A DNA stretch of 53,631 nt from Nemertoderma westbladi (lineage: Eukaryota > Animalia > Xenacoelomorpha). A program made the translations under genes and the position numbers. Below, one piece after another: positions 1 through 53,631 of the stretch; the stretch's first letter is position 1; each line of letters starts with the position of its first letter. The DNA is taken from NCBI GenBank assembly GCA_032718475.1, contig JAUCBJ010002158.1, forward strand, positions 1 through 53,631, written 5' to 3'. Under the pieces are notes generated by a model. It made no database searches. It was not told where the DNA came from and saw nothing but the letters and a program-made list of their open reading frames with translations.

Positions 1-189
1 ATATCTAATATATCATATTAAGGTTCCTATTTTTATAAATCTTATTTTTGTAGTAACAATTACGTAATAGCTAGTATATAATAAAAATTCACTCTGAAAA
101 TTAACTCTGAAAATTTATTCACCCTCTCTTACTCAAAATTCTAGAATTACTCAAAATTCTAGAATCAGCTAAAACATATTTATCCACAG

Positions 190-1062
190 GTGAAACAAAG
201 AAACGACACGAAGCTAACCGTATGCGATGCAGGAAGCAAAGAAGATCACATCAAACTTGTCTCAAAATCAGTCAACGTAATAAATATAACCTCGCAAACA
301 CAACTCGATAACTACAATAAACAACAAAACATCGATTACTACTCCTGTCTTAACCAATCACTAGATTACGCGGCTGAATATGTGATAGTACTAGAGGATG
401 ATGCACTGGCCAAAGATAATATTTTCAATAAACTTGATCACATTCTAGATTTCAAAGTGAACCAAAAGATACGCAGAGGTGACCTTGAGGAAGGGCCGGA
501 GTGGCACCTTATCAAACTCTACTGGCCTACCTACTGGCAAGGATTCGGATTTGACCTGTTCCGAATTAACGAATTGCTCAAATGTACAGCAGTATATACC
601 TTGTTCGCCGTATGCATAACATACATTCTAACACAATACTGGCATATGGACATCCAATGGTTGAGATTTATCGCAAGTGTCTCGATATGTTCCCTAATTA
701 TTACTCTGTTAATGGGAAGACAAAATGCCTACCAGTTTCATTTCGTGGAGAACTTTCTACCACACAATGGATATAGGGTGACCCCTGCTTACGAATGCTG
801 CATACCAGCGGTCCTATACCCGTTACGAATGGTTACCCCTTTAGTAAAACATTTGTTCAACGCGGGTCGTACTGGAGAAAAAGCGGTTGATTTATCAATC
901 GATGACTTTGTTGCTAGGCAACGTCCAATAGGGAAACAGTATGCTGTTATACCCCCTCTATTCTCGCATATCGGTCTTATGAGTTCCAATAGATTTAAAA
1001 ATACCTTAAAGGGTTGGGGGTCATGGCAAACTTATCAAAAATATGGAATTACCGTATGTTAA
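190..1062 (+). CDS. PGAP4: Terminal coding exon of a PGAP4/TMEM246-like GPI-GalNAc transferase (N-terminal part lies outside the window)
   Basis: Motifs YVIVLEDDA (DxD-like), KLYWPTYWQGF, two hydrophobic segments inserted in the catalytic fold, CCIPAVLYP and PPLFSHIGLMSS match my recollection of the TMEM246/PGAP4 family. The frame begins right after a 3' splice-site-like tatccacag (AG at 188-189), so the GTG is probably not a true start. Stop TAA at 1060-1062. Confidence 0.75.
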   Translation: MKQRNDTKLTVCDAGSKEDHIKLVSKSVNVINITSQTQLDNYNKQQNIDYYSCLNQSLDYAAEYVIVLEDDALAKDNIFNKLDHILDFKVNQKIRRGDLEEGPEWHLIKLYWPTYWQGFGFDLFRINELLKCTAVYTLFAVCITYILTQYWHMDIQWLRFIASVSICSLIITLLMGRQNAYQFHFVENFLPHNGYRVTPAYECCIPAVLYPLRMVTPLVKHLFNAGRTGEKAVDLSIDDFVARQRPIGKQYAVIPPLFSHIGLMSSNRFKNTLKGWGSWQTYQKYGITVC

Positions 1063-1557
1063 TGATGTTACAAAATTACATATTAGTATTATTTTGTATT
1101 TCTAACAAAAGCTACTGTATATTGTATTTCGCCTTTCAAATAATAACAACCAATCATTTATAGTAGTTTTATGGCATAAAATACAAAATACAATGTTCAT
1201 TTAACAAACAGGTTATTGTACTATTTAGCTTGTGACCGAGAATTGCCCAAACCCAGCACCACCCTACAGGAACGACAATAAGACTTGCCGGTGATTGTCA
1301 TCGTAGAATTGAACAGACCCTACTGTACACTGCGGCTACTGTGTACAGTAAGTGCATTGCCTAGAAAAGGGCACAAACAGTAGTGCACATATACAGTACT
1401 GTAAACTTGGGATTGAACCTGCGCCGCCAGCAGGATCTTGGATTAGGTGATCTAAAGCCAGAAGAATAATGGTATGCATTAAAATAATCTATGGGAGGTT
1501 AAAAGGATGGGAGGGGTTAAAAAACACCTTCTAGTCTGTACTGTTGCTTAAGGGCAA

Positions 1558-1592
<35 letters not shown>

Positions 1593-1779
1593 GGGCTAAT
1601 TAACTAAAAACTTTCGTCCCCTTATTTAGGAGACTTCGATTTAGGGGCCTACCCAAATTTATTGACACATTTTTCGAAATTATTAATTTCTACTGGTGAC
1701 CAAAATTTCATCATTTGTGCACAATGATATCGTGAATCGATCCTATTACCAGAATTTTGATAAGTGCTTATGTTTAAAA

Positions 1780-1922
1780 ATGGAGTCCGGACAATTGCGA
1801 CCCGGACACAATTGCGACCCGGGCAATAGCGACCCATGTTTTTAAATAAAAATTATGGGTCGCAATTGTCCGGGTCGCAATTGTCCGGGTCGCAATTGCC
1901 CAGGTCGCAATTGTCCTAACAT
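1780..1922. repeat. Small element with an array of CAATTGCGACCC units facing an inverted array of GGGTCGCAATTG units
   Basis: Three direct units at about 1790-1835 and four inverted units at about 1857-1915, separated by an AT-rich spacer. No clear TSD. Confidence 0.6.
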
Positions 1923-2535
1923 CTTTAAAAATTAATTTAATAAAAAACCCATTTTTTTGCCAAATTTTTACAGATTTTGCCATTTTTGACCAAAAATTCA
2001 CACATTTGGTTAAATATTTCTGCTACAACAATGAAAATCAAAAAAGTTGTCATAGGAGGTGTTAAGCAGCACCCAGTCATAATTTGTGCTAAATTTCACA
2101 CAAATTCGTTCATTTTTAGAAAATCGTTTGCATTTTGAAATTTAAAATTTGCATTCTTCAGAAAACGCATTTAAAGTTTACAGCAACGGTAATTACTGTA
2201 TGTCCATTGAAATGCTAGAATGCACACAACCCAGATGAAAATTTTGTTGCTGGGGTTTTCCAGGTCGGCGATTTCATTTCTAAACTCAGTTTACTCATTG
2301 AACAGAGTCATGTCTGTCTGTCATTGCTGTCGGTCTGTCCTACAGCTGAACCTACAGCTGAACCTACAGCTGAACCTACAGCTGAACAGACAAACAGATT
2401 GATGACATCAAATATGAAAACTGACATCGGAAATGAAATCACCAACCATGAAACCCCATAACAAAATAACACAGATCGCTGCACAGACAGAAAAATCGGT
2501 TTAACTCACTCATCCGTTATTGTTGTTGTTTTATC

Positions 2536-2750
2536 TATTCTGGGACTTCCAGCAGCACGTGAATAAATAAACCAGCACGTTAACTAGTCTGGGGCTTCGA
2601 GCAGCACGTGAAAAACTAAGCTACTGGTTAACTAGTCTGGGGATTCGAGCAGCACGTGAACAACTAAGCTGACTGGTTAACTAGTCTGGGGGTTCGAGCA
2701 GCACGTGAACAACTAAGCTGACTGGTTACCTAGACTGGGACTTCGACCGT
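2536..2750. repeat. Degenerate tandem repeat, unit about 48-49 bp (TCGAGCAGCACGTGAACAACTAAGCTGACTGGTTAACTAGTCTGGG)
   Basis: About four copies visible by eye. Confidence 0.75.
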
Positions 2751-3210
2751 TCGAGCAAAATTGAAAATTGAGGGGGGGGGGGGGGGGGGGGGGATTTGGC
2801 TTAACTTCTATCCCAGTAAAATGTAAAGAACATTTATTATTTGCTTGTATCAGTTATAATTACATCAGAACATTATAATTATAACAATTATATACACTTA
2901 TACCTAGTATATTAATAGTAGATTTTAAGTAGATAGATGATAGATAGGCGCTGTGAATTGATATATTTTTGGGGGTTAATTCTAATTACAGAATTATAAT
3001 ATATTCATTACCATTACAAACTGTACACAGTGTGCTGCAGTATGTACGTGGGTACGTACTTAAAGGTCAAGGAGCTAGAGCTGTAGACTTCATAATGTAA
3101 ACTTCAGGCCTACAGACATATTATCTTATTTAGGTCTACTAAGAAATATTGCGTAGTGTAATTCATAAGAATTATATACAGCTGTACAGCAGAGAATTGA
3201 TAGTAAAATA

Positions 3211-5066
3211 CAGTCGGGGTCTCAAAGTGCATCTGTTCTTTGAGATTTTCTCAAAGTTTTTCTAAAAGTGTCTAAAAGTCATTACATTACTCCCAACGGC
3301 CGCTTTGAATTCTTGTAGACACTTTTAGTTGGGAATCTCAAAGTGATTTCCTGCTTTTAGGCACTTTGAATTCTTTGAATTCTTTGAGAAATTTCACTTT
3401 GAGGTAGTTTGCGGCACTTTTAATTCTTTGAGAAAATAAACTCCGAGGTATTCCTGATTGACAGCTCGTGGTAAGTTAACTGAGAGGCAGAGGCATTCTC
3501 GGGGAACAATATTATGCGGGCAACAAAGTGATACTTGTGTGCTGGCCAGTTGTTGCATAGAAGCTATATTCCCATTAATTTATCAAATTGAGGTTCCTGA
3601 GGTCATATATAATATAATATTAACAATTGATATAAGAGAAACTGCACTGCAGTTTCTCTGTGTATACGCAGTTTCATTATAATGACTTAAAGAAGCTGTT
3701 GGGAGAAAGCTTGTAATAACATTTGTTATTCATTTCATTAGTCACCTCAGGTCAAACCGTACTACCTTAACTGTTTAATTAATATGATAACTATGTTGAC
3801 GAGAGCGCGAGAATTCCTTCTTAAAAACTAAGAAAGGCTTTCGAATTTCAAGTACGATAGAACGGCTATAATCTTGTGTTGTTTTAGCTTAATAGAGATA
3901 TTAAAATATCCCCTGCCGCTGGCGTTTATATTTGAGCATATTTTAAATGTTTGCCTCATATTCAATTGATGTGTACCGCCTTCTGGCCAAGCGGCACCCA
4001 GTTTAAACTATCAATCACAGCTAGTGAGTAGCGACCCACCGACGGCGACCTTCAAACAAACAGGTGCAGAGCCGGAAAGAACTGTCACATGCTTTGCTTG
4101 GTGTACCATTTGATTACATAATAGATTTTGGCAGACTGGGCGGTCGCTCTGACCATATGCTTTGCGCACCAACAATGCCTAAAACATCTATGGGAACAGC
4201 CAATTAGTGCGCTTGAATCATTTATCTTTATTCCTGCCTCTATCGTTATTCTTTACTTTGTATAACACAATTTACAGTGCGGCAAAGTATGGCTGGTTGA
4301 CCATTGAAATGCATTGGTAAAGGTATTCGGCGTTCACGTGGGCTAAACAAATTTAAACAGTACAGTTTTTGCACTATATATTAAAATAGACAGGGCAGGG
4401 CAACAGACAAACTGTCTATGACACAAATACCAACACATTCCGATAGCCCGCAATTATGGCGTCTCTAAAGAGTCCAAATATAAATTAATAAAATCATCTA
4501 TGAAACAATAAAAATACCTACAAAAAATACTGCTGTATTAAATATTAGTTACTGCAGTAACATATAACAATTACTGCAGTAACAAATATTTATTACTGCA
4601 GTAATAAATACTTATTACTGCAATAATCAATATTAATAAATCAATAAATAATTGAATAAAAATTTATACTGCAGTAATCAATATCAATAAATAATTGAAT
4701 ACAAATTTATACTGCAGTAACAAATTATTTGTACTGCAGAAAAAGACAATTTTTTATTACTGCAGTAAGTTTAATTCTTACTTTCAGTAACAAATATTTA
4801 TTACTGCAGTATTTTTTGGAGGCATCTTTATTGTTTCATATAGGTTTTTATTACTTATATTTTACCCTATAGTCAAAGTCAATATACCCCATACCATAGC
4901 CAGCTTCAGGCAGGACTGTATGAAATGACTGACAGTACTACTTTGAAATCTTTGAAATCTTTGAGGAAACACTTTGTCATTTTCTTGGACCACTTTTAGA
5001 AATTTGAGACACTTTTAGTTCTTTGATAAAATCTCAAAGAACAGATGCACTTTGAGACCCCGACTG
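3211..5066. mobile_element. Non-autonomous Tc1/mariner-type TIR element
   Basis: TIRs CAGTCGGGGTCTCAAAGTGCATCTGTTCTTTGAGATTTT and its reverse complement ending at 5066. TA on both sides (3209-3210, 5067-5068). No transposase ORF. Internal TTACTGCAGTAA repeat array at about 4549-4812. Confidence 0.85.
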
Positions 5067-5602
5067 TATATCGCAGGTAGGCCTACTGTAATAACAATAG
5101 GTGTATAATGCCTCTGCCTATACTGCTATATTTGTCTATGACATATAATATGATAAAATATTATTATGAATGAACATTCTTACTCTTAGTAACTCGTGAC
5201 AAAATACAATCTGACAATGCGCTACTAACTCAGAAACTGTAATCCTAAATGCGGAACTTAAACCGAAACAGGGAATAGTACAATGTGGACTTTGTAGTGA
5301 CACATTTGGCAGTCAGTGCGATATAATTTCAATTTCTCATGTACAAGCAAATCACGGTATTGCATGTTCAGTACAAGCGGTAATTCGGTTATTCAACTGT
5401 TCAACAATTAACAAACGGCTACTCAACGTCCATTTTTAGTTATTAGCGTGACGGTAATACAAATTACGCAAAGTGAACCTTTACTACATTCACAATTTTC
5501 TATTCATTCACGAAATATAACGAAAATTGAACGTTCATTTAATCCATGGTACGTTCAGTTCAGCAGTTAATTATATTTGCTACCTGGGTTACTCTATTCA
5601 TA

Positions 5603-5907
5603 TATTCAATGTTAAAACAGATTTGAATTTACCGCCAAAATATAGGTGGCAGATCTGATCTGCCACCCTTTCCAGTACAAATTGCATGTCTTTCAATCAT
5701 TTAAATTTCCCGCGCTATGGAGCAGGGTGGCACCTTTTAGGGACTTGTCTCTATTAATGTATTCAATGTTAAAACAGATTTGAATTTACCGCCAATATAT
5801 AGGTGGCAGATCTGATCTGCCACCCTTTCCAGTACAAATAACATGTCTTTGAATCATTTGAATTTCCCGCGCTATGGAGCAGGGTGGCACCTTTTAGGGA
5901 CTTGTCT
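5603..5907. repeat. Two-copy tandem duplication, period about 157 bp
   Basis: The block TATTCAATGTTAAAACAGATTTG...GGCACCTTTTAGGGACTTGTCT occurs twice with few differences. Confidence 0.8.
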
Positions 5908-7035
5908 TATTACAGTACAGCAGTATTATACTTTGTAATGTAGGGCAGTAGGGAAGGGCCTGTAATGCTGTACAGCTGCAAGCTGTAGCCTGTAGGCCTA
6001 GGCTGGCGGTGGAGGCTATTCCAGTATTCAGCTATTGGTGTATTGCAGAACTGGCGACTGTGTGTGTTCCAGTGTTCGTGTGTTTAAATTTACAGTACAG
6101 CAGTACCGGTTCACGGTTACTGGGCTGCTGGGTCTGTGGGTTAGGACAGTAGGAGTAGGACTACACTACACAGTCAGGCTGCCCGGGCCCGCTGCCGGCT
6201 CAAGACTCTGGAACAATGGTAATTCGTCCAATTTAATTTACATTACACCCAGAATGTATCCGCGGAAAACAGGTAAACGCTCTCCAGCTCTCAGCAGAGT
6301 GAAATTTCTCAATAGAAAACAATGCTAAATTTCATTTGAAATCTGGCAGTGACATTTTCAATTTTTATAGACCTAGGGCCTATCAGCCTATTGGCATTCT
6401 AAAAATTACTGAATTATGCCATTAGAATAGAATAGAGTCGCCATAAAATTCCGCATAAATTTACTTGAGAATTAGAATCTCACTGTCACACTGTGTGCTG
6501 TGCACTGCTGCACTGTTCTGCTGTTGGGATAACTACCGTCAGCCTTCAGACCGTAGGCCTATCTTTAATATTACAGTATTAAAAATGAAAATCGGTCACA
6601 TTATCAGATTATGTCCGAAAACGTGAATTACATCGTCAATCAGTCAATGTGTCCTGTCCTGTCTGCCTGTTACAATTTTTAGCTGAGCTCCAGCCAGCCA
6701 GCTGCCAGCCAGACTGCCAACCAAAGTAACCAGCAGACTGGCAGACCAGTCAGCCAGTGCTGCAGTGCAGCAGTATTCCTAACATCTGTACCGGTACTTT
6801 GTCGCGGTCGGTACCGGTAGCGGTACTACAGTACTATGTCCAGGGATGTTAAAAGAACAATTTTTTAAAAACTGAATTGTTCTTTGATATAAAAGAACAC
6901 AAAAGAACATTAAAAGACCATAAAAGAACATAAAAGAACATTTATATTGTATTTAGTATCAAGTGTTAGCTAAATATAATTGATTCTTATAATGCGGTGT
7001 ATTACATAAACAGGTTATGAGTTACCGGTAAACAA

Positions 7036-7235
7036 GCCCACGTACAGTATGGGGCATTCCTCACTCAGTCACTCCTATTCAACCCTTGTCTAATGGAACA
7101 AAATAAGCCCACGTAGAGTATGGGGCGTTCCTCACCCGCATCCAACCCTTGTCTAATGAAACAAAATAAGCCCACGTAGAGTATGGCCCTATGGGGCATT
7201 CCTCATTCACACCCAATCCTTGTCGTCTAATGAAA
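7036..7235. repeat. Three-copy degenerate tandem repeat, about 65 bp
   Basis: AAGCCCACGTAGAGTATGGGGCATTCCTCA...CTTGTCTAATG repeated. Confidence 0.7.
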
Positions 7236-7302
7236 TAAAATAAATAAACCCCTGTTGTTTATTGTTCATAAATTCAACCTAACTGGGTGTATTAATTACT
7301 AT

Positions 7303-10257
7303 AGGGTCATTCCATGCTAATTCGACCAATTGGTGTGGCAAGGGTCGGAAATTTTTGACGAAATTTTAACCACTTATCAATTCTAGTGAAAAAACGATGT
7401 GGTGAAAATTTCAGCCGATTTGGTTTAGCCGTTCTCGAAATATTGATGTTTTAAATTTGGCGAAATTCCAAAAACCAGTGAAGTACATTATTTGAAGTGG
7501 TGTCTACAGTTGATCTGATTATCAGTTTAATGTCAATTGTATGTGATTCTAAATAAACGATGCCTGAACTTCAATATTTTTAATACTAAATGAATAAACT
7601 ATTAATCAGAAAGTTGTCAGACGATTTCAAATTTGCCTCAAAAATGCGAATTTTTGAAAAATCTCCACATTTGAGCCCTCAGTACATTAGTCTGACAACT
7701 AGTTTATCTGTTATTTTAGTTTTACCGGTTAGAGTGACTCATAATGATTCGAATCATATAACTTTAGTAGTTAAACTGATAATCAGATAGTCTGTATGAC
7801 TGAATATCTGAGTGAAGAATCTGAAAAATGTCAAAAAATGCAATATTGGAGGCTCTGATGGAAAGCTCTGATTATAGCTATGTTTACGAGCTGTTTTACC
7901 TGACATCTTTGACACAAAATGAGGGCCATGTCAAAATTTGAAGAGTAAACTAGATGTTCTAGAGCAAGCGTGTATGACTCATTTTAAAATTCTAATAAAT
8001 TAAAATTTTAAATGGTCCTCAAGGTGGTCTGACAATTAGTTTTTTTGATAAAAATACATTTTTTCAAACGATATCAGGGCAGAAGACTATATTTCAAAAT
8101 TTAAAGCAAAAACTAACAGTCAGACCCATTATCTGACCTACTATTGAATTATTTCGAGTAAGTATCTGATCACGTGCTGCTCGAATTCTCGCTCGCTCGA
8201 TATAAATCTATTTTATATAAGTATAACAACCAGTATAACAATACATTAATTCGAAATATAAATCAAAACAGCCAGACAAACAAAATATAATTCGTTTTTG
8301 ATGTTAAGTAATAGTAGGCCAAATAATAATTAAAATTAATTAAATTAATATTTGGTAAACGGATAGATTTTTCAAACGATGTAATAATGACAAAAATACT
8401 TCGTAATATAAAGCAACAACAGCCAGACACATATATTATTAGTTCGGATTAGTATAAGAAATTAATTAGGCCCCTAGTATAAAAATCACAGCTGCTCATT
8501 GGCCGAGAGCCGAATGCGTGTATGACGAGGCCTACTCTACTATGCCAAGTTAAGTGGGGTATCACAATAAAAAAATATTAAATTCGAATAGTACAGTACA
8601 TATAAATTTATCCGAACAGTATAAGGCCTTAATGAACTAAACAATTCTCTAGTGTGACCTTCATTTATGAAATGATCAACAGTACTGGTATATAAATGAT
8701 ATACGGTAATTAATATGGTGATAATTTACTTAACTACTCTTAAGCTGAACTAGTTTTATTGTTATATTTTGAAAATTGTAATTTTTTATGTATTAATTAC
8801 CATATATCATTGAAAAATATATGTACATGTTACAAAAACTATCAGTATTGTTGTGCAATAACCGACCAAAATTTATATACCAGTACTGTTGATCAGTTCA
8901 TAAATGAAGGTCACACTAGAGAATTGTGTAGTTCATTAAGGCCTTATACTGTTCGGATTTAATATTTTTTTATTGTGATACCCCACTTAACTTAGCATAG
9001 TAGAGTAGGCCTCGTCATACAGGCATTCGGCTCTGGGCCAATGAGCGAGCAGCTGTTTTTTTTATACTAGGGGCCTAATTAATATCTTATACTAATCCGA
9101 AGTAATAATATATGTGTCTGGCTGTTGTTGTTTTATATTACGAAGTATTTTTGTCATTATTACATCGTTTGAAAAATGTATCCGTTTACCAAAACTTGCC
9201 GTATTGCGGCATTTTTAATTAATTTTAATTATTATTTGGCCTACTATTACTTAACATAAAAAACGAATTATATTTTGTTTGTCTGGCTGTTTTGATTTAT
9301 AATTCGAATTAATGTATTGTTATACTGTTATATTGTAATAGTAGTTGGATAAAATAGATTTATATCGAGCGAGCGAGAATTCGAGCAGCACGTGATCAGA
9401 TACTTACTCGAAATAATTCAATAGTAGGTCAGATAATGGGTCTGACTGTTAGTTTTTGCTTTAAATTTTGAAATATAGTCTTCTGCCCAGATATCGTTTG
9501 AAAAAATGTATTTTTATCAAAAAACTAATTGTCAGACTACCTTGGGGACCATTTAAAATTTTAATTTATTATAATTTTAAAATGAGTCATACACGCTCTA
9601 GAATATCTAGTTTACTCTTCAAATTTTGACATGGCGCTCATTTTGTGTCAAAGATGTCAGGTAAAAAAGCTCATGAACATAGCTATAATCAGAGCTCTCC
9701 ACCAGAGCCTCCAATATTGCATTTTTTGACATTTTTCAGATTCTTCACCCAGATATTCAGTCATACAGACTATCTGATAATCAGTTTACCTACTAAAGTT
9801 ATATAATTCGAATCATTATGAGTCACTCTAACCGGGAAAACTAAAATAACAGATAAACTAGTTGTCAGACTAATGTACTGAGGTCTCAAATGTGGACATT
9901 TTTCAAAAATTCGCATTTTTGAGGCAAATTTGAAATCGTCTGACAACTTTCTGATTAATAGTTTATTCATTTAGTAATAAAAATATTGAAGTTCAGGCAT
10001 CGTTTATTTAGAATCACATACAATTAACATTAAACTGATAATCAGATCAACTGCAGACACCACTTCAAATAATGTACTTCACTGGTTTTTGGAATTTCGC
10101 CAAATTTAAAACATCAATATTTCGAGAACGGCTAAACCAAATCGGCTGAAATTTTCACCACATCGTTTTTTCACTAGAATTGATATGTGGTTAAAATTTC
10201 GTCAAAAATTTCCGACCCTTGCCACACCGATTGGTCGAATTAGCATGGAATGACCCT
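7303..10257. mobile_element. About 2.95-kb foldback (long-TIR) non-autonomous DNA transposon
   Basis: Arms at about 7303-8698 and 8871-10257 are near-perfect reverse complements, with termini (A)GGGTCATTCCATGCTAATTCGACC. The spacer is about 170 bp. Mirrored spurious ORFs 7590-7790(+) and 9770-9970(-) confirm the symmetry. TSD not resolved. Confidence 0.85.
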
Positions 10258-12080
10258 GCACCAGGTGTCTGCACCACTGTCTGCACCAGTGTCCGCACCA
10301 CTGTCTGCACCAGTGTCTGCACCACTGTATGCACCAAGTGTCTGCACCAGTGTCTGCACCAGGTGTCTGCATCACTATCTGCACCACTGTCTGCACCAGT
10401 GTCTGCACCAGTGTCTGCACCACTGTCTGCACCACATGCACTAGGTGTCTGCACCAGTGTCCGCACCAGTGTCTGCACCAATGTCTGCACCAGTGTCTGC
10501 ACCACTGTCTGCACCAGTGTCTGCACCACTGTCTGCACCAGTGTCTGCACCACTGTCTGCACCAGTGTCTGCACCACTGTCTGCACCAGTGTCCGCACCA
10601 CTGTCTGCACCAGTGTCTGCACCAATGTGTGCACCAGTGTCTGCACCACTGTCTGCACCAATGTCTGCACCAGTGTCTGCACCACTGTCTGCACCACTGT
10701 CTGCACCAGTGTCTGCACCACTGTCTGCACCAGGTGTCTGCACCACTGTCTGCACCAGGTGTCTGCACCAGTGTCTGCACCAGTGTCCGCACCACTGTCT
10801 GGACCAGTGTCTGCACCACTGTCTGCAACAGGTGTCTGCACCACTGTCTGCACCAGTGTCCGCACAACTGTCTGCACCAGTGTCTGCACCAGTGTCCGCA
10901 CCACTGTCTGCACCAGGCAGCCAGGTGTCTGCACCACTGTCTGTACCACTGCCTGCACCAGTGTCTGCACCAGGTGTCTGCACCACTGTCTGCACCAGTG
11001 TCTGCACCACTGTCTGCACTAGGTGTCTGCACCACTGTCTGCACCAGTGTCTGCACCACTGTCTGCACCAAAGTCTGCACCAGTGTCTGCACCACTGTCT
11101 GCACCAGGTGTCTGCACCACTGTCCGCACCACTGTCTGCACCAGTGTCCGCACCAATGTCTGCACCAATGTCTGCACCAGTGTCTGCACCAGTGTCTGCA
11201 CCACTGTCTGCACCAAAGTCTGCACCAGTGTCTGCACCACTGTCTGCACCAGTGTCCGCACCACTGTCTGCACCAGTGTCTGCACCAATGTCTGCACCAG
11301 TGTCTGCACCAGTGTCTGCACCAAAGTCTGCACCAGTGTCTGCACCACTGTCTGCACCAGGTGTCTGCACCACTGTCTGTACCAGTGTCTGCACCTATGT
11401 CTGCACCACTGTCTGCACCATTGTCTGCACCAGTGTCTGCACCAGTGTCTGCACCACTGTCTGCCTGCACCAATGTCTGCACCAGTGTCTGCACCACTGT
11501 CTGCACCACGTCTGCACCAGTGTCTGCACCAGTGTCTGCACCAGTGTCTGCACCAGGTGTCTGCACCACTGTCTGCACCAGTGTCCGCACCAGTGTCTGC
11601 ACCACTGTCCACTGTCTGCACCACTGTCTGCACCAAAGTCTGCACCAGTGTCTCCACCACTGTCTGCACCAGGCCAGGTGTCTGCACCACTGTCTGCACC
11701 AGTGTCCGCACCACTGTCTGCACCAGGTGTCTGCACCACTGTCTGCACCAGTGTCCGCACCAGTGTCCGCACCACTGTCTGCACCAGTGTCCGCACCACT
11801 GTCTGCACCACTGTCTGCACCAGGCAGCCAGGTGTCTGCACCACTGTCTGTACCACTGTCTGACTGGTGCTCCACCACTGTCTGCACCAGGCCAGGTGTC
11901 TGCACCACTGTCTGCACCAGTGTCCGCACCACTGTCTGCACCAGGTGTCTGCACCACTGTCTGCACCAGTGTCCGCACCAGTGTCCGCACCACTGTCTGC
12001 ACCAGTGTCCGCACCACTGTCTGCACCACTGTCTGCACCAGGCAGCCAGGTGTCTGCACCACTGTCTGTACCACTGTCTG
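10257..12080. repeat. Minisatellite of 12-bp units TGTCTGCACCA(C/G), about 1.8 kb
   Basis: Continuous array with 13-bp (CCAGG) variants and local higher-order duplications. It accounts for all the low-complexity ORFs between 10191 and 12188. Confidence 0.95.
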
Positions 12081-12818
12081 ACTGTCTGCTCTGCACCAGT
12101 CAGCCAGTGCCTGCTTAACGTTTACACCCCAAAATTAATTAGTACAACGATGGACAGATTGATTAGTCTTACTGTCTTCTGGTCTTAGCTCAATCAGTCA
12201 ATGTAATACTTGGAATATTTAGCAAAGTTTGCTCCGGGCTTCTGCAGTATCAATCAGTCAATTGCAGAAGCCGAACCGAACCGAAATTGCCAAACTTCGG
12301 CCCGAACCGAAGCCGAAGCTTCTGTTGAGCCCTAGTTATAGTATAGTCTATAGGGTGGCGTGGCCTACAGCCTAACCCCACACTTATGTTCTCATCATTA
12401 CATGTCAATTTTGACATGTATGTCAATTTTAACATGAGAAAAACTTTAAGTATTTGTATTAACTAAACGGCATGGTGAAAAAAATTTCCGCACGGTCAAT
12501 AGTTTCTAATTTACTTATAATTTCCATTTTTATATTTAAAAAACACGTCTGGAAATATTTGAACACGTCAGGTAAAAAAATGTCAATATTGACATGTCCA
12601 TGTCAATTTTGACATGCCCCATCCTGCAGTCAGTGATCTATGCCAAAATTGGCAGTTTTCAAAAATGGAAGTTTTTATTCCAATTTCGGCATTAATTCCA
12701 AAATTGGAACTAGTACTGATAGGCACCAGTCAGCCAGTTATTAGAATAATAATGTATTTTGACAGTTTGAACTAATCTATTTTCATGCAAATTCATTACC
12801 CTATAATGCATTATATTT

Positions 12819-15300
12819 CGGTAAACGAACTTGATCCTGCAGGGTGTGACTTTGATAGTTTGAGGAACTTATATCTATGCGAACTTGGGTTCTATAGGGG
12901 AAAGTGGGGGAATTAGAAACACTTTTTGGATTTTAAAAAATTAAAAGTGCCCTCATTTCTACACAAACATTCATAGAGGAAATATAACTATAGATTTGGA
13001 ATTATGCATCTCTCTGCTAACAATAGAACATCCTATCTCGTCTGCCTATCACTATCTGGTAGTGACAGGCAGACGAGATTTTTTTTAAGTCGAGATTGTT
13101 TCCATTTACCCCACAATGGGGTAAATGGAAACAGGGTTTGCCTCCCAATAGTTAAATCAACCAGAAATTCACATGGGGTAATTGGAATATTTCTAATTAC
13201 CACATGGGAATGTAGATTAAATTGCGCACAATTTGATATATAACATGTCTATGTTGCCACATATGTTTAATATTTAAAGTGTTTCACAAACCTTCAACAA
13301 TTAACAGAGATATGCATGTTTGTGAATAAATGACATCCAGCAACAATATGGATATATTAAAATTAATTATAGCTCTTTATATAACTAAATTAAACTTAAT
13401 TTATTTAAATTCAAATGAATTAGCTTAACTTAAATTAAAATTAGAATTTCTTGTTGGTTCAGCACAGCCCCATTCCCGCTTTTCCTATTACCACCAGATA
13501 TTGGGCCAATGTTTCCTCGTTGGCTTTTCCAAGAAAACATCTACGCACCTGACCTATATAATTAGCGATCACTATATTTAAGTTTCTTGTTCCCAGAGGG
13601 TACCCCCAGGAATTCCAAAGGTATATGCAGCCTTCCGAATAGTGGCATGACCACTGGAAATGGTGCTTTAAGGCAGCAGATAGAGATTCCATAGAGTATG
13701 ACGCCCAGGCAACGCAGGCAGCCATGAAGTTTTGCGTAAAATTGAGGGAAAAGAGCAAGTTACAGAGGCTGGCTTTTCTAACCCAAACAATAAACGGCCA
13801 CTTTCCCAAATGAGGAAAAGGAGCAGATTACAGAGGCATGCTTTTCTAACCAAAACAATAAATGGCCACTTTACCAATTGAGGGAAAGCAGCAGGTTACC
13901 TAGGTGGGCTATTCTAACCAAAACAATAAACGATTACTTTACCAATTGAGGGAAACCATATGGTCAGACTTCTAGTCAGCTAGTAGTCATTAGTCACATG
14001 GTCAGACTGTCAGTAGTCACTCTATAACCAAAAAAATCAGGCACTCAAGCAATAGGCAGATAGGTACCGGTGCGCAGCTGTATGACAATTAGAAACTGTT
14101 GAAAAGGACGGTCCCCAAAGTAACAGGACCAGCTAAAAAAATTAATGTTTCCAATTACCCCATGGCACTAAAATTTGACCATTTTTAAATTATGTTGAAC
14201 AAACAAATTTTTAATTATGCTATCATTAAATTAGGTTGTCTACTGAATAGATGACATAATAAGCTTTAAATTAAGCTATTGCTTAATATAATTGGAATAA
14301 GACATCGCTCACAATCCATTTGTGAAGTTGCAAAAAAATAATCGAAAATTTGATTTTTTTTTCATCTTTTATACAATCAGCCATTTGACAATGAAGAAGT
14401 GAAAATAAACGCCATATTCCTATTGGAAAAATAATCACCAATAATTTATCTCAATAAACATCAAAATTTCAAGTCTATACATACAAAATCATGCATGTAG
14501 TAGCCATTGCTTCTAATTACCCCATGTTTCTAATTCCCCCACCTTCCCCTATATGCGAACATAGATCCTATATCTGGCAGTCTGGTTGAACTTAGATCCT
14601 AACTAAGTGAACTTAGATCCTATCCGGTAGTCCGGGCTCTGGGGGGGCTTAGATCCTAACGACTGAACTAGGTGAACTCAGAACTTAGATCCCAAATTTA
14701 CACAAATTGCTTAGCACACGCTAGACTGCTAGAGGAGAGGCGAACTTAGATCCCACATCACGTAGTGCTGGCCACGTTCAATTGATATTATAGTACCGGT
14801 ATTGTACTGTGTTACATTTTACATTAACAGATTAAGCATATAAAAGTACTTACAGACTTATAATGATCTAATGCAAATAAGTCATACACTCAAGAGTAGT
14901 TGCGATTAGTTACTCACCAATGAACTATAATTTGCAAATTAATAGCTAATTCGGTGCAATGTATTATTTATTATTATTATGGTAGTAGGATCTATAAGTT
15001 CACTTCCCTTCAAGCGTGATAATATTTACAGTAAGGTCTGCTGGTCTATGGCAGTATGGGGATGACGTTTTTACATTAACTGATTAACACAGCTATGGTA
15101 CAGCAATATACTGATATATACAGATATATGCAAGGTGGAATCTAAGTTCGTATGTTGAGGATCGAAGTTCATATGGGAAGGATCTAAGTTCGTATGGCAG
15201 TATGGGAAGTATCTAAGTTCGCTTGGCTGCCTGGAAAGGATCTAAGTTCGAATGGGAAGGATCTAAGTTCACCCAAGATCTAAGTTCGTTCAGGGTCTAA
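12819..15300. mobile_element. Element with direct GAACTTAGATCC units on the left and inverted GGATCTAAGTTC units on the right, interrupted by 12897-14549
   Basis: Units at about 12827-12890 and 14556-14753; inverted units at about 15138-15290. Ends are approximate. Confidence 0.55.
12897..14549. mobile_element. TA(TA)-flanked non-autonomous TIR element
   Basis: GGGGAAAGTGGGGGAATTAGAAAC at the left and GTTTCTAATTCCCCCACCTTCCCC at the right, with TATA on both sides. Internal repeat of about 70 bp at 13740-13955. Confidence 0.75.
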
Positions 15301-17053
15301 CTGTCTAAGGTGCTATAGAATCTAAAGCGGTTACTTATGCAGTAGACAGGTAGATGTGTGGCACAAAGTCGGCATTTAATAAAACAAAAGGCACTGGTAA
15401 TGAATGACCACCTCTGGCTGTCTGGAAGTACTAACACTAACACAACAACTGGAACTAAGTCTTCTTCAAGCTAAGCAGGTGATGGTGATAGCGAATTCTT
15501 AAAAAAAGGTCAGAATGTATAGTTATACACAAACAGAGACAAAGTATTGAAATTTATAATGTGATCAAATCTTACATTGTTGTATGGCCCAGAGCAGGGC
15601 GTTTCTTAGGTAGTTACAGAGTTAAGAAGATATCATATCAAGGTTAACATTAAGGTATTCGTATATTGGATAGCACAAGTACTGTACCTACTGTACGTAC
15701 ACCATATACTACACACACAAGCACATGCAACTCACTAGAATGTATAATGTCACATCACAGCTGTCACAGCATGACACTGACACATTTACAACAAAAGTTC
15801 GGTAAATATACCAATATACAGATATATGCCTGCAAGCTGCAACTCAGCAACTACAACCACTCTCTCTCCAGCTCTCTGCCAGTCTGCAGCTGCTCTTCCT
15901 CTATCAGAATAAAAAATGCCAAAAACGGCAGGTCAAAAACTTCCAATTTTGGAACTAGAGGTTACAGTATCAAAATTTTAATCATAAAAAACCAAAAGCA
16001 TGGTGAATTTTTTTTTATCTCGGTCAAAAGTTTCTAAATGCATCAAAATATAATTTTTTGTAAAATTTAGTTAACCCCAGCCAATATTGGCTGACCCTGG
16101 ACAGAAAATATATCAAAAATTCCAATTTTGGCATGAAAACTTCCAATTTTGAAAAATGCCAATTTTGGCATAGATCAGCTCTACATGTCAATATTGACAA
16201 TGTGCCCGACTGTATATGGTATACAGCTATACTGTAAACCTACTCTTAGCACTGTCTGGCTGTGGACAAATGGAAACGGACAGATTGAGCATTACCATTA
16301 AAAACATACAGACATGACTTGTTTCAAAAGTTTTTCAATTGTCAGATTCTTAGGTAGGCTAATGCTGTAATGACGTGAATCCGTACCAGTCAGCCAGTGG
16401 GGGCAATTTTTTGTTGATTTTCCCTATGCCGGTGGTGAAACACTTATGCTTTTAAAATTAGGCCCTACCATTATGGCTATTTATCTATGCCTATGGAGAA
16501 AGACATATACTTTTAATTACCATTCTGCTATTTATCTATGCCTGCCTACCTGCGGCTGCGGGGAAATACTTATACTTTTAATTACCATTCTGCTGTTCTG
16601 GCTATTTATCTATGCCCTTGATGAAACACTTTAATAACTATTTTAAACTATATATGATATTTAAAAATTTTATGTTGATTTTAATTTAATAAACCGAAAA
16701 TAAGAGGCCTACCGGTATCCTATATAATTTTTGCAACCGGGAGCCATGCCACTAGACTGCTAGATGATCTTGTAGCTTGTGGTTCCTTACTGCTGTACTG
16801 CGAGCGCAGTTACCTCTGTCTGTCTGTACCTTTAAAGACTCGCACTTTATATCAAGGTCAATATTCAATAGGTTGGACTTTGGACGCGGTAGCCCAGTGT
16901 AACGGTAGGCAGGTAGGTGGTAGGATACCAGGCTACAAAGACAAAGTACTGTACAGGCCTAAAAGTACAGAGAGCCTGAAAGGTAACGGTACGGAATGCT
17001 GTACAGCAGTAATTACAGACAGTAGGCATACCCTCCATATCCATTGCACAATG

Positions 17054-19113
17054 CAGTAGGGAACACATGCCCGAATTGGCAGCACAGACGCACTGCCATT
17101 TTTGAAAAATGCACTGCCATATTAGGCAGTTTTACCCTAAATTTCGGATAAAATGTGAATTTTTATCAACTTCCTGCTGGAAGGGCCCCATTTTTATTTC
17201 ATTGGATGAAAATATGATATATATTGGAGGTAAATTCAAAATGTAGTAGGAGTTTCATGGTTGGGTTTTGGAGATATTTGACATTGAAAATTGCAAGTCA
17301 AAAACATGCACTGCCTAAAATGGCAGTTATGGTATTGAATTAGTTTCTTCTGTCTGACTGTAGGAGAGCTGGAGAGCCTGGTAATGCCAGGCATACTTCA
17401 GTCCTTCAGAGTTTATCTATCTCTGTCTGTACTGTATCTGCTAAACAGCCCATCTATCTACAGTATATAAGACTATCCTTTTGAAAGCAATTTATATTTT
17501 TTATTTTTGTTAGTTATTCAGTTAACTGGTTAACAATTTACACAGTCACTGACGGTAATTTATTAATATATTTATTATACTATATAAAATATTAATATAT
17601 ATGTGGCCATTATAACAATATGTATTATAGGCCTATAGTTTGTTAATATTAAAAGTTACGGTTCGCTAATGATAAAATTTATGTTTATTGACTGATTGAT
17701 ATGGTAACTGATAATTATTGATAGTAAATATTTAGTAATAAAATCATTAGGCCTAATATATATCATATTTAAAAATGTCATATCTTTAAGGGGTCTGTAC
17801 AGAAATTTACCTCCCCTTGATAAATTTATTGTTTAATAATTTATGGATGTAGAAAGAAATTTCTTATAAGGCACTGTTTAAGGATTAACTGATAAGGCAT
17901 TATTTGTTAACAAAATACAAATTACTGTATAAGAAGTCATCATCAGAACATTAGTAAGAAATAATTAAATCCAATTTAGATACTAAAAAATAGTCTAAAT
18001 TTAGATTTACACATTCACACACAAAATTTATATAATAAACTAGTATTTTGATACAGTATGACTTACCGGCTGACCAGTAATCTAAAATTGATATAAATCA
18101 ATTAATTGTAAACAGTATTATGTTGGTTTTACAGTAGATGGAAAACGTAAAATATAGATAGAGTGAGCATGAGCAATGAGTAAAACCAACATAAATATAA
18201 AATAATAATAAAGATAAAGATAATATATTCTAACAAACACATGTTGCAACAGTATATTTTTTCAAAGCAAAATTTGATACTAATGTTTTTGTGTACAAGT
18301 ACAATAGGCTGATAGGCTGGCTGTGAGTGGCTGGATAGATTAAAACGTTAATAGTAAAACATGTAGAGTAAAACAAACATAATGCTGAATATCTACAAAA
18401 TAAAAATATTACAAATTAAAAATTAAAATTAACAAGCTCTATCTGCATATTGCGATAGGCCTAGTATAAATTAAGCTAAAACTGAGATGAGCGTTTATGT
18501 TTACAATAGGCAATAGGAGTATGTAGATTAAAACACATACAAAGTCATACATTCGACAATAGTAAAGGATGTAGAGAATGCAATACAAACCAACATACCA
18601 TATAGGCCTACAGATATAATATTTACAAATTCGGGAGAAAAATGATCGGTTCTTTCTTTTTCCAACTTTCCCAGTCTACTGGTGTTTCAAACTGTGAAAA
18701 ATTGATTTATAAAATCTGTTGAATATAGGTTATTTATACAGTTATATATATATTGTTTCCATCAGAATTGCTGAATTGTATGTAATGCTGAATGCATTTT
18801 CTGATTTTGCACTGCTAGTTCAAACAGTATGCTGCTATATTAAGCAGAACACTGCTATTTTGGGCAGTGCATGCTTTTGACTAGCAATTTTCAAAGTCTG
18901 ATGTTTCTAAAACCCAACTGTGAAAGTCTACCAAATTTTCTATTTACCTTGCAATACATATTATATTTTCATCCCATGAAATAAAAAAGGGGCCCTTCGA
19001 GCAGGAAGTTAATAAAAATTGACATTTTATCAGAAATTTAGGCTAAAACTGCCTAATATGGCAGTGCATTTTGCAAAGTCTGCACTGCCTGTTCGGGCAT
19101 GTGTTCCCTACTG
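17054..19113. mobile_element. Non-autonomous TIR element with CAGT termini and a 5-bp TSD (CAATG)
   Basis: TIR CAGTAGGGAACACATGCCCGAA, with subterminal symmetry over about 280 bp. CAATG at 17049-17053 and 19114-19118. The empty site in duplicate copy B (about 25821-25840) has a single CAATG. Confidence 0.9.
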
Positions 19114-20523
19114 CAATGTACTGGACATATGATTTTGGCCTATGTGTTGTGTGTAGTCCACCTCAGGACTGCAGGAGGAGTGCGTACTACATGAAAAATA
19201 TACATTGGGACAATATTTTTTCTCACGTGCTCCACAAAGGGAAAATCGATCTCTCATGACAAATGTTTTTAACATCATTAAGTAGGCCTACCTATGCTGG
19301 ACTCTCTGTATATCGAATTTCAGTTATATTTAATGAAAATTGAGTAAAAAATGTCGCTCATTTTAAAATTAGATTTTTTGCAAAAAATATAAGAACTCTT
19401 GAGTTTGTGACGTGCTGCGCGAAGCGGTATTAGCAATATATTGAAATTTTTGTTTTCCAAGTTGGTCACTATAGGTTGAACAAAGCCTGTTAAAATTTTA
19501 GGAGCGTTCTGATATAAAATGTTGACAGTGGAGTGTGGAGAGGAGTGTATCACTGGTACACGGATTCAGGATAGAGCGCGCAATTTAATGAGATCTGAAT
19601 TTGAAAACAGTCGGTTTGCCTACTTCTGTACTTTTTAAATGCTGAAATGTTAAAATTTTCGGGGTAAATCTTTTCGACCTACGCGTAGGCCTACGCGTAG
19701 CTACGCGTAGTTCGCAACATTGTCATATATCACCAGTTTCAGAGTTTTAACAATAACTACGCGTAGGTCCTACGCGACCTACGCATAGGTGCTACCCATA
19801 ACTATGCCTATACGTCGTTTATAATTAAGGCCTACGTATTCCACAGTCAGGGAGATCATCAAATTTGAGAATACCTCAAATTTCAAATTATAGACCCAAT
19901 TTTGGAATTACCTCAAATTTAATACAAGGTTAGGTTAATTCTCTAAATTTGAGTTTTACCCCAAATTTGAATTTCATAGCAGCATAGTCAGATACAGACA
20001 GAAGTCATAGTTGGCCTAGTTCAGTAGTTGTTAGCTTGTTACTGTATTGCAAAGTTAAAAAAATAAACTGATGTATGTAGGCCTAGTGTCTGAGTGTTGT
20101 GAAATATAATATTTAAAACATATTCAGTATTAGTTTAAAAAGGCTTATACTTAAAAAGGATACTTACTGGTAGGGGTGCAGTGGGGTGGTGGTGGTATGA
20201 TCAGATGGTAGACATATAAAACGAAGTACAGAGCTTAAAGAACTTATATTTTTATATTGTTACTTTTTTGCTTGAATATGCCCTAAAATCGTGAGAAAAA
20301 GTAGTAGGCCTACTTTTTTCCCTAATGGTAGGGAAAAAGTTGTCCCCATAATATCTGAATATTGTACGGTAACTTTTTGTTGGGCACAGCTTTTGCAAAG
20401 TCGGCAACACAGCAACCTGCAATAATATTGAATAATATTGCCACATAATAATGTACCATGTAGAGCCATAATTTTGCATTGATTTTACTTTTTCTCCCGG
20501 TAAAAAAAGTAAAATAAAACATT

Positions 20524-20796
20524 GGCACTTGTATCAAATAGGGGACCCTCCTACTGTCCTAGCTCCTAATCTGCTAATCCTGAAATCACCTAAACTAAAG
20601 TCACTTTCACTAGTGCCCGATTACAGGGTTAGCAAAGGAGCAGAGCAGGTTACAGAGGTGAGTTGAAAGTAACCAAAAAACAATAAACAAGAGTTAGGAA
20701 TATTGATATCACCTGCACTAAATTTCAGGATTAGCTGGTGATTTCAGGATTAGCAGGAGGGCTGGAGGGTCACCTATTTGATTTGACACAAGTGCC
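20524..20796. mobile_element. Short MITE
   Basis: GGCACTTGTATCAAATAGGGGACCCTC at the left and GAGGGTCACCTATTTGATTTGACACAAGTGCC at the right, with internal symmetry. Confidence 0.7.
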
Positions 20797-21039
20797 AAAA
20801 TATTTATGGTGGAATTTCTAAAATCTCATTGAATGTGTTGATCAACATTTTGATCGAAATTTGAGCAAAATCCATCCCTACACACTATTGCAATGCAACT
20901 TTAGTGCCTGCAAGGTGTACTCCAGAGATGAGATAAAACCTCGAGAATAGGTTAGTGAAAAAGGTTATACTTTTTGACCAAGTTATAAATGATTCTGGTT
21001 CCTCATAAGGTCAAATTAAAAGGATGTATGTATATGTAT

Positions 21040-21210
21040 AGTATAAACAAACAGTCACTTAGATTTCTAAAACATTTCAGATGTCTTGATAAGAAATCAG
21101 AGTCTAAAGACTGTTTAAAAGAATAGCGATTAGTGATGATGATGTTTCTACTGTGTTCCAGGTCCAGCATGTTCCATATGTTAATGACCCTGATAAAGAA
21201 GAGGTGATGT
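21040..21210 (-). pseudogene. Decayed 3' end of a CR1/L2-like LINE ORF2
   Basis: The translation FFIRVINIWNML...SFKQSLD resembles the F-x2-RV-x3-WN-x-L...FK-x2-L C-terminal motif of CR1-group elements. Confidence 0.5.
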
Positions 21211-21739
21211 ATGGAACATGTAGACATGGCAGCATGGGCAGATGGGCGGGGCATGGCCTTTGCTTCATAATTTTATATATATGGCCAGGTCATGATTGCA
21301 TTGGATGTCTGGCTGGGATATTAAAATAGTCTGGGAGGATGTTGCACATTATTGTAATGGAGGATCAGGTTTATATCTTTACATATAAGTTTAAAGCACA
21401 TTATCAAATTGAACTTTAATTGATGTATACTGCAGTAGGTAGTGGTTCCAACTTTAGAGTCTCCAGTCGTATAGAATAACTAACAAATGAATCAAGTCCA
21501 CATATATTGTATAAACCACGTCAACCTTTGCGGCAACATTTGTCTAGAAATGGGCTCCAAACTGTGGAAGAATGATGGTACAGTATTCCAATTGACAGAT
21601 AGAGCTAGGGCAGGCGAATATTACATAAGTCTTCAAGCTGTCAGGAGAAGAATGGCTTCATTTGATATACAAAGTTTTAAAGAGGACATCAACAACTAGA
21701 GAACATATTTTTTTCCCGAAGATGTGTGATATGAATGAT

Positions 21740-23214
21740 CAGTTAGGTACAATGGCCAAATCTGGCAACCTCAAAAGTTGCCACATATGGCAATGTTTAT
21801 TGCCAAATCTGGCAACTTTTGGTTTTTCTAATTTTCGCACGCCCAGAAGCAAAATCGCATTTTGGTAAATAGGTAAGTGAAAAGAGCGCGAAATTTAAAT
21901 ATAATTCACCGTATAAGAAAAAAAATCATCGTCTGAATTTCTCTTAGCAATAGGCCGAAATGTGCCTAAAATAATTATTGCCATTTTTGGCAACCATTAG
22001 AATTAAAGAAAAATAATGGTCAGATGGTTGCCATTTTTGGCAACAATTATCAATTATCATTGTGCAGCCATGTCAGTAACTTTGTCATTGTAAAGTACTT
22101 CAAAATTGCTTACTGCTTGCTTACACTTGTCGAGTTGTGATGATTTATAAACAAAACATTAGTTGATGAAATGTCAGAATGTATTTGACTGTTTGATATG
22201 TTGTTAATATGTTAATGGAAAGATGAATGAGTCTGTAACAGATTATCTGTTTGTACAGATACCGTACTGGTAGACTGGTATATGGCAGATATGGTATAGG
22301 CAGATAGGCATACACAAAACTAAAGAATCACATGCTTCAAAGGCTGAAGTGGAAATAAACGTAATAATATTTGACAACGTCAGAGCGTGAACAGGCATAA
22401 CGTGAACATCACCAAAAGGAAGCAAGAAGGCAAGGGGGCATTAAAGTTTGAGAAACGGCGTGACAGAAGAAAAATAGTGGCAAAATTTAGAAAGACTGAG
22501 AAAACCAAAACGCGTGTTAAGGGATTCAACCAAATTGTTTCTAGTAGGCCCTAATGAAAAACGGGATGAAATTATTTTCATTATATGTTTGTATGTTATG
22601 TTATGTACTGATGTAGGAATGGAAAGATAGATATACTGAACTGACATAAGAGCAGAAGAGTGAAGGATGATTTAGATTGCTGGGCAATTGTATCAGCATT
22701 ACACAGTTATAATCTTTAACTACTAAACTATTATTGGTACAAACAACAATCAACCACCTCCCCAAGTGCCAAGCAGCGCCAGAGATTACTAGCAAAAATA
22801 AACTATCACCAGTCAGTCTGTGTTTGTGTTATTGACTCTCATTCTCACCTCATTTATTAGGATATATTGCTGTATTGGTTAGAACTTAGAATATGCCACT
22901 ACCGGTCTGGTATAAGATAAGTATAACCTGTAACCTGGCCCTATCCCTTTTTTCTAGGCCTAACATTAACATTTCAGGATCTAAGGAATGACCATACTGC
23001 CATCAGGCCATAGAAGGACTTAATGACGCAGAACCATATCCCATATAGCCTAAGCCATACAGCCATATTCAATGAGTTAGTTAAGTTGCCAAATATGGCA
23101 ACAACGGCTTTATATAGTTGCCAAATCAGGCAATCAGAAATGTTGCCAGATTTTGCTTGGTTGCCAAATATGGCAATCACAATCATTGCCAGATTTGGCC
23201 ATTGTACCTAACTG
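21740..23214. mobile_element. Non-autonomous TIR element with CAGT termini and a 5-bp TSD (ATGAT)
   Basis: TIR CAGTTAGGTACAATGGCCAAATCTGGCAA. ATGAT at 21735-21739 and 23215-23219. Many TTGCCA-N4/5-TGGCAA subterminal palindromes. Confidence 0.85.
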
Positions 23215-26200
23215 ATGATGAACAGAACAGATGAATGCCAGAATATGTAAACTTCCAAATTCTGGAATTGGTTCAACATCTACAAGATATAATAGGCCTT
23301 CCTGAGTCTGTGACTGTGCAGCTGTGTGAGCTTGAATCTCGCAACAGTGAGGATTTGGTCTACTGTTCTTCTTACCAACAGTAAGGCTGTAAGGATAGTG
23401 AATTTATCTAGTCTTCTGCATTTTTCTCACCAATCACTAACGGAGTTATAAAGTTATTGACTGTAAGTTGCTGTGCTGTAAGGTTAAGCCTACCCTGCAT
23501 ACATGTCATGTCACAGGTTACACTGGTCACCCATTCTCACCAAGCTCTATAAGCACTAAGCAGCAAAGCCTACTGCTACACCCTACTGCTGGCAGGCTGG
23601 TGATGTTGTAGAGACTGGCGAAATTTGAGGTTTTGTCTCAAATTTGAGGTTTAACCTCAAATTTCAATTTTCGCCCCCAATAAAAGCATGTTTGCATCGG
23701 TGAAATATTTTATTGCATCGATAAAAGTTCTTATTTTACATTATATTTTAACATATTAAAAGTAGAAGTTGCTCCAACAGTTTCCCTAAGTCGCAGCAAC
23801 ACTCGATATTATGAGTCTAAAAATACCTCAAATTTGAACAAAAAACCCCAATTTTCGACAGTCTATTACCAGAATTCGAAATTTGGGGTAACCCCAAAAT
23901 TGATGATCTCCCTGACTGTTCCAAGCGGTTCAGTACTAAAATAAGACAATACGGTAGTATGTTCAATAAACAACCCACAACCATCAAATGCTTTCAACAG
24001 TAATGTATCCTATACCTGTATACTCTATATAGAGGAATACGCTAAGACTACATATTCTTCACTTTATGCGTTGCGGGCGGTAAAATGTGTTAATAATTAA
24101 TGTTTAGAGTTCAAAAATAGTTTACAATAAGGAAATAGGCCGATGGTTCTTATCGATTCTCTATGCTTTTTATTGCCTTTGTTCACGATAAGGCAAGGGA
24201 GGATATACTGTATTTAATATGTTAACCCCTTGACGAACTAAGTCTTCTTCAAGCTAAGCAGGTGATGGTGATAGCGAATTCTTAAAAAAAGGTCAGAATG
24301 TATAGTTATACACAAACAGAGACAAAGTATTGAAATTTATAATGTGATCAAATCTTACATTGTTGTATGGCCCAGAGCAGGGCGTTTCTTAGGTAGTTAC
24401 AGAGTTAAGAAGATATCATATCAAGGTTAACATTAAGGTATTCGTATATTGGATAGCACAAGTACTGTACCTACTGTACGTACACCATATACTACACACA
24501 CAAGCACATGCAACTCACTAGAATGTATAATGTCACATCACAGCTGTCACAGCATGACACTGACACATTTACAACAAAAGTTCGGTAAATATACCAATAT
24601 ACAGATATATGCCTGCAAGCTGCAACTCAGCAACTACAACCACTCTCTCTCCAGCTCTCTGCCAGTCTGCAGCTGCTCTTCCTCTATCAGAATAAAAAAT
24701 GCCAAAAACGGCAGGTCAAAAACTTCCAATTTTGGAACTAGAGGTTACAGTATCAAAATTTTAATCATAAAAAACCAAAAGCATGGTGAATTTTTTTTTA
24801 TCTCGGTCAAAAGTTTCTAAATGCATCAAAATATAATTTTTTGTAAAATTTAGTTAACCCCAGCCAATATTGGCTGACCCTGGACAGAAAATATATCAAA
24901 AATTCCAATTTTGGCATGAAAACTTCCAATTTTGAAAAATGCCAATTTTGGCATAGATCAGCTCTACATGTCAATATTGACAATGTGCCCGACTGTATAT
25001 GGTATACAGCTATACTGTAAACCTACTCTTAGCACTGTCTGGCTGTGGACAAATGGAAACGGACAGATTGAGCATTACCATTAAAAACATACAGACATGA
25101 CTTGTTTCAAAAGTTTTTCAATTGTCAGATTCTTAGGTAGGCTAATGCTGTAATGACCTGAATCCGTACCAGTCAGCCAGTGGGGGCAATTTTTTGTTGA
25201 TTTTCCCTATGCCGGTGGTGAAACACTTATGCTTTTAAAATTAGGCCCTAGCCCTACCATTATGGGTATTTATCTATGCCTATGGAGAAAGACATATACT
25301 TTTAATTACCATTCTGCTATTTATCTATGCCTGCCTACCTGCGGCTGCGGGGAAATACTTATACTTTTAATTACCATTCTGCTGTTCTGGCTATTTATCT
25401 ATGCCCTTGATGAAACACTTTAATAACTATTTTAAACTATATATGATATTTAAAAATTTTATGTTGATTTTAATTTAATAAACCGAAAATAAGAGGCCTA
25501 CCGGTATCCTATATAATTTTTGCAACCGGGAGCCATGCCACTAGACTGCTAGATGATCTTGTAGCTTGTGGTTCCTTACTGCTGTACTGCGAGCGCAGTT
25601 ACCTCTGTCTGTCTGTACCTTTAAAGACTCGCACTTTATATCAAGGTCAATATTCAATAGGTTGGACTTTGGACGCGGTAGCCCAGTGTAACGGTAGGTG
25701 GTAGGATACCAGGCTACAAAGACAAAGTACTGTACAGGCCTAAAAGTACAGAGAGCCTGAAAGGTAACGGTACGGAATGCTGTACAGCAGTAATTACAGA
25801 CAGTAGGCATACCCTCCATATCCATTGCACAATGTACTGGACATATGATTTTGGCCTATGTGTTGTGTGTAGTCCACCTCAGGACTGCAGGAGGAGTGCG
25901 TACTACATGAAAAATATACATTGGGACAATATTTTTTCTCACGTGCTCCACGAAGGGAAAATCGATCTCTCATGACAAATGTTTTTAACATCATTAAGTA
26001 GGCCTACCTATGCTGGACTCTCTGTATATCGAATTTCAGTTATATTTAATGAAAATTGAGTAAAAAATGTCGCTCATTTTAAAATTAGATTTTTTGCAAA
26101 AAATATAAGAACTCTTGAGTTTGTGACGTGCTGCGCGAAGCGGTATTAGCAATATATTGAAATTTTTGTTTTCCAAGTTGGTCACTATAGGTTGAACAAA

Positions 26201-26377
26201 GCCTGTTAAAATTTTAGGAGCGTTCTGATAAAAAATGTTGACAGTGGAGTGTGGAGAGGAGTGTATCACTGGTACACGGATTCAGGATAGAGCGCGCAAT
26301 TTAATGAGATCTGAATTTGAAAACAGTCGGTTTGCCTACTTCTGTACTTTTTAAATGCTGAAATGTTAAAATTTTCG

Positions 26378-27509
26378 GGGTAAATCTTTTCGACCTACGC
26401 GTAGGCCTACGCGTAGCTACGCGTAGTTCGCAACATTGTCATATATCACCAGTTTCAGAGTTTTAACAATAACTACGCGTAGGTCCTACGCGACCTACGC
26501 GTAGGTCCTACGCGACCTACGCGTAGGTCCTACGCGACCTACGCATAGGTGCTACTCATAACTATGCCTATACGTCGTTTATAATTAAGGCCTACGTATT
26601 CCAAGCGGTTCAGTACTAAAATAAGACAATACGGTAGTATGTTCAATAAACAACCCACAACCATCAAATGCTTTCAACAGTAATGTATCCTATACCTGTA
26701 TACTCTATATAGAGGAATACGCTAAGACTACATATTCTTCACTTTATGCGTTGCGGGCGGTAAAATGTGTTAATAATTAATGTTTAGAGTTCAAAAATAG
26801 TTTACAATAAGGAAATAGGCCGATGGTTCTTATCGATTCTCTATGCTTTTTATTGCCTTTGTTCACGATAAGGCAAGGATATACTGTATTTAATATGTTA
26901 ACCCCTTGACAAGGGAAGGGGGAGACTAAATTGTCTACCATGATTGGCTGCACTTGTTATTTGACCAAACAATTTGATTATATGCAGTATTTATCAACTT
27001 TCGCTTAACCTCTTCACCGGTAGACTGGTCGCTTTATTTACTACTGTTCAATATTTAAGTAATCCAATGGAAACAAAGATACTTGAATCATGAGACGTGA
27101 ATTTTAAGTTTACTTTTTATTCATCCTCTGTGTTTGTATGTGAAAGAGCCGAATATTATTTATTACCATGGTGCTGTATGTAGAGATATGAGTTTCCGAT
27201 TCTGTTATTACATTTGTCTGATAATCAGATACCTGACATATACCGATACTGCCTAACAACTCAACCCTACCGGACCTGAAATGAAAAATCATTGTTATCA
27301 GGACTGCTACGCGTAGCTACGCGTAGCACCTACGCGTAGTTTCAAAATAACTACGCGTAGTTTTAAAACACCTACGCGTAGTTGTTCAAAAGGCAGTAAG
27401 TCTGGCCCTACCGGTAAATTACAGGAATGGAAGTTACAAACTACGCGTAGCTACGCGTAGCTGCGCGTAGCTACGCGTAGGCCTACGCGTAGGTCGAAAA
27501 GATTTACCC
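26378..27509. mobile_element. Intact MITE with CTACGCGTAG subterminal palindromes (Mutator- or Merlin-like)
   Basis: TIR GGGTAAATCTTTTCGACCTACGCGTAGG. 9-bp TSD AAATTTTCG (26369-26377, 27510-27518). A truncated duplicate starts at 19662. Confidence 0.85.
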
Positions 27510-28412
27510 AAATTTTCGTGCTCGCTATACGTTCGCATCTTGATCACATCTACATTTAAAAACAGTCAGTTTGACGTTGACCTACTACTACAGTACTATC
27601 TGGGTAAATCTTTTCGACCTACGCGTAGGCCTACGCGTAGTTCGCAACATTGGGTCATATATATCACCAGTTTAAGAGTTTTAACATTAACTACGCGTAG
27701 GTGCTATGCGTAGCTACGCGTAGGTCCTACGCGACCTACGCGTAGGTGCTATGTATAACTACGCGTAGGTCCTACCCATACTGCCATAACTATGCCTATA
27801 CGTCGTTTATCATTAGTAGGCCTACGTATTCCAAGCGGTTCAGTACTAAAATAAGACCATACGGTAGGTTCAATAAACAACCCACAACCAAATGCTTTCA
27901 ACAGTAATGCATCCTATACCTGTATACTCTATATAGAGGAATACGCTAAGACTACATATTCTTCACTTCATGCGTTGCGGGTGCTAAAATATGTTACCGG
28001 TAATAATGTTTAGAGTTCAAAAATAGTTTACAAAGGAAATAGGCCGATGGTTCTTATCGATTCTCTATGCTTTATATTGCCTGTGTTCACGATAGGGCTG
28101 GCAAGGATATATTTAATATGTTAACCCCTTGACAGGGGGAGACTAAATTGTCTACCATGATTGGTTGCACTTGTTATTTCACCAAACAATTGAATTTTAT
28201 GCAGTATTTATCAGCTTTCGCTTAAACACTTCACTGGTAGATTGGTAGCTTACTACTGTAGAATATTTCAATAATCCAATGGAAACAAAGATACTTGAAT
28301 CATGAGACGTGAATTTTAAGTCTACTTTTTATTCATCCTGTGTTTGTATGTGAAAGAGTGAAAGAGCCGAATATTATTTATTTCCAGCAGTCCAGTGCTG
28401 TATGTAGAGATA

Positions 28413-29596
28413 TGTACGCGCTTTTGAAGACCTTTAGCAGTTTAACCTGCTAAAATTTATATGTCTTTTGGTTTATAAATAGACTTTTAGTAAATGACAA
28501 GCATCCAATACCAATAAACACAACATTAGCCGAAGCCAGCCTAGTGCGCGTCCATTCACCCGCTGGATATACCCGGGAGACTGGATTCGGATGGGGCTTA
28601 GATTTTATTATTGCAGTGAAGCCTACTGTATTATTCGATTGATCGTTAATAAATAATTTCTGACCAATATTATTCACTTTCGGGAAATATTAACAGTTCC
28701 TTTAGGACGTGGCGCTCTATCTAGGTAAACAGAGATATGACTTATACTAAACACAACGGTAAGGCTTATGTTTCACGTATAAGGCGCATTCTTTAGGAAA
28801 TGCTTTGTTATCAGCCACAATCATACACACTACCGGTACCGCACAATACTGCACACTTATCTGCTGACCGTCAATGAATTTGATCACACATAAAGAGAAC
28901 AGCAATTGACTCATGTAGTGCCTATCAAATAGCATTAGGTTCACTACAAACCACGATAACATAAGTCGCAATTGTTATATGTAACCTGTCTCTCTAACCT
29001 GTAGTGTATCAAGAAAATTGGGAAATTTTGGTTCTTTATAGATGTTCTCCAAATAATAATATTCAACCAACTGATACAAATAATAACAACAGTAAAAAGC
29101 ATTAAGACGGTAGGTTAAGATATGATATGATTGTTTGGTTAGTTGATAATTATGGCGATAACAGTTATACGTTCTATAATCTACGCCTACTAATGTTTTA
29201 CTAAAAGTCTGAAACACCGAGTCATTCCAAAAGCCGATGTTCTTGGCCTAGAAGGAACAACAACAACAGTAACACTGAAACAGTAAGAATGAACACGCCT
29301 AGCACGATCTGTAGAATATCTCCACATCGACAGTAAAAATCGCCCTGATTGGCTGTTATTCTAAACAAAGAACCATGTGTCCAATGGCCGTTTCCATGCC
29401 AGCAACCAGCTGTTAGATGTCGTAATCTGAATCATCAAGGCTACACTGTGCTAGAGTATTTGACGCATTGCGGGTTTTATGCCTTGCCATGTCCCCCAAA
29501 GCACACATATAGAAGAATGACTTTTATGTCCGTTAAAACACCTATAACGGTACTTTGCGGGCGAGGGGACTGATTATATCCGCAAAAGCTTTTACA
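28413..29596 (-). mobile_element. Solo LTR (1184 bp) of BEL/Pao family 2
   Basis: TGT...ACA ends, 5-bp TSD AGATA (28408-28412, 29597-29601), and an empty site at about 27171-27205. It is a diverged reverse complement of the LTR at 47856-49116. Confidence 0.9.
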
Positions 29597-29688
29597 AGAT
29601 ATGAGTTTCCGATTCTGTTATTCCTTGCCTGATAATCAGATACCTGACATATACCAATACTTGCCTAACAACTCAACCCTACCGGGCC

Positions 29689-31582
29689 TATTCGAAGAGA
29701 CAGCAACAATACCTGCAATATCTTACTGTAAAGTTTGTAAATCAAATCATAAATCCGACCTTCTCACCAAAACAGTAAACTCTAAGTAAGCGAATATATT
29801 GCAGTATCGATCTCTTATAACCGGTGAGGCAGAAAACAGTCTACGAGCAGACAAACTTCGATGAAACAAAATCCCGCGCAGCGAATCCTAAAATCAGGCT
29901 GACTCACTGACGGACTAAGGGGCTCGTACACTTTGCCGCGGTGTGATTTATATGGTTTGGGCGAAGAGACGCTAGCTAGGTACACAGGCAGAGATTTGGA
30001 GATGTCTAACTAGCGGGCAAAGCACAGTACGGACAAAAGTTAATTTTATATATTTTGAGGTGTAAATAATTTCTAACGCGCGTGTGTTAATTCTGAACGG
30101 TCAAAAACAGTTTTGCTCCTTCACATATATAATTACTGGGTACGGTGTGCATTTTACGAATATTCTAATTTTGTAACTTGTAGGTCCAATACTCACGAAT
30201 GATAAGGTTCCTTCCCCTCTTGCGTATTTCCAGGACTCAAATTCAGGCATAAAGTTAATGCTACGCCCAGAATTCGGCAATTTTAATTTACCAGGTCCCT
30301 GATACTAAGAAGAGATGTGTTAGTTTACTACTGTAGGCGTACAGTTACTAATAGCTATCCTGGCTCCTATCTAGAATTTTAGTCACCCAGGTAGTCCGGG
30401 TAACTTCCTATTAGGGCGTTGGCGGGGACACGGTAGATGTTAGTATCCCTAATAGCCTCAATTTATTTGCGCCTAGCTGTAAACTGCCCTACCGCCTGAA
30501 CGGTACAATCCCAATTCAGGTGAAAACACAGCAACCCCCCTAGCCTACAAGTTCTAATGCAATGGACACTGTCGTACTACAAATAGTCGCACACACACCT
30601 GCACTTAGCAAGAGTTAGGCGTACAGTTTGCTGCACCCTACCAATTTGTATGCTTCGTACCGGTGTGCCTACGTCCTATCTGCGTACTAGTATCTGCCTG
30701 CGCTCTCTCTCCCCCCGTAGGAATGTGAAGGTCTACTGTGGGTTTTCCTGAATCGAGACAGTACAGTCCCTAAGATGTAATTTTAGGCTCACAGCGTGTC
30801 ACTACTTCTACCTTTTGATCTTTTGGTCTTATACTTAGGTAGCAAGGCGTCGAACGCTGTCTAACCTTTCAGGCGATGGGCGAATAACTCAAGATGGTAT
30901 TGCGGGTTGTCTCTTGCCTACATTCCCGTGATGTTCCCGTTCATTGCTGCGGCCCGATCTCTAGCTGGCCATCCTGTCCCTTAGCTGGGTTCACCGTAGT
31001 GAATCATGGTAAAAGAAAAGCAGATAGCGGTATTTCTGAATTTATTGCAGATAATAATACAAAATGTAATCTGAATACTAATGACAGAATAAACAAATAT
31101 CAGATAACTCAGAGAGATAGATTATGGTATATAACTAATGAACAAATCGCACCTTTATATAGCAAATTTGTGCTGCAATCAATCGAGAAATTTCTCGATT
31201 GTTCTATAGGTTCTAACAAGGTTTTAAAGATAGCTATTGGTCCAGCTAATGTATAACTTGCACGACATTGGATACAATCTAATAACTGCAGTCTCATTGG
31301 TTAATCTAGGTACAAACGAATGCAATTTAATTTGTAGCGGTCAATTTAAATGAGTTGAAATTCTGCACAAAAAATAATTCGCACTTACTAGGATTCGAAC
31401 TCAATACCTACTACATATATAATTTCCAACGCTCTACCGACTGAGCTACTGAACCACTTGACCAATAGGCGTTCAAATGATAGAACAAATACGAATGAGA
31501 ACTCAAAGCAATCTTTACAAAGTTAATTCGAATAAAAATAAAATTTTGAAAATCCACGGCATTTAGGGAATATAATTCTATA
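29689..31582 (-). repeat. 3' LTR of family 1 (1894 bp)
   Basis: Direct repeat of 44595-46494. The differences I noticed are one 6-bp indel and one substitution. AATAAA on the minus strand at 30462-30467. Confidence 0.95.
31381..31455 (-). ncRNA. tRNA-derived Pol III (A box/B box) cassette in U3 of the 3' LTR; not a functional tRNA
   Basis: GGTTCAGTAGCTCAGTCGGTAGAGCG...GAGTTCGAATCC: intact D arm/A box and B box, followed by T6. The acceptor and anticodon stems do not pair. Confidence 0.65.
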
Positions 31583-31591
31583 CCGCTCCAT
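31583..31591 (-). other. Candidate short polypurine tract (PPT; ATGGAGCGG) abutting the 3' LTR
   Basis: Position is immediately upstream of the 3' LTR. The tract is purine-rich but short and interrupted. Confidence 0.45.
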
Positions 31592-32479
31592 GAAAACAGG
31601 ATATTATCGTGCATAAAATATACGGTTTTCACCAATAATCAATTAAACTATAGAATACTTAGGGCGTACTTACATATTTACAAATTAAATTTCAAATAAT
31701 ACTTCCTTTCTACGTAATGATTCGATACAAAAATAATTACAAATTCAAACTTTGCGTATTTAAGGTTTTACTAAGTAAGTACAATATAAATCTAAATTAA
31801 ATTCACCAATATAAATCTATTGCATCTCAATATTGCATAAATTCAAACAATTACAAATACAAATAAATGAAAACAATAAGAAAGGCTCGCGAGTTTTCCA
31901 TCTACTATTGCATCTCAAATATTGCATAAATTCAAGTAATTACAAATACTTTCGTACCTAAATGTAGATTGCATAAGTTTGGAATAATTACAAATATGAG
32001 TCTTTCTAAGCACAAAACTTTCTAACTATAAAACTTTCTAAATACAAAATATAACACTTTACAAATGAAACTATAAGAAAGGCCCACGAGTCTTCCATCT
32101 ACTCTTACTTTCTATTTCACTGTAAATACAAATACTGCTTATAAGATATAAATTGCATAATATTCGGAACAATATAAATTGCATAAGTTCGGAATAATTA
32201 CAAATATCAAATATAAATTCTTACTAAATATAAATCTTTACTAAATATAAATATAAACTGCATAAGTTTAGAATAATATAAACTCCTTTGCATCTCAAAT
32301 ATGAAACATAAATCTTTCAAATATAAGTTCCTTCTAAATATAAACTTTCTAAATTTCATAAATTTGGAACAATACAAATTGCTTAAGTTCGGAATAAACA
32401 CAAATATAAATATAAATTCAAATAAATCACAAATCATAAGAAAGGCTCACGAGTCTTCCGTCCACCCTTGCCCTCCCTT

Positions 32480-33964
32480 TTATCGCTTAGTAGATCGAGC
32501 CCTGCCGCGTCCTCGAAAACTGCGCACAGGTGACTTTGCTCGCGATATGGGACTTGTGGGGCGAGTCACTGGTTTCGTTTGGACGTTGAGAGACGGTGCG
32601 ACTATTTCCTCGCAAATTCGTCTATTTAGCATCCCAAAACCTCGACCGATTCCTCGTGACCGATCAGTTGTCACTACAGTTGGTAGAACGTCTGGGAACG
32701 CGCGAGAAGCGGACGACGCAGACCCAAGAGTAGCTTGCGCCCCCTGTTGATCAGCTGGTGTATGTCCCGATCCTCCTACTGGTTCTCTTGGAAGCGATAC
32801 CGTATCCCGAGTAACTCGAATGGTCGGCTCAACTCCCTTGCGTTCTTCTACATTAATAATTTTCTTTAATTGTTGGCCCACTTTCTGGACCCGTATGATC
32901 CTACCCTGTCCGTCCTCCCGAGGGTGACGTGCAGACGGCGCAACCGGAGTGGCTGGTATATTTGTCGCCTCTAGGACCTCTTCTTCCTCGAATACGCTCG
33001 CTCGTATACGTTTATGGTAAAACGCGGCTCGGTACGCCCATGCGACGGTTAACCAAGCTCCTTTATTCCGCTTTTCAGTTCGGAAACGATCGAATTCACC
33101 ATACGTAATGCGATTAACGACTTTCTGAAAATTCCACGTGTTTTTGTTATCCGGGTGAATCTGTAGTAGATACTCGCGCACCACTCGGAATCCACTGTCG
33201 TGGGGCAAAATATCGACTACCTCGATAAGTTCGTCATATTGGGGCATAGCGGAGATGTATCCTTCCGACATCATCGTCTGGGGATTTACCGCCCAAAATC
33301 CAAGATGCGCCCTCATCGGAAATCGTCTTCTTTGTGCCGATACATGTTCGTCGGCTAAATCTTCCCACTCATCAAATAATTTCCTCACGAGTTTTACAGA
33401 TTCGTGTTCATAAGGTATGTCTCTTAGTTGGCATTCAGATGCTCGATGTCCTTTTATATTGCAGTAAGTACATTGAGCCATAAATCTCCAGCAAGTATAA
33501 AAGGTATGAGACCCTTGATCCCCACACCATCCACAGATTAGCTGAGTCGTAGTAATGTGCTTTCCACTGCACTTTGTCATATGATGTCCAGCGACGCCAC
33601 ATTTACTACACATCGTATTGGCAGGGTACCACACTCGTTCGTATATAAGATCTCCAATCGGTCGAGCGATTCCTCCCACACTATAATCGTAATCATCTGG
33701 GTCTATGGGTTGGTAGGTTTCTGAAGGTTGTATACAAACTATAGCATCTGTTGCTTCAAGTTGTCGAATCTCCGTCTGAGATTTCTTCGGGAGGTTTCTT
33801 TCTATCTCAAGAAGTTCCTCTAAAGGATCGTCAGTGATCGTAGTAGTTACTTCGAAATCATCACCAAGGTGACCGATAGGCGCGCGCGTCTGCCGTGATT
33901 CATCCGTAATCTCCACGATACGTTCTCCTTCATAGGGTAACATAGTTGTTGATGGTTCGAACAC
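32480..33964 (-). CDS. Extra ORF (env position) encoding a triple CCHC zinc-knuckle protein with a basic R/S/G-rich C terminus
   Basis: 494 codons. Knuckles CSKCGVAGHHMTKC, CGWCGDQGSHTFYTC and CTYCNIKGHRASEC. No signal peptide or TM segment is visible. The true start is uncertain. Confidence 0.8.
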   Translation of the reverse strand: MFEPSTTMLPYEGERIVEITDESRQTRAPIGHLGDDFEVTTTITDDPLEELLEIERNLPKKSQTEIRQLEATDAIVCIQPSETYQPIDPDDYDYSVGGIARPIGDLIYERVWYPANTMCSKCGVAGHHMTKCSGKHITTTQLICGWCGDQGSHTFYTCWRFMAQCTYCNIKGHRASECQLRDIPYEHESVKLVRKLFDEWEDLADEHVSAQRRRFPMRAHLGFWAVNPQTMMSEGYISAMPQYDELIEVVDILPHDSGFRVVREYLLQIHPDNKNTWNFQKVVNRITYGEFDRFRTEKRNKGAWLTVAWAYRAAFYHKRIRASVFEEEEVLEATNIPATPVAPSARHPREDGQGRIIRVQKVGQQLKKIINVEERKGVEPTIRVTRDTVSLPREPVGGSGHTPADQQGAQATLGSASSASRAFPDVLPTVVTTDRSRGIGRGFGMLNRRICEEIVAPSLNVQTKPVTRPTSPISRAKSPVRSFRGRGRARSTKR

Positions 33965-34488
33965 CTCGCCAATATCGGTTCGGGATTTTCCTTATTCAAA
34001 CGCATCGGAATCGCATTTCGTTGTTCGCGCATACAAGAACCGCATTGATAATAAAGTTTATACACTGAAAATGCTTCCTTGGTTTCTCTATCATCCCCTC
34101 GAGTTTGTCTGTAAAGATGCATTCCATCGAATTCATCTCTTACCGCGGGCATAGGTTCGTGCGCCTTTAGTTATTGCATGGTATGATACAAACGACTAAT
34201 TTCAGTATCGGGGTCTTCGCTAATGTCTCCCGTATCACACAAAGCGTCGTACGGGTAAAGTTCGTTGAAGGTTTGGCGCAAACTTTCGATTCTTTCGTTT
34301 AATGCGTTTTGCCTTCTCTTTAATACATTTGAGTCATATTTAGTTCTCGCGAGTTTCGCTGTACTTTCTGATAATTCCTTTATACCGAATATAGTATAGT
34401 CCTTGGCTCCAAATCTTTCGAATGGCGCTGCTGCCTCCTCTTGGATATCATATCCCCATCTTGGCTCTCCTTGTATCCCTTTCTCCAT
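33847..34488 (-). CDS. Probable N-terminal part of the extra ORF (two same-frame ORFs separated by a single TAA)
   Basis: 34488-34171 ends in TAA, then CTA AAG GCG CAC GAA CCT ATG continues in frame into 34152-33847, which overlaps the 494-aa ORF in the -1 frame. Confidence 0.5.
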
Positions 34489-35148
34489 AATTAAGGGTGT
34501 AGTTACATAATCATTACTACTAGAGGGAATACAACAGAGTTTGTAGTTAGTTGTGAGGAGACGTGAGAGTTTCGTCTGCCCTTTGGGCTCGACAACGCTC
34601 TAACCTCCTACCCATAGCCTAAGATCTAGGGTTTCTTTAATGACACGCTGCTTCTTATCTAAAATTTTTTGCCGAAATAAAAACGAATTTGGGCTAAACT
34701 GGCTGTGAGTCTAAAATACTCACTTTTTGATCCCAAACTATTATCAGAAAATAAGCAGTCAAGAATTAGTAATAAATATAGGGGAGTCTATTTATTGACG
34801 TAACTTATTGAAACAAGACCGTGTAAAATTTAATTAAAATTTTTAAGAAAGGCTCGCAAGTCTTCCTCTCTTGTTTCTCTAATTTTAAGTTCCACCCGAC
34901 TGTACCCTGAAATCTATTCACTGGAGAAAATTTAAAAATTTTCAAATCCAAATGGATTGTCTAAAATTTCGAAAATGTCTCAATATTGTGAGTTCCAAGT
35001 AGAATTCCATTTCTTATACCTACAAATCCCGCTCCTATGTGACACATAAGGGTACTACCCTCAATGTTCACATATAAAGACAATGGAATTCTACCGCTGT
35101 CTTTACTACGGTGTACAGGTACGTGGAAATCTATTTGTAAACTCCTAA

Positions 35149-36951
35149 TTATTTACTAGTATTAGTTGGAGATTTGTAGTCTCCAGACTCGTTACGAGTC
35201 TCTTCAAGAAGTACGAGACGTTGAGTCGGTCTGTCTACTGTACGACCGTCAATTGTCCGTACCGTCACAGTTCTTGTCACTCCATCCATAGATGGATGTG
35301 TGGCTAAAATTACACCTGTTATCCAGAAGCGTCTTTTTAGATTCACTTCTGCTAACAGCACGTGATCTCCCGGCTTTAATGCGCGGGTGTTATTGTACCA
35401 GTTTGTTCTGGCAGAAATAGAGGGCAAATAATGGTTTTGCCATATTTCCCAGAACTTGTTAGCCAGTAGTTGCGTGATTTTCCACGCTTTTCTACCGTAG
35501 CTGTCGCTTTCTGTTGGAATTGAAATAGGCATTAATGTAGTCGGTGCCTGCATAAGCAGGTGTGCAGGTGTTAATGCAAATTGGGATTGTTTGTCATCGG
35601 GTACTAATACTATTGGTCTAGTATTTAGTATTGCCTCGATTTCAACAAACAATGTTGTCAGTTGGTTGTCTGTCAATATGTGGTTTACTGGAATGACCTT
35701 TGCCATGGCTGTCTTTATAGATCTAATCAGTCTCTCCCAGACTCCGCCTCTCCAAGGACTATCTGGAGGATTAAACTTCCAAACAATCTTGTGAGGTTGT
35801 AGTTCGTTCGAGATTTGATCATGATCTAATTTCTTAAAGGCTCTAGCAATCTCATTCCGAGCACCAACAAAGTTTGTCCCTTGGTCTGAGTACAAGCATT
35901 TTACTAGTCCGCGTCTAGCGATAAATCGCCGCAGTGCTAGTATAAACGCGTTGGTGGAAAGATCCATCACACGTTCAATATGAACTGCCCTACTGGACAT
36001 ACATGTGAAAATCAGTCCCCAGCGTTTTACTAGTATACGTCCACGTTTCGTATGTATGGGACCAAAGCAATCAATTCCAGTCTCTGTAAAAGGTGGTCTG
36101 AATGCTTGAAGTCGTGCTTGTGGAAGTTCACTCATTTCTTGGGTACCTATTCTAGAGTGTACCTTTTTACAAATAATACACGTACGTGTCACTGAACTTA
36201 ACGCTTTACTGGGTCTAATTAATACAAATCTTGTACGTAAGTAGGAAAGACAGTGGTGTCTTCCAGCGTGTTTCAGATGTAAATGTGCGTCCAGTATCAT
36301 TGCACGTTGTAGTTCGTGATGTTGCGGTATTATTATTGGGTATCTAAAGTTTGTGTTAAAGTCAATGTTTTGAAGCCGAGATTTATGACAAATTAAGCCA
36401 TTATAAATAATCGGACTCCAACTCAGTATTGGTGACGACTTGATTGGTTGACCTTGATTTATAGATGTGAATTCGCGCGCGAAATATCGCAGTTGGTAAT
36501 GGCGAATTAATTTAATCTCACACCTGTCAATCTCAGCCAATGTAAGTCGACGTGTAAAGTCACGTTTGCCTTTAACGTATTGTACGAAACGTACAATCCA
36601 TGCTAACTTTCGGCAAGCGTTTGACCAAGAGTCTGTTAAGTTTACAATCCGGTCGACGTGAGTATTTGTGACGTCATCAGGTAAGTCAATGGAGATTTTG
36701 GAAGGTTTTGAATTACTAGAAGGGCCCACGGGTCCGCCGGTAAGTATTCCCTTGTTGACTGTTGATCCGTCCGGGTCTACAAGTAATTTGTCCTTCTTCG
36801 TCTTCTTACCTTGATTGTCGGTACTTTGTAAGTCGATCGTTAATGGTGGTTTGAACTCTATGGGGTCAGCAGGTTTCGGTAAACTTAATTTTCTGCCGAC
36901 ATTAATCCCAGGTTTCACCATAGGTTGCAAGTTCGGTATGTCTCTTGAGCG
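35149..36951 (-). CDS. pol: BEL/Pao integrase portion of Pol (HHCC zinc finger, DDE core, DUF5641-like C terminus)
   Basis: HLHLKH...CIIC, GIDCFGP, SDQGTNFVGA, GGVWERLIRSIK, FWEIWQNHYL. The frame is open from the codon right after the TAG at 36952-36954. Confidence 0.92.
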   Translation of the reverse strand, partial: RSRDIPNLQPMVKPGINVGRKLSLPKPADPIEFKPPLTIDLQSTDNQGKKTKKDKLLVDPDGSTVNKGILTGGPVGPSSNSKPSKISIDLPDDVTNTHVDRIVNLTDSWSNACRKLAWIVRFVQYVKGKRDFTRRLTLAEIDRCEIKLIRHYQLRYFAREFTSINQGQPIKSSPILSWSPIIYNGLICHKSRLQNIDFNTNFRYPIIIPQHHELQRAMILDAHLHLKHAGRHHCLSYLRTRFVLIRPSKALSSVTRTCIICKKVHSRIGTQEMSELPQARLQAFRPPFTETGIDCFGPIHTKRGRILVKRWGLIFTCMSSRAVHIERVMDLSTNAFILALRRFIARRGLVKCLYSDQGTNFVGARNEIARAFKKLDHDQISNELQPHKIVWKFNPPDSPWRGGVWERLIRSIKTAMAKVIPVNHILTDNQLTTLFVEIEAILNTRPIVLVPDDKQSQFALTPAHLLMQAPTTLMPISIPTESDSYGRKAWKITQLLANKFWEIWQNHYLPSISARTNWYNNTRALKPGDHVLLAEVNLKRRFWITGVILATHPSMDGVTRTVTVRTIDGRTVDRPTQRLVLLEETRNESGDYKSPTNTSK

Positions 36952-39900
36952 CTAAGTAACACCTGTATTTACATTAGCGTAGGTACTACCCACATCTGTA
37001 ATACATGAGGTTTCACCGTGCTTATGGTTGCTCAAGTGTGTCAAAATTGGTAGTTTGTCAATACAAGGCCGCTCCAATAGGGAAACTGCGGCTTCACTAT
37101 TTGTCAGTACGTTACTAGTGTCTAGTCGACTGTCTAGTAATGTGTCTGGCGATACGTCTGGTAACGTATCTGGTTGTTTGTCAATAGAAGGCCGCTCCAA
37201 TAGAGAAACTGCGGCTTTACTGTTTGTCAGTGTGTTACTAGCGTCTGGTAGAACATTTTGTGATATGTCTGGTAAAATGTCTGGTTGGCTGTCTAGTAAC
37301 GTGTCTGGTTGACCGTCTGGCGATATGTCTGGTGTAGAAAGGCTCGCAAGTCTTCCTCTCTTGACCTTTGAAGTTATATCTTTCCATTTCGCCTTCGGTT
37401 TTTTCTTAAGTTTTGCCGCCGTTGTCTTTTTCTTTACCTTCCCCTTTTTTGGTTTCTTGATTTCCGCGTCCTTAGGGATTGTGTTAGACTTGTTGTCGTA
37501 TAGTGGCGGCCAATGTAGTGTTGAACCTTGTAAGAATTGTGGTCCGTGTTGCCAAAATTCTTTGTTCTCCGGTTTACAGAATTCCTCAGGCATCATTCCT
37601 CGCGACGCAATATCAGCTGGGTTTTGTGGTCCGGGACAATGTCGCCAATCCTCTTTTATTGAACGATCTAGAATTTCTGCGCGACGGTTAGCTACGAATG
37701 TCTTGAATTCAAGTGTGTCGTTGTTTATGTAAAATAAAACCAACGTCGCGTCAGTCCAATAAAATATCTGTAAACTTGACTGTAGTTCTGTCTGTATGAG
37801 GTTCACGATGGTGGTTGACAGGGTTGCGGCTTGTAGCTCAGCTCGTGGTGTCGTCATATACTTAGTAGGCATTGTTTTTGCCTTAGAAGTAATGAGCGAA
37901 ACATCGAATGCTTCTGAGTCTACTTGTCTGCGCAAGTACGCTGCCACACCAAAACCGTTGTCACTGGCGTCAGAAAAACAGTGTAGTTCCAAGTTGTCAG
38001 GAAATGTACTTTGTAATGGAAAGTAAACTCTGGGTATGGAATAATCCTCTAGCGAAGATAATTCCGCCTCCCAGGTCTTCCATAAGTCCACTTGGTCTGA
38101 TGAGATCGGCTCATCCCATGTTAGTCCATCCTTCCAAATACTGCGCATATAAATGCGGGCTTGCAGTATTACTGGACTGATGAATCCTAACGGATCGAAC
38201 AATCGGCTCAATTTTGACAAGCATGATCTCTTTGTCAGTGTGTTCTCGTGACTGTCCAGTCTCACCTTCACTCGGAAGTTGTCCGTGTTTGGGTCCCAAA
38301 AGAGCCCCAACACCTTGGTCGTCGGTAGTGGTTCGAACTCTAGGTCTATGTCACCACCTCCACGCTCAGTCGTTCCGAATGAGTCTACTAATTCGGCACT
38401 GTTTGAGGCGAATTTGGTGAGGTTAAAACCTCCGCCCGCTAAGCAGTCCCGTAATTGATGTGCTACTGTTGTAGCACGTTCTACTGTGTCGCAACTCTGT
38501 AATCCGTCGTCGACGTAAAAGTCACGTTCCACAATCCTAATTATCTCTGGGTCATATAGGTGTTTCTGATCTCTAGCGGCTTGTTTTAGGGCGTACATTG
38601 TGCAATTTGGGCTGTCTCTGGCACCGAAAACGCGAACTTGCATTTGGTAAGTCGCTGGTGGTAGACTTAAGTCTCCTTCCGGATACCAGAGGAACCGCAA
38701 ACTGTGTCTGTCTCGCTCTAACGCTCTCACTTGATGAAACATCGCTTCAACGTCGCAAGTAAAAGCTACTTGACGCTGACGGAAGCGCATAATCACCCCC
38801 ATAAGATAATTATTCATGTTTGGTCCATCCATCAACTCGCTATTGAGGGACATTCCCTCAAACAGAGCCGCACAGTCGTTGACTACGCGTACTTTATCTG
38901 GTTTGTCGGGATGTCTCACATAGTGATGTGGCAGGTAGTATGTCTGGTTAGTCACTATCTCTGGGTTAGTCATTCGGATAGCGTATCCCTTAGTCAAATA
39001 CGTCTCCATCTGAGTGTTGTACTGCAGATGGGCTTTCTCGTCCTTTAATAGACGTTGCCGTATTGAGTGTAGACGTCTTAAAGCCAGTGGGTAGTTGTTT
39101 ATAAGTTTAGGACTTTGGCTACGCCATAACATCCCCACCTCATAATGTCCGTCTTTCGTCTGGCGGATAGTATCTTCCATGATCTTCAGAGATTGTTTCT
39201 CCTGTTCCGACATACAAGGTTCGTAGCTACCAGGTTCAGCTGTATCTTGTTCTAACCACCTGATAGTCTTCTCCGTTAATTCCTTGTCCAGTGCAGCTTG
39301 TTCCATTTGATGATTTCTCAACACGTCATCATCGATCTCGACGGGCATTGTTGATGTCGTTGGGGTAGGTAGACTCGCAAGCCTATCATCTGTCGTCGAT
39401 GGAATCTCTAGCTGACTCGTCTTCTCCCCAAGTTCTAAACTCACCTTGTGGATTAGCTGCTCCTTGTGACTTATCATACTAGTCACATGTCTGTCACGTT
39501 TTGTCGACTGTAGTGTAGTATGGTTCACGTCGTGTGAGAAGGAATGAATTGAATTTGTAGTTAATAAACTACATGTACTTTGTACATCGTCTTCCTCGTC
39601 ACTTACGTCTAGTGTGCGCACAGGCGCTCGAGTATACCACCCTATCGGCGTTCTACAGGCGTATGCGTTTCCCGCTACGACTGCCGATGGTCTGGTTTCC
39701 CACACCTGATGTAGGTTGAATTGGTCCGTCCCGATCAGCATTGCTACCGATCTATAATTGACAGGACATTCAGGTACACCAAGGTGTCTGAAATACTTAC
39801 GGTCCTCTAGAGATTGTTCCGGCACTGGACCTAGTAGGTTACTAAAGTCCTTCGTGGCCGCAAAGGTTAGATCTTTAAAGGGTAACAAAGATCTCTCCCT

Positions 39901-42900
39901 CTCGCTGTGTTGCGATTTTGGAAGAAGAGAGTCTAAGTCCAACTTAACTCGTGTCACTGGTATTGCACGCTGTCCGTGCATACTACTTACGGTATAACTG
40001 ACGCGCTTACCTTGTTTAAGATCCGTCACTATGTCAGCTATCTTTTCATCCACGTAGCTGTGAGATGAGGCTGAATCTAGAATCGCGTAGATTCTCTTGC
40101 TCCCCTTTGTGCCAGTAATCTTAATCAGAATTACACTGAATCCCTTCAGTTGGTCAGTAGTCAGAAGCGCGATCGATGGCTGTTCGTCTCCATTGGAATA
40201 TTCGTCGTCGTCTTCTAACTCTTCGTCCGACGATCCGGATTGTTCTGAGAAGCAATCCTCAATATGGGTCACGAAGGTTGGAGTCGTTTTCGATTCTCGT
40301 TTTCTGTAGGCCGCATCACATCTCGCTGCTGCTTCCGGGTGTTCCCTGGCGAAGCGTTTTGTCGGCGTGTGGCTGTCTGTGTGGAGCAGACCGTCGTGGT
40401 TGCGTCCACAGGATGGACAAGTGTCGGTATTTGGGCAATCCTTGCGAACGTGTCCGTGTCGCGTACACCGCCAACAAGAGTCCAATGGCCGTATTTGCAG
40501 CCGTCGTTCTTCCGAGTTCAACTCGCGAAACTGTCGACAACCCCTCAACTTGTGACCGATATACCGCTTGCCTAGATGCTCGCAGTATTGGCAGCCGCTG
40601 AAGTCGGTACTGAGTTGTTGTCTCGTCTGTTTTATCCCAATGGGCGCAGATACCCTACTACCGTCCGAGAATTGTCGTGATTCCGTTGGTGTGGCGTAAG
40701 TGGCCGTCTTGGTGGATGTTGTCTGGGGTTTTTGTCGGTGGGAGGATGGCAATGTGATTCCTTCTGCCACGATGTGCTGGTCAGTGTAGTTGGATCGAGT
40801 TTCTACTACTGCCTCCCTGGATATTAAAAGGTACACGTCCTCCAGTTTTAAGAATCCACCCCGCTCTTCTCGTTGGTATTCGATCTTTCTCCACTCCCGA
40901 CGAAGTCGATGGTGGAGTCGTCCTATGATCTTTAATAGGACTGTAGGGGTATTCCCATAGTCAAGTTGTCCAATGGATCTTAAAGTAGTGATAGCGTTCC
41001 TTATCTCGTCAGCCAGTTTTAATAAGTCGACGGGTTTAGTGATAGCCCCTCCCTTACAGAGTTCCTCTATTACTGACCTGGCCATACTGACTGTACCTCC
41101 ATATATCGAAGTTAAACGATCGTACGCTAGTTCGAAGGCGTCCGGTACACCAACGAAGGTCTCTGCCAAACGTTTAGGTTCTCCTGACAACGTTTGAAGC
41201 AGGTAATTAAACTTCTCCCGTGATGTAAAGGCGCACACGGCGATCTGGGATTCGATATAGTCTACGAAAGTGTGCCAGTGTTTCGAGCTACCGGAAAACT
41301 TCGGTGGTTGTTGTACCGGCAATCCTTGCCTGGCTGCGAATTTCGCTATCTCCTCGGCAACGTTCAGAGTTTCGCGTCCTTGGTTGGTACACTGGTTGAT
41401 ATTCTCCCTTCTTGGCGCTTTCCCCTGATACGATGTGTTTTTTGAAGGTACCGGTCTTTGTGGTTCCTTCGGGTGTCTATTGTGTTCGAACTCAGTGTTC
41501 CTCGAACTGTCGGTTTGAACTTCCTCCAGACGCTCCTCGATCTGAGCCAACTTGTTAACAACTGGTCGCAGGATGTCGGCGAACTGTTGTGTACTGATTG
41601 CGTCCGTTGGTTGTAACGCCTTCTGTGTTGGTGTATTCTGTGGACGATTGTCTGCTAAGGAGTTGTCTGAACGCTCGCGTTTATATTCATCGGCCGCCCC
41701 TGTTCTAAATACCTCGCGTTTCGGGTAATCCGATTCGCTCGAAGTACTACTATCATCTGGATATGGTGGTCGACGTGCTCGCGTTCGTTGCGTCGTACGA
41801 ATTCTAACGTTTCGTTTTGGAACATCGTCCACTGATCTCCTTTGTTCGGTAGGCTCACAAGTCTTCCTCGAAGTCGTAGATTGCGATGTAAACTGAACCG
41901 GTCGCGTATCCACTGTTCTCCGTTGTTCGGTAGGCTCACAAGTCTTCCTCGAAGTCGTAGATTGCGATGTAAACTGAACCGGTGGTCGGACGACAGCGCT
42001 TGAATCCAAAGGCCTTGTTGGCCTAAACGTCATTGGGTAAGCGTAGTGTGTAACAGGTTTTGGCGTCAAAGGTGGACTCACCTGTTTAGTCGTCAGTAGT
42101 GCAGGTCCGACTAATAAACTACTACGATCTGTAATCGGTGGGTTACTTACCTTGACTTTCGGAATAGGCGACGACGTTGCTCTTGGCGGTGTAAACTTGT
42201 CCGGAATAACAAACCTGTGTTCCGTCGCACCATGGATAGGAGAAATATTACTACTACCAGCAATCGAAACAGGTTCCTTAGTCGTAACCGGTGCAAACAT
42301 ATGAGTTACCTGAGGGAATCTTTGACATAAGTCTTTAACTAATTGTCTTTCTCGTCCAGGTGCCCCTACCGAACCTTCCTTCATTCGTTCCTGGATTTGG
42401 CGGTGCCTTACCTCTAACTGGTCTAGATCGTGTCCATCTCGAGATCTCATCGATCGATCGCGGGCTTGTAGATCCAGATCTTCCTTCGCGTTGGCTAATT
42501 CTCTCGCCTTCTTCCTGAGTTCGAAATGAAGTTTAACTTCCTTCTCGCGTTGTTCCGTCTGTTGTTGTTGCGCCTCGAGCTCCGCTTGTCTTATCGCTGA
42601 TTGAGCCTTTATTTGCCGTTTTTTCATTTCAGCTCTTGCTTCCGAAACTCGCTTGTGTTCTTCCAATTCCGCTGCTCGTCGTTCTAGTTCCGCTGCTGCT
42701 GCTCGTCGCTCCGACTCCGCTGCTTGTCGTTCTAACTCAGCTGCTGCCGCTTGTTGCGCTAACTCAGCTGTCGCTGTTCGCTGTGCTATTTCTAGCTCCA
42801 ACCTTTCCATCTCAGCCGCTTCCAACTCGGCTTGTTCTTGCAGATGAGAGATTCTTGCAACATTCGCAACGCGTAGTTTCTCTTCTTGCACGGCTGCTTG

Positions 42901-43785
42901 TGCCGTCAGCAGTTGAGCTTGTTCCTCCGCTTCCCGTTGTTGTCTGTCGTGCTGTTGTTGCTGTCTGGAAATTTCTGACGTCACTATACTTATCTCGCCA
43001 ATTTCGCTGCGAATACTCACTAACGATTGGTCCAGTATTCCCGGTGCCGATTCGATTCGTACGGGTGAAGTTTCCCTCGTATATTCCGGCACGGTTTCCG
43101 AATCGCCGACGTCTTCGCCGCACATACGTAAGTGGTCCGTCAGATGTTTCAATTGTCCATCCAGTCGGTACAGTTCCTGTTCTTCCTCGGGTTGTAATAA
43201 TTCGTCCGAAACTGACTCACCTAACAACTGGTCTGCTTGTTCCTGTTGTATCTGCCTAATCGTCGACTTAAACTGAATCAGTTTCTCTCTAGCGATCATT
43301 AGTTTCTCGAGGATTCTAAGTTGAGTATCCATGTCCTGTCTCTGTCTAGCTAGATCTTGTAGGCCAACTAGATTATCTACGGACTTATATACTTTACTCT
43401 GTACTCTAACCTGGAGGGTGTAGAACTCGAATCGAGACATCGGAGCGGTCAACTCGTCTAATATGCGTTGGCCTTCTCCAATACTCCTGGTAATATGCGC
43501 CATGTATCCACCGACGCTTCTAACCACGCTCTCCTGGCTTCCTGCTGAACTTACCATGTCCGTTTCCCTGTATCTAGGTTGCGGAACAGTTAGAAAGTCC
43601 TCGGTCCTGCCGTCGCCTCGTACTACGGCATCCGGTACTCCCGTTGGATGTACTGGTGACGCACACGGTGTAGGTTCGGTAGGCTCGCGAGTCTTCCCCT
43701 GTTGTTCTTCCGCTGCTGACTTATCTCCGTTGCATGAGTCATAGTCGGTAGGTGTATTCTTCGTATAGTCTTGTTTGTCACTCAT
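36952..43785 (-). CDS. gag-pol: BEL/Pao Gag-Pol polyprotein (coiled coil, DUF1759-like capsid, three Zn knuckles, aspartic protease, RT, RNase H)
   Basis: PKFSGSSKHWHTF/EKFNYL, CWRCTRHGHVRKDC, CPSCGRNH, ILDSAS, YYLPHH, FYVDD, HCFSDAS, PRAELQAA, NPADIASRG. 2277 aa. Confidence 0.97.
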   Translation of the reverse strand: MSDKQDYTKNTPTDYDSCNGDKSAAEEQQGKTREPTEPTPCASPVHPTGVPDAVVRGDGRTEDFLTVPQPRYRETDMVSSAGSQESVVRSVGGYMAHITRSIGEGQRILDELTAPMSRFEFYTLQVRVQSKVYKSVDNLVGLQDLARQRQDMDTQLRILEKLMIAREKLIQFKSTIRQIQQEQADQLLGESVSDELLQPEEEQELYRLDGQLKHLTDHLRMCGEDVGDSETVPEYTRETSPVRIESAPGILDQSLVSIRSEIGEISIVTSEISRQQQQHDRQQREAEEQAQLLTAQAAVQEEKLRVANVARISHLQEQAELEAAEMERLELEIAQRTATAELAQQAAAAELERQAAESERRAAAAELERRAAELEEHKRVSEARAEMKKRQIKAQSAIRQAELEAQQQQTEQREKEVKLHFELRKKARELANAKEDLDLQARDRSMRSRDGHDLDQLEVRHRQIQERMKEGSVGAPGRERQLVKDLCQRFPQVTHMFAPVTTKEPVSIAGSSNISPIHGATEHRFVIPDKFTPPRATSSPIPKVKVSNPPITDRSSLLVGPALLTTKQVSPPLTPKPVTHYAYPMTFRPTRPLDSSAVVRPPVQFTSQSTTSRKTCEPTEQRRTVDTRPVQFTSQSTTSRKTCEPTEQRRSVDDVPKRNVRIRTTQRTRARRPPYPDDSSTSSESDYPKREVFRTGAADEYKRERSDNSLADNRPQNTPTQKALQPTDAISTQQFADILRPVVNKLAQIEERLEEVQTDSSRNTEFEHNRHPKEPQRPVPSKNTSYQGKAPRRENINQCTNQGRETLNVAEEIAKFAARQGLPVQQPPKFSGSSKHWHTFVDYIESQIAVCAFTSREKFNYLLQTLSGEPKRLAETFVGVPDAFELAYDRLTSIYGGTVSMARSVIEELCKGGAITKPVDLLKLADEIRNAITTLRSIGQLDYGNTPTVLLKIIGRLHHRLRREWRKIEYQREERGGFLKLEDVYLLISREAVVETRSNYTDQHIVAEGITLPSSHRQKPQTTSTKTATYATPTESRQFSDGSRVSAPIGIKQTRQQLSTDFSGCQYCEHLGKRYIGHKLRGCRQFRELNSEERRLQIRPLDSCWRCTRHGHVRKDCPNTDTCPSCGRNHDGLLHTDSHTPTKRFAREHPEAAARCDAAYRKRESKTTPTFVTHIEDCFSEQSGSSDEELEDDDEYSNGDEQPSIALLTTDQLKGFSVILIKITGTKGSKRIYAILDSASSHSYVDEKIADIVTDLKQGKRVSYTVSSMHGQRAIPVTRVKLDLDSLLPKSQHSERERSLLPFKDLTFAATKDFSNLLGPVPEQSLEDRKYFRHLGVPECPVNYRSVAMLIGTDQFNLHQVWETRPSAVVAGNAYACRTPIGWYTRAPVRTLDVSDEEDDVQSTCSLLTTNSIHSFSHDVNHTTLQSTKRDRHVTSMISHKEQLIHKVSLELGEKTSQLEIPSTTDDRLASLPTPTTSTMPVEIDDDVLRNHQMEQAALDKELTEKTIRWLEQDTAEPGSYEPCMSEQEKQSLKIMEDTIRQTKDGHYEVGMLWRSQSPKLINNYPLALRRLHSIRQRLLKDEKAHLQYNTQMETYLTKGYAIRMTNPEIVTNQTYYLPHHYVRHPDKPDKVRVVNDCAALFEGMSLNSELMDGPNMNNYLMGVIMRFRQRQVAFTCDVEAMFHQVRALERDRHSLRFLWYPEGDLSLPPATYQMQVRVFGARDSPNCTMYALKQAARDQKHLYDPEIIRIVERDFYVDDGLQSCDTVERATTVAHQLRDCLAGGGFNLTKFASNSAELVDSFGTTERGGGDIDLEFEPLPTTKVLGLFWDPNTDNFRVKVRLDSHENTLTKRSCLSKLSRLFDPLGFISPVILQARIYMRSIWKDGLTWDEPISSDQVDLWKTWEAELSSLEDYSIPRVYFPLQSTFPDNLELHCFSDASDNGFGVAAYLRRQVDSEAFDVSLITSKAKTMPTKYMTTPRAELQAATLSTTIVNLIQTELQSSLQIFYWTDATLVLFYINNDTLEFKTFVANRRAEILDRSIKEDWRHCPGPQNPADIASRGMMPEEFCKPENKEFWQHGPQFLQGSTLHWPPLYDNKSNTIPKDAEIKKPKKGKVKKKTTAAKLKKKPKAKWKDITSKVKRGRLASLSTPDISPDGQPDTLLDSQPDILPDISQNVLPDASNTLTNSKAAVSLLERPSIDKQPDTLPDVSPDTLLDSRLDTSNVLTNSEAAVSLLERPCIDKLPILTHLSNHKHGETSCITDVGSTYANVNTGVT

Positions 43786-44583
43786 TTCGGTAGTTGTAAG
43801 TCAAGTAAAGTGAGTGTCAAAGTATCAAACTTACCGTATTTGTATAAAACGGTACTAATTACAGTCATATAAAATTAGCCTACCGGCCGATTTTATAGCA
43901 GATGGATAAAATTAGCCTAAACGGCCAATTTTACAGCAAATAAATGTCACGGTATAAGTATATAATAAAATTAGCCTAGCGGCCAATTTTATAACAAATA
44001 AATCGGATAACGATATGCGTTATCAAAAGGTAAATTAAATACAATAATACGGACTAATTCAGCAATGAACAAAGAAATCATACGGAATGCATAAATACTT
44101 GAGACAGTGGAACCCACAATAATTTTAACTAATACGGTAATGCCTAACTTATTTATGCAACTTTTCGAACTCACCCACTCCAATAATTCTCCAGAAAAAC
44201 AGATTCCCAGATACAAACCGGACGTGAACCTTTCCGTTTTTAACGTTGCGGACGAAACGCGATTTTCCCAACCAAAGTTGTTGAGTTATCTATCTCCCAA
44301 ACTTGCTAAACACGGTCTTGCTCCCGTTACAGTCTAGAAATGAGTTCTGAATCCTGAAAAACAAAAGAGTTAGGTTTTACTTTACGAAAATTTTTTGTAC
44401 CGGTACAATATGGTATTTAAACCCTTTTAAACACCGGTATTCAATTCCAAAAATATTTTACACGCGGTTCAAATCAAATTTTATTTCAAAAAATTAGCAC
44501 TTAGCTAATCAAATACAAATTTTTACCTCAAAATACAAAATTTTCAAATATCTTTAGTCCTACCGAACCGTAGTTCAGTAAAA

Positions 44584-44594
44584 CACATTCCTAC
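44584..44594 (-). promoter_or_regulatory. Non-tRNA primer-binding site GTAGGAATGTG (putative self-priming)
   Basis: Directly follows the 5' LTR, lacks TGG, and is exactly complementary to CACATTCCTAC in the LTR (45629-45639 and 30717-30727, minus strand). Confidence 0.75.
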
Positions 44595-46494
44595 TATTCG
44601 AAGAGACAGCAACAATACCTGCAATATCTTACTGTAAAGTTTGTAAATCAAATCATAAATCCGACCTTCTCACCAAAACAGTAAACTCTAAGTAAGCGAA
44701 TATATTGCAGTATCGATCTCTTATAACCGGTGAGGCAGAAAACAGTCTACGAGCAGACAAACTTCGATGAAACAAAATCCCGCGCAGCGAATCCTAAAAT
44801 CAGGCTGACTCACTGACGGACTAAGGGGCTCGTACACTTTGCCGCGGTGTGATTTATATGGTTTGGGCGAAGAGACGCTAGCTAGGTACACAGGCAGAGA
44901 TTTGGAGATGTCTAACTAGCGGGCAAAGCACAGTACGGACAAAAGTTAATTTTATATATTTTGAGGTGTAAATAATTTCTAACGCGCGTGTGTTAATTCT
45001 GAACGGTCAAAAACAGTTTTGCTCCTTCACATATATAATTACTGGGTACGGTGTGCATTTTACGAATATTCTAATTTTGTAACTTGTAGGTCCAATACTC
45101 ACGAATGATAAGGTTCCTTCCCCTCTTGCGTATTTCCAGGACTCAAATTCAGGCATAAAGTTAATGCTACGCCCAGAATTCGGCAATTTTAATTTACCAG
45201 GTCCCTGATACTAAGAAGAGATGTGTTAGTTTACTACTGTAGGCGTACAGTTACTAATAGCTATCCTGGCTCCTATCTAGAATTTTAGTCACCCAGGTAG
45301 TCCGGGTAACTTCCTATTAGGGCGTTGGCGGGGACACGGTAGATGTTAGTATCCCTAATAGCCTCAATTTATTTGCGCCTAGCTGTAAACTGCCCTACCG
45401 CCTGAACGGTACAATCCCAATTCAGGTGAAAACACAGCAACCCCCCTAGCCTACAAGTTCTAATGCAATGGACACTGTCGTACTACAAATAGTCGCACAC
45501 ACACCTGCACTTAGCAAGAGTTAGGCGTACAGTTTGCTGCACCCTACCAATTTGTATGCTTCGTACCGGTGTGCCTACGTCCTATCTGCGTACTAGTATC
45601 TGCCTGCGCTCTCTCTCCCCCCGTGCCCGTAGGAATGTGAAGGTCTACTGTGGGTTTTCCTGAATCGAGACAGTACAGTCCCTAAGATGTAATTTTAGGC
45701 TCACAGCGTGTCACTACTTCTACCTTTTGATCTTTTGGTCTTATACTTAGGTAGCAAGGCGTCGAACGCTGTCTAACCTTTCAGGCGATGGGCGAATAAC
45801 TCAAGATGGTATTGCGGGTTGTCTCTTGCCTACATTCCCGTGATGTTCCCGTTCATTGCTGCGGCCCGATCTCTAGCTGGCCATCCTGTCCCTTAGCTGG
45901 GTTCACCGTAGTGAATCATGGTAAAAGAAAAGCAGATAGCGGTATTTCTGAATTTATTGCAGATAATAATACAAAATGTAATCTGAATACTAATGACAGA
46001 ATAAACAAATATCAGATAACTCAGAGAGATAGATTATGGTATATAACTAATGAACAAATCGCACCTTTATATAGCAAATTTGTGCTGCAATCAATCGAGA
46101 AAATTCTCGATTGTTCTATAGGTTCTAACAAGGTTTTAAAGATAGCTATTGGTCCAGCTAATGTATAACTTGCACGACATTGGATACAATCTAATAACTG
46201 CAGTCTCATTGGTTAATCTAGGTACAAACGAATGCAATTTAATTTGTAGCGGTCAATTTAAATGAGTTGAAATTCTGCACAAAAAATAATTCGCACTTAC
46301 TAGGATTCGAACTCAATACCTACTACATATATAATTTCCAACGCTCTACCGACTGAGCTACTGAACCACTTGACCAATAGGCGTTCAAATGATAGAACAA
46401 ATACGAATGAGAACTCAAAGCAATCTTTACAAAGTTAATTCGAATAAAAATAAAATTTTGAAAATCCACGGCATTTAGGGAATATAATTCTATA
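44595..46494 (-). repeat. 5' LTR of family 1 (1900 bp)
   Basis: Direct repeat of 29689-31582. Reads TAT...ATA on the element strand. Confidence 0.95.
46293..46367 (-). ncRNA. tRNA-derived Pol III cassette, 5' LTR copy
   Basis: Same sequence as 31381-31455. Confidence 0.65.
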
Positions 46495-46578
46495 GGGCCT
46501 GAAATGAAAAATCATTGTTATCAGGACTTCTACGCGTAGCACCTACGCGTAGCTACGCGTAGCACCTACGCGTAGTTG

Positions 46579-46910
46579 TTACTACTACTAGGTCGAGCGA
46601 ACTCGGACAGTGGAAATGAGATCCTTCCAGGCTTCCCGATTCTCCATAGTTGTCGCAATTTCGTTTCTCCCAAGTTCAGTATCCCTTTCAAGTTGATCTA
46701 TATATGTTATGGCCGGTCGTCCACGACTACGCTTTCCATGAGTTGGTTGCCAGAGAAGTAGATCTGGTATGACCTCGTCTTTACTTCGCCAGCAGTGCCC
46801 ACTGAATCTTAATCTGCGTTCACGGAGGGTGGTTGATACAGGTGGTATTGTACCATAAAGCTCGGCGTTTGTCATGTGTTGTCTCCAGCTGATGTTTAGG
46901 GCTGCCCTTA
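46579..46910 (-). mobile_element. 5'-truncated RTE-clade LINE fragment
   Basis: RRLRFSGHCWR...LLLWQPTHGKRSRGRP...ENREAW is the RTE ORF C terminus. It is followed by a (TAG)n tail. Confidence 0.85.
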
Positions 46911-47463
46911 GTAAGAAAAAAGTTAAAAAGGCAGTAAGTCTGGCCCTACCGGTACATGACAGGAATGGAAGTTACAAACTACGCGTAGCTACGCGTAGGT
47001 CGAAAAGATTTACCCTACTATCTTGACTATTTATTCTGCCTGTCTGGGTGTCTGCTATTACTGCAGTACCGGGTACTGTCAGACTGTATTTATGTGAACT
47101 TAATTGGAAAATTTCCTTGCTCACTACGCTCGCATTTTAATGTTAAAATACTAGGGCTACAGCATTATAAACTGATAAATTATTACAATTCAGCAATTAC
47201 TGCAAAATTTCATAGTCAATTGTTGGCTTGGCAGTTGGCACTTGGCTGCTTGGCGCGCATTGGATATCATGGCTGGCGCGATTTTCGTTTAACCAGAACG
47301 CGTGTGGCGCGCTTTTTGTCTTCAGTCTTGAAAATCTTGCCCCAGTCACCGCCCCCAGTCTGCCAGTTGCCAGTTAACAGATGGTATGGCCTTGTATATA
47401 GTACGCCTTGACTGCATTAGGGCTGTAGACTAATATAATAATAATAATAATATACTACTGCAT

Positions 47464-47850
47464 CTAATACTCGGAACGCATGAGGAGGGGGGCGCAGTCT
47501 TTATAGGGAAAGAGGGAGGAGAACCTACAGCTATTTTGAAAGACTATTTTGAGTTCTATATGGGGGAAGCATCGAAATAAACGTAATAGGCGATTCTTAA
47601 TTAGAATGCCGTGGTGACCCGTGAATGGAAGGCATATCATCACGGGGCGTTTTGGAACAGACTGGGAGGTGGCTGGAGGGTTATTTAGTCTAGAGAGAAA
47701 GAGATTGGTGACAGAGTCCATTAGTGACTTGGGGTAGCCATTGGAGCGCAAGGTGGTGCAGAGATCAACTATACTGGAATGGAATGTAAGATAACTAGAT
47801 GAAATATAAAACAATCTACTAATAAGAGTATAAATCAAACCAAATTTATA
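47464..47850 (-). pseudogene. Penelope-like retroelement fragment (RT thumb/linker before GIY-YIG), cut by the family 2 BEL/Pao insertion
   Basis: Motifs LRSNGYPKSLM, LPFTG and LFPYKD..P...RS. The sequence ends at the LTR starting at 47856. Confidence 0.75.
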
Positions 47851-47855
47851 ATTGC

Positions 47856-49116
47856 TGTAAAAGCTTCTGTGGGATATAACTGGCCCCTTTGCTTCGCAAT
47901 CCAGTTTCCCCCCAGGCGCTGGAATACTCTAAAAGGTTCTCTAACTGTATATATATTCCCCTCGCCCGCAAGGTACCGTTACAGGTGTTTTAACGGACAT
48001 AAAAGTCATTCTGCTATATACGTGTTTTAGCGGACATGGTAAGGCAAAAAACCTGCAATGCACCAAATACCTTTCACAGCTTAGCCGTGATGATTCATAT
48101 TACGACATCTAACAGCTGGTTGCTGACATGGAAACAGCCATTGGACGCATGGTTCTTTGTTTGGCTTGAGCCAATCAGAGCGATTTTTCCTGTCGACGTG
48201 TAGCTTTTCGGCCGATCATAAGGAGAGTGTTCAGTCTTACTGTTTTTTCTTGATACTTTGTGTTATTGCTATCTAGGCCAGGAACAACGGCTCTAGAGTC
48301 AATTCGTTTTCATACTTTAGAAGAAACATTAGTAGGCTTAAATTATAGAGCGTATGACTGTTATCGATTCATATCAATGCATAACAATACTTTGTTCACA
48401 TCTTGTCATATCATATCTTAACTTACCGTCTTAATGCTGTTTACTGTTGTGTTTTGGTTGAATATTATTTGGAGAACATATATAAAGAACCCAAATTTCC
48501 CAATTTTCTTGATACACTACAGGTTAGAGAGGCGGGTTATATATAGCGATTGCGACTTATATTGTTGTGGTTTGTAGTGAATTTAATGCTATTTGATAAG
48601 CACTACATTGGTCCGTTGCTGTTCTCTTTATATATGATAAAAATCATTGACGGTCGGCAAATTAGTGGGCAGTATTGTGTGTTACCGGTAGTGTGCATGA
48701 TTGTGATTGATAACTAAGCATTTCCTAAAGAATGCGCCTCATACGTGAATCATAAGCCTTACCGACTTACCGTTGTGATTAGTATAAGTCATATCTCTGT
48801 CTATTTAAATAGAGCGCCACGTCCTAAAGGAACTGTTAATATTTCCCGAAAGTAAATAATATTAGTCAGAAATTAATTATTAACGATCAATCGAATAATA
48901 CAATACCGTAAGCTTCACTGCAATAATAATTTAAGCCGACAGAATCCAGTCTCCCGGGATTATCCAGCGGGTGAATGGATGCGCACTAGGCTGGCTTCTG
49001 CTAATGTTGTGTTTATTGGTATTAAATATTTGTCATCTTCTAAAGTATATTTATAAACCAAAAGACATATAAAATTTGGCAGGTTAAACTGCTAAAGGTC
49101 TTCAAAAGCGCGTACA
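47856..49116 (+). repeat. 5' LTR of family 2 (1261 bp)
   Basis: TGTAAAAGC...GCGCGTACA. Both ends are defined by homology to the TSD-bounded solo LTR at 28413-29596. Confidence 0.9.
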
Positions 49117-49127
49117 ATAACAGTCAT
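49117..49127 (+). promoter_or_regulatory. Non-tRNA primer-binding site ATAACAGTCAT (putative self-priming)
   Basis: Directly follows the LTR, lacks TGG, and is exactly complementary to ATGACTGTTAT at 48354-48364 in the LTR. Confidence 0.75.
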
Positions 49128-51382
49128 TGACTTTATTGCAGTAAGCAATAAAGTTGAAAGTACCGGTCAACCGGTAAACCTGAACCGGTACTTCTGTAGG
49201 TCAGTAGGCCCAACTGCCAGAACCGGTACTGCTGTAGGTCCGTAGGTCCAACTGCCAGAACCGGTACTTCTGTAGGTCCGTAGGCCCAACTGTCCTAACC
49301 GGTACTTCCAGTACAAGTACATTAGTATTATTTCGATTGTGATCTATAGTATATTGTAGGCTGCCAGGGGAATAGGGATTGATCACCCCTCATTCTTTTG
49401 TATAGTTTACTTATTTCTGTCAGTTTTATTTCCTAGTAAGTTAATATTGAGCTGAAGACGTGTAAGTCTGCTCAGATTGTTCAGATAATTGTAGGCCGGA
49501 CTGTTGTCAGATTGTTGTTGGGTTTGGAGAGATTACGGCGTGTGTGGAGTTTGTCCGATAGAGTGCCAGTTAGTAAGTTGGGGCAGCCATTGCTGTAAGG
49601 TCAATCCCCTCTTAAAGAATAAGTCGTACTACCGTGTTAGAACGCATACTAACTAACAATTTTGGAATCTGCACATACTGTAGTTTATTTAGGCTTGACA
49701 GTATTCTGCCAGCGTTTTGGCTTGTGTTTGTTTGTGTGGTCTGTTCAGATACCGTAATAGTTATTACTCAGATATTTTGTAGGCTGGATTGTTGTCTAGC
49801 TATTATTAGGTCTGAAGAGATTGCTGCTTGTGTAGAGTTTGTCTGATAAAGTGCCAGTTAGTAAGTTGGGGCAGTCATAACTGTAAGGTCAATCCCCTCT
49901 TAAAGAATAAGTCGTACTACCGTGTTAGAACGCATACTAACTAACCGTTTTGGAATCTGCACATACAGTAGTTTATTTAGGCTTGGTGGTAGTCTGCCAG
50001 CGTTTGGTTTGTATTTTGTTTGAGTATTCTGTACGGGTAGCGTAATATTTATTATTCAGAGTTTATGCGATTATTCGCAACATTCATGTCCCCAAGTTTA
50101 TTCCTACAGTAATTGTGTTTGTTACACATACCGTTATAGTTAAATTAACCCCGGTACTACACGGGCTGCTTGGCGTAGGTAAAGACTGGTGACTTTGTGC
50201 TCTGGTCACTCCAGCAGATGCCGTGGTTCTTTTAACTGTTCAAGTATAATTAACTACTGATTATTTGTTGTACCAGTACTTGTACCTAATTTAGGGTTTA
50301 GTGTACAGTGCTTTCCGAAGGTAATTGGTGTGTAGGCAGTATATTTGTGTTGTAAAGTGGTTAATAGGCACTTTGGATCTGGTAGTCCGCGGTAATTAAC
50401 TTCCAGGTAGGAACACTCCGTGATACATAACATAGTACCTATAGCGATACGGTTATAGGTCGTCAGGCGGTGGTATTTTCCTATCTGGACAGTGCAATAT
50501 ATTTACTACTACTTATTATTTTCAAATACCGTAGTACCCTGTCCGTTGTAATAACCAGAAAATCTAACCCTTTGTTAGGCTGGTTTGTAGACTTCCTGTA
50601 AAATTACCCTAAAAATTCGTACGTAATATTTTGTTGTGTTTAATTAGAGATTTAATCTCACCCGTATCGTAGGTAATTCGTAGTATTAAGTAACTTAGGT
50701 AAATTAGAATTATCTGTTTTAGTGTCCCATAAATAGCACTTCACTGAGAGCGCACAGCTTCTGTGTAGTGACCCCCCAGAAATAATAACATTTATTTCAA
50801 ATATTGACAAAACCCTTTTAAACGGGTATATATCTATTATAAATCAACTCAAACGATTTATAAATAGTAGGCCTGCCATACAACAACTAGGTCTCAATAT
50901 CAGTTGGACTACTGCTTAAATAACGGTAACAAAGTAAGTTAAAGTAACCAAGTAACCCTAAAATATTCAGAAATTCAATTATTCTAAAAATAATTGACAT
51001 ACCGGTATTTACCATAGGCTTATTATATTTATTTCTATAAATTTTTGCTGAACTCATACCGGTATTCTGTGATTAATTCTAGTTCATAATTATACTTATA
51101 TATACTATAAGTGTAAGCTGTATACCGGTATTCACGATAGGCCTATTATATATTTATATATATTTGCGCTAAAATTATATACCGGTACTCTGTGACAAAT
51201 CTAGTCTGTAATAATACTTATATATATACTATAAGCATACCGGTATTCTAATATATTATATATATATCACGCTACACTGAGTAGCAGTATCGGTAATTAA
51301 TTACTAGGCTAACAGTGATACTGAATTACTAGACTTGCTTTAACTGTAATATAGCAGTAGGCATTCAACTGTACAAACAAAC

Positions 51383-53631
51383 ATGTCTGACACAAAACGG
51401 GCACTGTCAGATAGTCTTTTGGAAGGTGTTAGAATGAGTCTTAGACTTGGACAGGGTCTTGAAAGGAAGATGGCAGAGGCAATGGCAACATCAGAAGCGA
51501 AAAGAAAGGCGGCAGAGGCAATGGCAACAGCAGAAGCGGAAAGAAAGGCGGCAGAGACAATGGCAACAGCAGAAGCGGAAAGAAAGGCGGCAGAGGCAAT
51601 GGCAACAGTAGAAGCGGAAAGAAAGATAGAGACACCTGTACTCCCAGAACCTGCCTATAAATTCCCTTTGTACAGTACTAAACTACCTGTGCCCAGTAGG
51701 ACTGTTCCCGAGTCCGAACCCGTCCTGGACGCCGAGCGAGATATCAAGAATTTATCGCCCGTCGTCTCTCGCTCGCCCGCTACTACGTTGGCGACTCCCG
51801 CTTCGGCGGTTGAGTGGGTAGCTGAGGGACGACGGGAGATGGGTCTCTTGCTCGAGCAGCTGAGGGAACACTGTTTGTGCTCCTCTCAGCAGGTCCGGGA
51901 AATGGAAGAGACTGTTCAGCAGCTCAAGGGAACAGTCAGGGAAAGCAGGTTAGAGTTGCAAAAGGTGCAGCAAAGTATCGCGTTAGAACGCGATAAATTA
52001 GTCAATTTACAAAAGGGTATACCACCACCCCCTGTAACAATGTGTCAACCCGTTAGGTCTGAAGTATCTCATGCGCAAGGTGTGGAGCCTACACGCATCT
52101 ATACTGCTAGTGAAGTAGATACTCCTATAGTAAACCCTATTCAGGGTAATTATAAACCTGTTGATAATAATATTCCATATAGACCTGATCATAATCCGAG
52201 AAATTTATATACCGATAATTCTATATTCAATAATACGATGGTTCAAGAAAGTTTTACGCGTCAAATGGCTAGAACCGAAGCCCGTCAAGCGGTAAGGGTT
52301 GGAGAGATCGTCAAGTTCAATGGAGATGAGATGAAATGGTTACCTTTTAATGAATATTACAAAGATAACATACAGAATTCTGTGCTATCTAACGGAGAGA
52401 AACTCAGATACCTCATCGAATGCTTGGAAGGACCTCCCAAGTTAATGGCGTTAAAATTTATTGGACATCCAGATGGATTAAGACAAGTTTGGGATACATT
52501 AAACATCAGGTATGGTAATAGGACTAACATAGCTAGGCATTTATATGCGAAATTAATGGCGCCCCGAAAGTTTCTTAGCAGCGGGATTATAGAATTTTCC
52601 GATGAGATTCAGGAGATCTGTAGACAGCTAGATTGGTTAGGTAAGTCTCATGAATACCAGAACTCTATGGTTGTAGGAGCCTTAGCATCTACTTTACCAA
52701 AGGGTGGAGTAGGTACACGCTGGGACAAGAAAGTGTTATATATGATGGAACAACAACAACGAGACCCTACCATGGCTGATCTCATGTCCTTCTTAGATAG
52801 TGAAGTAAAATTACAACTCATAAAGCAGTCCAGAGAGAAAACATCGGAAAATAAGGTAAGTGAGAAACCCGTTTCTAGGAGAAGGGTAACACCAGTGTGT
52901 TATACTGACGACGACGAAAGCCAAGTCTCTCAGGAAGAGGACAGCGGGAAAGACACAGCAAAATCTTACTATGATAACAAGACCTATAAAGACGTAAGTA
53001 AATATAAGTCTCGAACCAGTGACAGGAGAGAACAGGTAACAACAACTCCTCCTACGTCTCCTAAGAGAATTCACGGAAGAAAGCCCGAAGAAAGAACGAG
53101 AGTGCATAACGTTACCCAAGGTAAAGTGAGTAACATCAAACCAAAATGTGCGCTGTGCGACGGGCCCCACCGTTTGAGTGTGTGTGCTGAATTCCTAAAG
53201 AAATCCCTGGTAGACAGACGTGAAGTCATGTGGGATAAGCGGTTATGCTATAATTGCCTCAGACCAGGACACCAACGGCGAACCTGTTACTCCGAAGTAA
53301 AGTGTGCAAAGTGCGGTGCGAAACATCACATCTTGTTACGCAGTGAATTCGAACGAAACAACCCGAGTCAGGTAAGTGAGCCCGAACTACATGTCCAATT
53401 CAGTGATGTAAATGACACTGATCAAGAGTCTGAGATGGAAGGATTCTATACGGACGAATTCTCCGACGCCAACGAATCCTGTTACCTAATAAATACCGCA
53501 GTGTATCGAGCACTTACGTATGAAAAGGACACCGACAATGAGTTCCCCCCAACTACCTTTGACAGACAACCATCTTGGAAACCTCCAACTTCCAACGTAG
53601 GAATCAGAGAATTTCCTGTAGTGCAGTGCAG
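51383..53631 (+). CDS. gag: BEL/Pao Gag(-Pol) of family 2, 3'-incomplete (missing from the ORF track, presumably because no stop occurs in the window)
   Basis: Manual translation from ATG 51383: MSDTKRALSD..., AEAMATAEAERKA repeats, VKFNGDEMKWLPF and EKLRYLIECLEGPP (DUF1759-like), CALCDGPHRLSVC, CYNCLRPGHQRRTC, CAKCGAKHH. Frame checked at 52301 and 53141. Confidence 0.9.
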   Translation, partial: MSDTKRALSDSLLEGVRMSLRLGQGLERKMAEAMATSEAKRKAAEAMATAEAERKAAETMATAEAERKAAEAMATVEAERKIETPVLPEPAYKFPLYSTKLPVPSRTVPESEPVLDAERDIKNLSPVVSRSPATTLATPASAVEWVAEGRREMGLLLEQLREHCLCSSQQVREMEETVQQLKGTVRESRLELQKVQQSIALERDKLVNLQKGIPPPPVTMCQPVRSEVSHAQGVEPTRIYTASEVDTPIVNPIQGNYKPVDNNIPYRPDHNPRNLYTDNSIFNNTMVQESFTRQMARTEARQAVRVGEIVKFNGDEMKWLPFNEYYKDNIQNSVLSNGEKLRYLIECLEGPPKLMALKFIGHPDGLRQVWDTLNIRYGNRTNIARHLYAKLMAPRKFLSSGIIEFSDEIQEICRQLDWLGKSHEYQNSMVVGALASTLPKGGVGTRWDKKVLYMMEQQQRDPTMADLMSFLDSEVKLQLIKQSREKTSENKVSEKPVSRRRVTPVCYTDDDESQVSQEEDSGKDTAKSYYDNKTYKDVSKYKSRTSDRREQVTTTPPTSPKRIHGRKPEERTRVHNVTQGKVSNIKPKCALCDGPHRLSVCAEFLKKSLVDRREVMWDKRLCYNCLRPGHQRRTCYSEVKCAKCGAKHHILLRSEFERNNPSQVSEPELHVQFSDVNDTDQESEMEGFYTDEFSDANESCYLINTAVYRALTYEKDTDNEFPPTTFDRQPSWKPPTSNVGIREFPVVQC

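Follow-up and report, generated by a model that had tools for sequence, protein, structure and literature searches.

Described primer systems of LTR retrotransposons

The first 11 bases of Tf1 pair with its primer-binding site (PBS), the RNase H cut falling between bases 11 and 12 (PMC7175516, PMC4600332). Two element families of Nemertoderma westbladi resemble Tf1 and Tf2 of Schizosaccharomyces pombe, Tj1 and the Tf1/sushi group in having no tRNA PBS and in carrying, within their own LTR, 11 nt complementary to the PBS. The Tf1/sushi elements are Ty3/gypsy chromoviruses, whereas the elements described here have BEL/Pao proteins, being Tf1-like in logic and not members of that group. ICTV describes the Belpaoviridae as having a PBS of 18 nt that pairs with the 3' end of tRNA-Arg or tRNA-Gly, with LTRs 0.2-1.2 kb long and genomes between 4.2 and 10 kb (PMC8742986). 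Self-priming has been predicted from PBS-LTR complementarity for plant Tcn1 (gypsy) and TAR/Houba/Osr-1 (copia), and the switch away from tRNA has therefore occurred more than once; these elements differ from the present ones in belonging to other superfamilies, and the accessible portion of the source mentions no intron-split primer (PMC6317226).

In the literature covered, mainly the main text of open-access papers, neither self-priming nor an intron-split primer is described for BEL/Pao elements. Cer7, a BEL-family element of C. elegans, reportedly supplies its own primer, a tRNA-like RNA from its internal region; the primer predicted here differs from this in being an LTR segment of the transcript.

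Two BEL/Pao families and their primer-binding sites

The window, which is the whole 53,631-nt stretch analysed (contig JAUCBJ010002158.1), contains the following parts of families 1 and 2:

44595..46494, minus strand, family 1 5' LTR (1900 bp, non-canonical TA...TA ends)
29689..31582, minus strand, family 1 3' LTR (1894 bp)
46495..46499 (partner 29684-29688), no strand, target-site duplication GGGCC (5 bp) flanking family 1
31583..31592, minus strand, family 1 predicted PPT, a purine-rich tract adjoining the 3' LTR
36952..43800, minus strand, family 1 frame of 2282 codons for gag, protease, RT and RNase H (in-frame TAG at its end)
35149..36951, minus strand, family 1 integrase-region frame (Integrase_H2C2, weak, and DUF5641; same frame past the stop)
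32480..33991, minus strand, extra ORF of 503 codons with three zinc knuckles, between family 1 pol and 3' LTR
47946..49116, plus strand, family 2 5' LTR (1171 bp, TG...CA ends)
51350..53629, plus strand, BEL-type gag frame, likely of family 2 (DUF1759, triple Cys-His; runs past the window end)
28413..29569, minus strand, older LTR copy of family 2 (identity 83%, no adjoining PBS)

Family 1 belongs to BEL/Pao by its Gag and Pol domains, which include DUF1759, Peptidase_A17 and DUF5641 (PF03564, PF05380 and PF18701), and it has the paired LTRs, target-site duplication and PPT by which BEL/Pao elements are recognized. Among 564 homologues at E<=1e-30, each of the best 120 contains PF05380. The two LTRs share 99.6% identity; a single substitution and an indel of 6 nt, the latter at the 3' edge of the primer site, set them apart. 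The frame includes an RNase H-like region of predicted activity. The likeness to Belpaoviridae extends to the gag-PR-RT-RH-IN order, the three named domains, the triple Cys-His gag, the LTRs, the PPT and the 5-bp duplication, whereas family 1 departs from the ICTV description by the absence of a tRNA PBS, the 1.9-kb TA...TA LTRs, the length of 16.8 kb and the extra zinc-knuckle ORF. That ORF gave zinc-knuckle matches alone in the Atlas search, all under 0.9, and has no match among 80 relative loci. Family 2 is truncated by the window end, with neither pol/RT nor 3' LTR inside the window, and its LTR and gag are accordingly joined by position only; the gag ORF with DUF1759 (PF03564) lies 2.2 kb downstream of the LTR and is 24% identical to the family 1 gag. 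By proteins the window elements are BEL/Pao, yet they depart from the tRNA priming described for that group. The sites concerned are the following:

44584..44594, minus strand, family 1 PBS GTAGGAATGTG, directly after the 5' LTR, no TGG
45629..45639, minus strand, family 1 predicted self-primer, perfect 11-nt PBS complement, 3' end separated from the LTR end by 1034 nt
30717..30727, minus strand, family 1 predicted primer copy in the 3' LTR
44558..44583, minus strand, family 1 post-PBS hairpin (11 bp including G-U pairs, C(UACG)G tetraloop)
49117..49127, plus strand, family 2 PBS ATAACAGTCAT, directly after the LTR, no TGG
48354..48364, plus strand, family 2 predicted self-primer, 11-nt PBS complement, 3' end separated from the LTR end by 752 nt
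49127..49157, plus strand, family 2 post-PBS hairpin (11-13 bp)

As the initial annotation had described, both sequences directly following the 5' LTR start without TGG, each matches its LTR perfectly over 11 nt with a mismatch flanking either side, and a hairpin stands right after the PBS in both families (z about -5). Neither the two families nor any of the 27 curated relatives has a PBS starting with TGG, so that the site described for Belpaoviridae, complementary to a tRNA 3' end, is missing. Among LTRs generated from a dinucleotide model, the 11-mer occurs at offset 0 in 1/4000 (family 1) and 3/4000 cases (family 2), rising to 7/4000 and 9/4000 with offsets 0-4 permitted. The hairpins have energies of -12.1 (family 1) and -12.3 kcal/mol (family 2), with z values of -4.87 and -5.25, reached by 0/200 shuffles. 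Primer:PBS pairs dominate the folds of the whole R-U5-PBS region in both families (most pair probabilities 0.75-1.0), and in one 100-nt fold per family U5 folds on itself, with the post-PBS hairpin in place of a Tf1-like U5-leader stem. The older family 2 LTR counts against self-priming, as its 11-mer (29158-29168) contains one substitution resulting in an A-C mismatch.

ARAGORN and Rfam matched no tRNA gene and no further RNA family in the window's LTRs, 11-mers included, and a tRNA scan returned none in the window and none in the 44 of 80 relative loci scanned. An A-box/B-box-like stretch in the family 1 U3 accordingly finds no support as a primer gene; it lies in the part of U3 missing from most copies (depth drop beyond 45912).

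Public sequencing-run material, which consists of assembled contigs only, contains both families in high copy number, and contigs from three runs that belong to different studies span the LTR-PBS junctions. In divergent subfamilies the homology holds through the 11-mer and ends just after it (joints at 48365). A family 1 variant in three runs keeps the first 8 letters of the PBS before diverging (loose end at 44587); it is known from the PBS side, its LTR partner not being readable. No variant lies inside the PBSs or 11-mers among the best-supported 40 listed (66 and 87 further exist), which does not prove invariance.

Self-complementary PBSs and predicted split primers in relatives

The complementarity and its position at the LTR end, observed in the window together with the hairpins, recur with changed sequence in relatives of about 40% RT/RNase H identity. 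Among 12 relatives with both LTR ends defined, the ends being set by LTR-LTR divergence, 11 contain a 10-15-nt self-complement <=4 nt from the LTR end, where 0-2/300 shuffled leaders reach an equal match; eight of these exist only across a GT-AG junction and three are contiguous. A blind search with the LTR end unknown found a 10-13-nt match 0-5 nt past an ...ACA end in 6/10 loci, two of the six repeating families counted already. In a uniform scan (>=10 nt, <=5/100 shuffles), 23/58 loci pass against about 3 expected, 19 of them spliced and 4 contiguous, and 35/58 fail, many without an LTR on the contig. Locus L079 failed at first (54/300) and gave 0/100 once its LTR end was re-set. An unconstrained scan for self-complements was discarded as too noisy to count, as loose searches return false matches of 10-12 nt, and the viral contigs scanned contain no relative locus.

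Hand curation yielded 27 families, 21 intron-split and 6 contiguous, including loci that fail the uniform null (L018, L019, L023, L026, L056, L061, L062, L067 and L074). The 29 families, window included, carry 26 distinct PBSs, none with a TGG start; each PBS is matched only by its own LTR or that of a near relative, and non-self PBS/primer pairs are mismatched on average at 5.7/10 positions. Within one clade (SH-aLRT 99) the PBS differs at 2-5/10 positions and the LTR partner follows. The duplex edge keeps within 0-5 nt of the end of the LTR, the point where DNA synthesis has to begin. A suspected symmetry between the PPT-LTR and LTR-PBS spacers was dropped, being by eye true of some relatives and false in others.

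The introns predicted in the 21 split families are T-rich and 37-466 nt long, with donor GTAAGT in 11/21 and acceptor YAG in 20/21, a consensus match that is partly built in because splice-site filters belonged to the search. Family 1 has one possible site of this kind:

44882..45102, minus strand, possible family 1 GT-AG intron (221 nt), whose junction yields a second, 8-nt PBS complement

Its location is typical of relatives, 34/1000 shuffles do as well in this post hoc comparison, and the candidate intron is possibly a relic or chance. Split and contiguous forms interleave on a quick RT tree, in which family 2 has no RT from the window, and at least 5 changes are forced; family 1 forms a long branch with no supported placement among marine-invertebrate relatives, in a tree without named reference elements.

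The tRNA-independent self-priming BEL/Pao lineage proposed initially thus gains strong comparative support from the changing self-complementary PBSs of deeply diverged relatives, but not as a uniform architecture. The contiguous 11-mer is not the usual form, 21/27 curated relatives having a predicted intron-split complement, and by this prediction the window families are of the contiguous minority type; the post-PBS hairpin is not shared either, as 0/27 relatives fold below -8 kcal/mol there. The hairpin and the long primer-to-LTR-end distance (1034 and 752 nt here, versus 46-290 nt in the 21/27 relatives where it is measurable) are two peculiarities of the window families.

Probable self-priming and its alternatives

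Because the usual tRNA site is absent and the LTR match is an exact 11 nt, the element's own RNA likely primes copying, and both families, which are BEL/Pao-type elements, probably prime reverse transcription with LTR-derived RNA. Transcription would start at or upstream of the 11-mer, the LTR-derived 11-nt stretch would pair with the PBS, and the primer would be cut at the 3' edge of this stretch, likely by the element RNase H as in Tf1. The downstream R-U5 (about 1030 nt in family 1, 750 nt in family 2) would loop out, and the post-PBS hairpin may stack on the duplex or compete with extra 5' pairing. The scheme differs from Tf1 in that 750-1030 nt separate the primer site from the LTR end and the primer is possibly not the 5' terminus of the RNA. 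Immediately 3' of the PBS there is a hairpin, and no stem between U5 and leader is predicted; among BEL/Pao relatives, moreover, a predicted intron interrupts the primer. Points against the reading are the long primer-to-LTR-end distances, the missing U5-leader stem in the folds made, the absence of a clear TATA box, the family 1 variant at 44587, the loci failing the uniform scan and the unsupported placement of family 1.

Alternatively, the element may encode a primer acting in trans: a short transcript of a solo LTR or a 3' LTR, its intron (if any) removed by splicing, would bind the PBS on a different genomic RNA, and the long R-U5 would then not have to loop out. The high copy number in public contigs, the long primer-to-LTR-end distance, the solo-type LTR in the window and the primer RNA reportedly encoded by Cer7 speak for such a source, which is nonetheless improbable, as cis folding already favours the primer:PBS duplex and no tRNA-like or other RNA gene lies over the 11-mers. 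Similarly improbable is a pairing with another job (circularisation, packaging/dimerisation, translation control or PBS shielding), an internal tRNA fragment or other host RNA priming at or near the site. Half-tRNA priming exists in copia lineages (PMC6317226), but the 26 different PBSs in 29 families find partners only in their own or near relatives' LTRs, their duplex edge sits 0-5 nt from where DNA synthesis must start at the LTR end, and a TGG for a mature tRNA 3' end is missing.

It is very unlikely that the working primer of family 1 is the splice junction 45102/44881 and the contiguous 11-mer a secondary duplicate. The strong GTGAGT donor, the 221-nt intron, the acceptor 287 nt from the LTR end, the 34/1000 shuffles and the 13/15 letters common with the 11-mer context favour the junction, whereas its match is of 8 bp only and was found post hoc, 146/2000 shuffles reach the same alignment to the 11-mer region, family 2 has no equivalent site, and one contig crosses the donor unspliced (from a run guessed to be RNA, which may be DNA). 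Chance inverted repeats or an assembly artefact, for which the AT-rich, repeat-rich DNA and the 10-12-nt false matches of loose searches could be cited, are hardly credible against the shuffle nulls for window families and relatives and the junctions covered in three runs of different studies.

Within the self-priming reading, it is rather probable from the comparison of relatives that a large aquatic BEL/Pao branch swapped tRNA priming for a self-primer built by the spliceosome. In most relatives the primer would be complete only once the host spliceosome removes an LTR intron that splits it; only the cap-proximal 5' copy would lose the intron, the 3' copy from which the LTR is rebuilt would retain it, and splicing would therefore license reverse transcription. 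Lineages that have lost the intron, including the two window families, would have their primer ready-made and would have acquired a hairpin for stacking or switching behind the PBS and a kilobase-long R-U5, their contiguous forms likely arising by intron loss, when a spliced 3'-LTR copy was passed on at reverse transcription. If true, self-priming would correct the taxonomy-level statement of Belpaoviridae as tRNA-primed, make BEL/Pao the third LTR superfamily with self-priming and account for PBS finders returning nothing on many aquatic BEL/Pao elements; a splice-completed primer would make the onset of reverse transcription depend directly on RNA processing by the host and let the elements escape control by tRNA supply or tRNA fragments.

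As to the RNA start, no clear TATA box occurs 30 nt upstream of the 11-mer in either window family. Extended 5' pairing is not significant in these two (70/300 and 18/300), and over the 29 families the extra pairing 5' of the perfect duplex has a mean z of -0.74, with 5/29 at p<=0.05, a weak aggregate signal hinting that the RNA may start further upstream than in Tf1.

The two BEL/Pao elements and their primer-binding sites

The window sequence is animal DNA rich in repeats, in which two BEL/Pao elements are recognized by the following features:

29689-31582 and 44595-46494, minus strand: LTR pair of family 1 (99.6% identity; whole element 16.8 kb)
47946-49116, plus strand: LTR of family 2, with TG...CA ends

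Family 1 has a target duplication GGGCC, LTR ends TA...TA and a purine-rich tract preceding the 3' LTR, and its long frame, containing DUF1759 and Peptidase_A17, is closed by an in-frame TAG, behind which the next frame holds integrase-region domains, with a further zinc-knuckle ORF after it. In family 2, a DUF1759 gag begins 2.2 kb downstream of the LTR and runs off the window. The gag identity between the families is 24%, and both are highly repeated, with their LTR-PBS junctions covered by contigs from public sequencing runs. The TAG of family 1, a young element, is the single in-frame stop that separates its RNase H region from its integrase region (36952-36954, minus strand); it is flanked by long low-complexity inserts and is either a copy-specific defect or programmed read-through. 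The further ORF (32480-33991, minus strand; three zinc knuckles, env position), possibly an RNA chaperone, has no match in 80 related loci and only weak generic matches in an Atlas search. TA instead of CA also ends the LTRs of three related loci (L018, L034 and L079; TG...TA).

The self-complementary PBS of both families is a real feature. The initial annotation had claimed an 11-nt stretch within each LTR (the 11-mer, a predicted self-primer) perfectly complementary to the PBS directly after the 5' LTR, and re-reading of the sequence bore out the positions of both 11-mers and their complements; the hairpin claimed behind the PBS also stands (z -4.9 in family 1, -5.3 in family 2). When the stretch from the 11-mer through the PBS is folded, 10 of the 11 positions pair between the two with probabilities of 0.75-1.0, in one family as in the other. 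Folding also offers the hairpin 5' arm an alternative partner just upstream of the 11-mer, a pairing which is not significant in either window family (70/300, 18/300) and gives only a weak signal over 29 families together (mean z -0.74; p<=0.05 in 5 of them). In some divergent subfamilies in the public-run contigs, homology extends through the 11-mer and ends directly behind it, a family 1 variant (44587; loose ends in three runs) keeps only 8 PBS letters followed by a near-copy of the LTR 3' end, and an older family 2 LTR has one mismatch within the 11-mer. The 5' and 3' LTRs of family 1 show only two differences, one of which is a 6-nt indel at 45625-45630 (3' LTR near 30717), exactly at the 3' edge of the predicted primer.

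Related loci and predicted intron-split primers

The best homologues of the family 1 RT/RNase H region are 38-44% identical, their named hosts being corals, other cnidarians, sea urchins, molluscs, lancelet, hemichordate, nemertean and tunicate. Metagenome contigs were scanned with an alignment of 45 homologous proteins, and the best 80 of at least 548 confirmed loci were used, in 12 of which both LTR 3' ends were fixed from the divergence between the two LTR copies. In several of these 12, a pyrimidine tract and AG immediately precede a 6-9-nt stretch complementary to the sequence behind the LTR. With one GT-AG intron allowed in the LTR, perfect complements of 11-15 nt span the junction in 8/12 loci (predicted split primers), and contiguous complements of 10-11 nt occur in 3/12; for each of these 11 loci, 0-2/300 shuffled leaders gave a complement as long as the one observed. 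The locus L079, which gave no complement in this test, yielded an 11-nt junction match (0/100 shuffles) after its LTR end was re-set by an end-motif rule.

In a blind test with the LTR end unknown, 6 of 10 loci gave 10-13-nt matches 0-5 nt after an ...ACA end. Of the four misses, L038, L062 and L073 have junction matches once the splice rules are relaxed, and L016 has one found via its 3' LTR. A uniform scan, passed by a complement of at least 10 nt reached by at most 5/100 shuffles, covered 58 of the 80 loci, 22 being left out by eye (start too near the RT match, or circularly permuted). It was passed by 23 loci (19 spliced; 4 contiguous, including the doubtful and unused L041) against about 3 expected by chance, and failed by 35, in many cases because the contig carries no LTR. 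The hand-curated set comprises 27 families after four near-identical copies were dropped, nine members not passing the uniform null. The predicted primer is split in 21 and contiguous in 6, and its duplex with the PBS is 10-15 nt long with an edge 0-5 nt from the end of the LTR. The split families possess GTAAGT donors (11/21) and YAG acceptors (20/21), in a search that itself filtered for splice-like sites. The shortest predicted primer intron (37 nt, GTTTGT donor) is that of L067, which fails the uniform scan. Contiguous and split forms interleave on a quick IQ-TREE tree, where at least 5 changes are forced; the branch of family 1 is long and has no supported placement.

The predicted intron-split primer, the most striking part, is located in the relatives and not in the window's own families, both of which have contiguous predicted primers. 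The distance from primer 3' end to LTR end is 1034 nt in family 1 and 752 nt in family 2 versus 46-290 nt in relatives (21/27 measurable), and a strong post-PBS hairpin is found only in the window's two families, the 27 curated relatives folding at 0 to -7.9 kcal/mol.

Probable priming in cis and its alternatives

The LTR-PBS self-complementarity sits exactly where minus-strand synthesis must begin, and across the relatives the pairing is kept while the sequence changes (26 distinct PBSs in 29 families, i.e. 27 curated plus the window's two). By analogy with Tf1, both window families quite probably prime reverse transcription with their own RNA in cis. In Tf1, the PBS pairs with the first 11 bases and the RNase H cut falls between bases 11 and 12 (PMC7175516). 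Besides Tf1/sushi and Tj1, for which self-priming is described, plant Tcn1 and the copia TAR lineage are predicted to self-prime (PMC4600332, PMC6317226). In working mode the window elements would be like Tf1, whereas by their own proteins they are BEL/Pao. As in Tf1, the LTR-derived stretch would pair with the PBS and be cut at its 3' edge, leaving a 3'-OH, and all sequence upstream of the cut, any intron included, would be restored using the RNA's 3' LTR copy. Because of this restoration, an intron in the LTR could persist where splicing hits only the cap-proximal copy; splicing of the 3' copy would remove it for good, and this would account for the recurrence of contiguous forms. In general, recognition of a first 5' splice site is cap-dependent.

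The element Cer7 reportedly encodes its own primer; that an element-encoded primer is here supplied in trans is unlikely. It is similarly improbable that the pairing has another role and a host primer is used. Across the 29 families, non-self primer/PBS pairs are mismatched on average at 5.7/10 positions, and full non-self matches (12/812) occur among families with a shared PBS. Host tRNA-Arg or tRNA-Gly primes at an 18-nt PBS in Belpaoviridae as described by ICTV (PMC8742986); TGG follows the LTR in 0/12 loci with fixed ends. A second candidate site in family 1 is an 8-nt match across a junction with donor 45102 and acceptor 44881, a position typical of relatives (34/1000 shuffles). This match may be a relic but is post hoc, and it is very doubtful that the element works through it. 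Chance complementarity is scarcely credible, since a dinucleotide model of each LTR gave the complement in 1/4000 (family 1) and 3/4000 (family 2) trials, or 7/4000 and 9/4000 with offsets 0-4 allowed.

No report of a self-priming BEL/Pao element was found in the literature searched, with Repbase notes, subscription papers and supplements outside the search. Term searches of BEL/Pao papers (PMC554778, PMC3118150, PMC6238403, PMC8220671), whose subjects are Sinbad, the metazoan superfamilies, molluscs and an annelid, gave no priming passage, and passages of PMC5443660, PMC3601003 and PMC3391268 offer nothing further on self-priming in BEL.

Further features of the window

The family 1 U3 contains a stretch with tRNA-like A and B boxes and a T run behind them (46369-46295, minus strand), which receives no call by ARAGORN or Rfam and falls in an upstream block of about 570 nt seemingly missing from most copies (depth drop beyond 45912). 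Base-pairing of its 5' end with the arm of the post-PBS hairpin, two G-U pairs included, is conceivable and probably due to chance. One divergent family 1 contig (run X4) carries a dense plus-strand T>C cluster (window 44913-45032), i.e. A>G on the element sense strand; the pattern, known from this single contig, resembles ADAR hyper-editing that reverse transcription has fixed. At 7303-10257 lies a foldback-like element, a near-perfect palindrome about 3 kb in length, with a 12-bp tandem array next to it (about 10200-12190). Two 1.6-kb direct repeats (15452-17053 and 24235-25834; 99% identity, 8.8 kb apart, without a long ORF between) may have arisen by local duplication or may belong to a non-autonomous LTR element. 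MITE-like repeated elements with terminal inverted repeats and the palindromic unit CTACGCGTAG are located at 19662-19843, 26375-28414 and 46530-47020.
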